DNA from: Bacilli bacterium
Lineage (GTDB): Bacteria > Bacillota_I > Bacilli_A > RF39 > UBA660
Length of the DNA: 64,000 nucleotides
Assembly (NCBI GenBank): GCA_047971315.1
Contig: JBKDZP010000007.1
Location: 7,494 to 71,493 of the forward strand
Reading direction: 5' to 3'
Shown: positions 1 to 64,000 of the stretch, in pieces
Numbering within the stretch: position 1 is the first letter of the stretch
How the letters are laid out: each line of letters starts with the position of its first letter
The notes under the pieces: generated by a model
Databases searched by the model: none
What the model was told of the DNA's origin: nothing
The model's input: only the letters and a program-made list of their open reading frames with translations
Program-made: the position numbers and the translations under genes

Positions 1-1724
1 ACTTAATGAAAAATAAAAATTCAAATATTATATATGTTGGAAAAGCAAAAAAATTAAAAAATAGATTGTCATCATATTTCAGAGGAAAACATACTGGTAA
101 AACCGCTAAATTAGTTGGGGAAATTGTTGACTTTGAATATGTAGTTGTGGGTAGTGAAACAGAATCATTAATACTAGAACTTAATTTAATCAAAGAACAT
201 GATCCAAAATATAATATATTGCTTAGAGATGATAAAAGTTATCCATACATTGAATTAACAAATACTGATGTACCGAGATTACAAATAGTTAGAAATTTAA
301 ATCGAAAAAAAAATAAATCAAGGCTTTATGGTCCATATCCAAATGTAACAGCAGCTAGAAATACTGTTAATTTATTAAATAGAATGTACCCACTTAGAAA
401 ATGTAATATATTTGAAAAAAGGCCATGTCTTTATTATCATATTGGTCAGTGTTTAGGGTATTGTAGTAATAAAGTTGAAAAAGAACAAATACTAAAAATG
501 GAATTAGAAATTATTAAATTTTTAAGAGGTGACCACACAATTGTTACAACAAATTTAGAAAAAGAAATGATGAATGAAAGTAATAAATTAAATTTTGAAA
601 AAGCAAAAGAATTAAAAAAATTATTAGATTATATAAAAATAACATTAGTAAAACAAAAAGTAGAAATAAGAGACAATATTGATCGAGATTTATTTGGTTA
701 TTTTGTAACTAAAGGATACATATCAATACAAGTATTTTTTATTAGAGATGGAAAAATATTGGAACGCCACTATAAAATATTTCCATTAATAGATGAAGTA
801 GAAGAAGAATTAACTAGATATATAGCAAATTTTTATCAAAAGAATTTTTTATTACCTAAAGAATTATTAGTTCCTGAAATTGTAGATATTAACTTGTTAG
901 AATCATACTTAAATATCCCAGTGCACGCACCTATTAAAGGTGTTAAAAAAGAACTAATAGAAATGGCTAATAAAAATGCATTTATAACACTTAATGAGCA
1001 AATAGAATTAATAAATAAAGATGTAAATAAAACAACTCTAGCAAATGAAGAATTAATGAAGTTGCTTAAATTAGATAAACTAGATAGAATAGAATTATTT
1101 GATAACTCTCACTTGTTTGGTACGTTTAGTGTTAGTGGAATGGTAGTATTTATTGATGGAAAACCAGCTAAAAATGAATTTCGAAAATTTAAGATTATAA
1201 CTGATACAAATGATGAATATTCAATGATGAGAGAAGTCACATATAGACGATATTTTAAAGTTTTAAAAGAAAATCTAGTTCAACCTGATTTAATAATAGT
1301 AGATGGTGGATTAGGTCAAATAAATATTGTTAGAGAAGTAATAAATAGTTTAGGATTAAAAATTATGGTTGTAGGACTCAAAAAAAATACTAAACATACA
1401 ACAAGTAATTTACTTGCATTTGAACCATTATCTGAATTAGAAATTGATAGAAAAAGTAACTTATTTTATTATTTAGAAAGAATGCAAGATGAAGTTCATA
1501 ATTATACTATTGCTTATCATAAACAAATAAGAAGCAAAGGTAGTCTAGAAAGCATTTTAGATTTAGTAGCTGGCATTGGAACAGTTAGAAAAAAAGAATT
1601 AATCAAAAAATATAAAACAATCACAAAATTAAAATCATTATCTTTATCTGAATTATGTTTAATACTACCTTCAAATACAGCAAAAAATTTATTTAATTAT
1701 TTAGAAAACTATGATAAAGTATAA
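1..1724 (+). CDS. uvrC: Excinuclease ABC subunit C (UvrC), 5'-truncated at window edge
   Basis: ORF 6..1724 opens inside the GIY-YIG motif (IIYVGKAKKLKNRLSSYF). A UvrC homology region and C-terminal HhH (VAGIGTVRKKELIKKY) follow. It is shorter than full-length UvrC, so the N-terminus lies outside the window. Confidence 0.85.
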   Translation, partial: LMKNKNSNIIYVGKAKKLKNRLSSYFRGKHTGKTAKLVGEIVDFEYVVVGSETESLILELNLIKEHDPKYNILLRDDKSYPYIELTNTDVPRLQIVRNLNRKKNKSRLYGPYPNVTAARNTVNLLNRMYPLRKCNIFEKRPCLYYHIGQCLGYCSNKVEKEQILKMELEIIKFLRGDHTIVTTNLEKEMMNESNKLNFEKAKELKKLLDYIKITLVKQKVEIRDNIDRDLFGYFVTKGYISIQVFFIRDGKILERHYKIFPLIDEVEEELTRYIANFYQKNFLLPKELLVPEIVDINLLESYLNIPVHAPIKGVKKELIEMANKNAFITLNEQIELINKDVNKTTLANEELMKLLKLDKLDRIELFDNSHLFGTFSVSGMVVFIDGKPAKNEFRKFKIITDTNDEYSMMREVTYRRYFKVLKENLVQPDLIIVDGGLGQINIVREVINSLGLKIMVVGLKKNTKHTTSNLLAFEPLSELEIDRKSNLFYYLERMQDEVHNYTIAYHKQIRSKGSLESILDLVAGIGTVRKKELIKKYKTITKLKSLSLSELCLILPSNTAKNLFNYLENYDKV

Positions 1725-1771
1725 AAAAATGTGAAAATAAATTTATAATGTGTTATAATAAATAACAATTT

Positions 1772-2176
1772 ATGGGGGTATATATGAAAAATAAAGAAAA
1801 ATTAAAAATCAATATTTCAGGAAAAGAACAAAACAAAGGAGAAATAGTATATAATAATTTAATTGATAACTTAAATTTAAGTGAAGTGGAACAATTAGAA
1901 TATTTGAAATCTAGAGTAGCATATTTAGAACTAGAACTGCAAAATAAAATGATGACAATTATACTATGTGTTATAAGTTTGATTGGAATTGGATTAGGTT
2001 TATATTTAATGGTTTTAGATATTTATTTTTTAGGTGTAATATTCGTTGTCACTACATTTTCATTAGTAGTAATTAGATTTTACTTAATGTATCATAATAC
2101 TGTTAAAACAACTAAAAATATAGAATTTGATAAAATAGAAAATTTAAGAAAATTACTTAATACAACTTTAAAATAA
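1772..2176 (+). CDS. Hypothetical small membrane protein (coiled-coil N-term, 2 TM helices)
   Basis: 134 aa ORF. Hydrophobic stretches are IILCVISLIGIGLGLYLMVL and VIFVVTTFSLVVIRFYLM. An upstream leucine-heptad region is present. No recognisable family. Confidence 0.35.
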   Translation: MGVYMKNKEKLKINISGKEQNKGEIVYNNLIDNLNLSEVEQLEYLKSRVAYLELELQNKMMTIILCVISLIGIGLGLYLMVLDIYFLGVIFVVTTFSLVVIRFYLMYHNTVKTTKNIEFDKIENLRKLLNTTLK

Positions 2177-2377
2177 AATTAGGTTTAACAATCTAATTTT
2201 TCTTTTTGTATAACAAATATAAAAAATTAGAATGAATAGTTTTGTAAATAATGTAAAATAAGTAATTTCAATTATTTAATTTATATGATATGATGATAGA
2301 GTAGTAAATAGAGTATAAATAATGTTTAAAAAGCAGACTATTTTATGCTATAATATATAATATAAGGAGGAAATTTT

Positions 2378-3076
2378 ATGACACCACATATAAAAGCAAA
2401 GAAAGAAGAAATAGCAAAAACAGTAATAATGCCAGGGGATCCAGTACGTACTAAGTTAATTGCTGAAAAATATTTAACTGATTATAAATTAGTTAATGAT
2501 GTTAGGAATATTTTAGCATATACTGGTTATTATAAAAATAAACTAGTAACAATTATGGCATCAGGGATGGGAATTCCTAGTATGGGAATATATTCGTATG
2601 AATTATTCAAATTTTATGATGTTGATAATATAATTAGGGTAGGAACAAGTGGTTCATATAGTGAACAATTAAATGTTAGAGATTTATTTTTAGTTGAAAA
2701 AAGTTATTCAGATTCAACATATGGACTTGTTCAATCAGGAGATACAAGTAATTTTAAATTTAGTTCTAAATTATTGAATGATAAAATAAAAACAATTGCT
2801 CTTGAAAAAAATATTAATATTTTAGAAGGTACAATTTATTGTAGTGAAGTATTTTATAAACAAAATGAAAACTTTAAAGAAGTAAAAGAAAAATATGGTT
2901 GTCAATGTGTTGAAATGGAAAGTTTTTCATTATTCCATAATGCACAAGTTTTAAATAAACAAGCAAGCTGTATAGTAACTATTTCAGATAGCTTTGTTAC
3001 AAATGAAGCACTTTCAAGTGATGAGAGAGCAACATCATTTATGACAATGGTAGAATTAGCTTTAGAATCAATTTAA
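2378..3076 (+). CDS. deoD: Purine nucleoside phosphorylase, DeoD-type
   Basis: AGGAGG RBS lies 8 nt upstream. Motifs are GDPVRTKLIAEKYL, MASGMGIPSMGIYSYEL, RVGTSGS and CVEMES, typical of hexameric PNP. Confidence 0.85.
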   Translation: MTPHIKAKKEEIAKTVIMPGDPVRTKLIAEKYLTDYKLVNDVRNILAYTGYYKNKLVTIMASGMGIPSMGIYSYELFKFYDVDNIIRVGTSGSYSEQLNVRDLFLVEKSYSDSTYGLVQSGDTSNFKFSSKLLNDKIKTIALEKNINILEGTIYCSEVFYKQNENFKEVKEKYGCQCVEMESFSLFHNAQVLNKQASCIVTISDSFVTNEALSSDERATSFMTMVELALESI

Positions 3077-3086
3077 GGAGGATATT

Positions 3087-4346
3087 ATGAATTATAAAAA
3101 AATAGATAAGCAATATTATAATCTACATATGATTCAAACTGATGCATTCAAAACAATAAATGTATCAATTAATTTTAAAAGAAAAATAAATAAAGAAGAA
3201 ATATCTTTTCGTAATTTTTTAGGTAACATTTTAGTTAATTCTTCATTTAATTATAAAACAAAAAAAGAATTAGAAATTCAAACGGAAGAATTATATAATA
3301 TTAAGATTAACTGTAATTGTTATAATTCAGGTAACTATCATATACTATCGTTTAATCAAAGATTTTTGAACGAAAAATATACTGAAGCTGGAATGAATAA
3401 AAAATCAATAGAATTTTTAAAAGAAATAGTATTCAATCCAAATATAGAAAATAATGAATTTCTAAAAGAATCTTTTAATTTAACACAAAGATTTGTTGTA
3501 GAACAACAAGAATTGATAAAAGAAGACCCAGTACTTTATGCTAGAGTTAGAATGTTAGAAGAAATGGAACCAAATTCTGTTGTATCTTTAAGACCATTTG
3601 GATATATTGAAGATTCATTGAAAATAAATAAGAAAAATTTATATGATTTTTATTTAAAAATGTTAGAAGAAGACATAGTTGATATATATGTAATTGGTGA
3701 TTTTGATTTAGATGAAATGGAACAACTTTTAAATGTAAATATTAATACGGTAAAAGAAAAAAGTATAACTCATTTTGTTAATATATATGAAAAAAAGGAT
3801 CATGCTAGAATATTAAAAGAAAGTAGTGATATTAATCAAAGTAAACTAGATATTGGATTTAGAGTAGAGGAATTATCCTTATTTGAATCTCAATATGTAA
3901 TAAACGTTGTATCATCTATACTAGGATCTGGTGGAGATTCAAAATTGTTTAAAATAGTTAGAGAAGAAAACTCTTTATGCTACCATATATCTTCTTCAGT
4001 ATCTGCATTATATCATTTATTTGAAATTAGAAGTGGAATTGATGGCGAAAACTTTGATAAAACATTTGAACTAATTAAAGAACAAATTGTATCAATGAAA
4101 AAAGGTGAATTTACTGATGAAGATATAAATAAAGCTAAATTAACATATATAAGTGCTGTTGAAGAGTTAACAGATTCACCATCCGCAATAATTCAAAATT
4201 ATATTAGTCATGAATATTTAGGTTATGATTTACTTGATGCTAGAATTGACAATATAAATAAAGTCACTAAAGAAATGATTGTAGAAACAGTAAATAAAAT
4301 ACATCTTGATACAATATTTTTATTAGAAGGGAGTAAAAATGGATGA
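3087..4346 (+). CDS. M16-family peptidase-like protein (no HxxEH motif; probably non-catalytic partner)
   Basis: 419 aa, overlaps the next gene by 4 nt. M16 fold-like composition but no inverzincin motif. Paired with the downstream active M16 protein. Confidence 0.55.
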   Translation: MNYKKIDKQYYNLHMIQTDAFKTINVSINFKRKINKEEISFRNFLGNILVNSSFNYKTKKELEIQTEELYNIKINCNCYNSGNYHILSFNQRFLNEKYTEAGMNKKSIEFLKEIVFNPNIENNEFLKESFNLTQRFVVEQQELIKEDPVLYARVRMLEEMEPNSVVSLRPFGYIEDSLKINKKNLYDFYLKMLEEDIVDIYVIGDFDLDEMEQLLNVNINTVKEKSITHFVNIYEKKDHARILKESSDINQSKLDIGFRVEELSLFESQYVINVVSSILGSGGDSKLFKIVREENSLCYHISSSVSALYHLFEIRSGIDGENFDKTFELIKEQIVSMKKGEFTDEDINKAKLTYISAVEELTDSPSAIIQNYISHEYLGYDLLDARIDNINKVTKEMIVETVNKIHLDTIFLLEGSKNG

Positions 4347-5626
4347 AAAAAGTTATATTTGATAAATTAGACTTAGAACTATATAGTGAAACACTTGAAA
4401 ATGGACTTGATATTTATATTGTACCAAGAACTATTGGAAAAAACATTTATGCAACATTCACAACTAAATATGGTTCTATTCATAATGAATTTATTCCTCA
4501 TGGAGAAAGTGATTATGTAAAAGTACCAAATGGGATAGCTCATTTTCTAGAACATAAAATGTTTGAGCAAGAAAATGGCGAAGATCCTTTTTCACTTTAT
4601 TCAAAAAATGGAAGTAACTGTAATGCTTTCACAACTTTTTACAATACAACATATTTATTTTCAGGAACTAAATTTTTTGAAGAAAATATAAATTTACTTC
4701 TAAATTTTGTTCAAGATCCTTATTTTACTGAAGAAAATGTTGAAAAAGAAAAAGGAATAATTGTAGAAGAAATAAAAATGTATAAAGATGAACCTTATGT
4801 ATGTGGTGAAGAAATACTTTTAGAAAATGCTTTTTTTAATCATTCTGTAAATGTATCAATTGCAGGATCTGAAGACAGTGTAGTATCTATTACAAAAGAA
4901 GATTTATACACTTGTTACAAAACATTTTATCATCCATCTAATATGTTCTTAGTTATTACAGGAAATGTAGAACCTGAAGAAGTAATTAAAATAATAAAAG
5001 AAAATCAAGATAAAAAAGAATTTGAAAAATCAAATAAAATTGAAATTAGAGAAGTAAATGAACCAAATGAAGTAAAAGTAAAAGAAGCTACTATTTGTAT
5101 GAATGTAGTTATCCCAAAAGCTTTTATTGGTTATAAATTTAATATAGAAAACTTAAATTTAACAGTTGAAGAAATAACTGTATACTTAAATATACTTGCC
5201 GATTTAAAATTTAGTAATGTTGCAACATTTACTGAACAATTATTAAATAATGAAAAAATAAGTAGTGATATTGAGTATGTAGTAACTAGAGCGGGTAAAC
5301 ATTTATTTATGATGATTTTAGCAGATACAAAAAAACCAACTGAATTCATTTCAAGTATTAAAGAAGAAATTACAAAATGGGATATAAAAGAAGAAGATTT
5401 TAATCGTAAGAAAAAAGCAGCAATCAGTTCATTTTTATATATGAGTGATAATGTATATAATGTTAATAGAAAAGTTATGAATGATGTAATATTTAAAGGT
5501 GGAGCTGATTCTAAATTATATGATAAGTATCAAAGATTAAATTTTAATGATTTAAAAAATATTTTTGATAATTTATCATTTGATAATAATACAACTCTAA
5601 CAATTAATCCAAATAAAACAAAATAA
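4343..5626 (+). CDS. M16-family zinc peptidase (HxxEH inverzincin motif)
   Basis: Contains GIAHFLEHKMFEQENGEDPF with the HFLEH zinc-binding motif. 427 aa. Translationally coupled to the upstream M16-like gene. Confidence 0.75.
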   Translation: MKKVIFDKLDLELYSETLENGLDIYIVPRTIGKNIYATFTTKYGSIHNEFIPHGESDYVKVPNGIAHFLEHKMFEQENGEDPFSLYSKNGSNCNAFTTFYNTTYLFSGTKFFEENINLLLNFVQDPYFTEENVEKEKGIIVEEIKMYKDEPYVCGEEILLENAFFNHSVNVSIAGSEDSVVSITKEDLYTCYKTFYHPSNMFLVITGNVEPEEVIKIIKENQDKKEFEKSNKIEIREVNEPNEVKVKEATICMNVVIPKAFIGYKFNIENLNLTVEEITVYLNILADLKFSNVATFTEQLLNNEKISSDIEYVVTRAGKHLFMMILADTKKPTEFISSIKEEITKWDIKEEDFNRKKKAAISSFLYMSDNVYNVNRKVMNDVIFKGGADSKLYDKYQRLNFNDLKNIFDNLSFDNNTTLTINPNKTK

Positions 5627-5678
5627 CTTGCTAATATCTTATATATAATATACAATATATATAAGATATGGAGGATGT

Positions 5679-6065
5679 ATGAAAAATAAATTTACCAATG
5701 GATTTACTTTAGTTGAATTAATGGGTGTAATAATTATTTTAGGACTAATAAGTTTAATAATTGTTCCAACTGTAAATAATAGTTTAAAAGAAAATAAAAA
5801 AAGTTTATGTTCAACTCAAATTGATTATATAGTTGCAGCTGCTAAAAACTATGGAGCTGATAATATTTTTAGTTTACCTGATTTAGGCGGAGACCCTCTT
5901 GTTGTAACACTGAGCAAACTACAAAGTAATGGGTATTTAGACGAAGATATAGTTAACCCACTTACAAAAAAAACATTTTCTCCTGAACCTTATGTAACAA
6001 TAACTAAAACTAATAAAGGATATACTTATGTAATTGATTTTGATACAGAAAGTGCTTGTGAATAA
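5679..6065 (+). CDS. Type IV prepilin / ComGC-like pseudopilin
   Basis: N-terminus MKNKFTNG|FTLVELMGVIIILGLISLIIVP is a class III signal: Gly at -1, Phe at +1, Glu at +5, hydrophobic helix. Two C-terminal Cys. A hairpin plus T-run terminator follows at 6068..6097. Confidence 0.7.
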   Translation: MKNKFTNGFTLVELMGVIIILGLISLIIVPTVNNSLKENKKSLCSTQIDYIVAAAKNYGADNIFSLPDLGGDPLVVTLSKLQSNGYLDEDIVNPLTKKTFSPEPYVTITKTNKGYTYVIDFDTESACE

Positions 6066-6229
6066 GAATATAAGTAATAAACTTATATCTTTTTTATTTA
6101 AAAAATTTTATAATTAAAAAAAATTTATGATTAAAATAATTATAGATTACTATTATTGATTCTAATTATATTAATATAAGTCATAGACTTGTATCTTTTT
6201 TTTTGATAGAATAATAGTGGTGATTAATT

Positions 6230-6958
6230 ATGATTTATACTTCAATAGAAAATAAAAAAATAAAAGATATAAAAAATTTAAATCGAAAGAAATTTCGAGA
6301 TCAGACCAATCAATTTATAGTTGAGGGAGAACATTTAGTTTTAGAAGCTTATAAGGCTAAATATTTAACTGAACTAATATTAGAAAAAAATGAAATATTT
6401 AATTTAGATATAAAAACAAGTTATGTCACAAAAGAAATTTTGAATTATATAAGCGAATTAGAAAATCCACCAAAAATAATGGGAATTTGTAATAAAATTA
6501 AAAACAAAGAATTACTTGGAAATAAAATCTTAATTCTAGATAATATTCAAGATCCAGGAAATTTAGGTACAATAATTAGAAGTGCAGTAGCATTTAATAT
6601 TGATACAATAGTTTTAGGAGAAGGTAGTGTTGATTTATATAATTCAAAAGTTATTAGAGCAGCGCAAGGAATGATTTATAATATAAATATTATAAATATA
6701 AATTTAATTGATTTAATACCAAAATTGAAATTAGAAAACTATAAAATTTTTGGTACAAAGGTAACAAATGGAAAAAGTTTAAAAAAACTTGAAAAATATG
6801 ATAAATTTGCTATAATAATGGGAAACGAAGGAAATGGAATGTCAGATGCTGTAACAAATCTTTGTGATGATCACATTTATATTGAAATGTCTCCTGTTTG
6901 TGAAAGTTTAAATGTAGGAATTGCAGCAAGTATTATTTTATATGAATTAAATAAGTAG
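6230..6958 (+). CDS. SpoU/TrmH-family RNA 2'-O-methyltransferase
   Basis: Motifs LILDNIQDPGNLGTIIRSA, IIMGNEGNGMS and LNVGIAASIILYEL are characteristic of SPOUT class methyltransferases. An N-terminal substrate-binding region is present. Confidence 0.75.
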   Translation: MIYTSIENKKIKDIKNLNRKKFRDQTNQFIVEGEHLVLEAYKAKYLTELILEKNEIFNLDIKTSYVTKEILNYISELENPPKIMGICNKIKNKELLGNKILILDNIQDPGNLGTIIRSAVAFNIDTIVLGEGSVDLYNSKVIRAAQGMIYNINIININLIDLIPKLKLENYKIFGTKVTNGKSLKKLEKYDKFAIIMGNEGNGMSDAVTNLCDDHIYIEMSPVCESLNVGIAASIILYELNK

Positions 6959-7459
6959 GTGGAAAAAATGACATATATATTTATAGGAACAATAGTAAAT
7001 ACACATGGAATAAAAGGTGAAGTTAGAATTTCTTCTGATGTTGAATATAAAAAATTAATTTTTAAAAGCGGAATGAAAATTTATATTGGAAATAATCATG
7101 AAGAATTAATTATTTCAAAATATAGATATCATAAAATATATGATATGGTTATTTTTGAAGATTTAAATGATATAAATGAAGTGATTTGTTTTAAAGGGGA
7201 GAAGGTTTTTATTAATAAAGATGATATTCAAATTGAAGGTTATTTTGATGAAGATTATATTGGACTATTAGTTCATACTGATCATTTAATTGGTGAAGTA
7301 ATTAAAGTATTAAATAATAATGGACAAAAATTATTATTAATAAAAGGTAAAAATAGAAATTATTATATACCTAAAGTAGATGATTTTATAAATAAAATTG
7401 ATTTAGAAAAAAAATGTATATATATTAATGAAATACCAGGTTTAATTGATGAAGATTGA
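6959..7459 (+). CDS. rimM: Ribosome maturation factor RimM
   Basis: N-terminus GTIVNTHGIKGEVRI matches the RimM GxIxxxHGxKGEVxV signature. Conserved rimM-trmD-rplS order. Confidence 0.8.
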   Translation: MEKMTYIFIGTIVNTHGIKGEVRISSDVEYKKLIFKSGMKIYIGNNHEELIISKYRYHKIYDMVIFEDLNDINEVICFKGEKVFINKDDIQIEGYFDEDYIGLLVHTDHLIGEVIKVLNNNGQKLLLIKGKNRNYYIPKVDDFINKIDLEKKCIYINEIPGLIDED

Positions 7460-8135
7460 TATAATAACTTTATTTCCATCAATGTATAGTGGTTTTCTAA
7501 ATGAGTCTATTATTAAACGAGCAATAAATAAAAATCTAATTTCAATAAATATTCATAATTTAAGAGATTATTCAACAGATAAATTTAATAGAGTTGATGA
7601 TTATCAAATTGGTGGAGGAGCAGGAATGGTAATAATGCCGGAACCAGTATTTAATGCCATTGAAAGTATTAAAACATCTAATTCATTTGTAATTATGCTT
7701 ACACCTCAAGGAGTAAAGTATAATCAAAAAATTGCATATGATTTAAGTGAATATAAACATTTAATTTTATTGTGTGGACACTATGAAGGATTTGATGAAC
7801 GAATACTTAGTATTGTAGACATGGAATTAAGTATTGGAGACTATATCTTAACAGGTGGAGAATTAGCAAGTATGATAGTTACAGATTCAATTGTTAGATT
7901 AGTAGATGGGGTAATTGAAAAAGAATCACACGAAAATGAGACATTTAATAATAATCTTTTAGACTATCCTGTTTATACTAAACCAATTGATTTTAGAGGA
8001 ATAATTGTTCCGGATGTTTTATTATCAGGACATCATGAAAATATAAGAAAATGGCGTTATGAACAAAGTTTTAAAAAAACACAAAAAGTTAGACCTGATC
8101 TATTAGAAATGGGGAATGTTAATGAAAAAAAATAA
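7446..8135 (+). CDS. trmD: tRNA (guanine37-N1)-methyltransferase TrmD
   Basis: MKIDIITLFP start, GGGAGMVIMPEPV and LLCGHYEGFDERI motifs. Overlaps rimM. Confidence 0.9.
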   Translation: MMKIDIITLFPSMYSGFLNESIIKRAINKNLISINIHNLRDYSTDKFNRVDDYQIGGGAGMVIMPEPVFNAIESIKTSNSFVIMLTPQGVKYNQKIAYDLSEYKHLILLCGHYEGFDERILSIVDMELSIGDYILTGGELASMIVTDSIVRLVDGVIEKESHENETFNNNLLDYPVYTKPIDFRGIIVPDVLLSGHHENIRKWRYEQSFKKTQKVRPDLLEMGNVNEKK

Positions 8136-8652
8136 CTATATTGTTTCTAAAACAAATTCTTATGGTGATTTAATTGTTATTGATTATTCTAAAATTAATG
8201 GACTTAAATTAGCTCCAAAAGATGGACTTGATTATCCTGGAGTTAGTGTGAATTCTTTCACAATAATTAAACCATCTTTTATCGAAAAAGCACTAAAACG
8301 TAAAATTAAGATTAAACTAAATTATTATTTTCAAAATATAATTTCATTTTTAGATGATGATGACTCAAATCAAAAAACAATTGATAAATATTCAGATGAA
8401 GAAGATGATGGAACTAGATATATGGAAGTTTTAAATGATTTAACACGATATAAAAATATAGTAGAATACAAATATAAAAAATTTTTAGATGATAAGTATA
8501 TTTCATTCTTACAAAAGAAAATTTCAGTATTAGAAAATGAAATAAAATCAAAAATAATAAATCAAAATTTGGTTATTCAAATGAATGCTAAAAAAATTAT
8601 GAATAGTTATCCTATTTATGAAGAAGTACAAGAAAAAGGTAAATCACGTTAA
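8116..8652 (+). CDS. Hypothetical protein
   Basis: 178 aa ORF overlapping the trmD stop. Acidic DDDDS stretch. No family recognised. Confidence 0.35.
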   Translation: MLMKKNNYIVSKTNSYGDLIVIDYSKINGLKLAPKDGLDYPGVSVNSFTIIKPSFIEKALKRKIKIKLNYYFQNIISFLDDDDSNQKTIDKYSDEEDDGTRYMEVLNDLTRYKNIVEYKYKKFLDDKYISFLQKKISVLENEIKSKIINQNLVIQMNAKKIMNSYPIYEEVQEKGKSR

Positions 8653-8675
8653 AATAAATTTTAAAGGAGGATTAT

Positions 8676-9098
8676 ATGGAATATAAAAAATTTAATAATA
8701 AATATATAGTTAGAATTGATAAACAAGAAGAAATACTAGAAACATTATTTAATTTTTGTAAACAAGAAAATATATTTCTTGGAACAGTAAATGGTATTGG
8801 AGCTGTTAACGATATAACAATTGGTTTATTTGATACGGTAAATAAAAAATATAATTCAGAACAATTTAAAAAAGATTTTGAAATCGTTTCACTTGTAGGT
8901 AATATATCTAAAATGAAAAATGAAATTTATCTTCATATGCATATGTCAGTATCAGATTCTAATTATAATGTAATTGGAGGACATTTAAATAAAGCATATG
9001 TAAGTGCAACATGTGAAGTAATAATTGAAAAAATAGACGGTGAAGTTAATAGAGAATTTAATGAACAAATAGGCCTTAATTTATACAAATTTAACTAA
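8676..9098 (+). CDS. PPC/DUF296-like small protein (possible DNA-binding)
   Basis: AGGAGG RBS. 140 aa with Gly-rich GTVNGIGAVNDITIG and GNIS motifs resembling the PPC (PCC/AT-hook-associated) fold. Weak call. Confidence 0.45.
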   Translation: MEYKKFNNKYIVRIDKQEEILETLFNFCKQENIFLGTVNGIGAVNDITIGLFDTVNKKYNSEQFKKDFEIVSLVGNISKMKNEIYLHMHMSVSDSNYNVIGGHLNKAYVSATCEVIIEKIDGEVNREFNEQIGLNLYKFN

Positions 9099-9208
9099 AC
9101 ATATTTACAAAAAATAACAAATATGATAAACTTTATTAGTTAGTGATCCGCTGTTTACAATATTTAAATAAAATATGATCATATTTAAAAGAAAAGGAGA
9201 GTGACATT

Positions 9209-9553
9209 ATGAATTTAGTTGATAAAATAACTAAGAGTCAAATTAGAACTGATTTACCAGAATTTAGAGTTGGAGATACTGTAAGAGTTGATGTTAAAAT
9301 TGTTGAAGGTAAAAGAGAAAGAATCCAAGCTTACGAAGGAATTGTAATTTCAATTCAAGGAAGTGGTATTGGAAGAAACTTTATCGTTAGAAAACTTTCA
9401 TCAGGTGTTGGAGTTGAAAGAACATTTCCAATGAATTCACCAACAATCGATTCAGTTACAGTTATTCGTAAAGGTAAAGTAAGACAAGCTAAATTAGGAT
9501 ATTTAAGAAATTTAGTTAGACAACCTAGAATTAAAGAAAGACGAGATAAATAA
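9209..9553 (+). CDS. rplS: 50S ribosomal protein L19
   Basis: [22 protein letters not shown]...[14 protein letters not shown] is canonical L19. AAGGAG RBS. Confidence 0.95.
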
Positions 9554-9577
9554 GACTGTAATAAGTCTTATTTTTTT
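9551..9577 (+). terminator. Rho-independent terminator after rplS
   Basis: taagact-gtaa-agtctta hairpin followed by a T7 run. Confidence 0.7.
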
Positions 9578-9592
9578 AAAGGGGTAATTTTT

Positions 9593-10093
9593 ATGAAGTT
9601 AATAAAGGAATACTTACCATATGTAGTAATTATTATTATAATTGTCTTAATTAGACAATTTATAGTAACTCCAGTTAGAGTAGATGGAGAATCAATGGAT
9701 CCAACCTTAAGTAATGGTGAAATATTAATTTTAAATAAATTAGATAATAGTTTTGAATTATTTGATATAGTTGTTATAAAATATGGAACTGAGAAAATTA
9801 TAAAAAGAATTATTGGTCTACCTGGTGACTATATTGAATATAAAAATAATATATTATATATAAATAATGAAATAGTTGAAGAAAACTTTTTGGAAAATGA
9901 TACAAAAACAAGTGATTTTAAATTATCAGATTTAGGTTATAAAGTAATTTCAGATGGATTTTATTTTGTAGTTGGTGATAATAGAGATAATTCACTTGAT
10001 AGTAGAATTATTGGACTAGTAAAAAAAAGTGATATAATTGGTACAACTAAGTTAGCTTTATTTCCATTCGATAAATTTGGAATATTGGAGTAA
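9593..10093 (+). CDS. lepB: Signal peptidase I
   Basis: N-terminal TM anchor, then SPase boxes GESMDPTL, KRIIGLPGD and GDNRDNSLDSR. Confidence 0.85.
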   Translation: MKLIKEYLPYVVIIIIIVLIRQFIVTPVRVDGESMDPTLSNGEILILNKLDNSFELFDIVVIKYGTEKIIKRIIGLPGDYIEYKNNILYINNEIVEENFLENDTKTSDFKLSDLGYKVISDGFYFVVGDNRDNSLDSRIIGLVKKSDIIGTTKLALFPFDKFGILE

Positions 10094-10207
10094 ATTACTT
10101 GATTTATTAAACTAATTAGTGTATATTATATTTGTACTTATTCGTGGAAGAACAGATACTCCAACTTTCATCTAGGAATATGTGAATTATTATGAAGGGA
10201 GAAAAAC

Positions 10208-10477
10208 ATGGCATTAAGTAAAGAAGTAAAAGAAAGTATTGTAAAAAAATTTGCAAAAACAGAAGGAGATACAGGATCTGCTGAAGTTCAAATCGCAATA
10301 CTTACACAAGAAATAAATGAATTAACAGAACATTTAAAAATTCATACTCATGACTTTCATTCAAGAAGAGGACTTCTTAAAAAAGTAGGTCAAAGACGTA
10401 GTATGTTAAAGTATTTATTTAAGAAAGATGTAACACGTTACAGAGACTTAATTAAAGCTTTAGGATTAAGAAAATAA
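10208..10477 (+). CDS. rpsO: 30S ribosomal protein S15
   Basis: [45 protein letters not shown] is canonical S15. Confidence 0.95.
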
Positions 10478-10529
10478 TTAATATGTAGGCACTCTTTTTT
10501 GAGTGTCTTTAATATATAGAGGAGGTAAA

Positions 10530-12659
10530 ATGAAAAAAACTTTTGAATTAGATTTTAGAGGAAGAAAATTAATAATAGAACAAGGTGAACTAGCAAAACA
10601 AGCTAATGGAGCTGTATTAGTTAAATATGGAGATACAGTAGTATTATCCACAGCGGTAGTATCTAAAAATGCTAATATATTATCTGATTTTTTTCCATTA
10701 ATGGTTTTATATCAAGAAAAATTATATAGTGTAGGAAAAATTCCTGGTGGTTTTATTAAAAGAGAAGGTCGTCCTACAGAAAATGCAACACTTGCAGCAC
10801 GTATGATAGATAGACCAATGCGTCCACTATTTCCAGATGATTTTAAAAATGAAGTACAAATCGTAAATACAGTATTATCTGTAGATCAAGATAACTCCCC
10901 AGAGATGGCAGCAATGTTTGGGTCTAGTTTATCAGTATCAATTAGTAAAATCCCATTTGATGGACCAATAGCAGGAGTTAAAGTTGGACGTGTTAATGGT
11001 GAATTTGTAATTAATCCAACAACAGAACAATTAGAACAAAGTGATATTGATCTAACCTTAGCTGGTACAAAAACAGCTATAAATATGGTTGAAGCAGGTG
11101 CAAAAGAAGTTAATGAAGAAGACATGTTAGAAGCATTAATGTTTGGACATGCAGCAATTATTGAATTAGTAGAATTTCAAGAAAAAATAATAGAAGAAAT
11201 AGGTGTTGAGACAATGCCTTATGATGTCTTAGAAATTAACGATAATCTAAAAAATGAAATAAAAGGACTTGCATCTATAAAACTAAATGATGCAATGAGA
11301 ATTAAAGAAAAATTAGAAAAATACGATGCAATTGAATCAATAAAAAAAGATGTAGTATCAAAATTTGAACAAGAAAATTGTTCACTAAAAGATATTGAGC
11401 TAAAAGAACTAATTACTAAAGTTAAATTAGTATTGGAAGAAATTGAATATGAAATTTTTAGAAATATTGTAGTAACAGAAAAAATGAGAGCTGATGGTCG
11501 TAAAATGACAGAAATTAGACCATTATCAACTGATATTGATATTTTGCCTAGAACACACGGTTCTGCTTTATTTACTAGAGGTCAAACTCAAAGTTTATCT
11601 GTAGTTACCTTAGGTGCATTAGGAGAACATCAAATATTAGATGGTCTAAGTATAGAAGACGAAAAAAGATTTATGTTACACTATAACTTCCCACAATTTT
11701 CAGTTGGAGAAACAGGAAGATATGGTGCACCAGGGCGTAGAGAAGTAGGTCATGGTGCATTAGGTGAAAGAGCACTTGCTCAAGTATTACCATCAGAAGA
11801 TGAATTCCCTTATACAATACGTGTTGTATCAGAAATTCTTGAAAGTAATGGTTCATCTAGTCAAGCAAGTATTTGTGCTGGATGTATGGCTTTAATGGCA
11901 GCTGGAGTTCCAATTAAATCCCCAGTTGCTGGAATAGCAATGGGATTAATTACTAATGGAGATGACTATACAATCTTAACAGATATTCAAGGTATGGAAG
12001 ATCACTTAGGAGATATGGATTTTAAAGTAGCTGGAACTACAAAAGGTATTTGCGCCCTTCAAATGGATATTAAAATAAAAGGAATAACTAAACAAATATT
12101 AAAAGAAGCTTTAGAACAAGCTAAACAAGCTCGTTTTGAAATTCTAGAAGTAATAAATAATCAAATTTCAACTCCAAGAAAAGAAGTAAGTAAATATGCA
12201 CCAAAAACTATGACATTTATGATTGATCCAAATCGTATAAAAGAAGTTATTGGAAAAGGTGGAGATATGATTACTAAAATTATATTAGAATCAAGTAATG
12301 TTAAATCAGTAACTGATCCTAACGCTGTAAAAGTTGATTTAGAAGATGATGGAAGAGTAATTATATATCACTCTAATCAAGAAATAATTGATAAAACTGC
12401 AAACTGGATTAAAGAAATAGTTAAAGAAGTAGAAAATGATGTAATTTATAATGGAAAAGTCGTTAAAGTTGAAGACTTTGGATGTTTTGTTGAACTATGG
12501 CCAGGTTGTGAAGGATTAGTACATGTATCACAACTAGCAGAAGAACGAATTGAAAAACCAAGTGATATAGTTAAAGTTGGAGATGAAATACAAGTTAAAT
12601 CTATGGGTTATGATAAAAGAGGAAGATTAAATCTTTCTAGAAAAGAAGCAATAAAATAA
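10530..12659 (+). CDS. pnp: Polynucleotide phosphorylase
   Basis: AGGAGG RBS lies before the ATG at 10530; the track ORF starts earlier at 10503. Two RNase PH domains, KH and C-terminal S1 ([15 protein letters not shown]...GLVHVSQL). Confidence 0.95.
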
Positions 12660-12679
12660 ACATTTTTCAGGGGGAATAA

Positions 12680-13540
12680 ATGACTGTTAATAAAAGAACT
12701 GAATTAAGAAAATCATTCTCAACAAAATGTTTTGAAAATAATACTTTTCCAAGCAATGATATATATGCTGTTTATTTAAACTTAGAAGAAAACTCAAGAA
12801 ATAATCCAAAAATCTTTAAGGAACTAATTACCTTAATATGGTCTGATGCTTATAAAATTATTAGACAACAAGAAAATAATAATACATTACTACCTTTTGA
12901 ATACAAGTACATTGAAGATATAAAATATTTAGAAAATATAGAATATATATCACCAGATAATTTTGAATTAGTATCATTTATGATTTCTAAATTCAAGCAA
13001 TTTTGTAGTTATGATTTTTTTAGTAAAGTTAATTGTTTATTAGAATTAAATAATTTTGATCATGATAAAATAGCTGAAATTGATGAAAATCATTTAAAAG
13101 AATTTGTAGAATATGGATTACACATAGATTCATACTATTATATTATTGAATACTTGAATAACAACAGAAACAATGAAACTTATTTTGAACAAAAATTAAA
13201 AAATTATTTATTAAAACTTAAAATTCAAAAGCCTGATTTTTTTATCAAAAATATGCAAGATATGCTTTGGAGAATTTATGAAGAAAAATCAATTTTAATT
13301 AGAAATGGTAAAACATTAAATAATTCTCCAGAACAAGATATATTTATTAAAATAAAAACTGAAGAATTAGAAGAAATAATAAATTATATATTAAGTGATG
13401 AATATGATTTAATATTTGTTATTAATCTATTTATTAACTCTGTTATCAAAAAACAAAATATAAATGAATTATTTATACCAGATATTGAAGATATAGAAAT
13501 AGAAAATAAAATATATAAAAAAAATAAAAGAAATAATTAG
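12680..13540 (+). CDS. Hypothetical protein
   Basis: 286 aa helical, acidic ORF with GGGAATAA-like RBS. No family recognised. Confidence 0.35.
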   Translation: MTVNKRTELRKSFSTKCFENNTFPSNDIYAVYLNLEENSRNNPKIFKELITLIWSDAYKIIRQQENNNTLLPFEYKYIEDIKYLENIEYISPDNFELVSFMISKFKQFCSYDFFSKVNCLLELNNFDHDKIAEIDENHLKEFVEYGLHIDSYYYIIEYLNNNRNNETYFEQKLKNYLLKLKIQKPDFFIKNMQDMLWRIYEEKSILIRNGKTLNNSPEQDIFIKIKTEELEEIINYILSDEYDLIFVINLFINSVIKKQNINELFIPDIEDIEIENKIYKKNKRNN

Positions 13541-13896
13541 TCTTTTATTTTTTTGTATACATCGTTAATACTTAACATTTCTTCACTGTAACTTGGAATA
13601 ATATGTAAATGAAAATGTTTTACTTCTTGTAAATCACCATTATTTTGGACTAGTGAACATCCTTTAATATTTAATTTGTCTTCAAGTAATAATTTTACTT
13701 TTTTAGATGTTTTTAAAATATTATTTAAAGTCATTTCATCAATATCATCTAAATCTTTAAAATGTTTCTTTGGTATGATTAAACTATGTCCATTACTTTT
13801 TGGATTTACATCTAAAAATACCTTTACAAAATCATTTTCGTATATTGTATGTGATTGAATATTTCCATTTACTATTTCACAAAAAATACAATTCAT
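13537..13896 (-). CDS. HIT-family (histidine triad) hydrolase
   Basis: HFHLHIIP histidine triad and CIFCEIV N-terminus. Start trimmed to the Met that has an AAGGAG RBS (complement of 13906..13911). Confidence 0.8.
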   Translation of the reverse strand: MNCIFCEIVNGNIQSHTIYENDFVKVFLDVNPKSNGHSLIIPKKHFKDLDDIDEMTLNNILKTSKKVKLLLEDKLNIKGCSLVQNNGDLQEVKHFHLHIIPSYSEEMLSINDVYKKIKD

Positions 13897-14085
13897 TATC
13901 TCAACTCCTTGTATAATTATAATATAAACAAATATAAAAATAAACAAAATAAAAAGAAAAGATTATTTTCTTTAAGTGAATATCTGCGAATATCCATTAA
14001 TAATATGAAAAAAAATTTTTATTTTATACAAAAACTAGTTTATTTATGTTTTTTTTGGTAAAATATTTATATTGGAGATGATAAC

Positions 14086-14850
14086 ATGCATATATTAGAA
14101 ATTAAAAATTTGTGTGCGAAAATAGAAGATAAAGAAATTTTAAAAGATTTTAATTTAAAAATAAAAAGTGGAGAAATACATGCCATAATGGGTCCTAATG
14201 GAACAGGTAAATCAACCTTATCAAAAGTAATAATGGGGGACTGTAATTATACTGTAACATCTGGAGAAATAACATATGATAATAAAAATATAAATGACTT
14301 AACAGTTGATGAACGAGCAAGACTAGGTATATTTTTAGGGATGCAATTACCAACTGAAATAGAAGGTGTAACAAATGCTGATTTTTTAAGAACAGCACTA
14401 CATAATAAAGAAGGTAAAGATTTTAAATTAATGAATTTTATAAAAGAACTTAATAGTACTTGGGATAAACTAAATATGGATAAAGATATGATTCATAGAT
14501 CTGTAAATAAAGGTTTTTCAGGTGGTGAAAAGAAAAAAAATGAAATAATTCAAATGTATATTCTTAAACCTTCCTTAATTTTATTAGATGAAATTGATTC
14601 TGGATTAGATGTAGACTCATTGAAACTAGTTGGTCAAAATGTAGTTGAATATTTTAATAATTCTGAGAGTGGGATTTTATTAATAACACACTATCAAAGA
14701 CTTCTTGATTATATTAAACCAGATTTTATTCATGTAATGATGAATGGAACAATTATCAAAACAGGTGATATTTCATTAGTTAAAATTATTGAAGAAAAAG
14801 GTTATGAATTTATCAAAGATAATCTAACAAACTGTGAAATTCATGAATAA
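14086..14850 (+). CDS. sufC: Fe-S cluster assembly ATPase SufC
   Basis: Walker A GPNGTGKST, signature FSGGEKKKNEI, Walker B ILLDEIDSGLD. Confidence 0.9.
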   Translation: MHILEIKNLCAKIEDKEILKDFNLKIKSGEIHAIMGPNGTGKSTLSKVIMGDCNYTVTSGEITYDNKNINDLTVDERARLGIFLGMQLPTEIEGVTNADFLRTALHNKEGKDFKLMNFIKELNSTWDKLNMDKDMIHRSVNKGFSGGEKKKNEIIQMYILKPSLILLDEIDSGLDVDSLKLVGQNVVEYFNNSESGILLITHYQRLLDYIKPDFIHVMMNGTIIKTGDISLVKIIEEKGYEFIKDNLTNCEIHE

Positions 14851-15619
14851 AATTGTAGTTAATGAAGATAATAGTTTTGATATTAACTTAGACTCTCAAA
14901 TAATTTTAAAAAAAAATGTAGAAAATGAAATTACTGAATTAAATTTAAAATTTAATGCTGATACTGATTTAGAAATAATATACAATAATAAAGAAAATAA
15001 ATATAATATAATAATAGAAGTTGAAGAAAATGTTACCGCTAAAATATTAGAAATAAGAAGTAGTCAAAAACAAAAAATACAAAATAAGTATTATTTAAAA
15101 AGATATAGTAATTTAGAGGTAATTAAATTTTATGATTGTAGTCAAATAAAAGAAATGGACTTAATTTATTTAGGTGGAGAATATGCAAATATAAATTATA
15201 CTTTAAAAACAATTTCAAAAGAAAAACAAAAATTTGATATAATAGTTTATCATAATTGCTCAAATACAATTAGTAACATATATAATAATGGAGCCAATAT
15301 CAAAGATGGAATTTTAGATTTCAATATAACATCAATTGTAAATAATGGGATTAAGGGGTGCAAACTAAATCAAGATAGTCGTATTCTAATTTTAAATAAT
15401 AATAAATGTAATATTAATCCTAACTTATTAATTGAGGAAAATGATGTAGAAGCAAATCACTCTGCAAGTATTGGAACCTTTAGTAATGAAGTTCTATTTT
15501 ATCTTCAAAGTAGAGGTATTGAATATGAAAAAGCAATAAATCTATTAGTAAGAGGTTTCCTTACTACAAATTTAAATAATGAATTTATAAATCAAATTAT
15601 AAATAAATATTGGAGGTGA
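14834..15619 (+). CDS. SufB/SufD-family Fe-S assembly protein (short, 261 aa)
   Basis: C-terminal region ...EANHSASIGTFSNEVLFYLQSRGIEYEKAINLLVRGFL matches the conserved SufB/D C-terminus. Much shorter than typical SufB or SufD. Confidence 0.65.
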   Translation: MKFMNKIVVNEDNSFDINLDSQIILKKNVENEITELNLKFNADTDLEIIYNNKENKYNIIIEVEENVTAKILEIRSSQKQKIQNKYYLKRYSNLEVIKFYDCSQIKEMDLIYLGGEYANINYTLKTISKEKQKFDIIVYHNCSNTISNIYNNGANIKDGILDFNITSIVNNGIKGCKLNQDSRILILNNNKCNINPNLLIEENDVEANHSASIGTFSNEVLFYLQSRGIEYEKAINLLVRGFLTTNLNNEFINQIINKYWR

Positions 15620-15623
15620 AAAT

Positions 15624-16817
15624 ATGTTTAGAGAAGATTTTCCAATGTTAAATCAGCATATTATATATTTAGATAATGGAGCAACAACATTTAAACCTAA
15701 TGTTGTTATAGGTTCAATAAGTGACTACTATAATAATTATAGTGCAAATGCTCATAGAGGAGACTATGATATAAGTTTAAAAGTAGATGAAAAATTTGAA
15801 AAAACAAGAATAAAAATAAAAGAATTTATTAATTCGAACAGTTCAAAAGAAATAATATTTACTAGTGGAACAACTGATTCATTAAATAAAATAATATTTG
15901 GTTATTTTAAAAATTACCTAAAACAAGGAGATGAAGTTTTAATTACTAAAAGTGAACATGCATCTAATGTCTTACCTTGGTTTGAATTAGCTAATGAACT
16001 TGGTATTATAATTAAATATATTGAATTAGATTCTAAATTAAAAATTAATATAGAAAATGTAGAAAAAGCAATAACAAATAAAACAAAAGTAATTAGTTTA
16101 GCTCATATAACAAATGTAGTTGGTGATATTAGACCAATAAAAGAAATAACAAAATTAGCTCATAAAAGAAATATATTAGTTGTATGTGATGGAGCACAAA
16201 GTGTACCACATTTGAAAATAGATGTCCAAGATCTAGAAATAGATTTTTTAGCATTTTCAGCTCATAAAATGTATGGACCAACTGGTTTAGGAATACTATA
16301 TGGGAAAGAACAACTTTTAGAAAATACCCGACCTATAATATTTGGTGGTGGAATGAACTCTAGCTTTTCAAGTATTGGAGATAAACAATATAAAGAATTA
16401 CCATATCTATTAGAAGCAGGAACTCCAAATATAGCTGGGGTAATTGGATTTGGTAGTGTAATAGATTATCTAGAAAATATTGGAATAAATAAAATAAATG
16501 AACATGAAAAAGAGCTCCACCAATATACATTAAATCAACTAAAAACAGTTCCTGAATTAATAATATATAATGAATTTAGTGAAAGTGGTATAATTGCCTT
16601 TAATTTTAAAAATGTTTTTGCTCAGGATTTAGCAATATATTTAAATAAATATAAAATATGTGTTCGTGCTGGAAATCATTGTGCCAAAATATTAAAAGAA
16701 GAGCTTAATGTCAAAAATACTTGTCGTATTAGTTTAAGTTTATATAATACTAAACAAGAGATAGATTATTTAGTTAAAATATTAAACAATCCAAATTTAA
16801 AAAATGAAATAATTTAA
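15624..16817 (+). CDS. sufS: Cysteine desulfurase SufS
   Basis: GGAGGTG RBS. PLP-lysine motif SAHKMYGPTGLG and active-site Cys in RAGNHCA. Confidence 0.85.
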   Translation: MFREDFPMLNQHIIYLDNGATTFKPNVVIGSISDYYNNYSANAHRGDYDISLKVDEKFEKTRIKIKEFINSNSSKEIIFTSGTTDSLNKIIFGYFKNYLKQGDEVLITKSEHASNVLPWFELANELGIIIKYIELDSKLKINIENVEKAITNKTKVISLAHITNVVGDIRPIKEITKLAHKRNILVVCDGAQSVPHLKIDVQDLEIDFLAFSAHKMYGPTGLGILYGKEQLLENTRPIIFGGGMNSSFSSIGDKQYKELPYLLEAGTPNIAGVIGFGSVIDYLENIGINKINEHEKELHQYTLNQLKTVPELIIYNEFSESGIIAFNFKNVFAQDLAIYLNKYKICVRAGNHCAKILKEELNVKNTCRISLSLYNTKQEIDYLVKILNNPNLKNEII

Positions 16818-16873
16818 GATTGGAAAAAATCAATTTATATGATATAATTTTTAAATGTAAAGGTGTGTGACTT

Positions 16874-17179
16874 ATGGATTTAATTATTTTATTATTACTT
16901 ATGGTAGCAGTTATATTTTTCTTTAGAAATTTTAGAGCTTTCGTATTTTTTTTAGCGAGTATAGAAATTATATTTCATATTTTAACTTATATAAAGTTAC
17001 ATATTGGAGTAGCTGAGGTAACTACATTAATTGATAAATATATACCAGAATCCATATTAGCCATATTGTCACAATATACTAGTGGACTATTCTACGATAT
17101 TTTAGCTTGGTTATTTTTAGCTTGTTTTATCGTATTTGAGATAAATGTAATTAAAATTCTTTTCAAAAAAAAGAAATAA
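16874..17179 (+). CDS. Hypothetical small membrane protein
   Basis: 101 aa with 3 predicted TM helices. Followed by a strong terminator (aattctgaa/ttcagaatt hairpin plus T-run, 17179..17206). Confidence 0.4.
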   Translation: MDLIILLLLMVAVIFFFRNFRAFVFFLASIEIIFHILTYIKLHIGVAEVTTLIDKYIPESILAILSQYTSGLFYDILAWLFLACFIVFEINVIKILFKKKK

Positions 17180-17299
17180 ATTCTGAAATAATTCAGAATT
17201 TTTTTTGTAGTAAATTTAAATATATTGGTAATATTATATAGTAGTTACAAATCGACAAAATAATATGAAAAAAAATGACATAATAAAACAGGTGATAAC

Positions 17300-17713
17300 A
17301 TGAGAAAATATTATTTATTTATAATTAAAAATAATTACTTTAAAAATTATCAAAAAAAACCAAATATAATATATAAAAACTTAGAAAATATATATAAAAT
17401 TAGAAAATATGATTTTCCTTATGGAATAAATCTTTATCATCAATTATGTCAACCATTTGGTTTTAAAATACTTACAAATTATATAAATAATAAATTTGAT
17501 TATAAAAAAATATCTGAGAAAATAATTAAATTAGAATCAAATTTTGAAGTAACTTATATTCAAATTAACTATTCATCAGTAATTATAGTATCTAGTGAAA
17601 ATATGCCAGAAATATTTAAAACACTCTACATTTATAATAAAAATATATTTGTATGTGATTTTATAAATCAAGACTATTTTTGGTTAACAAAACAAATAAA
17701 ACTAATAAAATGA
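17300..17713 (+). CDS. Hypothetical protein
   Basis: 137 aa ORF, no recognisable motifs. Confidence 0.3.
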   Translation: MRKYYLFIIKNNYFKNYQKKPNIIYKNLENIYKIRKYDFPYGINLYHQLCQPFGFKILTNYINNKFDYKKISEKIIKLESNFEVTYIQINYSSVIIVSSENMPEIFKTLYIYNKNIFVCDFINQDYFWLTKQIKLIK

Positions 17714-17760
17714 AATTTTTGTCATCTAATTACATATAATAATTTAGGTAGGGTGAGGTT

Positions 17761-18126
17761 ATGAATAAAATTGATTTATTCAAAGAATTTGTTAAGAGAA
17801 ATCCTCAGCTAATTAAACATGTTAAAGAAGGAAATATGACTTGGCAAAAATATTTTGAAATATTTGACTTATATGGAGAAAATAGTAGTGAATGGAATCA
17901 ATATATAAATAAACAAGATGATTTAAAACAAGTATCTACAAATACATTATCATTTACAGATTTATTAGGTTTTTTTAAAGGCATGAATTTAGATGCGATG
18001 CAAGAGGGATTAAACAGTGTAGGAAGAGTTGTAAGTGTATTACAAGAACTAGGCGGAAAAGAAAATAATAGAGTTGCTAAACCAGAATATAAACCAAGAC
18101 CTTTATATAAACATTTTGAGGATTAA
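17761..18126 (+). CDS. Small conserved hypothetical protein (position matches ylbD/ylbE-like genes upstream of rsmD in Bacilli)
   Basis: 121 aa. Its stop overlaps the start of the next small ORF (taATGa). Assignment is by synteny only. Confidence 0.35.
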   Translation: MNKIDLFKEFVKRNPQLIKHVKEGNMTWQKYFEIFDLYGENSSEWNQYINKQDDLKQVSTNTLSFTDLLGFFKGMNLDAMQEGLNSVGRVVSVLQELGGKENNRVAKPEYKPRPLYKHFED

Positions 18127-18347
18127 TGACATTAGATATTCAATTTAAAATAAAAAATAATCCTAACTATAAAAAATACATTAGAGAAAATTCATGGTGG
18201 TATAAAACATTAAATCGAGACCCAGAAAAATTTAAAATTTTTGAAGAAAAAGTAAGAGAAGATTATAAGCTAAGAATTAGTGACAAAGTAGGAAAGGCAA
18301 TTGATACTTTTGAATTATTACAAAATTTAATGTCAGCTATAAAATAA
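18126..18347 (+). CDS. Small conserved hypothetical protein (ylbE-like by position)
   Basis: 73 aa, translationally coupled to the upstream ORF. Confidence 0.35.
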   Translation: MTLDIQFKIKNNPNYKKYIRENSWWYKTLNRDPEKFKIFEEKVREDYKLRISDKVGKAIDTFELLQNLMSAIK

Positions 18348-18381
18348 TCAAAAAATATGATATACTCATACTGGTGATGAC

Positions 18382-18912
18382 ATGAGAATAATAAGTGGTA
18401 AATTTAAAGGGAAAAAATTGATAGGTTTTGATATAGAAGGTACTAGACCAACAATGGATAGAATTAAAGAATCATTATTTGGAATGATTCAATCCAATTT
18501 AAAAAACAGTGTTTGTCTAGATCTATTTGCTGGTTCTGGTTCTTTAGGATTAGAAGCTTTAAGTAATGGTGCTAAGTGTTGTTATTTTGTTGATAATAAT
18601 AAAATTATACTTGATATTTTAAGTAAAAATTTAAAAGACATTAATAATGCTTATATAATAAAAGATAATTATGAAGAAGCTTTAAAACAATTTAAAAAAT
18701 TAAATATAAAGTTTGATTTAGTATTTCTAGATCCACCATACTTATTAAATTTAATAAATAATTCGCTTTTAAATTTAATAGAATTAGATTTACTTAGTAA
18801 AGAAGCTATTATTGTTTGTGAATATACACAAGAAAAAATAAATAATTATGATTTAAATTTAATTAAAGAAAAACAATATAAAGATAAAATAATAAAGATA
18901 TATCAAAAGTAA
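18382..18912 (+). CDS. rsmD: 16S rRNA (guanine966-N2)-methyltransferase RsmD
   Basis: DLFAGSGSLGLEALSNGA SAM-binding motif, VFLDPPY motif, ~176 aa. Confidence 0.8.
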   Translation: MRIISGKFKGKKLIGFDIEGTRPTMDRIKESLFGMIQSNLKNSVCLDLFAGSGSLGLEALSNGAKCCYFVDNNKIILDILSKNLKDINNAYIIKDNYEEALKQFKKLNIKFDLVFLDPPYLLNLINNSLLNLIELDLLSKEAIIVCEYTQEKINNYDLNLIKEKQYKDKIIKIYQK

Positions 18913-18984
18913 AATAAATTTTTTACTTTTTTTAAAGGATATTTTATAAATATTTTGTAAGATACAAGTAAGGAGGTAATAAAT

Positions 18985-21057
18985 ATTCAAAAATATCCTT
19001 TTATAAAACAACAAAATTTAAAAGATTGTGGAGCTGCCTCTCTTTGGATGATTGTAAAATACTATAACGGAGACATTAGTATTTCTAAATTAGCTGAAAT
19101 GAGTTATACAAATAAATTTGGGACAAGCGCTTATCATTTAGTTGAAACTCTAAAAAAAATAGGATTTGAATCAGAGGGAATAAAATTAGATTTAAATGAA
19201 TTAAAAAATTATAATCAATTTCCAGTAATTGCTCATACAACAGTTAATAAATACTTTGGACACTTTGTAGTTATTTATAAAATAGATAAAAATAATAACT
19301 TTATAATTGGTGATCCAAGTAGAAAAATAGTTAAAATAAAAAAAGAAGAATTTACTAAAATATATAATGGAATAGTTATAACTGCTAAACCAATTAAAAC
19401 GATTCCTAGATATTCAAAAAATAAATTTGTTCTAAATTATATTTTTAATATAATAATAAATAATAAATTATTTTTTATACTTATATTCATTTTTTCAATT
19501 TTATCAACTATTTTAACTATTTTTATAACATTTTATTTTCAATTTATGATTGATAGTATAACAAATCTACAAATAAATTTAATTAAAATATTTATGATTA
19601 GTTTATTTATACAATTGATAATTCTAATATTTAACTATATTAGAAATGAATTTATTATATTAATCAATAAAAAAATTGATGATAATTTAACTTTTAATGT
19701 TTTTAAAAAGATAATGTTACTTCCTTATCCATATTACAAAAATAGAACAACAGGAGAGGTTATTTCTAGAATAACAGATTTAGTTAAAATAAAAGATTTA
19801 ATAAGTGAAATTTTAATATTTAGTATAATTGATTTTATTTTATCACTACTTTCAGGTATTGTAATATTTAATATAAATCAAAAATTATTCTATTTTTCAT
19901 TAATAATATTAATTGTTCATTTCATACTTATTATTTTATTTAAAATGAAGAAGATAAATAAAATTGAAAAAGTATTAAGAAATAAAGATACAATTAATTC
20001 CATAATGATTGAAAGTATCAATGGGTTTGAAACAATAAAAGGACTAGGTGTTGAAAATATATTTATTAATAAATTTAAAATTAAATTTTTTAATTATACA
20101 AAAGAAATATTTAGTTTAGAAAAATTTCAAAATAAAGAAATATTCATTACAAATTTAATTAGTAATTTAAGCTTTTTGTTAATTATTTTTCTAGGAATTA
20201 TTTTGATAAAAAATAATCAATTATCGATAGGAGAATTAATTACAATTCAATTTCTATTGAATTTATTTTTAGAACCTATAAAAAAAATAATTAATTCAAG
20301 TACTAATATATTTGAAAGTATAGAATCAATAAAAAGAATTGATGAAATATTATTTATAGAAGAAGAAAAAATAGAATTAAGCAGTTTTAATGAAATACAA
20401 ATTAATTGTTTAACCTATAATCAGGGAAATATTAAACCAATTTTAAATAATATATGTCTTTCAATCAATAAATCAAATAAAATAATGCTTATAGGAAAAA
20501 GTGGAAGTGGAAAAAGTACTTTATTAAAAATTTTAAAAGGTTACTATAAAATAGAAGACAATCATGTATTTATTGATAATATTGATATAAATAAAATAAG
20601 TAATGAAAATATAAAAGATAATATTACTTTAGTAGCTGAAAAAGAAATACTATTTACTGATACCATTTATAATAATATTTTAGTTGATAGACAACTAAAT
20701 CAAAACGAATTTCTAGAAATTGTAGATATTTGTGAAATAAATGAAATAACTAAAAACAATAATTTTGGAATAAATATGTTTATAGAAGAAAATGGTTATA
20801 ATTTATCATTGGGAGAAAAAGAGCGCATTATATTAGCTAGAGCTTTAGTAAATAAATTTAAAATATTACTTATTGATGAAGGATTAAGCCAAGTAGATAC
20901 AAATATGGAAAGAAGAATAATAAAAAAACTATTTTCAAAATATAAAGATAAAATAATAATTATAATAACTCACAGAACAGATAATATGGATTTATTTAAT
21001 AAAGTTGTTCGAATAGAAGATGGAAATATCTTAGAAATTTTAAAAAAGGAGGATTAA
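18985..21057 (+). CDS. Bacteriocin-processing ABC transporter with N-terminal C39 peptidase domain
   Basis: The C39 catalytic region QQNLKDCGAASLWMIVKYYNG and His-region FGHFVVIY are present. The Cys lies upstream of the first ATG at 19048. The frame is open from the stop at 18958, and an AGGAGG RBS at 18971..18976 suggests an ATT (18985) or ATA start. TMD with 6 helices. NBD has Walker A GKSGSGKST, signature LSLGEKERI, Walker B ILLIDEGLSQVD. Confidence 0.85.
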   Translation: MQKYPFIKQQNLKDCGAASLWMIVKYYNGDISISKLAEMSYTNKFGTSAYHLVETLKKIGFESEGIKLDLNELKNYNQFPVIAHTTVNKYFGHFVVIYKIDKNNNFIIGDPSRKIVKIKKEEFTKIYNGIVITAKPIKTIPRYSKNKFVLNYIFNIIINNKLFFILIFIFSILSTILTIFITFYFQFMIDSITNLQINLIKIFMISLFIQLIILIFNYIRNEFIILINKKIDDNLTFNVFKKIMLLPYPYYKNRTTGEVISRITDLVKIKDLISEILIFSIIDFILSLLSGIVIFNINQKLFYFSLIILIVHFILIILFKMKKINKIEKVLRNKDTINSIMIESINGFETIKGLGVENIFINKFKIKFFNYTKEIFSLEKFQNKEIFITNLISNLSFLLIIFLGIILIKNNQLSIGELITIQFLLNLFLEPIKKIINSSTNIFESIESIKRIDEILFIEEEKIELSSFNEIQINCLTYNQGNIKPILNNICLSINKSNKIMLIGKSGSGKSTLLKILKGYYKIEDNHVFIDNIDINKISNENIKDNITLVAEKEILFTDTIYNNILVDRQLNQNEFLEIVDICEINEITKNNNFGINMFIEENGYNLSLGEKERIILARALVNKFKILLIDEGLSQVDTNMERRIIKKLFSKYKDKIIIIITHRTDNMDLFNKVVRIEDGNILEILKKED

Positions 21058-21123
21058 ATTTATGTTTAGATATATTAGATTAATAATTGCAGCATTACTT
21101 AAATTTATGTAGGAGGAACAAAA

Positions 21124-21261
21124 ATGACAATCGAAAAAGAAGAATTATATAAAATTACAGGTGGTGGTATATCATTTGGGTGGTCAATGTTTATTGGTGG
21201 AGCAATTTCTTTAATAATAGGAATAATTGATGGATATATTCGCCCATTAAAATGTAATTAA
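21124..21261 (+). CDS. Double-glycine-leader bacteriocin precursor peptide A (45 aa; not in ORF track)
   Basis: AGGAGG RBS at 21111..21116, 7 nt before ATG. MTIEKEELYKITGG|GISFGWSMFIGGAISLIIGIIDGYIRPLKCN. The leader has the consensus Glu-8, Leu-7, Ile-4, Gly-2, Gly-1. The mature part is GxxxG-rich and amphiphilic. Confidence 0.75.
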   Translation: MTIEKEELYKITGGGISFGWSMFIGGAISLIIGIIDGYIRPLKCN

Positions 21262-21270
21262 GGAGGATTA

Positions 21271-21432
21271 ATGAAATTAAATAATAAGGAACTTTATAAC
21301 ATAATTGGCGGAGCAATATCAGCATCAATGATAGGATATTTGGTTAAAGGAATAAATTCATTACTTGATTTAGGTAGAAGTCTAGGTAGTGCAATTAGAA
21401 GAAGCCAAAATAATAATTTATGTTCATTTTAA
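21271..21432 (+). CDS. Double-glycine-leader bacteriocin precursor peptide B (53 aa; not in ORF track)
   Basis: AGGAGG RBS at 21261..21266 overlaps the peptide A stop. MKLNNKELYNIIGG|AISASMIGYLVKGINSLLDLGRSLGSAIRRSQNNNLCSF. Same leader consensus. Cationic mature peptide with GxxxG/SxxxG motifs. Confidence 0.75.
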   Translation: MKLNNKELYNIIGGAISASMIGYLVKGINSLLDLGRSLGSAIRRSQNNNLCSF

Positions 21433-21435
21433 AAT

Positions 21436-21465
21436 AAAAAGTCAAATTTTGACTTTTTTATTTTA
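21436..21465 (+). terminator. Rho-independent terminator closing the bacteriocin module
   Basis: aaagtc...gacttt hairpin followed by ttttttatttt. Confidence 0.6.
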
Positions 21466-21704
21466 ATAATATACATTTTTTTTAATGTTGTATAAAGTGA
21501 AGTAGAAATACTTAAATAATAAACATATTTAGAAAATAATAATATAAATAAAGAATTTATAATATATAAAAAAAGTATTTATATTCACTTGAATAGTAAA
21601 AAGCAAAATAATTAGCTTTTTTTCATTATTTTTAAAAAAAATTTGTTGAAATATAGTAAAAACAGTGTTATAATACCAATAGTTTACAGAAGGGAGGGAA
21701 TACA

Positions 21705-21899
21705 ATGACTAAAGTAATCGTAAGAAATGGAAATGTTGACAGCGCCCTTCGTATGTTTAAACAAAAAAGTGCCAAAAATGGAACACTTAAAGAAGTACGT
21801 GAAAGACAAGAAGGTTATCTAAAACCAGGTGCTAAAAGAAGAAAAGAAAAAAAAGAAGCTATCAAAAATAGCCACAAAAAAAATAGAGAAAATTATTAG
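21705..21899 (+). CDS. rpsU: 30S ribosomal protein S21
   Basis: VIVRNGNVDSALRMFKQKSAKNGTLKEVRER...KPGAKRRKEKKEA matches S21. GGGAGGGAA RBS. Confidence 0.9.
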   Translation: MTKVIVRNGNVDSALRMFKQKSAKNGTLKEVRERQEGYLKPGAKRRKEKKEAIKNSHKKNRENY

Positions 21900-21934
21900 G
21901 TCGTATTGACCTTTTTTAGTAGAAAGGTGATATT

Positions 21935-22378
21935 ATGAGAGATAAAATATTAAATGATTTAAAAGCAGCAATGAAATCTCAGGAAAAAGAAAAACTACAA
22001 GTAATCCGCATGGTCAAAGGTGCAATACAAATGGAAGAATTAAATACTAAAAAAGAATTAGATGATAATGAAATTATTTCAATAATTGCTAAACAAATAA
22101 AAAGTAGAAAAGAATCAATTGTTGAATTTAATAAAGCAGGAAGAACTGATTTAACTACTAAAACAGAAGCTGAAATTAAAATATTGGATACATATATGCC
22201 CGTCCAATTAACTGAAGAAGAAATAAATTTAGAAATAAATAAATTACTTGAAACTGAAACTATAACTGGAATGTCAGATTTTGGTAAATTTATGGGTAAA
22301 ATAACCCCAATTTTAAAAGGTAGAGCAGATATGGCAATAGTAAGTAAGCTAATAAAAAATAAAATAAATAATATATAA
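21935..22378 (+). CDS. GatB/YqeY-domain protein
   Basis: Strong similarity pattern to B. subtilis YqeY (KLQVIRMVKGAIQ...ESIVEFNKAGRTDL...YMPVQLTEEE). Conserved rpsU-yqeY adjacency. Confidence 0.75.
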   Translation: MRDKILNDLKAAMKSQEKEKLQVIRMVKGAIQMEELNTKKELDDNEIISIIAKQIKSRKESIVEFNKAGRTDLTTKTEAEIKILDTYMPVQLTEEEINLEINKLLETETITGMSDFGKFMGKITPILKGRADMAIVSKLIKNKINNI

Positions 22379-22427
22379 AACGACACTTTTAATAGTGTTT
22401 TTTTTTTATACTATTAGTGGTGATAAC

Positions 22428-23204
22428 ATGAAAATTTATTTAGACTTTATCTTCATTATTAATTTTTCTTTTGATTTTCTACTTTTAATTGCAGTTGCAA
22501 CATTACTTAAAAGAAATATAAAAATTAAAAAAATTATATTTGGAAGTATATTTGGTGGATTTAGTATATTTACATTGTTTTTAGAAATTAATAATTTAGA
22601 ACTATTTATTTTTAAAATAATAATAAGCATTTTTATGGTTTTAATCACATTCTCATTTAGAAATTTTAAATATACATTAACTAATTTAATATATTTATAT
22701 ATTGTTAGCATGGTTCTTGGAGGATTTTTATATTTCTTAAATATTCAATTTTCGTATTCACATAATGGATTAATATTTTTTCATAATGAATTTAGTATTA
22801 ATATAATAGTTTTAGTCATATTATCACCAATCATTATATATACTTATGTTAAGGAATGTTTAAATTTAAAAACCACCTTTTCAAAATATTATAAAGTGGA
22901 TATCCAGTTAGAAAAAGAAACTCTAAATTTAAATGGATTTTTAGATACTGGAAATAAACTGGTAGATCCAATATTTAAAAAACCAATTATCCTAATAAAT
23001 GAAGAATGTTTAAAATATAAGTATAATTATTTTTTGGTTCCAATTACTACAGTAAGTGAAAACAGTATGTTAAAGTGTATTAAAGTAAAAAAAATCAATA
23101 TAAAAACAGTTGGCGAAAAAAAAGACGTATTAGTTGGTTTACTACCTAAAAAAATACAAATGGAAGGAATTGATTGTATATTACAATCTAAATTGGTAGA
23201 ATAA
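22428..23204 (+). CDS. spoIIGA: Sporulation sigma-E processing aspartic protease SpoIIGA
   Basis: Polytopic N-terminal membrane domain plus C-terminal GFLDTGNKLVDP (DTG aspartic protease motif). Start trimmed to the ATG with GTGGTGA RBS. Immediately upstream of sigE. Confidence 0.75.
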   Translation: MKIYLDFIFIINFSFDFLLLIAVATLLKRNIKIKKIIFGSIFGGFSIFTLFLEINNLELFIFKIIISIFMVLITFSFRNFKYTLTNLIYLYIVSMVLGGFLYFLNIQFSYSHNGLIFFHNEFSINIIVLVILSPIIIYTYVKECLNLKTTFSKYYKVDIQLEKETLNLNGFLDTGNKLVDPIFKKPIILINEECLKYKYNYFLVPITTVSENSMLKCIKVKKINIKTVGEKKDVLVGLLPKKIQMEGIDCILQSKLVE

Positions 23205-23890
23205 TGCTAAAAAAAATATTAAAATTATTATCAAGACTTTATGAAAAAAATATTTTCTTTGTTGGAAGTTCAGATAAATTGCCTGAACCATTAAGTAAAG
23301 AAGATGAAACTGCATATGTATTAAAATCAATGGATGGAGATACTTTTGCTAGAAACAAATTAATAGAACATAATTTAAGATTAGTAGTATTTTTATCAAA
23401 ACGATATGAAAATACTGGAATAGATTTAGAAGATCTTGTAAGTATTGGTACTATTGGACTAATAAAAGGAGTTAATACTTATAAATTAGATAAAAATATA
23501 AAGCTTGCTACTTATGTATCTCGATGTATTGATAATGAAATATTAATGTATTTAAGAAAAAATAAAAAAAGAAGAAGTGAAGTTAGTTTTGAAGATAGTT
23601 TAAGTTATGATTCAGAAGGAAATGAATTACATCTTGAAGATATTTTAGGAACTGATGAAAATATAGTAACAAAAAGAATAGAAGAAGAAACTGAAAAAAA
23701 TATCCTTAAAGAAGAAATTGATAAATTAAATGACAGAGATAAAAAAATAATGATGTTAAGATATGGAATGTTTGGTCAAGAAGAAATGACACAAAAAGAT
23801 GTAGCAATTAAATTAGGCATAAGTCAATCATATATATCTAGAATAGAAAAAAAAGTTATAAAAAAAATAAAAACTTATGTAAAAATATAA
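23204..23890 (+). CDS. sigE: RNA polymerase sporulation sigma factor SigE (pro-sigma-E)
   Basis: Pro-sequence ...FVGSSDKLPEPLSKEDE, region 2 RLVVFLSKRYENTGIDLEDLVSIGTIGLIKGV, region 4 KDVAIKLGISQSYISRIEKK. Start overlaps the spoIIGA stop. Confidence 0.8.
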   Translation: MLKKILKLLSRLYEKNIFFVGSSDKLPEPLSKEDETAYVLKSMDGDTFARNKLIEHNLRLVVFLSKRYENTGIDLEDLVSIGTIGLIKGVNTYKLDKNIKLATYVSRCIDNEILMYLRKNKKRRSEVSFEDSLSYDSEGNELHLEDILGTDENIVTKRIEEETEKNILKEEIDKLNDRDKKIMMLRYGMFGQEEMTQKDVAIKLGISQSYISRIEKKVIKKIKTYVKI

Positions 23891-23937
23891 ATGTATGTAA
23901 ATACATTTTTTAAAATTAATAATTTAGCACTCAACTA

Positions 23938-23966
23938 TTGACAATGCCAAAAGATTGTTGTATAAT
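23938..23966 (+). promoter_or_regulatory. Sigma-A type promoter of the hrcA-grpE-dnaK operon
   Basis: TTGACA (23938..23943), 17 nt spacer, TATAAT (23961..23966). Confidence 0.7.
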
Positions 23967-23970
23967 TTCT

Positions 23971-23997
23971 TTAGCACCAATCAAAATAGAGTGCTAA
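23971..23997 (+). promoter_or_regulatory. CIRCE operator (HrcA binding site)
   Basis: TTAGCACCA-N9-GAGTGCTAA versus consensus TTAGCACTC-N9-GAGTGCTAA. Sits immediately after the -10 and before hrcA. Confidence 0.85.
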
Positions 23998-24008
23998 GAG
24001 GTGGTATT

Positions 24009-25004
24009 GTGATTAGTAATAGACAAAAAGAATTACTAAAACTAATAGTAGAAGAGTATATTAAAACAGCAAAACCAATTAGTTCTAAATCATTATGTAG
24101 AAAGATGTTATGTTCATCAGCTACAATTAGAAATGAAATGAGCAACTTAGAAGAACTTGGAATGTTAGAAAAAACTCATATCTCATCAGGGAGAGTTCCA
24201 AGTGAAAAAGGATATCGTTATTATGTAGATTTAATAATGGAACCTAAAGAATTAACTGGCGAAGATATGCTTAAACTTCAAACCATATTTCATAATCAAT
24301 CATTAGTTTTAACTGATGCAATAAAAAAAAGTATGGAAATTATTTCAGAGTTAACTAATTATACTTCTATAATTTTAGGAAGTTCATCAAAAGATAATAA
24401 AATTAGTAAAATTGAAGTAGTACCCATTAGTGAAAAAGAAATAGTAGCAATAGTTATAACTGATAGAGGACACGTAGAACATAAAAATGTTTTACTTGAA
24501 GAAAAAATAGCAATAAATGAGGTAAAACAAACAGTAGATTTAATCAATAAATTTATTGTAGGTACATCTCTTGATGAAGTTAATGCTAAATTGGAATTTG
24601 AAGTAAAACCTAAAATTGGTGACAATATAAAACATCAAAAAGTAATATATGATGCACTATTTAACTTTTTCAATGATTTTGTAACTGAATCAAACTTTCA
24701 AATTCATAAACCAAGTAATATTTTAATGGAACCAGAATTTAATGATACAAATAAAATTAGAACAATCTTAAAACAATTTGAAGATAAAGAATTTATTAGT
24801 AGTATTAAAGAAGAAGAAAAAGGAATTAATATTTATATTGGTAGTGAAAATAAAATAGATGATGATGTTACAGTAATAAAAACAAAATTCTCTGTTAGTG
24901 GAGAAGAAGGGACAATTGCATTAATAGGACCAAAACGTATGGAATATGATCGCGTTATGACCTTATTACAATTTATTAAAGATAATATTGAAAAAAATGA
25001 TTAA
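24009..25004 (+). CDS. hrcA: Heat-inducible transcription repressor HrcA
   Basis: GTG start after a GAGGTGG RBS; the track ORF extends upstream across the promoter and is unlikely. N-terminal wHTH ISNRQKELLKLIVEEYIKTAKPISSKSL. Confidence 0.85.
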   Translation: MISNRQKELLKLIVEEYIKTAKPISSKSLCRKMLCSSATIRNEMSNLEELGMLEKTHISSGRVPSEKGYRYYVDLIMEPKELTGEDMLKLQTIFHNQSLVLTDAIKKSMEIISELTNYTSIILGSSSKDNKISKIEVVPISEKEIVAIVITDRGHVEHKNVLLEEKIAINEVKQTVDLINKFIVGTSLDEVNAKLEFEVKPKIGDNIKHQKVIYDALFNFFNDFVTESNFQIHKPSNILMEPEFNDTNKIRTILKQFEDKEFISSIKEEEKGINIYIGSENKIDDDVTVIKTKFSVSGEEGTIALIGPKRMEYDRVMTLLQFIKDNIEKND

Positions 25005-25044
25005 AATTAGTGTAATCAACCAATAATTATATGTAGTAGAAAGG

Positions 25045-25665
25045 ATGTTTATGGAAAATTACGAAGAATTAGGAAAATGTGAATGTGAAAATTGTCAAGA
25101 TAATACTTGTGAATGTGATGATTGCAACCATGAAAATGTAGAAAATTGTAATTGTGATGAACATGTTCACTTAAATAGTAATAACCAAAATAAAGAAGTA
25201 GAAAATTTAAAGGAGACAATAAAATCTTTAACTGAACAACTACTTCAAAATGAAGAAAAAAAATTAAGAGATAAAGCAGAAATGATAAACTTTCGTCGCC
25301 GTAAAGATGAAGAAGTTTCTAGAATTATTAAATATTCAAATGAGGATGTTATTAAACAAATTTTACCAACAATAGACAATTTTGAAAGAGCGATTAAATT
25401 AGATGATAAAAACCTAGATGATGAAGTATCTAAATTTTTAGAAGGATTTAAAATGATTTATTGTAATCTAGTTTCTACTATAGAAAGTTTTGAAGTAAAA
25501 GCAATTGATGGTAAAAATAAACCATTTGATCCAACATATCATGAAGCAGTAATGACTGATCATGAAGATGGTGTAGAACCAGGGATAGTATTAGAAGTTT
25601 TACAAAAAGGTTATATATTAAAAGATAGAGTTATTAGACCTGCAATGGTTAAAGTATCTGAATAA
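25045..25665 (+). CDS. grpE: Nucleotide exchange factor GrpE with Cys-rich N-terminal extension
   Basis: Core GrpE (…EKKLRDKAEMINFRRRKDEE…QKGYILKDRVIRPAMVKV). N-terminal 40 aa reads KCECENCQDNTCECDDCNHENVENCNCDEH. Confidence 0.85.
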   Translation: MFMENYEELGKCECENCQDNTCECDDCNHENVENCNCDEHVHLNSNNQNKEVENLKETIKSLTEQLLQNEEKKLRDKAEMINFRRRKDEEVSRIIKYSNEDVIKQILPTIDNFERAIKLDDKNLDDEVSKFLEGFKMIYCNLVSTIESFEVKAIDGKNKPFDPTYHEAVMTDHEDGVEPGIVLEVLQKGYILKDRVIRPAMVKVSE

Positions 25666-25680
25666 AAGAAAGGTGATAAT

Positions 25681-27501
25681 ATGAGTAAAATAATAGGAAT
25701 AGATTTAGGAACAACAAATAGTTGTGTTTCAATTTTTGAAGGTGGAGAAGTAAAAGTAATTGCAAATGCAGAAGGATTAAGAACTACTCCATCAGTTGTA
25801 GCTTTTAAAGGAGAAGACATAATAGTTGGACAAAAAGCTAAAAACCAAATGGTAACAAATAAAAATACAATTCATTCAATAAAAAGACAAATGGGAACAA
25901 ATAAAAAAGTAAATATTGAAGGAAAAGATTATAGTCCTGAAGAAATTTCAGCAATGATTTTAGGAGATTTAAAAAAATCTGCTGAAGCATATTTAGGTGA
26001 AAGTGTAACAAGAGCAGTAATAACTGTTCCAGCGTACTTCAATGATGCTGAAAGACAAGCAACTAAAAATGCTGGTAAAATTGCTGGATTAGAAGTTGAA
26101 AGAATAATAAATGAACCAACAGCTGCTGCACTTGCATATGGTCTTGATAAACAAGATAAGAATGAACAAATCTTAGTATATGATTTAGGTGGGGGAACAT
26201 TTGATGTTTCAATTCTTGAACTAGGAGATGGAGTATTTGAAGTTAAATCAACTAGTGGTAATAATAAATTAGGTGGAGATGACTTTGATGATAGAATAAT
26301 GGATTTCTTAGTTAAAGAATTCAAAAGTGAAAACTCAATTGATTTAAGTAAAGATAAAATGGCAATGCAAAGACTTAAAGATGCTGCTGAAAAAGCTAAA
26401 AAAGATTTAAGTGGAATGAGTTCTACAGAAATATCATTACCATTTATATCTCAAGGATCTGATGGACCACTTCATTTAAATATTACTTTAAGTAGAGCAA
26501 AATTTGAAGATTTAATTCGTGACTTAGTAGAATCTACTAAAGAACCAGTTAGAAAAGCACTATCAGATGCAAAATTAAAACCAGCTGACTTAGATAAAGT
26601 AATTTTAGTCGGTGGGTCTACTAGAATACCTATGGTTCAAGATTTAGTTAAAGCTGAACTTGGTAAAGAACCATCAAAAGGTGTTAATCCAGATGAAGTA
26701 GTTGCAATGGGTGCAGCTATACAAGGTGGAGTATTAACAGGTGATGTTGAAGATATAGTATTATTAGATGTTACACCACTATCACTTGGAATTGAAACTA
26801 TGGGTAATGTAATGACAGTATTAATACCAAGAAATACAACAATTCCAACTAGTAAATCACAAACTTTCTCAACAGCTGCAGATAATCAACCAGCAGTTGA
26901 TATTCACGTATTACAAGGTGAAAGATCTATGGCTTATGATAATAAAACATTAGGTCGTTTCCAACTTACAAATATTCCAGCCGCACCAAGAGGAGTACCT
27001 CAAATCGAAGTTACATTTGATATAGATGCTAATGGTATTGTAAATGTTAAAGCAAAAGACTTAGGAACAGGAAAAGAACAAAACATAACAATTACCTCAA
27101 ATACATCTTTAAGTGATGATGAAATTGAAAAAATGGTAAAAGATGCTGAAGCTAATAGAGAAGCAGATGCTAAGAAAAAAGAAGAAGCAGATTTAAGAAA
27201 TGATGCAGAACAAACAATTTTTCAAACTGAAAAATCATTAAAGGACTTAGGTGATAAAGTAAATGCTGAAGATAAATCAAAAGCAGAAGCTGAAATAAAA
27301 GATTTAAAAGAAGCTTTAGAAAAAGATAATTTAGAAGAAATTAAAATGAAAAAAGAAAAATTAAATGAAACTGCAATAGCATATGCTACTAAAGTGTATG
27401 AAGAAGCAGCAAAAGAAGCCCAAACAAATAATCAAACTGAAGAATCAACTACATCTACAGAAGATGACAATGTAATTGATGCTGAATTTGAAGAAAAATA
27501 A
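25681..27501 (+). CDS. dnaK: Chaperone DnaK (Hsp70)
   Basis: [38 protein letters not shown]. 606 aa. Confidence 0.97.
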
Positions 27502-27510
27502 AATATATTT

Positions 27511-27545
27511 AGAAGTTCTAGGAAACTAGAACTTCGACTTTTATC
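27511..27545 (+). terminator. Rho-independent terminator after dnaK
   Basis: Perfect 10-bp stem gaagttctag/ctagaacttc with gaaa loop, then T-rich tract. Confidence 0.7.
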
Positions 27546-27565
27546 TTATAATATAAGGAGAAAAA

Positions 27566-29365
27566 ATGGATAAACAAAAAAGAAGAGATGAAATAAGTAA
27601 TGAATATAAATGGGATTTAACTTCAATATTTAAAACAGATGAAGACTATTATTGTATGTTGGAAGTTGTAAAAAAAGATTTAAATTTATTTGATTGTTTC
27701 AAAGAAGATTTACTAACTAGCGCAAAAAGATTATTAGAATATCTTGAAACAAAAATTACTTTTGAAAGAAAATTATATCGATTATATTTTTATGCGCATC
27801 TAAATTTAGATGCTGATACAACTAATACTCAATATCAAAAAATGGATAAAGAAATAACTGATTTAATGTCTAAATTCTCAGAAAATATTTCCTTTGTTAA
27901 TCCACTTTTTATGGAAACAAATTATGAAGTAATTAAAAATTTTTATGAAGAAGAACCAGCACTTAAAAAACATAAATTTAATATTGATAATTTATATAGA
28001 TTTAAAAATCATACTTTAAGTAAAGATGCAGAAAAACTTATTTCTAGTATGAACAAAGTATTCGAAAATCCATCTGAAACCTACAGTATTTTGACTGATA
28101 CTGATCTAAAATTTGATACAATAATAGCTGAAGATGGTAAAGAAGTAGAATTGACTGAATCTAATTATAGAAAATATATTTCATCAATTGATAGAAGTGT
28201 TAGAAAAAATGCTTTTGAGAAATTATTTAAAGTGTATAAAAGTTTTAAAAATACTATTACTTCAATTTATAACGGTGATATTGATTCATCAATAGCTATT
28301 TCTAAAATTAGAAAATATAATAGTTCATTAGAAGCATCATTATATACTGATAATGTTGAAATAAATGTTTATAATAATTTGATTGATACAGTAAATAATA
28401 ACTTATTTGTTTTACATAAATATTTTGAAACAGTAAAAAATGTTTTAAAATTAGATGAGTTACATTTATATGATTTATATGTACCATTAATTAAAGAAGA
28501 TAAAAGTTACTACGAATACGATGAAGCTAGAAAAATAGTAATAAGTGCTTTAAGTATTTTAGGTGAAGATTATATTGAAAACTTAAATAAAGCCTTTGAT
28601 CAAAAATGGATTGACGTTTATAATAATGTTGGGAAAAGAGGCGGAGCTTATTCTAGTGGATTTTATGATACCAATCCTTATATTCTTTTAAATTACGAGG
28701 GAAAACTAAATGATGTTTCCACACTTGCTCATGAACTTGGACATTCGATGCATTCTTATTATTCATGTAAAAATAATGAATATCAAAATTCATCTTATAC
28801 GATATTTGTAGCAGAGGTGGCATCAACTGTAAATGAATTATTACTATGTAAACATTTGCTTAAAGAAAGCAAAGATAAAAATGAAAAATTATCTATTTTA
28901 AATAGATTAATGGAATTATTTAAAAGTACAATCTATAGACAAACAATGTTTGCAGAATTTGAAAAAGGTATATATGAAAAAAGAGAAAATGATGAAGTAT
29001 TAACTCATGAAGTTATCTCAAATTACTACTATGACCTAAATAAAAAATATTTTGGTAGTAATATAGTAGTTGATGAATTAATAAGTTATGAATGGGAAAG
29101 AATTCCTCACTTTTATTACAATTTTTATGTATATAAATATGCAACAGGATTATCTGCAGCTTGTTATATTGTAGAATCAATTATAAATAATAAAGAAAAT
29201 GCATTAGAAAACTATTTAAGTTTTTTAAAAACAGGTGGTAGTGATTATCCAATTGAGGAATTAAAAATTGCTCATGTTGACATGAATGACAAAAAAGTAG
29301 TTGAAAGTGCTATTAAAATGTTTAATGAAACAATAGATGAATTCAACAAATTAAATAATAGTTAG
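27566..29365 (+). CDS. pepF: Oligoendopeptidase F (M3B family)
   Basis: HELGHSMH HExxH zinc motif. ~600 aa M3B architecture. Confidence 0.8.
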
Positions 29366-29379
29366 ATGGTGGAGAAGTT

Positions 29380-30474
29380 ATGAATAAAAAAGATTATTAC
29401 GAAGTGCTTGGAGTTAGCAAAACAGCAACTGATTCTGAAATTAAAAGTGCATTTCGTGGTTTAGCAAAAAAATATCATCCCGATGTTTCAAAAGAATCTG
29501 ATGCGGATGCAAAATTTAAAGAAGCTCAAGAAGCGTATGCTATTTTATCAGATGAATCAAAAAGAAAACAATATGATCAATTTGGGCATTCCGCTTTCAA
29601 TAACAACGGTGGTGGTGGCAATGGTGGTTATGATTTTTCAGGATTTGATTTTTCTGATATATTTGGTGATATATTTGGAAATGGTTTTGGTGGCTTTGGT
29701 TTTGGAGGTTCAAGTAATCGTTCAAGAAAAGGTAGTGATTCATTAATTAGAATGAATCTAACTTTTGAAGAAGCGATATTTGGATGTACTAAAACTATTG
29801 AAATAAATGATAGTAAAACTTGTTCTGATTGTCATGGCGAAGGTGGCTTTGGTAGTAAAACATGTCCTGATTGTCATGGGACAGGGCAAATTAATACTAC
29901 TATTTTAGGTGCCTTTGTTACTCGTAGTACTTGCCCAAAATGTGCTGGAAAAGGAAAAACATTTGAAAGTAAATGTTCAAAATGTAGAGGAACAGGTAAA
30001 ACTAATGAAAGAAAAACTAAAGAAGTAAAAGTACCAGCTGGTGTAGATACAGGAAATAGACTAAGAATATCAGGAGCTGGAGAAGCTGGTCCAAATGGTG
30101 GACCAAATGGAGATGTTTATATTGAATTTAGAGTAAATGAACATCCAATATTTAAAAGAGAAGAAAATGATATTTACTTAATTCTGCCAATTACAATTAC
30201 AGATGCAGTATTAGGAACAAAAAAAGATGTACCTACAATTGATGGAATTGTTAAATTAGCAATACCAGCTGGTAGTAAAACAAACGATAAACATCGTTTA
30301 AAAGGAAAAGGTACAACTGATGTTCAAAATGGAAGAAAAGGAGATATGTATGTTATATTAGACATCCATATTCCTAAAAAAATATCAAAAGAACAAAAAA
30401 AATTGTTTGAACAATTAGATAAAACTAATTTAGAAGATAGCAGTGATTTTGAAAAAATAAACAAATATTTATAG
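29380..30474 (+). CDS. dnaJ: Chaperone DnaJ
   Basis: J-domain with HPD (KYHPDVSK), G/F-rich linker, four CxxCxGxG zinc-finger repeats ([36 protein letters not shown]). Confidence 0.95.
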
Positions 30475-30498
30475 AACATAGAAATATGTTCTTTTTAT
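30475..30498 (+). terminator. Rho-independent terminator after dnaJ
   Basis: gaacata-gaaa-tatgttc hairpin followed by TTTTT. Confidence 0.6.
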
Positions 30499-30699
30499 GA
30501 CTAAAAAAAGATTATATATCCAATTAGTAATATATCTAAATGTGAAAAATTAAAAGCTTAAATAATTGATGAATTAGGAATAACTAATATAGAGCAGTTA
30601 AATATAATCAATCCTAAAATAAAAGAAAAAAAGTATTGATAAAATAAAAAATTATGTTATAATTGTTGTACTGTTGTACAAACAGATTTTAGAATTATG

Positions 30700-31403
30700 T
30701 TGAAGGAATTATGAAAGAAAAAAAACCAAAAATTAATGGAAATATATGCAAATGTTTGTATATTAGCACAAGCATATGAAATTCATGATGAAATTTCATA
30801 TGATATTATAATAAATAATATTTAACAAGCAATTCCAAATATTACAAAAGAAAATTTGGTAAATTTAAGTATACTTAATAATATTTTTTATAAAGAATGG
30901 AGTTTAAGTAAGTTTTTAGACACATTGAAATTAAATGAAAAAAAACTAAGTTATATTTAAGAGATTTTGAAAATGAAGCTTTAAATTCCAATTTAGGAAA
31001 ATTAACTTTATATTGTGCGGATGTACTTTATAAAAATGAACGAATAAATTGTTATAGTAAATATTTAATTATGCAAGCAAAAGATGGAAAATCAGATGAA
31101 TTAGTTGAAGCACTACAAGCAGTACACAATCATAACGTATTTGAAGATGATTTTGGACGAACTTTTACAGATTCTCAAATATCACAACTGGTTATTGAAT
31201 TCGTCAAAAATGATAACATAGATGAGTCTTCTACAAATTTAGCTAATATTGTAGATAAAGCACCTATATTTACTACCTTTGATTCTAATTTATCTGAAAT
31301 GATGTATTATTGTAATATGGATTTTAAGGATAAAAATACTAAAATGTGTGTACACAATACACATAAAATTTTAGCAAAAACAAAGAAGAAAAGCACTAAT
31401 TGA
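30700..31403 (+). pseudogene. Decayed gene remnant (several frames; possible helical-repeat regulator) ending in the intact-looking 110 aa ORF 31071..31403
   Basis: Protein-like stretches (EIYANVCILAQAYEIHDEISYDII; QAIPNITKENLVNLSILNNIFYKEWSLSKFLDTLKLNEKKLSYI; ...LYCADVLYKNERINCYSKYLIMQAKDG...) are broken by stops and frameshifts. No RBS-led continuous ORF. Confidence 0.3.
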
Positions 31404-31542
31404 CAAAGTAATGAATTCAGACAAATAATAAAATATAAAATCTCACCGGAAAAAGTGAGATTTTATGTAGATTATTTTTAATTATAGACAAACTTTAATA
31501 TATATGCTAAAATAAAACATATTTAAAAATGAGGTGAATTAC

Positions 31543-32964
31543 ATGCAACTACCTAACATGATAGAAGCTAAAAAAAGACAAAATAAAGATGTGATAATAA
31601 AAACAAATGAATATATTGTAAAAGAAAACTTAAAAGATATAGGAAAAGGAAAAAAATATTTTGTTAAAACATATGGATGCCAAATGAATGAACATGATAC
31701 TGAAAATATAAAAGCAATATTACAAGATATGGGATATACTGGAACAGATATTATGGAAGAATCTGATTTGATTTTGTTAAATACTTGTGCAATAAGAGAA
31801 AATGCTCATGATAAAGTATTTGGAATGATAGGTAGAATAAAACACTTAAAAGAATCAAAACCTCATATCATAGCAGGTGTTTGTGGATGTATGGCACAAG
31901 AAGAAGTAGTAGTTAATGAAATATTAAATAAATATAAATGGTTAGATATAGTATTTGGTACTCATAATATTCATAATTTACCAAATATATTATGGAACTC
32001 AATTACAAAAAAAGAACTAGAAATAGAAGTATTTAGTACTGAAGGAGATATTATAGAAAATATTCCAGTAAAAAGGGATAGTAAATATAAAGCTTGGATA
32101 AATATAATGTATGGATGTGATAAGTTTTGTACATATTGTATAGTTCCGTATACTAGAGGAAAACAAAGAAGTAGAACAAGCGATTATATAATAAATGAAG
32201 TAAAACAATTAGCAAAAGATGGGTATAAAGAAGTTACACTACTTGGTCAAAATGTTAATGCTTATGGTAAAGATTTACAATTAAATTACGGTATGGAAAA
32301 TTTACTTCAAGATGTTGCAAATACAGGTATTGATAGAATTAGGTTTGTTACAAGTCATCCTTGGGATTTTTCAGATAAGATGATAGAAGTAATGAAAAAA
32401 AATACTAATATTATGCCGTATATACACTTGCCACTTCAAAGTGGATCTAATTCAATATTAAAATTAATGGGAAGAAGATACACAAAAGAATTATATTTAA
32501 AATTATATAATAAGTTAAAACAAGAAATTCCAAACTGTTCAATAACAACAGACATTATTGTTGGATTTCCAAATGAAACTGAACAAGATTTTAAAGATAC
32601 ACTAGATGTAGTAGATGAATGTAAATTTGATTCAGCATTCACATTCCTATTTTCACCAAGAGTTGGAACACCTGCTGCTAAAATGGAAGATAATGTATCA
32701 TTAGAAATAAAAAATAAAAGACTACAAGAATTAAATAAAAAAATTAATGAATATGCTAGAATTGCCAATGAAAAATATCAAGATGAAATAGTTAAGGTTT
32801 TAATAGAAGATGTAAGTGAGAAAAACAATAATATGTTAGTTGGATTTACAGAAACTATGAAACTAGTTAATGTAGAAGCCAACAAGGAAAACATTGGTAA
32901 CATTGTTAATGTAAAAATAAATAATGTAAAAACTTGGAGCATGGATGGAAAAATTGTAGAATAA
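31543..32964 (+). CDS. miaB: tRNA-2-methylthio-N6-dimethylallyladenosine synthase MiaB
   Basis: FVKTYGCQMNEHDTE (UPF0004 domain), radical SAM CDKFCTYCIVP, C-terminal TRAM domain. GAGGTGA RBS before ATG 31543. Confidence 0.9.
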   Translation: MQLPNMIEAKKRQNKDVIIKTNEYIVKENLKDIGKGKKYFVKTYGCQMNEHDTENIKAILQDMGYTGTDIMEESDLILLNTCAIRENAHDKVFGMIGRIKHLKESKPHIIAGVCGCMAQEEVVVNEILNKYKWLDIVFGTHNIHNLPNILWNSITKKELEIEVFSTEGDIIENIPVKRDSKYKAWINIMYGCDKFCTYCIVPYTRGKQRSRTSDYIINEVKQLAKDGYKEVTLLGQNVNAYGKDLQLNYGMENLLQDVANTGIDRIRFVTSHPWDFSDKMIEVMKKNTNIMPYIHLPLQSGSNSILKLMGRRYTKELYLKLYNKLKQEIPNCSITTDIIVGFPNETEQDFKDTLDVVDECKFDSAFTFLFSPRVGTPAAKMEDNVSLEIKNKRLQELNKKINEYARIANEKYQDEIVKVLIEDVSEKNNNMLVGFTETMKLVNVEANKENIGNIVNVKINNVKTWSMDGKIVE

Positions 32965-32999
32965 AAAAATTATAAAATAATTAAAAGGAAGTATGAAGT

Positions 33000-33488
33000 A
33001 TGAAAAAAAATGTGAATGAAAATAAAGTAATAATAGTTGATGCAGGCATATTAATGCCTTATGAATTAGAAATATTAGATGATTTAAGTACAATTGATTA
33101 TAATCAAATAACTGAAAATCTTATTGAATTTTATAAAAACTATAAAGTATTAAACAAAGCTGGAATCTATTTTTTAGGAACCAAAGAAGAAAGAAATAAT
33201 TTTGATAAAGGATTATCTTATTTTTCAAAAAAAATAAATAAATTTACTAATATAGATAACTTAGGAGATAGTTTAGAAATTAAAATAATAAATGCAATAG
33301 AGTTAATATCAAAAAAAGAAGAAATTAATGATATATCAAATATTATTTATATAAGTAACAAAGAAGATAGAATATGTGTAGCTAATAATATTGGTGTTAC
33401 AACATTATACAACACTGGATATGAAAATTTAGTTAATCCTGAAAATGAACATTCAAAAGTAAAAATCTTAGAAGGATTTTATTATTAA
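33000..33488 (+). CDS. Hypothetical protein
   Basis: 162 aa ORF between miaB and mutL. No family recognised. Confidence 0.35.
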   Translation: MKKNVNENKVIIVDAGILMPYELEILDDLSTIDYNQITENLIEFYKNYKVLNKAGIYFLGTKEERNNFDKGLSYFSKKINKFTNIDNLGDSLEIKIINAIELISKKEEINDISNIIYISNKEDRICVANNIGVTTLYNTGYENLVNPENEHSKVKILEGFYY

Positions 33489-33552
33489 GAAACACTAATT
33501 AGTGTTTTTTTCTATAATTTTTGTTATAATTAAATTAGAAAAAGGTGGTAAA

Positions 33553-35328
33553 ATGTCAAAAATAAAAGTAATGGACGAATTACTAGCAAATAAAATAGCA
33601 GCTGGAGAAGTAGTAGAAAGATGTGCAAGTGTAGTTAAAGAATTAGTTGAAAATAGTATTGATGCAGCTTCAAGTGAGATTACAATTGATTTAATAGAAG
33701 CAGGAACAACTCAAATAAAAGTAATAGATAATGGAAATGGTATGGATAGAGAAGATGCAGTACTTGCTTTTGAACGTCATGCTACAAGTAAATTAAAAAC
33801 AGAATTTGATTTATTTCATATTCATACTCTAGGTTTTAGAGGTGAAGCCTTAGCTAGTATTGCAAGTGTAAGTCAAATTGAATTACAAACATGCAGTGAG
33901 GCTATAGGAACATTAGTAAAAATAGAAGGTGGTATTTTAAAAGAAGTAAATGATGCTCAATCAAGAAAAGGAACATCAATTACAATAAGCAATCTTTTTT
34001 ATAATACTCCAGCTAGACTAAAACATATGAAAAGTTTATATACTGAACTTGCGAGTATAACAGATTATGTAAATAAAATATCCTTATCACACCCTAATAT
34101 CAGATTTATACTTACAAATAATAATACAATTTTACTTAATACCGATGGAAGTAATCAATTATTAAAAACTATAAAATCAATATTTGGAATAGAAGTAGCA
34201 AAAAAAATGATTGAAGTAGAAGCAAATGATGATGATTATAATATAAAAGGATATATATCACTACCAGAAGTACATAGATCAAACAGGAATAATCTTATTA
34301 TTTTAGTAAACGGAAGAGTAGTAAGAAATGCTGAAGTAAATAGAATAATAAACGATAGTTATCACTCTTATAAACCAGATAATCGCTTTCCTATTATTGT
34401 ATTAAATATTGAAGTTGATTCAAGTTTAATTGATGTAAATATTCATCCTACAAAAATGGATATTAAATTTTCCAAAATAGATGGATTACTAATTTTAATT
34501 GAAAAAATGATTAAAACTAAATTAAAAAATATTAATTTAATTCCAAAAATAGAAATACCAGTAATTAGTACAAATATAGAAAAAGAAAAATATGAAGAAC
34601 AAATTTTAAATTTTGATGAAATAAAAGAAGAAGTCCCAATCTACACAAAATATAATAATGAAGAAATTGATTTTGTTTTAGAAACTAAAGGGACAATAGA
34701 ACAACTTTTCAATTTTGAAAAACATAAAACTGAAAGCTCAAATATGCCACAAATGTATCCAATTGGATTAGTCCATGGTACATATATAATTTGTCAAAAT
34801 GAATTAGGAATGTATTTAGTAGATCAACATGCAGCTAAAGAACGTATTAATTATGAGTTTTATAAAACTAAATTAGGAAATCCTAATAATTCAAGTATTA
34901 AATTATTAATACCTTTAGTAATTGAATTATCTAATAAGGAATTCATTATTATGAAAGAAAAAATGACCTCTTTAAAAAAATTAAACTTTGAAGTTGAGGA
35001 ATTTGGTGTAAATTCAATTGTTATAAAATCCCATCCAACATGGTTACCTAAAGATTTTGAAGAAAAAGCTATTAATAAAATAGTTGAATCAATTATAAAT
35101 TTCGATACTGACTTTAGTATTGAAAAGTTTAATGAAAATATAGCAACTATGATGAGTTGTAAACTTGCAATAAAGGCAAATCAGAACATTACAATTGAAG
35201 AAATGACCCATTTAATTAATGAATTAAGAACTTGTCAAAATCCATTCAATTGTCCTCATGGTAGACCAACAATAATCTTTTATTCTAAACTTGATTTAGA
35301 AAAATTATTTAAACGAAGTGGTTTTTAA
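33553..35328 (+). CDS. mutL: DNA mismatch repair protein MutL
   Basis: GHKL ATPase motifs (ELVENSIDA, DNGNGM, GFRGEALASI) and C-terminal dimerisation region. Start at the ATG preceded by an AAAGGTGG RBS. Confidence 0.9.
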   Translation: MSKIKVMDELLANKIAAGEVVERCASVVKELVENSIDAASSEITIDLIEAGTTQIKVIDNGNGMDREDAVLAFERHATSKLKTEFDLFHIHTLGFRGEALASIASVSQIELQTCSEAIGTLVKIEGGILKEVNDAQSRKGTSITISNLFYNTPARLKHMKSLYTELASITDYVNKISLSHPNIRFILTNNNTILLNTDGSNQLLKTIKSIFGIEVAKKMIEVEANDDDYNIKGYISLPEVHRSNRNNLIILVNGRVVRNAEVNRIINDSYHSYKPDNRFPIIVLNIEVDSSLIDVNIHPTKMDIKFSKIDGLLILIEKMIKTKLKNINLIPKIEIPVISTNIEKEKYEEQILNFDEIKEEVPIYTKYNNEEIDFVLETKGTIEQLFNFEKHKTESSNMPQMYPIGLVHGTYIICQNELGMYLVDQHAAKERINYEFYKTKLGNPNNSSIKLLIPLVIELSNKEFIIMKEKMTSLKKLNFEVEEFGVNSIVIKSHPTWLPKDFEEKAINKIVESIINFDTDFSIEKFNENIATMMSCKLAIKANQNITIEEMTHLINELRTCQNPFNCPHGRPTIIFYSKLDLEKLFKRSGF

Positions 35329-35414
35329 ATCATTTTTTTAAATTTATTATTTTTTCACATTAATTTCACTTTAAAATTTTATAATTTAAACATACTAAAA
35401 AAGGAGATGAAATT

Positions 35415-36611
35415 ATGAAATGTCCAAAATGTGAATGGAATGGAACAAAAAAAGATATCTACTGCGAAAAATGTGGTAAAAAATTAGTTAAAACATCAAA
35501 GACATTAGGTAAAAAAGTAAAAGAAAAAATATCAACAATTCCTACAAATAAAAAAAGAAAATTTATTATATTATGTATTTGTATATTTGTAATTATAGGA
35601 ATATTAGAATTATTTGCATATTTTAATAGTCCAAAATTTATTGCTACAAAATATTTTAAAGCATTAATAGCAAATGATACAAAAGAAATATATGAATACC
35701 TAGAAACTAGTGCATCAACATTTGTAACTGAAAACTTACTTACTGAAAAAATAGAAACTCTTGGAGCTGTATCTAGTTATTCTGTAAATAATATTCAACA
35801 ATCTAATAATAGTGCAATTGTAACTTTTGTCTATACATTAGAAAATAGTAGTAGAGAATATGTCGCAACTGTTAGTTTAACTAAATCAAGTAAAAATCAC
35901 TATTTAATTTTTGATAATTGGACAATAAATAGTGGAAAATTAGTAGAAAATATTAATATTAAATTACCAAAAAATTCAAAAGTAACGATAGATTCAATAT
36001 CATTAGATAATTATTTAAGTTCTAAATATTCAAATGATTACTATGATGTTTATGTAATACCTACAATGATAAAGGGGGATTATAAAATACAAATTACTCT
36101 TGAAAGTGGAATAGTTAGTGAAGATAATATAAGTATTGAATCAAATACAACATATACGCTAGGTAACATTACACTAGATGATAATTTAGAAGAATCATTA
36201 TCATCAAAAGTTATAAATTCATTAAATAATTTATATATAGCTGCTTTAAATAGCAAAAATTTTAGTGAAATTTCAAGTGAATATTTTTATGAAAATAGTA
36301 ATTTAGATGATTTAGAAAGCAGTTATAAATCATTAAAAAAACATATAACTAATTCAATGGTAGATTTAAAATCAATTAATTTTACAAATGCAGATATTGA
36401 ATCAGTAATATTAAACAATACAGGAAAATTACAAATAGTTTTAACAGTTACTTATAACTATACTTCATCATATACAAATGATTCTGAAACTATTGAATAT
36501 AGTGGAAATGATATAGATACAAAAGTTGTAGTTTTATTTGATTATAGTAATGAAGAGTATCAAATTTATGATTATAGCAGTTTATATGTTAGTTATCCAG
36601 TTAAAAAATAA
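35415..36611 (+). CDS. Zinc-ribbon-anchored membrane protein with large extracytoplasmic domain
   Basis: N-terminal CPKCEWNG...CEKCGKK zinc ribbon, single TM (FIILCICIFVIIGILELFAYF), ~330 aa Ser/Asn-rich external domain. Confidence 0.5.
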   Translation: MKCPKCEWNGTKKDIYCEKCGKKLVKTSKTLGKKVKEKISTIPTNKKRKFIILCICIFVIIGILELFAYFNSPKFIATKYFKALIANDTKEIYEYLETSASTFVTENLLTEKIETLGAVSSYSVNNIQQSNNSAIVTFVYTLENSSREYVATVSLTKSSKNHYLIFDNWTINSGKLVENINIKLPKNSKVTIDSISLDNYLSSKYSNDYYDVYVIPTMIKGDYKIQITLESGIVSEDNISIESNTTYTLGNITLDDNLEESLSSKVINSLNNLYIAALNSKNFSEISSEYFYENSNLDDLESSYKSLKKHITNSMVDLKSINFTNADIESVILNNTGKLQIVLTVTYNYTSSYTNDSETIEYSGNDIDTKVVVLFDYSNEEYQIYDYSSLYVSYPVKK

Positions 36612-36663
36612 TTTAATTTTATAAAAATTCAATAAAATATTTAATAAATTAAAGGAGGAATAT

Positions 36664-37347
36664 ATGAAAAAATATTGTACAAATTGTGGTGAAGAAATAA
36701 ATAAAGAAATTTGTGATTGCAAAAAAAATATAGAAGAAAATAATAAAAATACAGTATTAAATTATGTATCTACATCTATTAATTCAATATTTGAAATGAT
36801 TAAAAGACCAACTAAAACAATGAAAAACTTTGTAAATGATAAAAATTATTCTTTAGGATTAATAATAATATCAATATATTCAATAATAAATGGATTATTA
36901 CTTTTAATAATTTCAAATAAAATATGTAATGCTTATAGACCATTTTTTAGAAGAAATTATTATATGTATTCAAATGATTTATCTAAATATTCAATTTGTT
37001 TAATATTATTAACATTTGTAGCAGTCATATTATTCGCATGTCTTTTATACTTTATTTTAAAAAAATTATTTAATTATAAAGTTTCATTTAAAAATACTTT
37101 ATCATTAGTCGCAATTTCTTCAAGTTTTGATATAATAGGTGGAGTAGTAAGTATTATATTAGTTTCTATTTCTATGCCATTAGTAATTTTTTTGATGATA
37201 ATCACAAAAATATTATTTTTAATAAATGTATATGATGGTATGGATAACTTAAAAGAAGAAATTAATAAAGATACCAAAGGATATATTATAGTATCTACAT
37301 TTATATTTGAAATTTTAGTATTCTTAGTATTTTCATTATTTATATAG
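36664..37347 (+). CDS. Zinc-ribbon protein with polytopic (Yip1-like) membrane domain
   Basis: N-terminal CTNCGEEINKEICDC zinc ribbon followed by 4-5 TM helices. AAGGAGG RBS. Confidence 0.5.
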   Translation: MKKYCTNCGEEINKEICDCKKNIEENNKNTVLNYVSTSINSIFEMIKRPTKTMKNFVNDKNYSLGLIIISIYSIINGLLLLIISNKICNAYRPFFRRNYYMYSNDLSKYSICLILLTFVAVILFACLLYFILKKLFNYKVSFKNTLSLVAISSSFDIIGGVVSIILVSISMPLVIFLMIITKILFLINVYDGMDNLKEEINKDTKGYIIVSTFIFEILVFLVFSLFI

Positions 37348-37425
37348 TACATATAGACTAATTCATTTATTTTTGATATAATGATTTTAGTCTTTTATTA
37401 TGTAAAAAAGAAAGGAGAAAAGAAA

Positions 37426-39072
37426 TTGAGTAAAATAAAAATATTTGGTCTTGGTGGACTAAATGAAAACGGAAAAAATATGTATGTTGTAGAAGTTGAT
37501 AATGATATATTTGTTTTAGAAGCAGGATTAAAATATGCAGATGATAAAATGTTAGGAATTGATTATATTATTCCAAATTACGACTATATTAAGCAAAACA
37601 AAGAGAGAATAAAAGGGATATTTATATCTCATGGACATGATAGTCAAATGGGGGCATTACCTGATATATTAGAAGAATTACCGGATTTACCTATATATGG
37701 AACAGCTTTTACAAATGAAATAATTTCAAAAGAATTAGAAATTGAAGGTATAAAAGCAACTAACTTAAATGTTATAAAACCACATATTAGAATTAATTTT
37801 GGAAAAGTTTCAATATTTCCAATTTCACTTACACATTCGGTTCCTGGTTCTGTAGGTTATGTTATTAATACAGAAAACGGAGCAATTGTATATACAAGTA
37901 ACTTTGTATTTGATCCAACAATGCAAGGTGAGTATAGTATGGATATTGGTAAACTAGCATATGTTGGAAAACAAGGTGTTTTATGTTTAATGAGTGAGTC
38001 ACTTTATGCGGATAAATCAGGATTTACATCTCCAAATAATAGAACTACACCATTAATTAAAGAATTATTACATAAAACAGATGGGAGAATTTTATTTAAT
38101 GTTTTTCAAGCGCATGTACATAGAATACAAGAATTATTTGCTGAAATTATGACAACTGATAGAAAAGTAGTTGTTATGGGAAAAAAATTAGAAAGCATGC
38201 TTACAAAAGCAATTGATTCTAACATTGTTGATTTTGATAAAAACAGATTATGTTCAATACATCATGTTAATGATGAAGGAATAGTTGTTTTAATTTCTGA
38301 TGAAAGAGAAAAACCATTTTCTAATATAACAAGAATTGTAAAAGGATACGATAAATTTATAAAATTATCTGAAGATGATACAGTAGTATTCGCATCACCT
38401 GTATATGATGGTATGGAAAAAAGTTCATCAAAAATACATGATAGTATTTCCAAAATAGGTTCTAAACTTGTTATTCTTTCTAGTAAAAAATATTTAGGTA
38501 ATCACGCATCTAGTGAAGATTTAATGATGATGATTAATCTGATGAATCCAAAATATTACTTTCCAGTAATTGGCGAATTTAGACATCAAGTAGCAAATTC
38601 TAGTGCTGCAAAAAAAGCTGGTATTATGGAACAAAATATTTTACTAAGATTAAACGGTGAAGTAGCACAATTCGAAAATGGAGAGCTAGCTAAAGCTGAT
38701 GAAAAAATTAAAGTAGATGATATTTTAGTTGATGGAAAACAAGCAGGTGATATTGGAGAATTAGTATTAAAAGATAGAGAACTTTTAAGCGGGAACGGTA
38801 TTGTAATAGTGAGTGCTACATTAAGTAGATCTACAAAACAAGTTCTAGCTGGTCCTGAAATATTAACAAGAGGATTCATATATGTAAAAGATAATACTGA
38901 TTTAATAAAAGAAGCTGAAAAAATTTCATTAGCTGTAATTGAAGAAAATACAAAACCAAATTATGTTGATTTTAATAAAATCAAATCAGGTATTCGTGAT
39001 AAATTAGGTAAGTATTTATATCATGAAACAGAATGTAAACCTATGATTTTAATAGTAATGCAAGAAGTATAG
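37426..39072 (+). CDS. rnj: Ribonuclease J (metallo-beta-lactamase/beta-CASP RNase)
   Basis: TTG start after an AAAGGAG RBS (N-terminus SKIKIFGLGGLNENGKNMYVVEVDNDIFVLEAG is the RNase J signature). Beta-CASP and C-terminal domain are present. Motif II reads HGHDSQ instead of HxHxDH. Confidence 0.8.
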   Translation: MSKIKIFGLGGLNENGKNMYVVEVDNDIFVLEAGLKYADDKMLGIDYIIPNYDYIKQNKERIKGIFISHGHDSQMGALPDILEELPDLPIYGTAFTNEIISKELEIEGIKATNLNVIKPHIRINFGKVSIFPISLTHSVPGSVGYVINTENGAIVYTSNFVFDPTMQGEYSMDIGKLAYVGKQGVLCLMSESLYADKSGFTSPNNRTTPLIKELLHKTDGRILFNVFQAHVHRIQELFAEIMTTDRKVVVMGKKLESMLTKAIDSNIVDFDKNRLCSIHHVNDEGIVVLISDEREKPFSNITRIVKGYDKFIKLSEDDTVVFASPVYDGMEKSSSKIHDSISKIGSKLVILSSKKYLGNHASSEDLMMMINLMNPKYYFPVIGEFRHQVANSSAAKKAGIMEQNILLRLNGEVAQFENGELAKADEKIKVDDILVDGKQAGDIGELVLKDRELLSGNGIVIVSATLSRSTKQVLAGPEILTRGFIYVKDNTDLIKEAEKISLAVIEENTKPNYVDFNKIKSGIRDKLGKYLYHETECKPMILIVMQEV

Positions 39073-39206
39073 CATTACTTTTTTTTAAGTATTTCAAATA
39101 AAGTACAAATTTCTACAAAATTGTATAAATCTATTGTAATATAAAAAGAATTTGTGATACTATTATATAGTAACCAAGAGTAGTTATAAAAGTAAAAATT
39201 ATGTGA

Positions 39207-39256
39207 TTAAAATACTATTTATAGAGGTTATTAATAATCTATAAATAGTATTTTAA
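39207..39256. promoter_or_regulatory. Perfect 18-bp inverted repeat (TTAAAATACTATTTATAG-N14-CTATAAATAGTATTTTAA) upstream of the ABC exporter gene
   Basis: Exact reverse complement arms, read directly. Lies 20 nt before the RBS and ATG at 39278. Confidence 0.5.
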
Positions 39257-39277
39257 TAAAAAAGAAGGAAGATTTAA

Positions 39278-40981
39278 ATGAATAATGTAGAAGGTCTAAC
39301 AAAACAAATTTTAAAAGAATCAAAAAAAGAAATTATAGATAAAGTTATTATTTCAATTATAAATAGAGGATTACTACTAGTAATTCCAATTATTTATAGT
39401 ACACTTATTGATCAAACAACCCTAAAAAACTTTGATATAGTTGTATACTATATCATTGCTTTAGCTTTATTTTCAATACTTTACTATATATCTGATGCAA
39501 TAAATATGATAATTTTTAATAAATTGTATAGAAAAATATATCATAAATTTGTAATGAAAGCATATGACAGTACAATGAATAATTCACTATATAGTCTCTC
39601 TAGATTTTCTTTAGGAGAATATTCTAATATTTTAAGAGACGATGTAGTAGTAATGTCAGCATATTTTTCAAATTTCATTATGTGGATGGTTAAATTAGCT
39701 GAATTAATTTTCATCTTTGGATATTTTTTCATCATAAATAAAAACATATTTATTTCTACATTAATAATATTTATATTAATGATAATTTATTTAAAAATAG
39801 GTGGTAAAAAAACTCAGATTTATAATGATGATAGAAAACAAAAATTAGATAAAAATAGTGCAATTGTAATAGAAACATTCAATGGAATAAAAGAAATAAA
39901 AGGATTTTATATTTTTGAACAAATAAAACAAAAAATCGATAAAACTTGTAGTGAATTTCTAAAGTCAGACTCAAAATATAGTAATTATGGTAATAATGCT
40001 AAAAATGTAGTTCTAATTTGGACAGAAATAGTTAGAATAATCCTTGTTGGCTATGGAATTTATCTATTTTCAGTAGGTAAAATGGAATTAGGAGTAATAC
40101 TTCTAATATATACATATTATAGTAAAATACTAGATAATTTCACAATACTTTCAACAATAAGTGTTGAAAGAAAAAATCTAAGAGTATCACAAAATAGATT
40201 TAATAAATTACTAATATATCAAAAAACAAATGAATTAAATTACTATCCAAAAAAAGATTATCAAGGAAGTATAAAATTTGAAGAAGTTTTATATGGTAAT
40301 AAACAAGATCCAATTTTAAACTGTATCTCATTTAAAATACCATCTAATAGTTACACAGTAATTACTGGAAAATTTGGTAGTGGTAAAACTGGAATATTTG
40401 ATTTATTACTTAAACTAAATAGACAACATAACGGTAAAATAACAATTGATGATAATGAAATTGAACTAATTGATGATCTTACATATTATAATTTAATATC
40501 GTCAGTTAGAAAAAGACCAACATTTTTTGATGCAAGTATAATAGAAAATCTTCAAATGGTTGAAAACAATGAAGAAAAAATATTTGAAATATGTAGAATG
40601 CTTAAAATTCATGATGATATATTACGACTTTCGGATGATTATAACACCAACATTAACAGCAAAACAGAAAAAATATCAGATCAACTAAAACATATGTTAG
40701 CAATTTCTAGAGTACTTATAAAAGATTCTAAAATAATGTTATTTGATGAAACAATTAGTGGACTAGATAATGAAAATCAAAAAAATGTTCTAAATATTTT
40801 AAATAATCTTAAAGAAAATCATACTATTATTATAATTACTAGAGAAAAAGAAATAATGAAAAAAGCTGATAAAATAATTGTTGTTGATGAAAATATAATT
40901 GCAGAAGAAGGAACATATAAATCATTAATGAGAAAAAAAGGAATTTATTTCAATTTATTTGGAGTTGATATAGAACTTTAA
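39278..40981 (+). CDS. ABC exporter, fused permease-ATPase (degenerate signature motif)
   Basis: 6-helix TMD plus NBD with Walker A GKFGSGKT and Walker B IMLFDETISGLD. The LSGGQ position reads KISDQ. Confidence 0.75.
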   Translation: MNNVEGLTKQILKESKKEIIDKVIISIINRGLLLVIPIIYSTLIDQTTLKNFDIVVYYIIALALFSILYYISDAINMIIFNKLYRKIYHKFVMKAYDSTMNNSLYSLSRFSLGEYSNILRDDVVVMSAYFSNFIMWMVKLAELIFIFGYFFIINKNIFISTLIIFILMIIYLKIGGKKTQIYNDDRKQKLDKNSAIVIETFNGIKEIKGFYIFEQIKQKIDKTCSEFLKSDSKYSNYGNNAKNVVLIWTEIVRIILVGYGIYLFSVGKMELGVILLIYTYYSKILDNFTILSTISVERKNLRVSQNRFNKLLIYQKTNELNYYPKKDYQGSIKFEEVLYGNKQDPILNCISFKIPSNSYTVITGKFGSGKTGIFDLLLKLNRQHNGKITIDDNEIELIDDLTYYNLISSVRKRPTFFDASIIENLQMVENNEEKIFEICRMLKIHDDILRLSDDYNTNINSKTEKISDQLKHMLAISRVLIKDSKIMLFDETISGLDNENQKNVLNILNNLKENHTIIIITREKEIMKKADKIIVVDENIIAEEGTYKSLMRKKGIYFNLFGVDIEL

Positions 40982-41150
40982 GTCTAAAAAAACCAAAAAA
41001 ACATATATATTTGTTGTAATATATTAAAAATATATGATATAATATTTTTGGCTTTTTCAAATACACACATTACGGATTTTTATGCCTAGTGCCGCTTGGT
41101 GGTATAAAAAGAAGATGTAATGGAGGAAATAACAAAAGGAGGAGATTAAT

Positions 41151-42299
41151 ATGGCAGTAGTGTCAATGAATTATTTATTAGAAGCAGGTGTTCACTTTGG
41201 TCATCAAACTAAAAGATGGAACCCAAAAATGAAAGAATATATTTTTACAGCAAGAGATGAAATATATATAATTGATTTACAAAAAACAGCAAAAAAAATC
41301 GAAGAAGCATATGCAGTTTTAAAATCAATAGCTGGAAATGGTGGTAAGGTTCTATTTGTTGGAACTAGAAAACAAGCTAGTGAAGCTATTAAAGAAGAAG
41401 CAATTAGATCAGAATCATTTTATGTAGCTGAAAGATGGTTAGGTGGTACTTTAACAAACTTCAAAACTATCAGAAGAAGAGTAAAAAGATTAGAAGAAAT
41501 TGAAAAAATGGAAAGTGATGGTACATTCGCACTTTTACCTAAAAAAGAAGTAATTGGAATTAAAAAAGAATATGACAAATTAAACAAATTATTATGTGGT
41601 ATTCGTGAAATGTATAAATTACCAGCTGCATTATTTATAGTAGATCCATCAAAAGAAGACATAGCAATCAAAGAAGCAAGAATTTTAAATATTCCAGTAT
41701 TTGGAATAGTAGATACAAATTGTGATCCAGATATGGTTGATTATGTAATTCCAGGAAATGATGATGCAATTCGTGCTGTAAAACTAATTACAGGTGTAAT
41801 GGCAAATGCAATTGTAGAAGCAAATGGTGGAAAAATAGTTGATTATGTAAAAGAAGATGATAAATCAGAAAACATAATGGAAAGAGCAGTAGAAAGCGTA
41901 AGAAGAAAAGAAGATAGACCAAAACGTTTCAATAATAACTTCGATAATAAAAATAACAATAATAAATTCAATTCTAATAGACCAAATAGATACAATGACA
42001 ATAAATCTAATGATAACAGATATAATAATAAACCAAACGACAATAGATTTAATGAAAATAGATCTAATAATAAACCATTTGAAAATAATACAAATGATTA
42101 TAGAAAATCTAATATTAGAGTTGAAAACCAAGAAACTACACCATTAACTATAGTTGTAGAAACTGTTAAAGAAGAAAAAGCACAAACAGTAGATTTTAGT
42201 AAAGCAACAGTTGCTGAACTAAGAGAAATGGCTAAAGTTAAAGATGTTAAAGGATATACAACAATGAAAAAATCTGAGCTTTTAGAAGCTTTAAAATAA
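41151..42299 (+). CDS. rpsB: 30S ribosomal protein S2 with ~145 aa C-terminal extension
   Basis: Canonical S2 core ([19 protein letters not shown]... to ~aa 235). Then an Asn/Arg/Asp-rich degenerate-repeat tail and a terminal [31 protein letters not shown] motif. Confidence 0.9.
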
Positions 42300-42348
42300 A
42301 TATATAAAGGTGATAAAATCACCTTTTTTAAAAAAGAGGAGGAAATAT

Positions 42349-43227
42349 ATGATAAATGCAAGCTTAGTAAAAGAACTAAGAGAAAAAACTGGAGCTGGAA
42401 TGTTAGATTGCAAAAAAGCTTTAGAAGAAACTGCTGGTGATATTGATGCATCAATTGATTGGCTAAGAGAAAAAGGAATCTCTAAAGCTGCTAAAAAAGC
42501 TGATCGTATAGCTGCAGAAGGTTTAGCATCAGTTTTAATTGATGGAAATAAAGCAGTTATAGTAGAAATTAATTCAGAAACTGATTTTGTTTCTAAAAAT
42601 GAAGAATTTAAAGAATTAGTTAATGAAGTATTAAAAACTTTAATTGAAAGTGATGCCGATACAGTAGAAGTAGCAGAAAAATTAATTTGCTCAAACGGTC
42701 AAACTATTGAAGACTATATTATTGCAAAAACAGCTAAAATAGGTGAAAAATTAAGCTTTAGAAGATTTATTAGAATAGAAAAAGATTCTAATGAAACATT
42801 TGGAGAATATATTCACATGGGTGGTAGAATTGCTGTTCTAACAATCTTAAATGGAGCAAATATTGATGTTGCTAAAGATGTATCTATGCACGCAGCTGCA
42901 ATGAGACCTTTATATGTTAGAAGAGAAAATGTTCCAACAGAAGTAATTGAGCATGAAAGAGAAGTTCTAAAAGAACAAGCAATTAATGAAGGAAAACAAC
43001 CAGAAATCGCTGAAAAAATGGTTGAAGGAAGAGTTCAAAAATACTATAAAGAAAATTGTTTAGAAGAACAACCATTTGTTAAAGATCAAGATATGTCAGT
43101 AAGTACATATGTAAAAAATAATGGTGGCTCAATTTTAAATATGTTCCGTTTCGAAGTAGGAGAAGGAATTGAAAAAAATGAGTGTGATTTTGCTACAGAA
43201 GTAATGAATCAAATAGGAAATAAATAA
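42349..43227 (+). CDS. tsf: Elongation factor Ts
   Basis: AGGAGG RBS before ATG 42349. N-terminus MINASLVKELREKTGAGMLDCKKAL is the EF-Ts UBA-like signature. Confidence 0.9.
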   Translation: MINASLVKELREKTGAGMLDCKKALEETAGDIDASIDWLREKGISKAAKKADRIAAEGLASVLIDGNKAVIVEINSETDFVSKNEEFKELVNEVLKTLIESDADTVEVAEKLICSNGQTIEDYIIAKTAKIGEKLSFRRFIRIEKDSNETFGEYIHMGGRIAVLTILNGANIDVAKDVSMHAAAMRPLYVRRENVPTEVIEHEREVLKEQAINEGKQPEIAEKMVEGRVQKYYKENCLEEQPFVKDQDMSVSTYVKNNGGSILNMFRFEVGEGIEKNECDFATEVMNQIGNK

Positions 43228-43251
43228 AAGACAAAAAATTGTCTTTTTTTC
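43227..43251 (+). terminator. Rho-independent terminator after tsf
   Basis: aaagacaa-aaaa-ttgtcttt hairpin plus T-run. Confidence 0.65.
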
Positions 43252-43323
43252 ATAATCATTTATGATATACTTGATAAAAATCATATTATATAATATAATG
43301 TTTAGAGAATGAGAGGATTAATT

Positions 43324-43866
43324 ATGGAAGATATTTTAAATCAAACAAAACTACGCATGGAAAGTGCAATAGAAAATATGAAAAAAAGACTACAAAATAT
43401 AAGAGCAGGTAGAGCAAACCCATCTATATTAGATAATGTAACAGTTCTATACTATGGATCAGATACACCTTTAATGCAATTAGCTACAATTTCAATACCA
43501 GAAGCTAGACAATTGTGTATTAAACCATTTGATAAATCATGTATTGGTAGTATTGAAAAAGCAATATTTGAAGCAAATATTGGACTAACACCAAATAATA
43601 ATGGTGAAATTATAATTTTAAATATTCCAGCTTTAACTGAAGAAACAAGAAGAGATTACGTTAAACAAGCAAAAAATATTGGTGAAGAATGTAAAATAGC
43701 TTTAAGAAATATTCGTCAAGATTCAAATAATGAAATAAAAAAATTAGAAATAGCTGAAGATACAATCAAAACTACTCAAGAAGAAGTACAAGAATTAATT
43801 AATAAATTCAATAAAACAGTTGAAGATCTAACAAAAATTAAAGAAACAGAATTAATGAGTATTTAA
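43324..43866 (+). CDS. frr: Ribosome recycling factor
   Basis: MEDILNQTKLRMESAIENMKKRLQNIRAGRANPSILDNV is canonical RRF. GAGAGG RBS. Confidence 0.9.
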   Translation: MEDILNQTKLRMESAIENMKKRLQNIRAGRANPSILDNVTVLYYGSDTPLMQLATISIPEARQLCIKPFDKSCIGSIEKAIFEANIGLTPNNNGEIIILNIPALTEETRRDYVKQAKNIGEECKIALRNIRQDSNNEIKKLEIAEDTIKTTQEEVQELINKFNKTVEDLTKIKETELMSI

Positions 43867-43916
43867 TTCTTTTTTTTTAACTATAAATGTGGTAAAATTA
43901 GTTAAAGGTGATAAAT

Positions 43917-44318
43917 ATGGAACAACAAACACGTAGTGAATTAAGAAAAAAAATAATGACAATTTTATATCAAATAAATGTATATAAAAATAATAAAATG
44001 AAATATTCAGTTGATGATATATTAAAAGAAGTATTAGAAATTGATAATGAATTTGTCAAAGACAGTGTATATGGAGTAATTACATATCAAGAAGAATTAG
44101 AAAAAATTGCAAATAAATATTTAGAAGGTTGGTCAATTGATAGACTAGGAAACACAGATAAAGCAATTTTACAACTAGGTTTATATGAATTAATCTATAC
44201 TAATACTCCAGATATTGTATGTATAAATGAAGCTATTGAACTTGCAAAATTATATAGTGATGATAGTGTAAGAAAAATGATAAATGGTGTTTTAGATACT
44301 GCATACAATAATAAGTAG
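43917..44318 (+). CDS. nusB: Transcription antitermination factor NusB
   Basis: ~134 aa all-helical protein with a NusB-like pattern (RSELRKKIMTILYQ...IDRLGNTDKAILQLGLYEL). AAGGTGA RBS. Confidence 0.75.
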   Translation: MEQQTRSELRKKIMTILYQINVYKNNKMKYSVDDILKEVLEIDNEFVKDSVYGVITYQEELEKIANKYLEGWSIDRLGNTDKAILQLGLYELIYTNTPDIVCINEAIELAKLYSDDSVRKMINGVLDTAYNNK

Positions 44319-44326
44319 GTGAAATA

Positions 44327-45604
44327 ATGGACGACAAATATTTAACAGTAACCGCCCTAACAAAATATTTAAAATATAAATTTGATACTGATCCAAATCT
44401 TAGAAAAGTATTTCTAAAAGGTGAAATATCAAACTTTAAATCACATACAACTGGACACTTTTATTTTTCAATAAAAGATGAAACAAGTAAAATAAATGCT
44501 ATAATGTTTAGTAATAATACTAAAAAATTAAATTTTATTCCAAAAGAAGGAATGAAAGTATTAGTAACTGGATTAATAAGTGTATATGAATCAACAGGTG
44601 GTTATCAAATATATGTTGATGATTTGATTGAAGATGGAGTAGGTAATTTATATATTGCCTTTGAACAATTAAAAGAAAAATTAACAAAAGAAGGATTATT
44701 TGATCAAAAAAATAAAAAATCAATTCCTAAATATCCAACTAAAATAGGGATTATTACAGCTAGTACTGGTGCTGCTATAAAAGATATTTTATCAACAATT
44801 AAAAGAAGATATCCAATATGTGAAACTTATCTTTTCCCTTGTTTAGTTCAAGGAGAAAACTCATCTAAAGATATTGTAAAAAAAATAAATCAAGCTGAAA
44901 ATTTTAAATTAGATGTTTTAATAGTAGGTAGAGGCGGTGGATCATTTGAGGATTTAAATTCATTTAATGATGAAGATGTTGCAAGAACTATTTTTGCTTC
45001 AAATATACCTATAATAAGTGCTGTTGGTCATGAAGTTGACTTTACAATTGCAGATTTTGTAGCAGACCTTAGAGCTCCAACACCAACTGGAGCTGCAGAG
45101 ATGGCCGTACCTAATTTAGCTGACTTAATTAATAAATTAGAACAATATAAAATTAGAATTAATGAAGCAACATTAAAAACACTAAATTATAACAAACTTT
45201 ATTTAGATAGCATAAAAAATTCGTTTGTAATAAAAAATCCAATGATAATGTATCAAAATAAACAACAAAATCTCGATTTAATTTTGGATAAATTAAATAA
45301 TATTATGCTAAAAAAAGTTGATATTACTAAAAATAAATTTGACAAATTAAAAAGTAATTATATTTTAAAAAATCCCAATATTCTTTTTAAAAATCATATT
45401 ATAAATCTAAACAATATAATAGAAAAACTTGAAATAATAAATCCAATCGGAGTATTAAAACGTGGGTTTACATTAACTTATAATAAAGATATTTTAGTAA
45501 AAACTATTACTGATGTTAAATTAAATGATAGTTTGAAAATTAAACTAATTGATGGTGATTTAAATGTTAATGTAGTAGAAATTAAAGGAGAAACACATGA
45601 ATAA
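44327..45604 (+). CDS. xseA: Exodeoxyribonuclease VII large subunit
   Basis: N-terminal OB-fold (VFLKGEISNFKSHTTGHFYFSIKDETSKINAIMF), central catalytic domain (VGRGGGSFEDL), followed by an overlapping small-subunit gene. Confidence 0.85.
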   Translation: MDDKYLTVTALTKYLKYKFDTDPNLRKVFLKGEISNFKSHTTGHFYFSIKDETSKINAIMFSNNTKKLNFIPKEGMKVLVTGLISVYESTGGYQIYVDDLIEDGVGNLYIAFEQLKEKLTKEGLFDQKNKKSIPKYPTKIGIITASTGAAIKDILSTIKRRYPICETYLFPCLVQGENSSKDIVKKINQAENFKLDVLIVGRGGGSFEDLNSFNDEDVARTIFASNIPIISAVGHEVDFTIADFVADLRAPTPTGAAEMAVPNLADLINKLEQYKIRINEATLKTLNYNKLYLDSIKNSFVIKNPMIMYQNKQQNLDLILDKLNNIMLKKVDITKNKFDKLKSNYILKNPNILFKNHIINLNNIIEKLEIINPIGVLKRGFTLTYNKDILVKTITDVKLNDSLKIKLIDGDLNVNVVEIKGETHE

Positions 45605-45818
45605 AGAATTAAAATTTGAGGATAAAATAAAAGAATTAGAAACAACTATTTCTGAACTTGAAAATGGGGAAATTCCGTTAGAAGAATCAATAGAAAAATA
45701 TACTAAAGCAATGAAACTTGTAAAAGAATGTGATGAAAAATTAAAAAATATTGAAATTCAAGTCAATAAAGTTATATTAGAAAATGGTCAAATAGAAGAC
45801 TTCGAAATAAATGAATAA
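45597..45818 (+). CDS. xseB: Exodeoxyribonuclease VII small subunit
   Basis: 73 aa helical protein (FEDKIKELETTISELENGEIPLEESIEKYTKAMKLVKECDEKL) overlapping the xseA stop. Confidence 0.8.
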   Translation: MNKELKFEDKIKELETTISELENGEIPLEESIEKYTKAMKLVKECDEKLKNIEIQVNKVILENGQIEDFEINE

Positions 45819-45911
45819 ATTTACCAAAAAATACTAATGCAATATTGGTATTTTTTTAGAAATTAAAATAATAATAATATTGTAGTCTGTAAAATTAAAG
45901 GAGACGATGTT

Positions 45912-46904
45912 ATGTTTTTTAAAAAAATTAAAAAATATGCTACAGTCTTTCTTCTAACATTTATTATTATACCAAATCAAGTACTTGCTTATTCAAATTA
46001 TCTTATTCCCGGTGGTGAAAATATTGGTATTGAAGTTAATTCAAAAGGAATTATAATAGTTGGAACATATGAAGTAAATGGAACAAAACCAGCAAATAAT
46101 GCTGGTTTAAAACAGGGTGATATTATTACTCAAGTAGACGATAAAGATGTTAAAAATATAGATGAAATGATAAATATAATAAACTTATCAAAATCATTAA
46201 ATTTAAAAATAACTTTTAAAAGAGACAATGAAATATTAAACACTACTTTATCAATTTATAAAGATGGAGATATTTTAAAAACTGGACTTTATGTTAAAGA
46301 TAGTATTACAGGAATAGGAACGCTAAGTTTTATTGACCCAAATACTAAAATATATGGTGCATTAGGTCATGAAATAATAGAAAAAACTACTGGTAAAATA
46401 TTGGAAGTTCAAAATGGTACCATATTTGAATCAACTGTAATTGATATCGAACGAAGTGAAAATGGTGATCCAGGAAGTAAAAATGCTACACTAAATAGTT
46501 CAAATACAAATGGTACAATAATCGAGAATACAGAAAGTGGTATCTTTGGTACATTTACATCCAATCTTCCTTCCAAAAAACTTTATAAAGTAGCTCAATA
46601 TAATGAAATAAAATTGGGAGAGGCTAAAATATTAACAGTAGTTGAGGGAAATGATTTAGGAGAATATTCAATAAATATATTAGAAGTGAATAATGAAAAT
46701 ACATCTAAAACAAAAAATATTCTATTTGAAATAACCGACCAAAATTTATTAAATAAAACCGGTGGAATAGTACAAGGAATGAGTGGTTCAACAATTATTC
46801 AAGGAAACTATATAATTGGAGCTGTTACACATGTTATAGTTGATAATCCTAAAAGAGGTTATGGTATATTAATTACAAATATGTTAGAAGAAGCAGAAAA
46901 TTAG
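45912..46904 (+). CDS. spoIVB: Sporulation stage IV protein B (SpoIVB signalling serine peptidase, S55)
   Basis: Signal/TM N-terminus, PDZ domain (GDIITQVDDKDVKNIDEM), S55 protease motif GMSGSTIIQGNYIIGAVTHV. Terminator hairpin 46903..46927. Confidence 0.8.
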   Translation: MFFKKIKKYATVFLLTFIIIPNQVLAYSNYLIPGGENIGIEVNSKGIIIVGTYEVNGTKPANNAGLKQGDIITQVDDKDVKNIDEMINIINLSKSLNLKITFKRDNEILNTTLSIYKDGDILKTGLYVKDSITGIGTLSFIDPNTKIYGALGHEIIEKTTGKILEVQNGTIFESTVIDIERSENGDPGSKNATLNSSNTNGTIIENTESGIFGTFTSNLPSKKLYKVAQYNEIKLGEAKILTVVEGNDLGEYSINILEVNNENTSKTKNILFEITDQNLLNKTGGIVQGMSGSTIIQGNYIIGAVTHVIVDNPKRGYGILITNMLEEAEN

Positions 46905-47007
46905 AGACATTTTGTCTCTTTTCATTTAGTCAAATTTGTAGTATACTATATATAGGTAATAGTATACAATTTATTAAAAGAAATAAATGAATGTGAGGAT
47001 TGATTAG

Positions 47008-47808
47008 ATGAAAACAAGAATAATTAGTGCAATTATAGCACTAGCTATATGTTTACCAATTTTATTTTTAGGAGGAACAATTTATAAGCTAGGTATTTAT
47101 ATTTTAAGTATAATTTCACTTCATGAATTTTTAGAATTAAAACAAACAAAAAAAGAAATGCCAAGTTTTATTAATTTTATTTCGTATTTAATTTTAACTT
47201 TATTAGTGTTATCAAATATAAATACAACTACCATTTTATTTAAATTGGATTTTAGAATTATATCTGGATTATTTTTAGTTTTTTTACTACCAACTGTACT
47301 GTATCAAGATAACACAAAATATAGTATTGCAGATGCTTTTTTCTTTATAGGATCTTTGGTTTTTATAGGAGCTAGTTTTTCATTATTAATTTTAATAAGA
47401 AATATTTCTTTAAACTTAATAATTTATTTATTTGTGATTACAATATTCACAGATACATATGCTTTATTAGTTGGTAAGTTAATTGGTAAACATAAAATGG
47501 TCGAAAAAATATCTCCTAACAAAACTTGGGAAGGTATGATTGGAGGAACTTTTTTTGGAGTAGTAGCAGGAGTACTTTTCTATAATACAGTAATAGATAA
47601 TTCATTTAATATACTAACTTTAATAGGTATTACTTTATTTTTATCAATTATAGGACAATATGGTGATTTAGTTTTCTCAACAATAAAAAGATATTTTGGA
47701 AAAAAAGATTTTTCAAATATTATGCCAGGTCATGGTGGAATATTAGATAGACTTGACAGTATTATATTTGTAGTGCTTAGTTTTACATTTTTTATAGGAA
47801 TACTGTAA
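47008..47808 (+). CDS. cdsA: Phosphatidate cytidylyltransferase
   Basis: Polytopic membrane protein with C-terminal PGHGGILDRLDS signature. Confidence 0.85.
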   Translation: MKTRIISAIIALAICLPILFLGGTIYKLGIYILSIISLHEFLELKQTKKEMPSFINFISYLILTLLVLSNINTTTILFKLDFRIISGLFLVFLLPTVLYQDNTKYSIADAFFFIGSLVFIGASFSLLILIRNISLNLIIYLFVITIFTDTYALLVGKLIGKHKMVEKISPNKTWEGMIGGTFFGVVAGVLFYNTVIDNSFNILTLIGITLFLSIIGQYGDLVFSTIKRYFGKKDFSNIMPGHGGILDRLDSIIFVVLSFTFFIGIL

Positions 47809-47821
47809 AAGGAGGAATAAT

Positions 47822-48859
47822 ATGTCTTTTATATATTTTGTAATTGTTCTTGGAATTACAATTTTAATTCATGAACTAGGTCACTTTATATTCGCAAAAA
47901 AAGCTAATATATATGTATATGAATTTTCTATTGGAATGGGACCAAAAATATTTAGCTATAAAAGAAAAAACGATGAAACAATTTATTCAATTCGTTTATT
48001 TCCAATTGGTGGTTTTGTTAGCATGGCTGGTGAAGACAATTCAAATAACGATAGAGTTTCTGATGATAGAAAACTTTATAATAAAACATGGATGCAAAGG
48101 TTTTTAACAATAATAGCAGGAGTAGCATTTAACTTTATTTTAGCTATTATACTTTTATTTTGTGTTGGAATGATTGCAGGTGTTTCTAACAATAAACCAA
48201 TAATATATTCAGTAGATTCTAATTATCCAATTTCTTTAACAAATGTTTCAAAAGGTGATTTGATAACTGCAATTAATAATAAAAAAATATCTTCTACTGA
48301 TATGTTATTACTAGAATTACAAATTAATTATGGAAAAACAATTACGATTGATTTTAAAAGAGGTGATAAATCTTTTCAAGTTGATGCTAAACCCGTTTTA
48401 ACAAAATCTAATGGCAGTGAAAGCTATGCATATGGATTTTCACTAGACAATACTAAAGAATATGGTTTTATAGCAGCTTTTAAATATGCGTTTAATAAAA
48501 CAATAAGCTTAATAGTTCAAATGTTTTATATATTAATATATTTAATAACTGGTAAATTAAGTCTTAATAGTTTAGCTGGCCCAGTTGGGATGTTCTCAAT
48601 AGTTAGTACAGCTGCAAGTACTGGTATTATTAATATAATTTACTTAATTGCTTATTTATGTATCAATGTAGGATTTATTAATTTAATTCCTTTTCCAGCA
48701 TTCGATGGAGGTAGAGTTTTCTTTCTAATGATTGAGGGAATAAGAAAGAAAAAAATAAAACCTGAAATTGAAAATACGATTAATACCATAGGTTTTGTTT
48801 TCTTAATGACTTTTATGATATTTATAACATTTCAAGATATAATAAGAATATTTAAATAA
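47822..48859 (+). CDS. rseP: Site-2 (RIP) zinc metalloprotease RseP/RasP
   Basis: HELGHFIFAKK (HExxH) in TM1, PDZ domain, LDG motif (FPAFDGGRV). AAGGAGG RBS. Confidence 0.85.
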   Translation: MSFIYFVIVLGITILIHELGHFIFAKKANIYVYEFSIGMGPKIFSYKRKNDETIYSIRLFPIGGFVSMAGEDNSNNDRVSDDRKLYNKTWMQRFLTIIAGVAFNFILAIILLFCVGMIAGVSNNKPIIYSVDSNYPISLTNVSKGDLITAINNKKISSTDMLLLELQINYGKTITIDFKRGDKSFQVDAKPVLTKSNGSESYAYGFSLDNTKEYGFIAAFKYAFNKTISLIVQMFYILIYLITGKLSLNSLAGPVGMFSIVSTAASTGIINIIYLIAYLCINVGFINLIPFPAFDGGRVFFLMIEGIRKKKIKPEIENTINTIGFVFLMTFMIFITFQDIIRIFK

Positions 48860-48934
48860 AGATAAATTCTTTATTTTTTTTAAAAGGAAATTTATAATTT
48901 TTTTAGAATAATAAAAGTAAGGAGGTGAGAATAT

Positions 48935-49702
48935 ATGAATCTTGAATTTATAAAAAAAGAATATAAAAAATTAATAATAATTTTAATATTAGTGGTCAGT
49001 ATTATTTTTTTAATTATTGCGGATAAAAATAATATTCAAGATATAGAAATTACTAAAAATGAACTAAATGAAGAAAATAAAATAGAAGAAGTAATAAATA
49101 ATAAAATTAAACTTGATATAAAAGGTGCTGTAAATAATCCTGGAGTTTATGAATTAGATAATAATACTAGAGTTGTAGATGTCATTTTTAAAGCAGGTGG
49201 CCTTACAGAGGATGCAAATACAACTTTACTTAATTTATCTAAAACTGTATTTGATGAAATGGTTATAATTATATATACAAACAATGAAATAGAAACATTC
49301 AAACATAGTCAACTAACTGAATCAAACTTAAATATAGAGAAAAAAAATGATAACAATGTAATTGAATATATTTATCTACAAAATGAATGTTCATGTCCAA
49401 ATACTATTAATAATGCATGCAATGAATGTAACAAAATAATTACTAATTTAGTAAAAGAAGAAATAAAGAGTACAGAAATGAATTCAACAAATAATGAACC
49501 ATCTAAATCAAGTTTAATTTCTCTTAATAACGCAACTTTAGAACAATTAATGTCTTTATCAGGTATTGGAGAATCTAAAGCTAATGCTATCATATCTTAC
49601 CGAAATGAAATAGGAAAATATACTAATATTGAACAAATAAAAAATGTTAGTGGTATAGGTGATGCTGCATTTGATAAAATTAAAAATAATATTACTTTGT
49701 AG
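48935..49702 (+). CDS. comEA: Competence protein ComEA (DNA receptor)
   Basis: N-terminal TM anchor, SLBB-like domain (IKLDIKGAVNNPGVYEL), C-terminal tandem HhH (LSGIGESKANAIISYR...VSGIGDAAFDKI). Central Cys cluster ECSCPNTINNACNEC. Confidence 0.8.
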   Translation: MNLEFIKKEYKKLIIILILVVSIIFLIIADKNNIQDIEITKNELNEENKIEEVINNKIKLDIKGAVNNPGVYELDNNTRVVDVIFKAGGLTEDANTTLLNLSKTVFDEMVIIIYTNNEIETFKHSQLTESNLNIEKKNDNNVIEYIYLQNECSCPNTINNACNECNKIITNLVKEEIKSTEMNSTNNEPSKSSLISLNNATLEQLMSLSGIGESKANAIISYRNEIGKYTNIEQIKNVSGIGDAAFDKIKNNITL

Positions 49703-51761
49703 TTTTTTAATATGTATTTGTTATTGTAATTATATAGTAAGTAACTATATAATAAATACAAATTACAGTATAAAAAGTACTAAATTAACTGGAATTATAA
49801 CAAACTATAAGATAGATGGTAATCAATTAACAATGGAGATTAAATCAAAAGAAACTGTAATTGCATTTTATTATTTTAATGAAAAGAATGAAGTTGAAGA
49901 TTTTATAAATAATTATGAAATTGGAAGTACTATAAACATTCAAGGTGAATTTAGCGAACCTAGTAGTAACAGTAATTTTAATTTATTCAATTATAAAAAT
50001 TATTTGTATAGTAAAAAAATTTATTGGATAGTTAAAGTAAAAACTTTTTCTATAGTTAAAGCTAAATTAAGATCTATTTATAAACTTAAAAGATTAATTA
50101 TAAATAGAATTGAGCTCCAGGAAAATAAATATTATTTAAATCTTTTTATATTGGGTGAAAATAATTTAGATAGTGAAATATACAAAAATTATCAAAAAAT
50201 TGGTGTAAGTCATTTATTTGCAATATCAGGGATGCATATTTCAATAATTTGTTTAATTTTAACTAAATTTTTAGATTTAATATTTAAAAATAAATATATT
50301 AAATTTATTATTTTAGAAATCTTTTTAATTATTTTTTTGTTTTTGACAAATTCACCTCCATCAGTAGTTAGAGCTATATTTTTTCTAAGTAGTTTAAAAT
50401 TCTTAAAATTAATTAACGTAGATTTAGATACAATATATGTTTTAATAATTATTTTAATTATTTTGTTATTTTTAAATCCATATTATATTTTTAATTTAGG
50501 ATTTAAATTTAGTTTTATTATAAGTTTGACTTTAATATATTGTAGGAAGTTATTTGAAAAATTCACTAATTACTTCATTAAAGTTTTTATAATTTCTTTA
50601 ATCTCTTTTTTAGTTTCTATACCAATCCAAATAAATACTTTCTTTGAAATTAATTTACTAAGTCCACTTATTAATATTTTATTTGTTCCTTTTATTTCAA
50701 TATTTGTATTCCCACTAACTATAATAACTTTTTTTATTCCATTTTTTACTCCATTATTAAATTTTTTTATCATAATTTTAGAAATGAGTTCCAAATATTT
50801 AAATAATATTGATTTCTTTACAATAATTTTATGCCATATTAATATATATTTTTTAATTTTTTATTATGTCATAATATTTATAATTATCCATTTAATTTTA
50901 AACGATAAAATATTTGGAATTATTATTTTAATTCCAATACTTGTAATTCATAATAATATTTTATTATTTAACAAATATTCATTCTTAACTATGATAGATG
51001 TTTCACAAGGAGATTCAATAATACTAAGTTTACAACAAAATAAAGGTAATATTTTATTAGATACAGGAGGTACAATTGACTATAGTATTGGCACATGGAA
51101 GGAAAAACAAAATAAATTTAGTTTAGGAAAAAATACAATAATTCCTTACTTAAAATCAGTTGGAATAAAAACAATAAATTATCTTATTTTAACTCACGGA
51201 GATTATGATCATATTGGTGAAGCTATAACATTAGTAAACAAATTTAATATAAAAAATATCATTTTTAATAATGATTCATATAATAATCTAGAATTAGAAT
51301 TAATTGAAATACTTGATAAAAAAAATATAAACTACTATAAAAATGTAAATGAATTAAATATAAATAATTATATTTTATATTTTTTAAATCCTGGTGGTTA
51401 TAATAATGAAAATGATAATTCCAACATTATATATTTTAAAAATAATGAAATAAAAATGTTATTTATGGGCGATGCTAGTGTAGAAGTCGAAAAAATTATA
51501 TTAAATAAATATAAAATAAGAAATATTGATATTTTAAAAGTAGGACATCATGGTAGTAATACAAGTTCAAATAATCAATTTATTAATATTATAAATCCTA
51601 AAATTTCATTAATTTCAGTTGGAAAAAATAATAAATATGGACATCCTAAAAATGAAGTTCTGAGATTATTAAGTAAATCCAAAGTTTATAGAACTGACAT
51701 CAATGGTAGTATTCAAATAAAATTTAAAAATAATAAAATAAAAGTTACTACATGTAATTAA
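49659..51761 (+). CDS. comEC: Competence protein ComEC/Rec2 (DNA channel with C-terminal metallo-beta-lactamase domain)
   Basis: DUF4131-like N-terminus, competence domain GVSHLFAISGMHIS, C-terminal MBL motif LTHGDYDHIG. Start uncertain (ATG 49659 or TTG 49671); overlaps the comEA 3' end. Confidence 0.85.
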   Translation: MMLHLIKLKIILLCSFLICICYCNYIVSNYIINTNYSIKSTKLTGIITNYKIDGNQLTMEIKSKETVIAFYYFNEKNEVEDFINNYEIGSTINIQGEFSEPSSNSNFNLFNYKNYLYSKKIYWIVKVKTFSIVKAKLRSIYKLKRLIINRIELQENKYYLNLFILGENNLDSEIYKNYQKIGVSHLFAISGMHISIICLILTKFLDLIFKNKYIKFIILEIFLIIFLFLTNSPPSVVRAIFFLSSLKFLKLINVDLDTIYVLIIILIILLFLNPYYIFNLGFKFSFIISLTLIYCRKLFEKFTNYFIKVFIISLISFLVSIPIQINTFFEINLLSPLINILFVPFISIFVFPLTIITFFIPFFTPLLNFFIIILEMSSKYLNNIDFFTIILCHINIYFLIFYYVIIFIIIHLILNDKIFGIIILIPILVIHNNILLFNKYSFLTMIDVSQGDSIILSLQQNKGNILLDTGGTIDYSIGTWKEKQNKFSLGKNTIIPYLKSVGIKTINYLILTHGDYDHIGEAITLVNKFNIKNIIFNNDSYNNLELELIEILDKKNINYYKNVNELNINNYILYFLNPGGYNNENDNSNIIYFKNNEIKMLFMGDASVEVEKIILNKYKIRNIDILKVGHHGSNTSSNNQFINIINPKISLISVGKNNKYGHPKNEVLRLLSKSKVYRTDINGSIQIKFKNNKIKVTTCN

Positions 51762-52070
51762 AATTTATTAGAATATTATTTAATCATTTGGGAATAATAA
51801 AGTTATACAAATTTAATAATCACATATTTAGAAAATATAAATATATTATTAATAGAAAAAGCATTAAATTTAACTTAAAATGACATAAATTGTTTTTAAA
51901 ATGGATATACTTTTAGTAGATATATATTTAATTTAAAATTTAGATAATATAAGTAATTACTTATATTAATTGTATACAAGATACAAATTGTATCTTGTTA
52001 ATGGGCTACACTAATACTAATATTTAGTTTAGTGTTTAATATAGATTAAGAACCAATTAAATTGGTTCTT

Positions 52071-52616
52071 TTAAATTTTATAATAATTTAATCCATATGT
52101 ATTATTTAGTGGATCTAAAAATAAAAAATTCAAAATTGGATGATAAGTTAAGTACCCCATAACTATATATATTATAATTATTAATATTGTAGAAAAAATT
52201 GTCTCATACTTGATTCTTTTAAATTTTAGTATAAAATATTTTATTACTTCAATAATTATAATTACAACTAACAATAAAAACAAAATAATAATCATTGAAT
52301 CATTTATAAAATTTCTATGTGGAAGATAAATAGATAGATAAATACTTATACTTAAAACAGAACTAATTATTAATGATAACATAAAATTATTAAATTTAAT
52401 ATTATATTTTAGCAATACTAAATAATCAAAAATTCCATACAATAAGATAGTAGTATAAAGCATTTTCATATGTTCCCAAATACTTTCATTTACTGGAAAA
52501 AAAATTAAAAAAAATTGATTTGGAAAAATTTCATATAAAAAATGACTAATAAATGAAAGAAAAAAAGTCAAAACAATAGCAATTATTCTAGTTTTAAATA
52601 AATTCATATTCACCAC
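52071..52616 (-). CDS. Hypothetical polytopic membrane protein
   Basis: 181 aa, 5 predicted TM helices. Convergent with comEC; palindromic hairpins lie in the intergenic region. Confidence 0.4.
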   Translation of the reverse strand: MVNMNLFKTRIIAIVLTFFLSFISHFLYEIFPNQFFLIFFPVNESIWEHMKMLYTTILLYGIFDYLVLLKYNIKFNNFMLSLIISSVLSISIYLSIYLPHRNFINDSMIIILFLLLVVIIIIEVIKYFILKFKRIKYETIFSTILIIIIYIVMGYLTYHPILNFLFLDPLNNTYGLNYYKI

Positions 52617-52753
52617 ATTTCTAAATTCATTTATTAATAATATAATCCAAAATATAAAATTTATAATTTTTTTATAAAAAATTAAATAAAATTTTAATAA
52701 AAAAAGGAAAAATAAGACTTTTGTCGTATATTAATAGTAGGGAGTCTGATATT

Positions 52754-54517
52754 ATGAATACTAGTTATCAAATTAATGAAGATAAAATTAATGAAATAAG
52801 ACGAAGTGTTGATATAGTTGATGTAATATCAGAATATATTTCACTTGTCTCCAAAGGTAAAAATTTTTTTGGAGTTTGTCCATTTCATGCAGATCATTCA
52901 CCAAGTATGAGTGTATCTAGTGAAAAACAAATTTATAGATGTTTCTCTTGTGGTGCAAGTGGTAACGTTTATAAATTTTTAATGGATTATGAAAATATTA
53001 CTTTTTTAGAATCGTTAAAAATTGTAGCAAACAAAGGTGGTATAGAATTAAATGTTTCTTCTTATTCTATAAATAAATCAAATAAAAATTCAAAATTATT
53101 TGAAATTTATGATATAAGTCAAAAATTTTATCAAAATAATATTAATTCAAAGGAAGGAATTCTTGCTAAAAGTTACTTAAATGAACGTGGTATAAATACC
53201 GAAATAATAAAAGAATTCGGTATAGGTTTATCAATTAAAGACACTACATTCTTAACTAATTTACTTTTAAAAAAAGAGTTTGACGAAAAAGATATTATAA
53301 AAACTGGTTTAATAAATAGGGGAGATAAAGGGCTACATGATGTTTATTATAATAGAATAATGTTTCCATTATATGATACAAGTGGTAATATAATTGGATA
53401 CAGTGGAAGAATATATAATCAAACAGATAGTGCAAAATATATAAATACAAAAGAAACTGAGATATTTAAAAAAGGTGAACTACTTTATAATTATCATAAA
53501 GCTAAAGAATATGCTAGAGTAAAAAATCAAATTATAATAATGGAAGGATTCATGGATGTAATTAGGGCATATACAGTTGGGATAAAAAATGTTGTAGCAT
53601 CTATGGGTACAGCGATTACAAAAGAACAAATTTTATTATTAAAAAAATTAAGTAAAGATGTTATTCTTTGTTTTGATGGTGATGAAGCAGGGGCAAAAGC
53701 AACATTTACTTGTGCTGATGAACTTATAAAAGTAGGTATTAATCCTAAAATTATAAAGTTAGAAGAAAATCTTGATCCAGATGAATATATACTAAAATAT
53801 GGGAAAGATAAATTTTTACTTAAATTAGAAAATACAATTAATATAATGGATTTTAAACTTAGTTATTTAAAAAACAAAAAAAATTTAACCAATTCAGTTG
53901 AACAGGCAAACTATATTCATGAAGTAATAAATGAAATAAGTAAAATAGAGGATGAAATATTAAGAGAAATTACTATAAAAAAATTAAGTGATGAAACTAA
54001 AATAAGTATTTTAATTCTAAAAAGTAAATTAGATGATCAACTTAATAAAAAAGAAATAAATATAGAAATAAAAGAACAACCAATTTTTAAAATGGACAAG
54101 TATGGAAAAGCAGAAGTAAATTTAGTTTATTATATGCTTAATAATAATGATGTTGTAAATATGTTTAATAAGCAATTTCCATATTTACCAACATTTAAAT
54201 ACCGAACATTAGCTAAAGAAATAAGTGTATTTTATAAAAAAAATAAATTTATAAATACTGCTGATATTTTAACTTTACTTAGAAATGATGAAGAAGAATA
54301 TAATACAGTAATTGAAATATCAAACATGAATTTAAAGGATGAATATAGCTTAGAACAGATTCAAGATTATATTGATGCTTTAAACGAATATAGTAAAAAA
54401 AATGAAATCATTCGTTTAAAACAGTTAATGAGTCTAGAAATCGATCCAATAAAAAAAGCTGAAATTCAATTAAAAATCGTAGAATTAAAAAAAACAGAAA
54501 GTAAAATAGAGGAATAA
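52754..54517 (+). CDS. dnaG: DNA primase
   Basis: CHC2 zinc finger [30 protein letters not shown] and TOPRIM ([18 protein letters not shown]). AGGGAG RBS before ATG 52754. Confidence 0.9.
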
Positions 54518-54521
54518 TAAT

Positions 54522-55610
54522 ATGATAAATGAAATTAAAACATTTGAAGACAGAAAAGCTGAATTAGTAAAAAAAGGAAAAGAAAAAGGAACTATTTCTT
54601 ATGAAGATTTAGCAAATTCGCTAAAAGGTTTAGACTTAGATGCAGATGCATTAGATGAATTATATAATTTATTTAGTGAAAATGATATTAAAATAGTATC
54701 TGAAGAAGAATCAGATGCTAGTGGAAATGGATTCGCTATTGATAAATTACTTTTAGATGATAATACATTAACTAAAGATTTAACAATTAACGATCCTGTG
54801 CGAATGTATCTAAAAGAAATTGGACAAATTAAATTATTATCGATGGATGAAGAATTAGAATTAGCAGATAGAATAATTGCTGGAGACCCAGTTGCAAAAT
54901 CAATATTAGCAGAAGCTAATTTAAGACTAGTTGTTAGTATTGCTAAAAGATATGTTGGAAGAGGAATGTTATTTTTAGATTTAATTCAAGAAGGTAATAT
55001 TGGACTAATGAAAGCAGTTGATAAATTTGATGTCACAAAAGGATATAAATTTTCAACATATGCAACATGGTGGATTAGACAAGCAATAACTAGAGCTATA
55101 GCAGATCAAGCTAGAACTATTCGTGTTCCAGTTCATATGGTAGAAACAATTAATAAATTAGCTCGTATTCAAAGACAACTTACACTAGAATTGAATCGTG
55201 AACCAAATGAAGCTGAATTAGCAGAAAAAATGGGTCTTCCAGTAGAAAAAATTAGAGATATTTATAAAATTAGTCAGGATCCAGTTAGTTTAGAAACTCC
55301 AATTGGTGAAGAAGATGATTCACATTTAGGGGATTTTATTAAAGATGAGAGAAATGTTAGCCCTGAAGAATATGCCACTAATGAAATGCTTAAAGATGAA
55401 ATATCACAAGTATTACTTACTTTAACCGAAAGAGAAGAAAAAGTAATTAGACTTAGATTTGGACTAGAAGATGGTAAATCAAGAACTTTAGAAGAAGTAG
55501 GGCAAATGTTTGGAGTAACTAGAGAAAGAATTAGACAAATTGAAGCAAAAGCGTTGAGAAAACTAAAACATCCATCAAGATCACGTAAACTAAAAGATTA
55601 TATGGGTTAA
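54522..55610 (+). CDS. sigA: RNA polymerase sigma factor SigA (RpoD)
   Basis: Regions 1.2, 2.4 and 4.2 are textbook ([70 protein letters not shown]). Confidence 0.95.
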
Positions 55611-55612
55611 AA

Positions 55613-56278
55613 ATGGAATTACCCGTAAGATTAAAACAAATTGCTTCATTAATTAAAAATGAAACTAATGTAATTGATATTGGTTGTGATCATGGATTAT
55701 TGGATATTTATTTAACAAACTATAAAAATTGTAAATGCATCGCAAGTGACATAAATGAAAATGCTTTATCAAACGCTAAAAAGAATATATTAAAATATAA
55801 ATTGAATGATAAAATAGAAACAATAGTTAGTGATGGATTTGAAAATATTGAAATAAATTATTTAAGTACTGCAATAATATCTGGAATGGGTACATTAACA
55901 ATTTTAGATATATTAAAAAAAGCAAATTTAACAAACATTGAAAATTTAATAATTCAAGCTAATAATAATTTAGAAACACTAAGAAAAGAGATTAGTAAAA
56001 TTGGTTTTTATATTAAAGATGAAATAGTAGTATGTGATCGTAACATTTATTATGTAATAATCAACTTAGAAAAAGGAAATAAAAAATATAATTTAATTGA
56101 TTATATTTTAGGACCTAAACTAAAATTAAAAAAAGATAAAATAACAATAAATTATTATATTAATTTGATAAAAAAAAATAATGATATAATAAAAAAAATA
56201 CCAATAAATTATATATTTAAAAAATTATATCTAAAATGGATAAATAGAATTATTAAAAAAACTATTAATTACAAATAG
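55613..56278 (+). CDS. trmK: tRNA (adenine22-N1)-methyltransferase TrmK
   Basis: RLKQIASLIKNETNVIDIGCDHGLLDIYL matches the YqfN/TrmK N-terminus. Conserved position after sigA. Confidence 0.75.
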   Translation: MELPVRLKQIASLIKNETNVIDIGCDHGLLDIYLTNYKNCKCIASDINENALSNAKKNILKYKLNDKIETIVSDGFENIEINYLSTAIISGMGTLTILDILKKANLTNIENLIIQANNNLETLRKEISKIGFYIKDEIVVCDRNIYYVIINLEKGNKKYNLIDYILGPKLKLKKDKITINYYINLIKKNNDIIKKIPINYIFKKLYLKWINRIIKKTINYK

Positions 56279-56283
56279 TTTTT

Positions 56284-56640
56284 TTATATAAAAAATGTTG
56301 GTCCGTCACTTATAAATTTTTCATTATTAATTATATTTTCAACATTAGAATTATTTTTTGATGTAGAAGAGGTTTTAAAACTAGAATTTACTTTATTATT
56401 AGGCTCAACTCTTTTAAATTCATTCATAACTTTAAACATTGTTTTCGCATTTTTTATAGTAGGTGATATTTGTCTTGCTAAAGGAATTGCTTGATTTGCA
56501 AATCCAATTGTTTTTTGAACACCAGACAAAATACTAGTAAAAGATAACGTTTTTCCCCCTAAAAGACTACTTAATATCCCATTTCTCATAGGAGCAGATG
56601 TATAAGGAATTGTACTAAAATACGGATTATAATAATTCAT
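56284..56640 (-). CDS. Hypothetical protein (YqfQ-like N-terminus, Ser/Asn-rich tail)
   Basis: Strong AAAGGAG RBS on the minus strand, 118 aa. The stop lies 5 nt from the trmK stop (convergent). Confidence 0.45.
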   Translation of the reverse strand: MNYYNPYFSTIPYTSAPMRNGILSSLLGGKTLSFTSILSGVQKTIGFANQAIPLARQISPTIKNAKTMFKVMNEFKRVEPNNKVNSSFKTSSTSKNNSNVENIINNEKFISDGPTFFI

Positions 56641-56756
56641 AAATTACTCCTTTCTAAAATATTATATGAAAGCAAAAAAAATGTTTTACAAATACTTAAA
56701 ATATGGTATAATCTTATTAGTAAAAAAGAATATAAGAGATAGGGTGGTGCTGCTTG

Positions 56757-58715
56757 ATGCATAAGCCAATATTTTTATTACCTTTCATATTTATATATAA
56801 GGTCGTTTTCACAATTTTAAAGATCCCTTTTTATTGTCTAAAATATTTCACAATAGGTTGCTTATATGTAATAAATTTTATTTTAACTTTAGGTATTTAT
56901 CAAATTAAAGGATTTATTTGGATTTCTTATTTAATATTTAAAATAATCCATAATTTTATTTTTTATTGTTTTATTGGTATTAAAACTGTCATATTTATTC
57001 CATTTAATCTAGTTAGTTATCCTTTTAAAAATAAGAAAATTAATATTGAACAACCAAAACTAAAAATAAATAATAAAAAAGAAAATATAGTTCAACCTAA
57101 AAATAATACTATTATAAAAAATGATTTTAATAGTAAAACATTTAATAAATTACGTAAGCTAAAAAATACAGAACAAAAAAAATTACTAAAAGAGGAAATA
57201 ATTTCTAAAAAGAAAAAAATAGTTGAAGAAACTAAAAAAGAAAATAAAATATCTCGTTTTAAAAAGAAAAATGAAAATGCATATATTAACGAGAAAGTTG
57301 AAATAAAAGGTCAAATAAGTAAAACTAAATTTAATGAATTTATTAAAAAGTTTAAAAATATTCCTACTAGTATAGTTAATAAATTTAAAAATAATAATTT
57401 TTCTAAACATAAACGTAATGAACAAATGATTAAACGAGAAGCTTTATTAATTAACTTTGAAGGTGATGATGCCAAAAAAAGTGAAGTTAAAATTTTATAT
57501 GAATATGTAGCAAAAAATCCTGAAGGTAAAGTCATTAAAGGATATATGGAAGCTTTTTCAAAAGTAGAAGTTCATTCATTCTTACTTAGTGAAGGATTTG
57601 AAGTTTATACAATTCGTAATAATAAATGGATAACATTTTTTCATAAAAATAGTAATATTAACAAAACTAAAATTAAAACAAAAGACTTAATTTTCTTTTT
57701 AACTCAATTATCAACTTATTTAAAAGCTGGTATATCATTAGTAGAATCTTTAAGAATATTACAAAAACAATTTAAAAATAAAAGTTATATTGAAATATTC
57801 AAGTCAATTATGTACGATTTGACTATGGGAGAAAATTTATCTGATGCATTACTTAAACAAAATGTAGCATTTCCTAAATTATTAATTAACATGGTTAAAA
57901 CTGCAGAGATGACAGGAGAATTACCAGAAGTTTTAGATGATATGGCAAATTATTATACTGAAAGTGAACAAACAAAAAAACAAATGACTACAGCACTTAT
58001 GTATCCATCATTAGTATTTGTATTTGCCACTGCAGTTATAGTATTTATAATGATTTACGTAATACCACAATTCGTAACTATATATGAAAATATGGATGCT
58101 TCAAAAATTCCAGCATTTACGTTAGCTGTAATGGCAGTTAGCGAATTCTTACAAAATTATTTTATATTTGTTGCTATTGGTTTAGTAGTTTTTGTATTTT
58201 TATTTATGTACTTATATAAAAATGTAAAAATGTTTCGCACTATTACTCAATGGATAATGATGCATATTCCAGTAATTGGTGAAACAATTATATATAATGA
58301 AGTAACAATGTTTACCAAAACATTCTCTTCATTGCTATCACATAATGTATTTATAACTGAAAGTATGGAAGTTTTAAATAAAATAACAAATAATGAAATA
58401 TATAAAATGTTAATATTAGATACAATAACTAATTTAGCAAAGGGTGACAAAATTTCAACTGCATTTAAAGATCATTGGGCTTTTCCAATTCCTGCTTATG
58501 AAATGTTAGTAACTGGAGAAAGAACTGGGGAAATGCCTGAAATGATGAAAAAAGTTTCTACTTATTATCAATCATTACATAAAGATCAAGTAGCGAGAAT
58601 TAAAACATTTATTGAACCTATATTAACTGTATTTTTAACAGTAGTAGTTGGATTAATTATTATGGCAATTATTATTCCTATGTTCTCAATGTATACAACA
58701 GTTCAAGAATATTAG
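56757..58715 (+). CDS. Type IV pilus/competence assembly platform protein (PilC/ComGB, GspF family) with ~230 aa N-terminal membrane + Lys-rich extension
   Basis: C-terminal ~410 aa is a complete GspF-family protein (ILYEYVAKNPEGKVIKGYMEAFSKVEVHSFLLSEGFEVYTI; two GspII_F repeats). The N-terminal portion has 3-4 TM helices and a K-rich linker. GGGTGGTG RBS before the first ATG; none before the internal Met at 57426. Confidence 0.8.
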   Translation: MHKPIFLLPFIFIYKVVFTILKIPFYCLKYFTIGCLYVINFILTLGIYQIKGFIWISYLIFKIIHNFIFYCFIGIKTVIFIPFNLVSYPFKNKKINIEQPKLKINNKKENIVQPKNNTIIKNDFNSKTFNKLRKLKNTEQKKLLKEEIISKKKKIVEETKKENKISRFKKKNENAYINEKVEIKGQISKTKFNEFIKKFKNIPTSIVNKFKNNNFSKHKRNEQMIKREALLINFEGDDAKKSEVKILYEYVAKNPEGKVIKGYMEAFSKVEVHSFLLSEGFEVYTIRNNKWITFFHKNSNINKTKIKTKDLIFFLTQLSTYLKAGISLVESLRILQKQFKNKSYIEIFKSIMYDLTMGENLSDALLKQNVAFPKLLINMVKTAEMTGELPEVLDDMANYYTESEQTKKQMTTALMYPSLVFVFATAVIVFIMIYVIPQFVTIYENMDASKIPAFTLAVMAVSEFLQNYFIFVAIGLVVFVFLFMYLYKNVKMFRTITQWIMMHIPVIGETIIYNEVTMFTKTFSSLLSHNVFITESMEVLNKITNNEIYKMLILDTITNLAKGDKISTAFKDHWAFPIPAYEMLVTGERTGEMPEMMKKVSTYYQSLHKDQVARIKTFIEPILTVFLTVVVGLIIMAIIIPMFSMYTTVQEY

Positions 58716-58717
58716 AG

Positions 58718-59491
58718 GTGAGTACTATGGAAATTTATTATACTATAACAACATTTATATTTGGAATTATATTTGGATCATTTTTCAATGTAGTAGGGTA
58801 CAGATTACCTAAAGGAGAATCATTAATTTCACCTCCTTCTCATTGTACTAAATGTAATCATAGGTTAAAACCTATAGAATTAGTACCGGTATTTTCATAT
58901 ATATTTTTAAAAGGAAAATGTAAAGTATGTGGACAAAAAATATCATTGTTTTATCCAATATTTGAGCTAGCAACTGGTATATTATTTTCAACATCATATT
59001 TAATATTTGGTTTAAATATCGATTTTTTAATAGCAATAACATTTATATCAACGCTACTTATAATAATTATAAGTGATTATCAAACAATGATTATTCCTGA
59101 TGAACTATTAATTTTCTCTGGTATAGTATTATTAATAGAATTATTTGTTAAAGGTGGGCTAGATTTAGCATTTACATCTTTTCTAAATGGAGTTATTGCA
59201 TTTACAATAATGTTTCTGTTAAAAAAATTTGGTGATTTTCTATTTAAAAAAGAATCAATGGGTGGGGGAGATATAAAATTGATGCTATTGTTTGGATTTG
59301 TACTTGGATATCAAACAACAATTTTATCAATTTTCTTTGCTTCATTAATTGGACTGCCAGTATCTTTGTTTATTCTTTTTAGAAAAAAGGAAGATATTAT
59401 TCCATTTGGACCTTTTTTAGCAGTGTCAGCTATATTAATATTACTTACTAAAATAGATTTTAATTTTTTATTAAATTTATACGGTATATAA
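58718..59491 (+). CDS. pilD: Prepilin peptidase (A24 family, PilD/ComC)
   Basis: N-terminal Cys box (CTKCNHRL...CKVCGQKI), polytopic membrane domain, GGGDIKLM catalytic Asp motif. Confidence 0.85.
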   Translation: MSTMEIYYTITTFIFGIIFGSFFNVVGYRLPKGESLISPPSHCTKCNHRLKPIELVPVFSYIFLKGKCKVCGQKISLFYPIFELATGILFSTSYLIFGLNIDFLIAITFISTLLIIIISDYQTMIIPDELLIFSGIVLLIELFVKGGLDLAFTSFLNGVIAFTIMFLLKKFGDFLFKKESMGGGDIKLMLLFGFVLGYQTTILSIFFASLIGLPVSLFILFRKKEDIIPFGPFLAVSAILILLTKIDFNFLLNLYGI

Positions 59492-59517
59492 AAAGCAAGA
59501 ATTAATTTCTTGCTTTT
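59491..59517. terminator. Bidirectional Rho-independent terminator between pilD and rarA
   Basis: aaaagcaagaa-ttaat-ttcttgctttt perfect hairpin between convergent genes. Confidence 0.7.
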
Positions 59518-60733
59518 AATTATTAAATAATTTTTCTAATTTATCATAAATATTTTTAAGTGATTCTTCATATTTACTACTAATTTTAGGATTATAATAT
59601 CTTCTATTTAATAATTTATCTGGTAAATATTGTTGTTTTACAAAATTATGAGGATAATTATGAGGATATTTATAGTCTGGTGAATTAGTTTTTATATGAT
59701 TTGGAACACTTCCTACATTACCTTTTCTAATATCATTTATTGCCGCATCAAGTGCAACATGACCTGTATTGGATTTAGGAGATAAAGCAAGTTCAATAAC
59801 TATATTTCCTAGTGGAATTCTACCTTCTGGTAATCCTAATCTTTCACATGCATTTATTGCCGCATCTACTTTTGGACCTATAGAGGGATTAGCAAGTCCA
59901 ATATCTTCATAAGCAATTACTGTCATTCTTCGATATATTATATCTAAATCTTCTGTCTCTAACAATCTAGCTAAATAATGAAGTGCTGCATTCACATTAC
60001 TACCACGAATCGATTTTTGAAAAGCACTAATAACATCATAATGCCCATCCTCGTCATTATCATGAAATAAAATAGGTTTACTATTTATATTTTTAATATT
60101 TTGTTCTGTTATATTAAAATCATTTGTAGAATAATATGCCATCTCTAATAAATTATATGCATATCTTAAATCACCATTTGACAATACAGCAATACTTTTT
60201 AAAACGTTATTTTCAATTTTAATATTTTTTAAATAATCACTTTTTATTGCTTTTTCTAGACCTAAAATTACTTCAGTTTCTGTTAATTCTTTTAATTCAA
60301 ATATTTGACATCTACTTCTAATAGCGGGGTTTATTTTATGATAAGGATTTGAAGTAGTCATACCAATTAATATTATCAAGCCACTTTCTAAATAAGGTAA
60401 TAATAAATCTTGTTTATCCTTATTTAAACGATGTATTTCATCCATTACTATAATAAGTCCCTTATATAATTTGGCTTCTTCAATAACAATATCAAAATCT
60501 TTTTTATTATTAATTACTGCATTTAAAAATCTATATTTTAAATTTAATGAATTGATAATTGCATTTGCAATACTAGTTTTACCAATACCTGGTTTTCCAT
60601 ATAAAATCATTGAAAATATTCTTTCATTTTCTACCATGTTTCTTATTATTTTATTTTCACCAACTAGGTGATTTTGGCCTATTATTTCAAATATATTATT
60701 TGGTCTTAATTTAATTGCTAAAGGTTCTTTCAT
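59516..60733 (-). CDS. rarA: Replication-associated recombination protein RarA/MgsA (AAA+ ATPase)
   Basis: Walker A GKPGIGKTSIANAI, Walker B IIVMDEIHRLN, C-terminal MgsA-specific helical domain. Confidence 0.85.
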   Translation of the reverse strand: MKEPLAIKLRPNNIFEIIGQNHLVGENKIIRNMVENERIFSMILYGKPGIGKTSIANAIINSLNLKYRFLNAVINNKKDFDIVIEEAKLYKGLIIVMDEIHRLNKDKQDLLLPYLESGLIILIGMTTSNPYHKINPAIRSRCQIFELKELTETEVILGLEKAIKSDYLKNIKIENNVLKSIAVLSNGDLRYAYNLLEMAYYSTNDFNITEQNIKNINSKPILFHDNDEDGHYDVISAFQKSIRGSNVNAALHYLARLLETEDLDIIYRRMTVIAYEDIGLANPSIGPKVDAAINACERLGLPEGRIPLGNIVIELALSPKSNTGHVALDAAINDIRKGNVGSVPNHIKTNSPDYKYPHNYPHNFVKQQYLPDKLLNRRYYNPKISSKYEESLKNIYDKLEKLFNN

Positions 60734-60830
60734 TATTATGCTCCTTTTTTTAAAAGTTTTTTTCTTTAATTATTATTATATCATGATTATATTAATTAAT
60801 CTATGTTATAATAATTAGAGAAGGTAGAAT

Positions 60831-61697
60831 ATGAAAGAATATGTTGAACAATTTATACAATATTTAATAATTGATAAGAAATATAGTGAAAACACAATTG
60901 ACTCGTATAAAATAGAATTAAATAAATTTATTGTTTTTATTGATAATAAAAAAGATATTACCACAAATGATATTAAAGAATTTTTAAGTTTTGAAAAAAA
61001 TAGAGGAAATAGTTCTAAAAGTATAGCTCACTTTATAACAACTCTAAGAAGTTTTTATAAATTTTTAGAAATTGAAAATTTAATAAAAGAAAATCCAACA
61101 TTACATATCGATCTTCCAAAAATAGGGAAAAAATTACCAAAAGTTTTATCTGAAAATGAAGTATTTGAGCTTTTAGAAATTAAATTAGAAAAATACTCAG
61201 ATTTTAGAAATAAAGCAATGCTGGAATTAATGTATAGTGGTGGCTTAAGAATAAGTGAATTAATATCAATCAAAGTTCAAGATATTAATATAGTAAATGA
61301 AACTGTTATTGTTTTTGGTAAAGGTGGTAAAGAAAGAATTATTCCTCTTGGTGATTACGCAATTTATGCTGTAAATGATTACATAAATAATTATAGAAAA
61401 AATTATTTAAAAAGAAAAAGTGATTTTTTATTTTTAAATAACCGTGGTGAAAAAATATCTAGACAAAGTGTATTTAAAATTGTGAAAAGTATAGCAATTA
61501 AAAATAACATTAGAACTAATTTTTCACCTCATACATTAAGGCACAGTTTTGCTACTCATTTACTTGAACATGGGGCTGATTTAAGAAGTATTCAAGAGTT
61601 ACTTGGGCACTCTAATGTTTCAACAACTCAAATTTATACAAATATATCAAACAAGACAGTTAATAATGCATACCATAATTCACATCCACATGGATAA
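60831..61697 (+). CDS. xerD: Site-specific tyrosine recombinase XerD
   Basis: R...HxxR...Y catalytic pattern (HTLRHSFATHLLEHGADLRSIQELLGHSNVSTTQIYTN). ~288 aa. Located directly upstream of deoB as in B. subtilis ripX. Confidence 0.75.
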   Translation: MKEYVEQFIQYLIIDKKYSENTIDSYKIELNKFIVFIDNKKDITTNDIKEFLSFEKNRGNSSKSIAHFITTLRSFYKFLEIENLIKENPTLHIDLPKIGKKLPKVLSENEVFELLEIKLEKYSDFRNKAMLELMYSGGLRISELISIKVQDINIVNETVIVFGKGGKERIIPLGDYAIYAVNDYINNYRKNYLKRKSDFLFLNNRGEKISRQSVFKIVKSIAIKNNIRTNFSPHTLRHSFATHLLEHGADLRSIQELLGHSNVSTTQIYTNISNKTVNNAYHNSHPHG

Positions 61698-61714
61698 TAG
61701 AAAGAAGGAATTTT

Positions 61715-62875
61715 ATGAAATTTAAAAGAATTTTTTTAATAGTGTTAGATTCAGTAGGAATAGGAGAGGCACATGATGCTGATAAATTCGATGATTTAAA
61801 TACTAATACTGTAAAACATATTATAGAAAAAACTGGAATTAAATTACATAACCTAAATAATTTAGGTTTAGACAATTTAATTTACAACAATGACAATAAT
61901 GTAAATTCTTATTATACAAGAGGAGTAGAAGTAAGTAACGGTAAAGATACTTTAACAGGACATTTAGAAATGATGGGAATTATTACTAAAAAGCCGTTTA
62001 AAACATTTTTAGAAACAGGATTTCCAAATGAACTTATTAATGAAATTGAAAAAAGAACAGGTCGAAAAGTAATTGGTAATTGTAGTGCTAGTGGAACTGA
62101 AATTATTGAAAGATTAGGTAAACAACATCTAAATACAGGCGATTTAATAGTTTACACATCAGCTGATTCAGTTTTACAAATAGCTGCTCATGAAGATATT
62201 ATTTCACTAGATGAATTATATAATATATGTAGTATTGTTCGTGAGATTACTTTAAATGATAAATGGAAAGTAGGTAGGGTAATAGCTAGACCGTTTAATG
62301 GAACCCCAGGTAATTTTACAAGAACACCTAATCGTCATGACTATGCACTAAATCCTGTATCTGAAACTGTTTTAGATTATTTAAAAAAAGATGGATACGA
62401 TGTAATATCAATAGGTAAAATAAGTGATGTATTTAATAATTGTGGTATTACTAGTAGTATAAAAACAATTGATAATTTTGATGGGATTAATAAAATAATA
62501 GAAATTTCAAAAACAAAATTTAGTGGTTTACTTTTTGCTAATTTAAATGATTTTGATTCTAAATATGGACACAGAAGAGATGTAGTAGGGTATTCTAACG
62601 CCTTAAAAGAGTTTGATGATTATTTACCTGATATAATAAATTGTCTTAAATTTGATGATTTAATAATAATTACAGCAGATCATGGTAATGATCCAACATA
62701 TAAAGGAACAGATCATACAAGAGAAAATGTACCAGTAATTATATATTCTAAAAAATTTATTGAAAATTCTAGATTAGATTCTTTAAATTCATTTAGTGAT
62801 ATTGGTGCTTCTATTGCAGACAACTTCAATACTAAAACACCTTCTGGAATCAGTTTTTTAGATAAACTTAAATAA
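61715..62875 (+). CDS. deoB: Phosphopentomutase
   Basis: IFLIVLDSVGIGEAHDADKFDD, DHGNDPT and the alkaline-phosphatase-superfamily pattern of DeoB. 386 aa. Confidence 0.9.
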   Translation: MKFKRIFLIVLDSVGIGEAHDADKFDDLNTNTVKHIIEKTGIKLHNLNNLGLDNLIYNNDNNVNSYYTRGVEVSNGKDTLTGHLEMMGIITKKPFKTFLETGFPNELINEIEKRTGRKVIGNCSASGTEIIERLGKQHLNTGDLIVYTSADSVLQIAAHEDIISLDELYNICSIVREITLNDKWKVGRVIARPFNGTPGNFTRTPNRHDYALNPVSETVLDYLKKDGYDVISIGKISDVFNNCGITSSIKTIDNFDGINKIIEISKTKFSGLLFANLNDFDSKYGHRRDVVGYSNALKEFDDYLPDIINCLKFDDLIIITADHGNDPTYKGTDHTRENVPVIIYSKKFIENSRLDSLNSFSDIGASIADNFNTKTPSGISFLDKLK

Positions 62876-62908
62876 ATTCAACATATAAAAAAAATCTCAT
62901 ATGATAAT

Positions 62909-63370
62909 ATGGGAGGGTTTTTTACGGAACAAAATAACAATTTTATTCAAATTTTAAATGAATATATGTCTAATTTATATGTTGAAGTCAATAATTTATA
63001 TAATATGCATTTTAATGTTGTTGGTAATAAATTTTTAACATTGCATACTAAATTACAAGAATATTATGAAAATATTTCTTTAATGTTTGATAATATAGCA
63101 GAAAGGATTAAAATGCTTGGTGGATATCCAATAACTTCTCTTATAAAAATAGAAGAAACTTCAACTATTAAATCAATGATAAGTAGGGATTTTAACGATA
63201 AACAGGTTTTGGAAGTTCTAGAAAATGATTTTCAATTTTTATTCGATTATACTAAAGATATAAATATACATTTTATTAAAATAAATGATTTTTATACTAG
63301 TTCTATATTAACTAATAATTTAATTTTTTTTGAAAAAAAATTATGGATGATTAGAAATAGTTTAAAATAG
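62909..63370 (+). CDS. Dps/ferritin-like DNA-protection protein
   Basis: 153 aa. Dps-like four-helix pattern LYNMHFNVVGNKFLTLHTKLQEYYENI...IAERIKMLGGYP. Confidence 0.6.
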   Translation: MGGFFTEQNNNFIQILNEYMSNLYVEVNNLYNMHFNVVGNKFLTLHTKLQEYYENISLMFDNIAERIKMLGGYPITSLIKIEETSTIKSMISRDFNDKQVLEVLENDFQFLFDYTKDINIHFIKINDFYTSSILTNNLIFFEKKLWMIRNSLK

Positions 63371-63431
63371 TTTTATTTTAAAAAAAAGCTAAAAAAAGAG
63401 ATGTTAGTCTCTTTTTTGGGTTTTAATCAAA

Positions 63432-63617
63432 TTATCTAAGTTCAAATGAATGATCATCATTTTCATCTAAATTAAATGAACGAGTTTCGTTTTCAAAACC
63501 AATATTTTTCTTAGTGTTAGCACTAGACTTAACATTATTATTTTTACAGTTTTTAACGGAACTATTTGTTCTATTAGAAGCAACTTTATTTGATTGTTTC
63601 TTATCTGTTTTTTTCAT
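63432..63617 (-). CDS. Small low-complexity basic protein (uncertain)
   Basis: 61 aa Lys/Asn/Ser-rich ORF with a weak GGTGA RBS. A bidirectional hairpin (aagaga/tctctt) lies between it and the dps-like gene. Confidence 0.25.
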   Translation of the reverse strand: MKKTDKKQSNKVASNRTNSSVKNCKNNNVKSSANTKKNIGFENETRSFNLDENDDHSFELR

Positions 63618-64000
63618 TTTATATCACCCAATATTATTATTGTCATTATATAAAATAATATTCAATAAATCTAAAAATATATTAGTTAACATAATATACA
63701 TTATCGGAAGTATTATTTTAATCGAAAAATCATTGAAAAATAAGGCAATTATTCGCCTTATTTAATTAATTTTAATACTACATATTGTTTTGAGCACTTT
63801 CATTAATTATCATTACATACTCAGATGCAATAATTAAATAAAATAACAACTTACTATGATTTAATTTTTTCTTTTCCATGGATCCCCCTTGAATATGTAT
63901 TCTATAATAGATTTTTGTCATATAATGTCGAATAATGATATATGATTCATTTTTTTTATAAATTATTGAAAACTACTCTACTTTTATTTTAAATAAAAAT

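Follow-up and report, generated by a model that had tools for sequence, protein, structure and literature searches.

Gene content of the rsmD-rpsU interval

Between rsmD and rpsU the window (the whole 64 kb stretch of DNA that was analysed) carries an exporter gene, a micro-ORF and two small peptide genes, arranged in tandem on the same strand, their SD sequences being coupled. The features of the interval and its flanks, in window coordinates, are the following:

18382..18912, + strand: rsmD, which flanks the cassette upstream and does not belong to it (TIGR00095, 148.9 bits; cut-off 117.5)
18936..18964, + strand: promoter-like bipartite motif, AGGATAT (-35-like), an 18-nt spacer and TAAGATA (-10-like)
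18985..21057, + strand: peptidase-containing ABC exporter (PCAT), 690 aa, with C39, six-helix ABC membrane and ATPase domains
21062..21112, + strand: micro-ORF encoding the 16-aa MFRYIRLIIAALLKFM, in the gap that separates peptide 1 from the exporter
21124..21261, + strand: peptide 1 precursor, 45 aa, a 14-aa double-glycine leader plus the 31-aa mature GISFGWSMFIGGAISLIIGIIDGYIRPLKCN
21271..21432, + strand: peptide 2 precursor, 53 aa, a 14-aa double-glycine leader plus the 39-aa mature AISASMIGYLVKGINSLLDLGRSLGSAIRRSQNNNLCSF
21429..21468, + strand: probable intrinsic terminator, consisting of the A/U-rich hairpin AAAAAGUCAAA-UUU-UGACUUUUU and a U-run behind it
21705..21899, + strand: rpsU, encoding ribosomal protein S21, which flanks the cassette downstream (TIGR00030, 59.4 bits; cut-off 28.95)

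The region is best explained as one small operon encoding a PCAT exporter, a micro-protein of 16 aa and a pair of peptides with double-glycine leaders. Each of the four frames is intact and conserved, and the predicted site between rsmD and rpsU is borne out by the above-cut-off family matches on either side. Both peptide ORFs lie where the original prediction had placed them, are the sole double-glycine-leader small ORFs of the window, and are also carried by an independent sequence, a Logan assembly that is 99.955% identical. They had been described as unannotated, which is true of the ORF track used for that prediction but not of NCBI, where they are recorded as the hypothetical proteins ACK5HP_02705 and ACK5HP_02710. 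The AGGAGG at ideal spacing that had been claimed for both is found for peptide 1 (7 nt before the ATG), but the spacing of 4 nt in front of peptide 2 is short.

A sigma-70 scan upstream of the exporter returned no good promoter. In the promoter-like motif, AGGA occupies 18936-18939, 34 nt before the exporter SD, and the -10-like half 18958-18964. Of 29 related intergenic regions between rsmD and the exporter, 25 contain the pattern AGG[AT]-N17-19-[TA]A[TAC][GCA][TA]T[AT], as against a mean of 1.2 after shuffling, and the AGGA-to-SD distance is 34 nt in typical related loci as well. At the other end of the cassette, the predicted hairpin and T-run terminator folds well 3' of peptide 2 (dG -11.2 kcal/mol, z = -5.2, with none of 200 shuffles folding equally well), but it fails the consensus scan for GC-rich terminators because its G-C pairs are too few. 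A strong rpsU promoter, TTGAAA-17-TATAAT, lies 3' of the terminator at 21646-21674. Rfam and tRNA searches of the window gave no matches.

The C39-peptidase ABC exporter predicted to adjoin the tandem leader peptides is present and intact. It matches the Pfam domains Peptidase_C39 (PF03412, 5.7e-36), ABC_membrane (PF00664, 3.3e-36) and ABC_tran (PF00005, 1.8e-22), and aligns over its full length, from residue 2, with PCAT1 of Clostridium thermocellum (PDB 4RY2, E = 7e-95), with which it shares the three-domain architecture and the conserved catalytic and ATPase motifs. The catalytic Cys (DCGAAS), His (GHFVVIY) and Asp (GDPS) align with those of PCAT1, and the ATPase motifs GKSGSGKST, LSLGEKER, LLIDEG and ITHR are intact in the translation. 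ComA of Streptococcus (PDB 8HF4) also aligns over the full length of the exporter (E ~5e-85) and has this architecture and these conserved motifs too. In NCBIfam the exporter comes closest to “peptide cleavage/export ABC transporter”; TIGR01193 is the best-scoring family, with 378.8 bits, which is below the curated cut-off of 523.85 and marks the exporter as a divergent branch of the family. In addition to belonging to this divergent branch, the window exporter differs from PCAT1 and ComA in beginning with ATT, and in occurring in a lineage without a ComB/LcnD-type accessory protein, which has the protein X described below, the 16-aa micro-protein or nothing.

The most likely start codon of the exporter is ATT 18985, which precedes the first ATG. 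No ATG, GTG or TTG was found in the ORF 5' of the catalytic Cys, so that a start at ATG would lose this residue, and only with the start at ATT 18985 does the protein qualify as a C39 peptidase. The SD AAGGAGG (18970-18976) lies 8 nt before the ATT; in the alignment, relatives have their M/V/L/I start opposite this codon, and an Ile codon is there in about nine other species too. ATT-initiated exporters are one recurrent blind spot of annotation, as ORF calling restricted by start codon truncates them and drops the active-site Cys; the other is the conserved 16-codon gene.

This micro-ORF, which was missed in the original prediction, is preceded at 9 nt by its own SD, AAGGAGG (21046-21052), and ends in a stop codon that overlaps the peptide 1 SD. 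Its product has no leader and is cationic (+3), hydrophobic and amphipathic (muH 0.60). In all 18 species loci with an exporter-to-peptide-1 gap of 40-190 bp, the gap holds an SD-preceded ORF of 14-21 aa that begins M(F/L)R(R) and continues with hydrophobic residues. These micro-ORFs are more hydrophobic than random short ORFs of the same loci (Mann-Whitney p = 1e-6), Asp or Glu is seen in none of 20, compared with 51% of null ORFs, and pN/pS is 0.35 (from four pairs only). More speculatively, the product is a candidate immunity or accessory micro-protein. Sister lineages carry at this position either “X”, a single-pass membrane protein of 130-150 aa (41 related species), or nothing, with about 17 species having neither X nor a micro-ORF between the exporter and peptide 1; some lineages have a gene of 48-62 aa after peptide 2. 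A Pfam search with 22 members of X and a PDB profile search gave noise only; one idea is that X is a mini HlyD/ComB-type accessory protein.

The missing ATG, GTG or TTG 5' of the catalytic Cys and the lack here of an X that 41 related species possess could both be read as signs of decay, in which the exporter of the window's genome would have lost its ATG, X would have shrunk to a 16-codon stub and export would have stopped. We consider this quite improbable. For 690 codons of DNA with 15-20% GC, in which stop codons often arise by chance, the exporter frame stays open, and its catalytic and ATPase motifs are undamaged; the Ile-codon start recurs at the aligned position in other species, and that of the window has a perfect SD in front of it; and the micro-ORF is present in every locus of the same architecture, with a composition that is under selection.

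The two peptides and their C-terminal cysteines

Both small ORFs, with their leaders and the exporter, are real and under purifying selection (pN/pS 0.32 for peptide 1 and 0.33 for peptide 2). The leaders MTIEKEELYKITGG and MKLNNKELYNIIGG fit the double-glycine pattern as predicted, with I/L at -4, -7 and -12, E at -8 and GG at -2/-1, and G13 and G14 vary little or not at all in either family. By sequence comparison, the mature peptides constitute two undescribed families, ..IDGYxRPLxC and ..LGRSLG[ST]AIRR..C, which at E <= 1e-3 comprise 1652 clusters for peptide 1 and 405 clusters for peptide 2 (50% identity).

Mature peptide 1 is predicted to be a hydrophobic, glycine-rich helix with the invariant tail IDGYxRPLxC, and includes a 19-residue window with a mean hydrophobicity of 0.80. 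Mature peptide 2 is predicted to be a cationic (+3) amphipathic helix (muH 0.69 for GINSLLDLGRSLGSAIRR) with an invariant LxLGRSLGxA core. This agrees with the original prediction of amphiphilic helices, as do the GxxxG-type motifs, seen as G19IIDG23 in mature peptide 1 and G21RSLG25 in mature peptide 2. Invariant alignment columns are G33, D36, G37, P41 and C44 in peptide 1 (62 species), and L32, L34, G35, R36, S37, L38, G39, A41 and C51 in peptide 2 (57 species). AlphaFold2 models, which are of monomers and confirm the helices only, have a helix at residues 18-43 of peptide 1 (mean pLDDT 94-96 over residues 21-40) after a short leader helix at 5-10, and a helix at 5-46 of peptide 2.

The single Cys noticed near each C-terminus proves to be nearly invariant in wider relatives (124 of 124 for peptide 1, 157 of 159 for peptide 2), and sequences with exactly one Cys number 72 of 74 for peptide 1 and 78 of 81 for peptide 2. 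The suggestion that the two residues form an inter-peptide disulfide fares less evenly. Both Cys are lost together in one locus (L176), which fits such a bond, but in another (L178) peptide 1 keeps its Cys and peptide 2 has none; L178 is a 626-bp contig of a divergent relative that seems to read TGA as sense. Also against a disulfide are the anaerobic habitat and the lack of a thiol oxidase linked to the cassette. We know of no characterised class IIb pair with one invariant Cys per peptide, and literature searches on covalent two-peptide bacteriocins, and on bacteriocins of RF39, brought up no relevant work. If a pair of short, unmodified peptides (31 and 39 aa) were joined by a disulfide, perhaps an obligatory one, this would be a design new to two-peptide bacteriocins; such peptides are cheap to test.

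Distribution and inheritance of the cassette

The original prediction took the locus for an inserted accessory cassette in a housekeeping context, and this part of it has to be abandoned. About 80 divergent species, uncultured gut Bacilli represented by species-level MAGs, have the cassette at the same position, mostly in the order rsmD > exporter > peptides > rpsU, with rsmD directly 5' of the exporter and rpsU 3' of peptide 2 in most related loci. Comparison of the rsmD-rpsU interval, which had been proposed as a check for insertion, revealed no empty junction among the relatives that do not have the cassette. As about 80 species inherited it at the same spot, the cassette is not a recent insertion. 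The window shows no contrast in GC, and the synteny and a Mantel test, in which the cassette co-diverges with the flanking ylbD/ylbE/rsmD (r = 0.85 and 0.74), rule out a recent arrival. A plasmid origin was rejected too, with a tblastn search of peptide 2 against 72,556 plasmids giving no match.

The cassette is ancient and has been passed on vertically within a clade of gut Bacilli that are uncultured and low in GC. A named relative in the clade, Ca. Fimihabitans, is assigned to GTDB RF39/CAG-822. In all complete loci the peptide 1 and peptide 2 families co-occur and adjoin the exporter. The mean p-distance is 0.44 for the peptides, 0.445 for neighbouring housekeeping genes and 0.62 for the exporter, meaning that the peptides evolve as slowly as their housekeeping neighbours, and more slowly than their own exporter. 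Roughly one third of the related lineages that were sampled regardless of the cassette are without it. Humans and animals commonly carry RF39-like gut Bacilli, of which none has ever been cultured and whose ecology is barely known; a secreted pair encoded at a fixed locus in most of them would offer a synthesisable handle on how they compete or talk with their neighbours.

Possible functions of the peptide pair

With modest confidence, and judging from sequence features, we regard the products as a peptidase-ABC-exported, membrane-active, two-peptide bacteriocin-like pair with a putative antimicrobial role. By analogy with PCAT1 and ComA, the C39 domain would bind the leader helix and cut after Gly-Gly, and the ABC core would export the mature 31-aa and 39-aa peptides. 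Their sequences and predicted structures suggest that mature peptide 1, as a glycine-rich hydrophobic helix, would insert into the membrane, while mature peptide 2, as a cationic amphipathic helix, would bind to its surface. The two may then associate through their invariant C-terminal segments, probably by a Cys-Cys disulfide, into a membrane-active heterodimer that would act on gut competitors in the manner of a two-peptide (class IIb-like) bacteriocin. More speculatively, the 16-aa micro-protein might protect the producer or assist the exporter. A fuller and decidedly tentative version of this proposal would have a disulfide-linked heterodimer of a transmembrane and an amphipathic helix, accompanied by a 16-residue immunity factor or chaperone, as a vertically inherited, near-core trait of an order-level clade of genome-reduced gut Bacilli.

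The class IIb label of the original prediction is plausible, but no firmer than that. As in the class IIb systems (lactococcin G, plantaricin EF/JK and lactobin A/cerein 7B; TIGR03949), two leader-peptide genes are adjacent to each other and to a C39-ABC exporter, and the mature peptides are helical and cationic with GxxxG/SxxxG motifs. However, the similarity to known families is confined to the leader. The window peptides have matches below cut-off to the Pfam and NCBIfam profiles TIGR03949, LcnG-beta and Bacteriocin_IIc; for peptide 1, TIGR03949 scores 16.3 bits, the curated cut-off being 21.5. Among 62 peptide 1 relatives, TIGR03949 matches 55 at E <= 0.1, with 24 at about the curated cut-off and a best E of 4.2e-8 (3.8e-4 among peptide 2 relatives), and Bacteriocin_IIc matches 22. 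TIGR01847 (bacteriocin_sig) gives 13.4 bits for peptide 2 (cut-off 15.7), peptide 1 not being listed, and at E <= 0.1 it matches 24 of the 62 peptide 1 relatives and 7 of 57 peptide 2 relatives. When ten mature-only peptide 1 sequences were searched against NCBIfam, there was no match even at E <= 1. Since the matches vanish without the leader, the homology identifies the peptides as exporter substrates, not as antimicrobials. Some homologues have already been named “class IIb bacteriocin, lactobin A/cerein 7B family” by NCBI/JGI. For the mature regions, the earlier statement that there is no likeness to named bacteriocins is correct: unlike those of class IIb, they have no detectable similarity to any known family, and the invariant Cys in each, suggestive of a covalent heterodimer, is a further difference.

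The leaders also yield weak matches to ComC and to bacteriocin signals, and the exporter resembles ComA, as would be the case if the peptides were quorum-sensing or competence pheromones of the ComC/BlpC kind, with the exporter as their processing enzyme and a histidine kinase as their sensor. The evidence makes this highly improbable. The ComC match reaches 13 bits, where the cut-off is 20.4, and covers the leader only; neither a histidine kinase nor a response regulator is encoded in the cassette or the conserved flanks of any locus examined; at 31 and 39 aa with one transmembrane-like helix, the mature peptides are unlike known pheromones; and two co-evolving peptides with paired Cys would not be expected.

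Bacteriocin loci are usually patchy, mobile and fast-evolving. The class IIb comparison differs here as well, in that the locus keeps its place and descends vertically throughout a deep clade and is neither patchy nor plasmid-borne; the fixed position, vertical descent and slow evolution of the peptides were accordingly counted against a bacteriocin. On the other hand, lineage-variable small membrane genes are usual for the immunity and accessory genes of bacteriocin loci, and the variation of X, the micro-ORF and the 48-62-aa gene between lineages was counted in its favour. No known immunity family was recognised in the window, and the cassette is without an adjacent immunity gene of known type as found in class IIb systems; the candidates are the micro-ORF and, in relatives, X and the gene after peptide 2.

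Another possibility is that the exported pair is a non-antimicrobial, lineage-specific physiological factor, a heterodimer either secreted or inserted into the membrane, kept as a near-core gene set and directed at the cell's own envelope, at development (stationary phase, sporulation) or at interaction with the host. To its credit are the fixed synteny among housekeeping genes in about 80 species with co-divergence, the invariant mature motifs, the evolutionary rate equal to that of neighbouring genes, the lack of a recognisable immunity gene, and mature regions unrelated to any known bacteriocin. The conserved non-sigma-70 promoter-like motif adds to these, since its AGGA -35-like element resembles the B. 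subtilis consensus of sigma-H promoters. However, only the AGGA half matches; the -10-like half is unlike sigma-H, and the motif occurs just once in the whole window. Furthermore, the absence of the cassette from about one third of the sampled lineages shows it to be dispensable, no receptor or two-component system is nearby, and the physico-chemical profile is that of membrane-active toxins. We hold a physiological role to be unlikely, though worth serious consideration. The bacteriocin-like pair, if confirmed with its disulfide, would be the first covalent two-peptide bacteriocin; the alternative would be a new kind of physiological factor secreted by a peptidase exporter.

Chromosomal inheritance has a parallel among two-peptide bacteriocins. 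CibAB(C) of Streptococcus pneumoniae, a chromosomal two-peptide fratricide bacteriocin, is under an alternative sigma factor and has a small membrane immunity protein; for export, CibAB relies on the competence exporter, which is encoded at a different locus of the genome. The cassette described here resembles it in being a conserved chromosomal two-peptide system that would belong to core physiology and not to the mobile accessory traits.

Organization of the rsmD-rpsU locus

The cassette between rsmD and rpsU is plausibly, and putatively, a class IIb-like two-peptide bacteriocin system, possibly disulfide-linked. The bacteriocin module of the original prediction held up well in its architecture and in its proposal about the cysteines; the bacteriocin role itself is graded as plausible. 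The window is very AT-rich (GC of 23.5%) and derives from a metagenome-assembled genome held at NCBI under the label "Bacilli bacterium". The features of the locus are as follows.

Features of the cassette and its flanks
18382..18912, rsmD, upstream flank of the exporter
18936-18964, bipartite promoter-like motif, the sole such site in the window
18985..21057 (+), peptidase-containing ABC exporter (PCAT), downstream of rsmD, with Peptidase_C39, ABC_membrane and ABC_tran domains
21062..21112, micro-ORF of 16 codons, MFRYIRLIIAALLKFM, with its own AAGGAGG
21124..21261 (+), peptide 1, 45 aa, double-glycine leader
21271..21432 (+), peptide 2, 53 aa, double-glycine leader
3' of peptide 2, A/U-rich hairpin with a U-run (dG -11.2 kcal/mol, z = -5.2)
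21646-21674, strong sigma-70-type promoter serving rpsU (11/12 matches)
21705..21899, rpsU, downstream flank

Both predicted small ORFs are present after the exporter in the order described, both fit the double-glycine leader pattern, and they are the only small ORFs with such a leader in the whole 64 kb; the hairpin and T-run described after peptide 2 were also found, as a probable terminator. Their description as unannotated needs correction, as NCBI already holds both, as hypothetical proteins ACK5HP_02705 and ACK5HP_02710. Both ORFs also occur in a Logan assembly (99.955% identical). Ideal spacing of the ribosome binding site had been claimed for each gene, and applies to peptide 1, where the Shine-Dalgarno (SD) sequence lies 7 nt from the ATG, but not to peptide 2, where the distance is just 4 nt. 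Overlap of the peptide 2 SD with the stop codon of peptide 1 points to translational coupling of the two.

Translation of the exporter most likely begins at ATT 18985, a codon that lies 8 nt after a perfect AAGGAGG and aligns with the start, (M/V/L)KKYPF, of its relatives. An Ile codon stands at the aligned start in around nine other species as well. Read from this ATT, the exporter has 690 aa and can be aligned over its whole length with PCAT1 (4RY2, E = 7e-95) and with ComA; its protease triad (Cys, His, Asp) is in place. The cassette is unlikely to be decaying in this genome, given that the reading frames are intact and that Ile-codon starts recur in other species. A start at the first ATG (19048) was considered and rejected because the catalytic Cys (DCGAAS) sits upstream of it; no in-frame ATG, GTG or TTG precedes that Cys in the region 18979-19050. 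ORF callers restricted to ATG, GTG and TTG cut the exporter to 19048 and so drop the catalytic Cys, and the public gene call in L001 is this truncated form, of 669 aa.

The spacer between rsmD and the exporter carries at a fixed position a two-part motif: AGGAwwT and (T/A)A(T/A)G(T/A)TA, separated by about 18 nt. Its AGGA is 34 nt before the exporter SD. Of 29 species, 25 carry the motif, whereas shuffled sequences would yield 1.2. A terminator hairpin lies between rsmD and the motif in many relatives, and thus the cassette probably has a promoter of its own. The AGGA half is reminiscent of the sigma-H promoters of B. subtilis; the second half does not fit sigma-H.

Sporulation genes lie near the cassette (22395-23890 and 17300-18347): spoIIGA, sigE, ylbD (coat), ylbE and a weak SirA-like ORF, from which it appears that this low-GC organism probably still sporulates. 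The codon CGG does not occur among the 16,840 codons of window ORFs with 200 aa or more, and AGG is scarce, with 24 occurrences, which fits reassignment of CGG or none; in related uncultured Bacilli of the order RFN20, CGG or AGG is reassigned (PMC8629427).

The mature peptides and their relation to known families

Conserved columns are found mostly in the C-terminal halves of the mature peptides. Peptide 1 has invariant G33, D36, G37, P41 and C44 within the motif ..IG(I/V)IDG(Y/F)xRPLxC, and peptide 2 has invariant L32, L34, G35, R36, S37, L38, G39, A41 and C51 within ..L(D/E)LGRSLG(S/T)A(I/L)RR..C. Given the family alignments, AlphaFold2 models peptide 1 as a short helix in the leader plus a long one at 18-43 (mean pLDDT 94-96 at 21-40), and peptide 2 as a single long helix over residues 5-46. 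The mature peptides, predicted to begin at Gly15 or Ala15, have masses of 3313 Da (peptide 1) and 4141 Da (peptide 2). Mature peptide 1 has a transmembrane-like stretch, with a mean hydrophobicity of 0.80 over 19 residues; the conserved core of peptide 2 shows strong amphipathicity (muH 0.69), and mature peptide 2 carries a net charge of +3. A role as pheromones is unlikely for peptides this long and membrane-like, the more so as no kinase or regulator linked to the cassette was found.

As predicted, the mature peptides carry exactly one Cys apiece: this holds for peptide 1 in 72 of 74 species and for peptide 2 in 78 of 81. The C-terminal Cys is kept in 124/124 (peptide 1) and 157/159 (peptide 2) wider relatives, and L176 and L178 are the two exceptions for peptide 2. 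In L176, a related locus seen in two samples, the Cys is missing both from peptide 2 and from its partner peptide 1 (..DGLVTPIYNN), a co-loss that a shared disulfide predicts. L178, a 626-bp contig (1-626) of a divergent relative, is a counter-example, as its peptide 1 retains the Cys and its peptide 2 lacks it. The suggested inter-peptide disulfide is therefore a reasonable, if tentative, inference, favoured by the nearly invariant single Cys and the co-loss in L176, with L178 against it. The source gene call of L178 continues across two TGA codons of the peptide-2-like gene, suggesting that TGA stands for Trp (code 4) in this organism. A long Arg-rich tail is found on its peptide 2.

The window peptides score below every curated cut-off of the known families: peptide 1 reaches 16.3 bits against 21.5 for TIGR03949 and 16.9 against 29.4 for LcnG-beta, and the bacteriocin_sig score of peptide 2 is 13.4 (cut-off 15.7). 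Of the 62 peptide 1 relatives, 55 match TIGR03949 at E <= 0.1, with 24 at about the cut-off (best E 4.2e-8), and 22 match Pfam Bacteriocin_IIc. Some homologues are named "class IIb bacteriocin, lactobin A/cerein 7B family" at NCBI/JGI. Ten mature-only sequences gave zero family matches at E <= 1, so the similarity to bacteriocin families is carried by the leader, and the claim of no likeness to named bacteriocins holds for the mature regions. As judged from sequence comparison, homology establishes "substrate of a peptidase-containing exporter", and the mature peptides are two undescribed families.

Distribution and inheritance of the cassette

Scanning of one genome per species with a back-translated peptide 2 alignment identified peptide 2 in 83 genomes, every one an uncultured MAG from human, mouse, rabbit, ruminant or chicken gut, or from digesters. 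At NCBI these are labelled Bacilli, Mollicutes, Tenericutes or Bacillales, with a few apparently mislabelled. One carrier, Candidatus Fimihabitans intestinipullorum, belongs to family CAG-822 of the GTDB order RF39 (PMC8035907). Several carrier records (loci L021, L039, L042, L045, L049, L053, L055, L057, L059, L061, L063 and L073) are titled "uncultured Muribaculaceae bacterium" or "Clostridium sp."; they are probably mislabelled, since their ylbD, ylbE, rsmD and S21 group with those of other low-GC Bacilli. At E <= 1e-3, profile searches placed 1652 clusters in the peptide 1 family (clustered at 90% identity) and 405 in that of peptide 2 (clustered at 50%).

The order exporter, peptide 1, peptide 2 is kept in nearly all loci, and most have ylbD-ylbE-rsmD, the cassette, and then rpsU-yqeY. 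Mantel tests over the 38 species in which every gene is present show that ylbD+ylbE+rsmD pairwise distances correlate with exporter distances (r = 0.85) and with peptide distances (r = 0.74), at p <= 0.0005 in both cases. The peptides (mean p-distance 0.44) are as slow as their housekeeping neighbours ylbD, ylbE and rsmD (0.445) and slower than the exporter (0.62). In a cassette-independent sample of metagenome contigs anchored on ylbE, the cassette follows rsmD in about two thirds of lineages with enough downstream DNA and is absent from about one third. The latter have other genes after rsmD (e.g. murG..ftsZ-spoIIGA-sigE), with rpsU not nearby, and no "empty site" was seen among them. In one such lineage, L174, rsmD is followed by murG-murB-divIB-ftsA-ftsZ-spoIIGA-sigE. 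Peptide 2 was not found by tblastn on 72,556 plasmids.

Synteny, the Mantel correlations, absence from about a third of lineages and the lack of a plasmid match argue that the cassette is old, chromosomal, vertically inherited, and widespread yet dispensable. Comparison of the rsmD-rpsU interval across relatives thus contradicts the earlier view of an inserted accessory cassette: the locus is shared and vertically inherited, and no empty site was seen. Vertical inheritance, slow evolution of the peptides and the lack of a recognisable immunity gene argue against a classical bacteriocin and leave room for a rival reading, in which the two peptides would serve the producer itself in physiology or signalling.

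Accessory genes and proposed mechanism

The 76 species loci fall into 41 with a gap of 370-450 bp between exporter and peptide 1, 18 with a micro-ORF, including the window (gap of 66 bp), and 17 that are gapless. All 18 species loci with a gap of 40-190 bp hold a short ORF, 14-21 aa in length and preceded by an SD, that opens with M(F/L)R(R) and continues with hydrophobic residues. These micro-ORFs are far more hydrophobic than random short ORFs of the same loci (p = 1e-6), and all are free of Asp and Glu, which occur in 51% of random ORFs; pN/pS is 0.35 (from four pairs only). Being recurrent, hydrophobic, Asp/Glu-free and low in pN/pS, the micro-ORF is counted as real, i.e. as a predicted gene of a genuine micro-protein.

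Most of the 41 large gaps are filled by X, a single-pass membrane protein of 130-153 aa that is translationally coupled to exporter and peptide 1 and has a conserved C-terminal helix (KTTLxxEIxxxIKKG). Pfam and PDB searches returned no relatives of X. In four loci (L019, L061, L063 and L134, three of which belong to the 18 micro-ORF loci) the micro-ORF is followed by a degenerate remnant resembling the X ectodomain, suggesting that the micro-protein is a leftover of the X membrane anchor. Thirteen X-type loci have a further gene, of 48-62 aa, that overlaps the end of peptide 2 and is missing from the window. It encodes one membrane helix and then a peptide-2-like G..(I/V)GT.(I/L)R, often with a terminal Cys, without a double-glycine leader; a role as an immunity protein mimicking peptide 2 is possible.

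Accessory genes in related loci
L002:8411-8869, L005:9555-10001, L007:9475-9864, X (about 40 other loci too)
L002:9180-9356, L027:8150, L030:8147, L033:3411, L047:8150, gene after peptide 2
L057:3957, L065:6621, L075:7511, L078:3079, L088:8153, gene after peptide 2 (and others)

For the cassette as a bacteriocin system, the mechanism with most support is the usual route through a peptidase-containing exporter. The exporter would recognise the leader, cut after Gly-Gly and export the mature peptide; the hydrophobic helix of peptide 1 and the cationic amphipathic helix of peptide 2 would then act jointly on a membrane, with the small membrane proteins (the micro-protein, X and the gene after peptide 2) as putative immunity or accessory factors. 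The peptide 1/peptide 2 pair is otherwise tight, except in one lineage (L011:59-943, L012:160-1216), where it is split by a SAM-methyltransferase gene of 218 aa.

Follow-up and report, generated by a model that had tools for sequence, protein, structure and literature searches.

A Cys- and His-rich, putatively metal-binding tail on the co-chaperone GrpE in a clade of uncultured low-GC Bacilli

The GrpE protein encoded in the window, by which we mean the whole stretch of 64,000 nucleotides of Bacilli bacterium DNA analyzed here, begins with a tail that holds eight cysteines and three histidines within residues 10 to 40. The Cys density of this tail is far beyond chance, and uncultured, low-GC bacteria of a large Bacilli/Mollicutes-like clade have conserved its composition. 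Judging from the sequence and from the precedent of other chaperone tails, we lean toward the view that the first ~40 residues are translated and form a metal-binding tail of metallothionein-like type on a co-chaperone that is regulated through HrcA and CIRCE. A full-text literature search returned no description of a GrpE with a Cys-rich, His-rich, or metal-binding extension, and a review of such exchange factors from 2025 covers thermosensing and a single redox-sensitive Cys but contains neither the word "zinc" nor the word "metal" (PMC12987570). Metal-binding low-complexity tails on chaperones are a known theme, of which the Cys/His-tailed GrpE is a new version rather than a system of a new kind. 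What emerges is a clade of gut and anaerobic-digester bacteria in which a module of metallothionein-like or poly-His/Cys type appears to have taken the place of the usual GrpE tail. Should this tail bind metal, the Hsp70 system would have its first counterpart of the nickel tail of the Helicobacter GroES, and Firmicutes with small genomes and without a recognizable metallothionein would have a candidate for a metal buffer in the cytosol. These bacteria would also offer a natural experiment on the purpose of the GrpE tail.

The GrpE protein, its tail, and its operon

As judged from its sequence matches, the window protein is a bona fide GrpE. The Pfam GrpE domain (PF01025) spans residues 42 to 204 with an E value of 1.2e-47, and the NCBIfam GrpE equivalogs match as well (PRK14140, 162.8 bits against a cutoff of 137). 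In the PDB, residues 49 to 204 match the Geobacillus kaustophilus GrpE (4ANI; E = 4e-34) and residues 50 to 203 match the Escherichia coli GrpE (1DKG; E = 2e-24). The gene comprises 204 codons plus the stop, N-terminal extension included, and lies on the plus strand at positions 25051 to 25665, within an open reading frame at 25045 to 25665. The ribosome-binding site AAAGGA at 25040 to 25045 is located 5 nt ahead of the ATG at 25051, and this ATG is the start used for NCBI entry MFV0249936.1 (204 amino acids), with which the window protein is identical. In an AlphaFold2 prediction that used 48 homologues as input, residues 1 to 42 are coil with a pLDDT below 50 and without secondary structure, and a helix begins at residue 46. 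This is the long N-terminal helix by which GrpE pairs into a dimer (residues 46 to 120; 25186 to 25410, plus strand), predicted with a pLDDT of up to ~90 and aligning to 4ANI and 1DKG. The Cys cluster is therefore predicted to sit at the ordinary position of the GrpE disordered tail, which is absent from the crystal structures 1DKG and 4ANI. Given the GrpE architecture established by these two structures, the paired helices of a GrpE dimer would place its two tails next to each other.

The N terminus of the protein reads MENYEELGKCECENCQDNTCECDDCNHENVENCNCDEHVH. Its Cys/His-rich, metallothionein-like part is encoded at 25078 to 25170 on the plus strand and contains C10, C12, C15, C20, C22, C25, C33, and C35 together with H27, H38, and H40. 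Written from K9 onward (DNA positions 25075 to 25170), the peptide consists of K9 and a first unit, C10-E-C12-E-N-C15; a linker, Q-D-N-T; a second unit, C20-E-C22-D-D-C25; the segment N-H27-E-N-V-E-N; and then C33-N-C35, D-E, and H38-V-H40. The preliminary description, which reported eight Cys in the first ~40 residues of GrpE, had listed exactly this peptide, and its listing of the Cys arrangement was exact too; only its title, "(CxC)4," was loose, because the actual layout is two CxCxxC units and one CxC, followed by HxH. The repetition of the CxCxxC unit is visible at the protein level only, as Tandem Repeats Finder detected no DNA-level tandem repeat at the 5' end of the window grpE. In the open reading frames of the window with at least 100 codons, Cys makes up 0.99% of the residues. 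Against this background the probability of finding at least eight Cys in 30 residues is 4.4e-10, with ~1e-5 such stretches expected over the whole window. A scan for coding stretches dense in Cys or His, which covered ~250 kb from the window and related loci combined, yielded a single genuine case, the GrpE tail. Within the window, the only other Cys-dense stretch is the zinc finger of DnaJ, with 5 Cys in 30 residues. The tetrapeptide LGKC near the N terminus was considered as part of a lipoprotein or other signal peptide and was rejected by inspection, as it has no hydrophobic h-region and has a Lys at position -1.

The gene is part of a heat shock operon in a very AT-rich window (GC content, 23.5%). 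A sigma-70-type promoter of the hrcA-grpE-dnaK operon lies at 23938 to 23966 on the plus strand; it reads TTGACA-17-TATAAT, agrees with the consensus at 12 of 12 positions, and was the top match in the scanned region. It is followed on the same strand by a CIRCE operator at 23971 to 23997, the predicted HrcA binding site, with the sequence TTAGCACCA-N9-GAGTGCTAA and 2 mismatches to the consensus; none of 100 shuffled sequences gave a match. A second, weaker CIRCE-like site at 23924 to 23950 overlaps the -35 element of the promoter. The genes that follow, all on the plus strand, start with the heat shock repressor gene hrcA at 24009 to 25004 (Pfam HrcA, PF01628; E = 1.5e-46; the HrcA DNA-binding domain is also matched), so that grpE is indeed downstream of hrcA and CIRCE, where the preliminary description had placed it. 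Behind grpE are dnaK at 25681 to 27501 (a 606-amino-acid open reading frame with an Hsp70 sequence; the HSP70 Pfam domain was found on the syntenic gene of the related locus L081), a gene for a PepF-like M3 oligoendopeptidase at 27566 to 29365 (Peptidase_M3, E = 5.9e-74; Peptidase_M3_N), and dnaJ at 29380 to 30474 (four CxxCxGxG zinc finger motifs in the translation; DnaJ_CXXCXGXG Pfam domain on the syntenic gene). The order of promoter, CIRCE, hrcA, grpE, dnaK, (pepF), and dnaJ is of the Firmicute type and is the same in 17 related loci, and the position of pepF between dnaK and dnaJ is retained in L001 to L016 and in L081. We considered a link between the tail and the insertion of pepF into the operon and rejected it, as L015 and L016, whose GrpE proteins are tail-less, have pepF too. 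Directly upstream of the operon are spoIIGA and sigE, and the window also contains a SUF cluster, 8 kb upstream of grpE and not adjacent to it. No nickel enzymes, nickel transporters, or metal homeostasis genes were found near grpE in the 64-kb window. In the related loci, nickel enzymes and metal homeostasis genes tied to grpE were likewise not found, one lineage excepted; there, an ArsR/P1B-ATPase gene pair follows dnaJ, possibly by coincidence.

Distribution and evolution of Cys/His-rich tails

The preliminary description presented the tail as a peculiarity of a single gene. This was not borne out, as comparison of the orthologues revealed a clade-wide trait. We inspected the top 120 and the top 150 matches, respectively, of two large homologue searches. 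Each of the best 120 of 6,320 homologues (57 to 100% identical) has a Cys-rich N terminus with 4 to 26 Cys, and one of them, the common P0025, occurs on 739 contigs. Among species-representative genomes, a scan yielded 16 close loci, all from metagenome-assembled genomes (MAGs) with GC contents of 25 to 36%, which are labelled Bacilli, Mollicutes, or Tenericutes bacterium or Candidatus Faecisoma merdavium (Mycoplasmatota incertae sedis). Tails rich in Cys and/or His are present in 14 of these 16 loci; six of them (L007 to L012) have (HEHKHEECKCHEH)n tails with 19 to 26 His plus 6 to 8 Cys, and one locus has 23 Cys in its tail. The two loci without such a tail, L015 and L016, are the most distant of the 16. 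Cys is absent from the GrpE tails of all named Bacillales (Jeotgalicoccus, Paenibacillus, Bacillus subtilis, and others). According to the sequence records, the organisms with a tailed GrpE come from gut and anaerobic digester samples.

When representatives of clusters formed at 50% identity are considered, about 20 of the 60 closest have Cys/His-rich tails, the extremes being P0131 with 39 Cys and P0125 with 24 His and no Cys. A neighbor-joining tree of the GrpE cores places ~40 nonredundant lineages in one clade, in which all members but one are Cys/His rich. The sole Cys-free member, P0128, has reverted to the ordinary type, with acidic residues and hydrophobic pairs in its tail. A few further Cys-rich tails are scattered outside this clade.

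What is conserved in these tails is the composition rather than the sequence. Between the first and the last Cys, 71 nonredundant tails consist of 31% Cys, 31% Asp plus Glu, 8% Asn, and 6% His, and hydrophobic residues are almost absent. The spacing between successive Cys residues in these tails is CxC in 47% of cases, CxxxC in 17%, CxxC in 8%, and CC in 7%. Over all sets the number of Cys per tail runs from 4 to 39, with odd and even counts alike, and is rarely under 4. Outside the Cys positions the tails are unalignable, with a mean column identity of 12%; the columns of C15, C33, and C35 are nearly invariant in the alignment, a signal that is partly an artifact of aligning Cys-rich low-complexity sequence. 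The tails of relatives are recent in-frame tandem repeats and grow and shrink by them. In L013 a unit of 63 bp is repeated 3.7 times with 94% identity, and in L012 a unit of 39 bp is repeated 4.3 times; both unit lengths are multiples of 3, so the frame is kept. Ordinary tails are very different, with 0.1% Cys in 134 nonredundant "plain" tails, and the statement in the preliminary description that the GrpE N terminus is normally non-Cys therefore holds.

The tail also differs from ordinary ones in a feature that has recently been given a function. GrpE tails were shown to act in substrate release from DnaK, and the tail of the E. coli protein (residues 1 to 33) binds the DnaK substrate site through 17-IIM-19; bacterial GrpE tails typically contain many acidic residues and two or three hydrophobic ones (PMC12915176). 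The Cys/His-rich tails resemble these canonical tails in their position immediately before the long helix, in their acidic content, and in their predicted disorder. However, ordinary tails are essentially Cys free and usually have a run of two to three hydrophobic residues, by which they bind to the substrate site of DnaK (PMC12915176). At least two consecutive hydrophobic residues were found in only 12% of 74 Cys/His-rich tails, compared to 55% of the 134 ordinary tails, and the hydrophobic content (hydrophobic plus aromatic residues over the whole tail) was 4.9% compared to 14.5%, whereas the acidic content was equal. Because hydrophobic pairs are depleted at an unchanged acidic content, the Cys/His tail looks like a replacement of the pseudo-substrate tail and not like an addition to it. 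As the pseudo-substrate motif is missing, the tail probably does not displace DnaK clients in the way the E. coli tail does.

Metal binding and its precedents

Composition and analogy together indicate that the GrpE tail probably binds metal in vivo. That the module is of a metal-binding type had been proposed in the preliminary description, and its composition is in line with this, as is the behavior of relatives, in which Cys is partly or wholly exchanged for His. Such an exchange points to metal binding, and not thiol chemistry, as the property that the tails would share. Database profiles gave no family assignment. A Pfam scan of the window tail identified no family, and a scan of 68 tails identified no significant one; the best match, to Metallothio_5, had an E value of 0.045, was seen in 5 members, and is below any threshold. 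The subthreshold matches of the 68 tails were to metallothionein families only. A PDB profile search of the tails matched no solved structure. When the 45-residue tail alone was compared with 5.8 billion proteins there was no match, and no candidate shared three 5-residue words, a result that is uninformative on other families.

The closest functional precedent, by analogy, is the tail of HspA, the GroES protein of Helicobacter pylori. Its His/Cys-rich C-terminal tail binds nickel, acts as a nickel store and sequestration site, and is dispensable for viability (PMC3856676). Both cases concern a heat-shock-regulated co-chaperone with a short His/Cys-rich terminal extension on a canonical chaperone; HspA itself is an essential co-chaperone, and its extension is dispensable for the chaperone fold (PMC3856676). 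The (HEHKHEECKCHEH)n tails of the six loci mentioned above are very similar to the HspA tail in composition. However, GrpE is not GroES, the extension is at the opposite terminus, and the organisms belong to another phylum, so we regard the likeness as analogy and not as homology. In addition, the window tail is dominated by thiolates (8 Cys and 3 His), with no link to a nickel enzyme seen in the window, and the dominance of thiolates makes Zn, Cu, or Cd a better candidate than Ni.

Metallothioneins, including bacterial ones of the SmtA/BmtA type, have in common with the GrpE tail a Cys content of ~30%, the dominance of CxC, and the lack of an aromatic or hydrophobic core. Both are also predicted to be disordered without metal and evolve by duplication of repeats. 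In contrast to a metallothionein, the GrpE tail is not a free-standing small protein, and it is much more acidic. Since the best metallothionein profile match was not significant, there is no evidence of homology. A third Cys-rich module, the zinc finger of DnaJ, belongs to the same chaperone system and is encoded in the same operon, and it binds zinc. The DnaJ motif is rigidly conserved and forms two Zn(Cys)4 centers, whereas the GrpE tail has no CxxCxGxG motif and, as noted, few CxxC spacings.

We propose that the apo form of the tail is disordered and would fold around metal ions. The forms of the tail that offer thiolates only would suit Zn(II), Cu(I), or Cd(II), and the His-rich forms would suit Ni(II), Zn(II), or Co(II). 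Emerging side by side, the two tails of a GrpE dimer could share metal clusters. From its 8 Cys and 3 His, each chain of the window protein may have a capacity of roughly 2 to 3 divalent ions. The tail would then serve as a cytosolic metal buffer, store, or donor, and as grpE is under the control of HrcA and CIRCE, its amount would rise with proteotoxic stress, including stress caused by metals or oxidants. The capacity of the tail as a store may be limited, because DnaK and GroES are usually more abundant than GrpE.

Possible roles of the tail and alternative readings

We rank buffering, storage, or donation of metal first among the readings of the tail, followed by a switch, a donor of cofactors to DnaK clients, neutral drift, and, last, an untranslated leader. 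That buffering, storage, or donation, and not switching of GrpE activity, is the main role of the tail is a tentative assignment, which has a little less than an even chance in our judgment. It is guided by the range of 4 to 39 Cys, the expansion by tandem repeats, and the existence of a His-only version, all of which fit a tail selected for capacity better than a switch with a fixed geometry.

A redox or metal switch is unlikely but comes next. Under this reading, a Zn-thiolate center in the tail would be oxidized by O2, H2O2, or HOCl, or would lose or gain metal, and disulfide formation or unfolding would then alter the interaction between GrpE and DnaK. For instance, though we think it improbable, nucleotide exchange or substrate release could stop, and DnaK would hold its clients during oxidative stress, in the manner of Hsp33 or of Cys87 in GrpEL2. 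Several observations are in favor of a switch. The tail is located where the E. coli tail contacts the substrate-binding domain of DnaK (PMC12915176). GrpE-like factors are already known as thermosensors, and vertebrate GrpEL2 is a redox sensor (PMC12987570). Like the Zn(Cys)4 switch of Hsp33, its Cys87 illustrates how Cys residues in a chaperone or exchange factor could couple oxidative stress to activity. Their origin in guts and digesters makes it probable that these bacteria are anaerobes, to which oxygen would pose a major stress. A defined site of four Cys, of the kind found in switches, could underlie both the minimum of about 4 Cys and the near invariance of C15, C33, and C35. In addition, a Cys at position 138 of the core is enriched in the clade (74 of 149 rich sequences, compared to 3 of 170 plain ones). 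This residue is not supported as an obligatory partner ligand, as position 138 is a Ser in the abundant P0025 lineage, and the same Ser weakens its value as an argument for a switch.

Against a switch stands the variability of the tails. Switches of the Hsp33 type generally retain a fixed 4-Cys geometry. The Hsp33 center is of the form CxC...CxxC, and the GrpE tails do contain CxC and CxCxxC and keep to a minimum of about 4 Cys; however, the number of Cys, odd or even, ranges from 4 to 39 and is altered by tandem repeats, and the tail of one lineage, with His only, is incapable of thiol chemistry. Hsp33 and GrpEL2 rely on few Cys at fixed positions, whereas the GrpE tails vary widely. A Pfam scan of the window GrpE found no homology to Hsp33.

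A role as a metallochaperone or cofactor donor has a smaller probability still; it takes the donor role of the first-ranked reading a more speculative step further. Here, a metal-loaded or Fe-S-bearing tail beside the substrate-binding domain of DnaK would hand Zn, Ni, or an Fe-S cluster to released clients. The tail is at the appropriate end of GrpE, the one that faces the DnaK substrate-binding domain. Mitochondrial GrpE (Mge1) works in Hsp70-assisted transfer of Fe-S clusters. HspA and SlyD are precedents in which chaperone tails feed nickel to hydrogenase maturation (PMC3856676). The genomic surroundings can also be read in this way, as a zinc metallopeptidase gene, pepF (M3), is embedded in the operon throughout the clade and the SUF cluster is 8 kb upstream in the window. 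This case is purely circumstantial, however: pepF is also present in L015 and L016, relatives without a Cys tail, the SUF cluster does not adjoin grpE, and the tails are dominated by CxC and have no canonical spacing of Fe-S ligands (CxxCxxC or CxxxCxxC-Pro). Taking the two readings together, we think it rather unlikely that a metal-loaded module has replaced the pseudo-substrate tail in order to gate or equip the DnaK cycle, either as a metal or oxidant switch or as a tethered donor of Zn, Ni, or Fe-S. If either were true, protein folding by a bacterial Hsp70 would be coupled directly to the metal or redox status of the cell.

It is very unlikely that the tail is a neutral low-complexity expansion, that is, a functionless repeat that an AT-rich genome tolerates, and allows to drift, in a disordered part of the protein. 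The predicted disorder, the repeat slippage, and the poor alignability beyond the Cys positions would all be expected from drift. However, the tails have held 20 to 30% Cys in ~40 lineages with GrpE cores that are less than 60% identical, compared to ~1% Cys in the proteome, and a genome with 23% GC should yield runs rich in Asn, Lys, or Ile and not in TGT codons. Moreover, the alternative tails are rich in His, the other classic metal ligand, and no other gene in the 250 kb resembles the GrpE tail.

The idea that the Cys-rich codons are an untranslated 5' leader can be set aside: a Shine-Dalgarno-like AAAGGAG does occur inside the gene at 25209 to 25215, but the only suitably spaced codon behind it is ATA (codon 57). 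A later in-frame Met behind the Cys region, which the preliminary description had named as the finding that would speak against a translated tail, was not seen where it would matter, as the first in-frame ATG, GTG, or TTG after codon 1 is codon 78. This codon falls within KAEMINFRRR, an invariant part of the long helix, so initiation there would destroy the conserved fold, and we therefore rejected a downstream start. The open frame and the bias toward Cys and His are kept in more than 100 homologues despite insertions and deletions, in tails of 26 to 134 residues, and the tail is almost certainly translated and under selection.

Cys-bearing GrpE tails outside the main clade

The Cys/His-rich N-terminal tail of GrpE is not confined to the main clade of the neighbor-joining tree of GrpE cores, as tails bearing Cys residues were also found in the homologues P0270, P0178, P0181, P0139, P0146, and P0130/P0133/P0137. 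This distribution points either to independent gains of such tails or to an older origin with later losses. The tail of P0270 has a minimal CxC-X9-CxC, and its composition suggests an organism with a higher GC content.

A further cysteine, Cys138 (in the motif MIYCNL, codon at 25462-25464), belongs to the four-helix bundle within the GrpE core. It is present in 74 of the 149 GrpE proteins with a Cys/His-rich tail versus 3 of the 170 plain ones, and in the P0025 family, a common Cys-tailed lineage, its place is taken by Ser. Cys138 may be a mere phylogenetic marker.

Four of the related loci (L001, L003, L013, and L014) are labeled "uncultured Muribaculaceae." Their GC content is 27 to 29%, and they carry a Firmicute-type hrcA-grpE-dnaK operon with 61 to 88% identity to that of the window, so these bins are probably mislabeled.

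Gene neighborhood of the heat shock operon

A gene for a pepF-like M3 zinc oligoendopeptidase (27566-29365) is located between dnaK and dnaJ, and a terminator-like hairpin (27512-27535) is present in the dnaK/pepF intergenic region. The order hrcA-grpE-dnaK-pepF-dnaJ is kept in all 17 related loci (L001 to L016 and L081, a locus of the P0025 lineage), including the two that lack the Cys tail; the Bacillales loci compared have no pepF between dnaK and dnaJ.

Directly after dnaJ, L081 encodes a regulator of the ArsR/SmtB family together with a P1B heavy-metal ATPase (L081 positions 15484-17845), a pair that also occurs in L082 and L083 of the same lineage. In this lineage the ATPase carries a CxxC-containing HMA domain, and its membrane motif is CPC. 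No such pair follows dnaJ in the window, where miaB and mutL are found instead.

On the upstream side, the hrcA promoter is directly preceded by spoIIGA and sigE (22395-23890; NCBIfam best hits, each below the trusted cutoff), as is hrcA in L081. Neither gene was found in the approximately 2.8 kb examined upstream of hrcA in L001 to L016, and therefore the carriers of Cys-tailed GrpE may include both sporulating and nonsporulating lineages. Upstream of the main CIRCE (23971-23997), a second, weaker CIRCE-like element with three mismatches (23924-23950) overlaps the -35 box.

Other genes in the window

A compact SUF Fe-S assembly cluster (14086-16817) comprises a SufC-like ABC ATPase, a short (261-aa) SufB/D-core protein, and a SufS-like class V aminotransferase. 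The 137-aa open reading frame at 17300-17713 has no Pfam match. The genes at 19048-21057 and 39278-40981 encode ABC exporters of the bacteriocin or type I secretion type. Along its entire length, the first of these matches the peptide cleavage/export subfamily, with a score under the trusted cutoff. In ribosomal protein S2 (41151-42299; 382 aa), the Ribosomal_S2 domain ends at residue 223 and is followed by about 150 residues of C-terminal extension, the end of which gives a weak Rho_N-like match.

What the first reader, a model, noticed from the sequence alone, without database searches (positions are those of the whole stretch)
41860..42299. Ribosomal protein S2 carries a ~145 aa C-terminal tail: Asn/Arg-rich degenerate repeats ending in a Rho_N/SAP-like helix motif
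The S2 core ends near residue 235, but the ORF continues to 382 aa. The tail has degenerate repeats ([11 protein letters not shown] / [34 protein letters not shown]), encoded by visibly repetitive DNA at ~41930..42110. It is followed by [31 protein letters not shown]. This closely resembles the N-terminal helix-hairpin motif of transcription terminator Rho (Rho_N/SAP-like; pattern LSELxxLAKxLGIxGYSKMRKxELIxAIL). S2 sits at the mRNA entry/S1 docking side of the 30S subunit. A disordered basic tail with a nucleic-acid-binding SAP/Rho_N module appended there could recruit mRNA or a partner protein.
Basis: partly seen in the sequence, partly recalled or inferred. Interest (0 to 1): 0.55.

Follow-up and report, generated by a model that had tools for sequence, protein, structure and literature searches.

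The report
Ribosomal protein S2 with Rho_N tail
The gene for ribosomal protein S2 in this uncultured low-GC gut bacterium really does carry a long floppy tail ending in a small, highly conserved module of the Rho_N/SAP type; hundreds of related species share it, ribosomal protein L20 carries the same module in relatives, and its role is untested.

Summary
ORF 41151..42299 (+) is a complete rpsB gene of 382 aa. A canonical uS2 core (aa 1-225) is followed by a hinge and a semi-conserved helix (226-259), a disordered linker (260-352), and a 30-residue C-terminal module (353-382). The first part of the linker is an Asn/Arg/aromatic degenerate repeat.

The module passes Pfam's curated threshold for Rho_N (29.6 bits against 24.9). 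It is predicted with good confidence as helix, extended loop, helix.

It is not a frameshift artefact. All 120 best S2 relatives and at least 76 species genomes encode the same fusion. Mean pairwise identity is 82% for the module and 89% for the core. The linker is 23% identical and varies from 38 to 95 aa, including repeat-unit indels.

In the same clade, bL20 carries a near-identical C-terminal module in at least 120 protein clusters, in normal infC-rpmI-rplT context.

The most likely role is a flexibly tethered nucleic-acid (probably RNA) binding module on the ribosome's solvent face. This is an inference from plant RHON1; nothing was tested here.

I found no paper on it, although databases tag the domains automatically. 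In passing I found a covariation-supported, Rfam-unmatched 5' leader upstream of rpsB.

The parts
41014..41043 (+). Promoter-like site upstream of rpsB: TTGTAA, 18-nt spacer, TATAAT preceded by TG
   Evidence: Consensus scan, 10 of 12 matches. The TTG and TATG.TATAAT elements are conserved in the upstream alignment of related loci.
41047..41150 (+). Structured 5' leader of rpsB, a candidate autoregulatory element. Seen in passing; it belongs to the same transcription unit.
   Evidence: 36 related loci were aligned. RNAalifold predicts 19 pairs, 11 with compensatory changes. 96% of cells are paired, and the covariation score is 0.42 against 0.19 in shuffles and 0.04-0.10 in slid controls. No Rfam match.
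41151..41825 (+). uS2 core, aa 1-225
   Evidence: Pfam PF00318 scores 328 bits and TIGR01011 342 bits. Mean pairwise identity among 52 homologues is 0.89. Aligns to solved Firmicute S2 chains.
41826..41927 (+). Hinge (aa 226-240) and semi-conserved helix [19 protein letters not shown] (aa 241-259)
   Evidence: Mean pairwise identity is 0.52 for the hinge and 0.66 for the helix. AF2 predicts a helix at 242-254, at low confidence.
41928..42125 (+). Asn/Arg/aromatic-rich degenerate repeat region, aa 260-325: 41% Asn, net charge +5, an aromatic residue about every 8-10 aa from 264 on
   Evidence: TRF periods 15 and 42; the repeat finder; codon-shuffle control 5/1000; composition. AF2 pLDDT below 50. 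5-aa unit indels among close relatives.
42126..42206 (+). Mixed-charge Lys/Glu/Val/Thr spacer, aa 326-352, leading into the module
   Evidence: The whole linker (260-346) has mean pairwise identity 0.23 and a length of 38-95 aa across homologues. AF2 pLDDT is below 50 up to aa 346.
42207..42296 (+). C-terminal Rho_N-family helix-extended-helix module, aa 353-382 ([30 protein letters not shown])
   Evidence: Pfam Rho_N scores 29.6 and 34.8 bits against a threshold of 24.9. Mean pairwise identity is 0.82 with 15 invariant positions. AF2 gives helices 354-363 and 374-381 at pLDDT 81-86. The best Foldseek hit is E. coli Rho 1a8v, TM 0.76 and rmsd 1.6 A, although E is above 1. The module always ends 30-31 residues after its first Thr.
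42297..42299 (+). rpsB stop codon (TAA)
42306..42326 (.). Hairpin AAAGGTGAT-AAA-ATCACCTTT followed by T residues, between rpsB and tsf. It looks like an attenuator or terminator.
   Evidence: The terminator scan reports it on the minus strand; the palindrome reads the same on the plus strand and is followed by TTT. An analogous hairpin plus T-run precedes tsf in L081.

Best explanation
**Shown.** This is the organism's bona fide rpsB gene. Its product is uS2 with a clade-conserved, three-part C-terminal extension:
1. A short semi-conserved helix.
2. A fast-evolving, variable-length, intrinsically disordered linker. In this genome it is Asn/Arg/aromatic repeats followed by a Lys/Glu/Val spacer.
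3. A strongly constrained 30-residue helix-extended-helix module of the Rho_N family at the very C-terminus.

The same module, with the same invariant residues, is fused to the C-terminus of bL20 in related genomes.

**Inferred.** The linker acts as a flexible tether. With about 90 disordered residues I estimate a typical reach of 60-70 A and a contour length of about 330 A. The terminal module acts as a low-specificity nucleic-acid binder, most probably for RNA. This would decorate the solvent face of both subunits with RNA-catching modules. On S2 the module would sit near the mRNA exit, platform and S1-docking region. There it could raise the local concentration of mRNA or nascent rRNA, helping mRNA capture or retention, or ribosome assembly.
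For: **Identity**
- uS2 and Rho_N profile hits are both above curated cut-offs.
- rpsB-tsf-frr synteny is normal.

**Selection**
- Mean pairwise identity is 0.82 for the module and 0.89 for the core. The linker is 0.23 identical and 38-95 aa long.
- The module always sits at the exact C-terminus.

**Breadth**
- All 120 best S2 homologues carry PF07498 together with PF00318.
- At least 468 tblastn-confirmed stretches were found in the one-genome-per-species collection. Of the 80 fetched, 76 lie in S2 and 4 in L20.
- At least 120 L20+Rho_N clusters exist, in canonical operon context.
- L012 (L20) and L054 (S2) come from the same MAG.
- The S2 and L20 modules share the invariant pattern TVAEL..AK.K...G.STMKKAEL..AL but have paralogue-specific residues. 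At module position 15 (aa 367 here), S2 has Lys in 97% and L20 has Glu in 82%. This points to old, separately maintained fusions under a common constraint.

**Structure**
- Linker pLDDT is below 50; module pLDDT is 81-89 with two helices.
- The nearest solved folds are the Rho N-terminal subdomain and the FAN1 SAP domain. The nearest solved sequences are the Ku70 SAP domain and M. tuberculosis Rho.

**Functional precedent**
- The C-terminal 40-aa Rho-N motif of Arabidopsis RHON1 alone shifts RNAs in gel-shift assays, including 16S and 23S rRNA fragments (PMC3458557).
Against: - No binding, localisation or proteomic evidence exists for this protein. I found no paper on it.
- The module's net charge is only +2.
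- Domains of the HeH clan bind DNA (SAP, LEM-like) or proteins in other contexts.
- From my own knowledge, in Rho itself the primary RNA site is the OB fold, not the N-terminal helices.
- The Foldseek matches are not statistically significant for a 40-residue query (E above 1).
- The full-length AF2 model is poor (mean pLDDT 55.8), so it cannot show whether the module docks back on the core.
- Whether the tail is retained in mature ribosomes is unknown.
Confidence: 0.5

Rival explanations
1. The module is a protein-protein docking module. It recruits a shared partner to both subunits, such as RNA polymerase/NusA/NusG for transcription-translation coupling, an RNase or helicase, or Rho. Alternatively it pairs with other copies of itself to bridge subunits or ribosomes, for example in hibernation or storage in spores.
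For: - The invariant surface residues are identical on S2 and L20, which fits a single specific ligand.
- Many proteins in the representative library carry 2-8 tandem copies, as expected of an interaction or avidity module.
- The window's organism has sporulation genes.
- From my own knowledge, S2 lies at the 30S-30S interface of Firmicute 100S dimers.
Against: - No candidate partner was identified.
- Only one copy of the module occurs in the 64-kb window, and none of the 80 fetched loci has a second copy.
- The experimentally characterised relatives of this fold mostly bind nucleic acid (RHON1; SAP domains).
Confidence: 0.22
2. The module is a DNA (nucleoid) tether. Like the SAP and LEM-like members of the HeH clan, it would bind double-stranded DNA and keep ribosomes or free r-proteins close to the chromosome.
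For: - The best solved sequence match is the Ku70 SAP domain (1jjr, E 8.5e-7 summed over two identical stretches of the chain).
- FAN1 SAP is among the fold hits.
- 90 of the 148 top relatives of the module also hit Pfam SAP, and 53 hit HeH.
Against: - The window's module scores below threshold for SAP (13.4 bits against 23.9) and HeH (15.2 against 28.9), but above threshold for Rho_N.
- Its carriers (S2, L20) are RNA-binding proteins embedded in an RNA machine.
- Nothing tested here bears on the DNA-versus-RNA preference of this module.
Confidence: 0.13
3. The module assists autoregulation. From my own knowledge, S2 and L20 are both r-proteins that repress their own operons in model bacteria by binding the mRNA leader. 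The extra RNA-binding module would strengthen or alter leader binding by the free protein.
For: - The two well-supported carriers are S2 and L20.
- A strongly covarying structured leader precedes rpsB in this clade.
Against: - This is a coincidence argument based on two proteins.
- In model organisms the core proteins suffice.
- No link between the module and the leader was tested.
- Other proteins appear with the module in metagenomic fragments (Jag_N-type, S16), though some of those are chimeric.
Confidence: 0.08
4. The tail is an artefact or non-functional junk: a frameshift or assembly fusion, or a neutral low-complexity expansion in a 23.5% G+C genome.
For: - The Asn-rich repeats match the AT bias of the genome (G+C 23.5%).
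- Some related database entries are clearly chimeric: P0008 and P0009 have duplicated core segments, and in L081 an S16-plus-tail ORF is followed by tsf.
Against: - The reading frame is uninterrupted.
- The same fusion is found in all 120 best homologues and in 76 of the 80 fetched species-representative loci.
- The module is 82% identical across sequences whose linker is only 23% identical.
- The Pfam hit is above threshold.
- This reading could at most hold for the repeat part of the linker.
Confidence: 0.02

Closest known systems
N-terminal helical subdomain of transcription terminator Rho (Pfam Rho_N, PF07498; e.g. E. coli Rho residues ~1-47, PDB 1a8v)
   Same: The sequence pattern is shared (hydrophobic-x-E-L-x-x-h-A-K ... 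G-Y-S-x-M-K/R-K-x-E-L-I-x-A-L). The HMM score is above the gathering threshold. The predicted helix-extended-helix fold superposes with TM 0.76 and rmsd 1.6 A.
   Different: Here the module lies at the extreme C-terminus of a ribosomal protein, not at the N-terminus. No OB-fold RNA-binding domain and no ATPase follow it. It is not a Rho protein.
RHON1 of Arabidopsis chloroplasts, which has a C-terminal Rho-N motif (PMC3458557)
   Same: It also has a 40-aa Rho-N module at the very C-terminus, after a low-complexity charged stretch. That module alone binds RNAs, including 16S and 23S rRNA fragments.
   Different: The carrier is an RNase E-associated factor, not a ribosomal protein. It is plant-specific, and the linker is acidic rather than basic and Asn-rich.
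bL20 with an 'unknown domain' fusion (NCBIfam NF011109 / PRK14537) and the L20+Rho_N proteins of this clade
   Same: The tail of the window's S2 aligns to profile positions 116-224 of that model (E 7.8e-5). L20 proteins of related genomes end in a near-identical module.
   Different: The carrier protein and the ribosomal subunit differ. The L20 linker is short (about 40 aa, Lys/Glu-rich) and lacks the Asn/Arg repeats. L20 has Glu where S2 has Lys at module position 15.
SAP / HeH / LEM-like domains (e.g. Ku70 SAP 1jjr, FAN1 SAP 4rea)
   Same: Same two-helix fold class. There are weak sequence and fold matches, and many relatives of the module hit these Pfam models.
   Different: The window's module is below threshold for the SAP and HeH models. 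Those domains are mostly eukaryotic DNA binders.
Other lineage-specific uS2 C-terminal extensions (NCBIfam NF008966 long S2; NF051451 'sunset domain variant'; extended uS2 in chloroplast and Mycoplasma pneumoniae ribosomes, 7ooc)
   Same: The principle is the same: a conserved uS2 core with an appended C-terminal region on the solvent side.
   Different: The appended sequences are unrelated. Only the core (profile positions 1-225) matches those models, and no solved S2 aligns past about aa 257-263.

Membership tests
Bacterial ribosomal protein uS2 (TIGR01011 rpsB_bact / Pfam PF00318) | Profile score above the curated cut-off over the full length of the model | tested here: met
   PF00318 scores 328.3 bits (cut-off 26.1) over profile 1-215 of 216. 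TIGR01011 scores 342.3 bits (cut-off 76.3) over profile 1-223 of 225.
Bacterial ribosomal protein uS2 (TIGR01011 rpsB_bact / Pfam PF00318) | Conserved gene neighbourhood, rpsB followed by tsf | tested here: met
   tsf (TIGR00116, E 6e-101) starts 41 nt after the rpsB stop, then frr and nusB follow.
Rho_N domain (Pfam PF07498, HeH clan) | HMM score at or above the gathering threshold (24.9 bits) | tested here: met
   29.6 bits in the whole protein and 34.8 bits for the last 35 aa. All 148 top relatives of the module also hit Rho_N.
Rho_N domain (Pfam PF07498, HeH clan) | Helix, extended loop, helix fold | tested here: met
   AF2 predicts helices 354-363 and 374-381 joined by a 10-residue loop, at pLDDT 81-89 in two independent jobs.
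Rho_N domain (Pfam PF07498, HeH clan) | Significant structural match to a solved Rho N-terminal subdomain | tested here: inconclusive
   The top Foldseek hits are Rho (1a8v, 8q3n, 9ff7, 1pv4) with TM 0.71-0.76 and rmsd 1.5-1.8 A. E-values are 1.4-3.8 because the query has only 40 residues.
Rho_N domain (Pfam PF07498, HeH clan) | Nucleic-acid binding | not testable with these tools
   There is only a precedent: the RHON1 C-terminal 40 aa binds RNA (PMC3458557).
Transcription termination factor Rho (the protein) | OB-fold/CSD-like RNA-binding domain directly after Rho_N | tested here: not met
   The module ends at the stop codon. There is no Rho_RNA_bind hit, even at E up to 10.
Transcription termination factor Rho (the protein) | RecA-type hexameric ATPase domain | tested here: not met
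   No ATPase domain hit. The protein is S2 plus a tail.
SAP (PF02037) / HeH-LEM (PF12949) domains | HMM score at or above the gathering threshold | tested here: not met
   SAP scores 13.4 bits against 23.9. HeH scores 15.2 against 28.9. FANC_SAP scores 14.0 against 23. The relationship holds only at clan level.
NCBIfam NF011109 (PRK14537) 'L20/unknown domain fusion protein' | Whole-protein score at or above 187 bits, including the L20 domain | tested here: not met
   22.4 bits. Only the tail aligns (profile 116-224 of 232), and there is no L20 domain. The tails are homologous but the protein is not a member.
NCBIfam NF051451 'S2, sunset domain variant' | Whole-protein score at or above 710 bits, including the C-terminal sunset domain | tested here: not met
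   301 bits. Only profile positions 1-225 of 382 are matched.

The most novel reading that the evidence does not exclude
A large clade of uncultured low-GC gut Bacilli has fitted several ribosomal proteins on both subunits (uS2, bL20, possibly more) with one and the same tethered Rho_N module. This would form a ribosome-surface 'antenna' system with a single shared ligand. It might capture mRNA or nascent RNA, or couple ribosomes to the transcription or RNA-processing machinery, taking over work done elsewhere by separate factors such as S1-type mRNA recruitment.
Probability: 0.15. Interest if true: 0.7.

Novelty: new variant of a known kind. Interest (0 to 1): 0.42.

Why it matters
- **Ribosome diversity.** Lineage-specific extensions of ribosomal proteins are one of the few ways bacterial ribosomes differ between clades. 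Most known bacterial examples are unstructured. Here a folded, strongly constrained module of a known nucleic-acid-binding fold is tethered to proteins of both subunits, across hundreds of species of abundant but uncultured gut bacteria.
- **If it binds RNA or a partner.** It would be a natural case of the ribosome acquiring a new recruitment surface.
- **Practical use.** It is a simple sequence marker for the clade.
- **Limits.** Both domains are already tagged automatically in databases. The function is entirely inferred. No organism carrying it was identified here as cultured.

Tried and rejected
**Dead ends**
1. A protein search with the tail alone returned only 6 fragments. The full-length query was needed.
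2. An exact-sequence lookup of the window's own protein on contigs found nothing on record.
3. Four literature searches for S2 or ribosomal proteins with Rho_N or helix-extended-helix modules, and for uS2 extensions, gave nothing relevant apart from RHON1. One further search call failed on a term-length error.
4. A Rfam search of the rpsB leader at a permissive E-value gave only a chance snoRNA hit.
5. A regex screen found no Rho-type ATPase motifs among the 149 best module-bearing representatives.

**Weak results**
6. The full-length AF2 model was poor because the alignment is shallow (mean pLDDT 55.8). It cannot show whether the module docks on the core. Only the per-region confidence was used.
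7. Foldseek of the 40-aa module gave Rho and SAP as top hits but no significant E-values.

**Ideas rejected**
8. An S16+module fusion (P0246) looked like a third ribosomal carrier. Its 633-bp contig starts mid-S16 and is followed by tsf, so it is probably a chimeric assembly. I count it as unconfirmed.
9. Several other small 'carriers' in the representative library look like assembly chimeras joined at the conserved tail and were not counted. An example is a homoserine-dehydrogenase N-terminus plus tail.
10. I first read the relatives as non-sporulating, Mollicutes-like organisms. Sporulation genes in the window contradict that.

**Could not be tested**
11. Whether rho or rpsA (S1) exist in these genomes.
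Full report
**1. What is in the sequence**

ORF 41151..42299 on the + strand is uninterrupted and encodes 382 aa. Pfam Ribosomal_S2 covers aa 9-223 (E 2e-98) and TIGR01011 covers aa 3-225 (E 9e-103). EF-Ts (tsf) starts 41 nt downstream, followed by frr, nusB and xseA. Upstream lie miaB, mutL, an RNase J and an ABC transporter. This is therefore the organism's normal rpsB gene in its normal context. The exact protein is in NCBI as MFV0249948.1, 'MAG: 30S ribosomal protein S2 [Bacilli bacterium]'. The window has 23.5% G+C.

**2. Anatomy of the tail**

An alignment of 52 full-length homologues (A3) and region-wise statistics divide the protein into five parts.

| Region | aa | Mean pairwise identity | Note |
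|---|---|---|---|
| Core | 1-225 | 0.89 | canonical uS2 |
| Hinge | 226-240 | 0.52 | |
| Helix [19 protein letters not shown] | 241-259 | 0.66 | semi-conserved |
| Linker | 260-346 | 0.23 | length 38-95 aa |
| Terminal module | 353-382 | 0.82 | fixed length of 30 aa, 15 invariant positions |

Solved Firmicute S2 chains are 232-261 aa and align only to about aa 257. The truly extra part is therefore about aa 260-382.

In the window's protein the first two thirds of the linker (aa 260-325) have these properties:
- 41% Asn.
- Net charge +5.
- An aromatic residue about every 8-10 positions from 264 on (260, 264, 273, 281, 291, 300, 310, 317).

The underlying DNA is repetitive. TRF reports periods of 15, 27, 42 and 57 nt in 41985..42104, and the repeat finder gives a 57-nt family at 63-75% identity. 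A codon shuffle reached the observed 43/57 matches at offset 42 in only 5 of 1000 trials. The repeat is real but degenerate.

Close relatives differ by whole 5-aa units (NRSND, DSRPS) and 7-aa units (PVVETAK).

AlphaFold2 gives pLDDT below 50 for residues 233-346. I read the linker as disordered.

**3. Identity of the terminal module**

- The last 30 residues match Pfam Rho_N at 29.6 bits in the whole protein and 34.8 bits in isolation. The gathering threshold is 24.9.
- SAP, HeH and FANC_SAP match only below threshold.
- Two independent AF2 runs predict helix 354-363, a 10-residue loop and helix 374-381, at pLDDT 81-89.
- Foldseek against the PDB puts the E. coli Rho RNA-binding domain first (1a8v, TM 0.76, rmsd 1.6 A over 36 columns). 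More Rho entries and the FAN1 SAP domain follow. The E-values (1.4 and above) are not significant for so small a query.
- A profile of the module finds the Ku70 SAP domain, M. tuberculosis Rho (E 1.6e-3) and another Rho (E 0.015) among solved chains.
- Searched against 1.84 billion representative proteins, the profile finds 7187 clusters at E up to 1e-3.
- All 148 of the best hits that were scanned match Pfam Rho_N. 90 of them also match SAP and 53 match HeH.
- Many of these carry 2-8 tandem copies.

The module is therefore a member of a very widespread, mobile helix-extended-helix family. It is not a Rho protein: no OB fold or ATPase follows it.

**4. Not an artefact; a clade-wide trait**

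- All 120 best S2 homologues (331-391 aa, apart from two evidently mis-assembled entries of 452 and 524 aa) carry PF07498 together with PF00318. They end in nearly the same 30 residues.
- A scan of one genome per species with the module alignment confirmed at least 468 stretches.
- Of the 80 loci fetched, 76 place the module at the end of S2.
- The record titles are uncultured 'Bacilli', 'Tenericutes', 'Mycoplasmatota' and 'Bacillota' bacteria from gut and rumen, Candidatus Fimihabitans, Faecisoma and Coprosoma, and Firmicutes bacterium CAG:822. Two of the contigs are whole replicons: a 1.20-Mb contig named circular and a 1.54-Mb chromosome.
- NCBI taxonomy files these genera as incertae sedis. 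I did not determine the GTDB order.
- The window itself encodes SpoIIGA plus an adjacent sigma factor, SpoIVB, and a YlbD coat-like protein.

**5. The same module on bL20**

- Four of the 80 loci place the module at the C-terminus of ribosomal protein L20.
- One of these (L012) comes from the same MAG as an S2 locus (L054).
- In L073 the gene lies in the canonical infC-rpmI-rplT operon and is followed by unrelated genes.
- A search with this L20 found at least 120 clusters carrying PF00453 together with PF07498.
- NCBIfam already has a model named 'L20/unknown domain fusion protein' (NF011109), and the window's tail aligns weakly to its C-terminal half.
- The S2 and L20 modules share the invariant pattern TVAEL..AK.K...G.STMKKAEL..AL. 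They differ consistently at module position 15 (aa 367 here): Lys in 97% of S2, Glu in 82% of L20. The preceding charged position also differs.
- These are therefore separately maintained paralogous fusions under a common constraint, not recent copies.
- An apparent S16 fusion (P0246) sits on a 633-bp contig that starts mid-S16 and runs into tsf. It is probably chimeric, and I count it as unconfirmed.
- No second copy of the module occurs in the window.

**6. How it most likely works**

*Shown:* a disordered, rapidly evolving tether of variable length ends in a strongly constrained small folded module at the free C-terminus, and the same module sits on proteins of both subunits.

*From my own knowledge of ribosome structures:*
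- S2 sits on the solvent side of the 30S subunit at the head-body junction. It is next to the platform, the mRNA exit and the S1 docking site.
- The C-terminal domain of L20 is solvent-exposed on the 50S.

*Inferred:*
- A linker of about 90 residues would let the module sweep a radius of roughly 60-70 A. Its contour length is about 330 A.
- The only experimental precedent I found for a C-terminal Rho-N module is Arabidopsis RHON1. Its last 40 aa alone bind RNAs, including 16S and 23S rRNA fragments (PMC3458557).
- I therefore favour a tethered, low-specificity RNA-binding module that concentrates mRNA or nascent rRNA at the ribosome surface. My confidence in this function is about 0.4-0.5.

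*Rivals:*
- A protein docking or self-association module (0.22).
- A DNA or nucleoid tether like SAP domains (0.13).
- A helper for autoregulation (0.08). From my own knowledge, S2 and L20 are both autoregulators in model bacteria.
- An artefact (0.02).

**7. Comparison with what is known, and novelty**

- The closest relatives are the Rho N-terminal subdomain, RHON1's C-terminal Rho-N motif, the L20 fusion family, SAP/HeH domains, and other unrelated uS2 extensions. These include the NCBIfam long-S2 and 'sunset' variants, which match only the core, and M. pneumoniae S2.
- Domain databases already tag both domains on these proteins.
- Four full-text searches found no paper describing Rho_N modules on bacterial ribosomal proteins.
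- No solved ribosome contains this module.
- I rate it a new variant of a known kind: known protein, known domain, undescribed clade-wide combination on two ribosomal proteins. Interest is moderate.

**8. Seen in passing**

- *rpsB leader.* The roughly 100-nt leader (about 41047..41150) lies downstream of a conserved extended -10 promoter (41014..41043). It is conserved in related loci. It folds into three covarying helices, plus an invariant pairing of the 5' GCUUUU with the AAAAG just before the Shine-Dalgarno sequence.
  - 19 pairs are predicted, 11 with compensatory changes, and 96% of cells are paired.
  - The covariation score is 0.42, against 0.19 in shuffles and 0.04-0.10 in slid controls.
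  - It matches no Rfam family.
  - It is a good candidate for an S2-responsive autoregulatory leader.
- *Hairpin.* A hairpin with a T-run lies between rpsB and tsf (42306..42326). It has a counterpart in L081.
- *Operon order.* tsf is followed directly by frr, with no pyrH between them.

Noticed in passing
window 41047..41150 (+), with promoter-like site 41014..41043: Conserved structured 5' leader of rpsB. It has three covarying helices, plus an invariant pairing of the 5' GCUUUU with the AAAAG next to the Shine-Dalgarno sequence. 19 pairs are predicted, 11 with compensatory changes, and the covariation score is 0.42 against 0.19 in shuffles. No Rfam family matches. It is a candidate S2 autoregulatory leader.
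   Followed up: yes
L012 2551..3108, L052 6..524, L073 2578..3123, L075 2551..3108: Ribosomal protein bL20 of related genomes ends in a near-identical Rho_N module after a short Lys/Glu linker. It lies in normal infC-rpmI-rplT context, and at least 120 protein clusters carry the fusion.
   Followed up: yes
L081 109..498 (633-bp ENA contig): An S16 + Rho_N ORF (P0246) starts mid-S16 after GC-rich sequence and is followed by the start of tsf, which normally follows rpsB. It is probably a chimeric assembly joined at the conserved tail. Several other odd small 'carriers' in the representative library look similar.
   Followed up: partly
window 42306..42326: Hairpin AAAGGTGAT-AAA-ATCACCTTT with following T residues, between rpsB and tsf. 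It looks like an attenuator or terminator, and a similar hairpin precedes tsf in L081.
   Followed up: partly
window 22395..23887, 45912..46901 and 17761..18123: Sporulation-type genes: SpoIIGA protease followed by a sigma factor, SpoIVB peptidase, and a YlbD coat-like protein. The relatives are labelled Tenericutes/Mycoplasmatota and two of their contigs are 1.2-1.5 Mb replicons, yet the lineage appears to keep sporulation genes.
   Followed up: no
window 43227..43309: tsf is followed directly by frr. The pyrH gene that commonly lies between them is absent here.
   Followed up: no
proteins P0008 (524 aa) and P0009 (452 aa): S2 homologues with internal duplications of long core segments. They most likely reflect mis-assembled short metagenomic contigs rather than real variants.
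   Followed up: partly
proteins P0127-P0160: Many proteins in the representative library carry 2-8 tandem copies of the same Rho_N/SAP-type module, some together with kinase, MORN or other domains. The module is a widespread, mobile unit far beyond bacteria-type ribosomal proteins.
   Followed up: partly
window 33000..33485, 35415..36608, 36664..37344 (no NCBIfam hit); 1772..2173, 8116..8649, 12680..13537, 17300..17710 (no Pfam hit): Sizeable ORFs with no family match at the thresholds used.
   Followed up: no
window 5679..6062, 48935..51758, 56754..58712: Competence and pseudopilus-type genes: a prepilin-like protein with an FTLVELMGV N-terminus, ComEA-like and ComEC-like proteins, and a T2SS F-type platform protein.
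   Followed up: no
window 1..64000: No Rfam family reaches its gathering score anywhere in the 64 kb.
   Followed up: no
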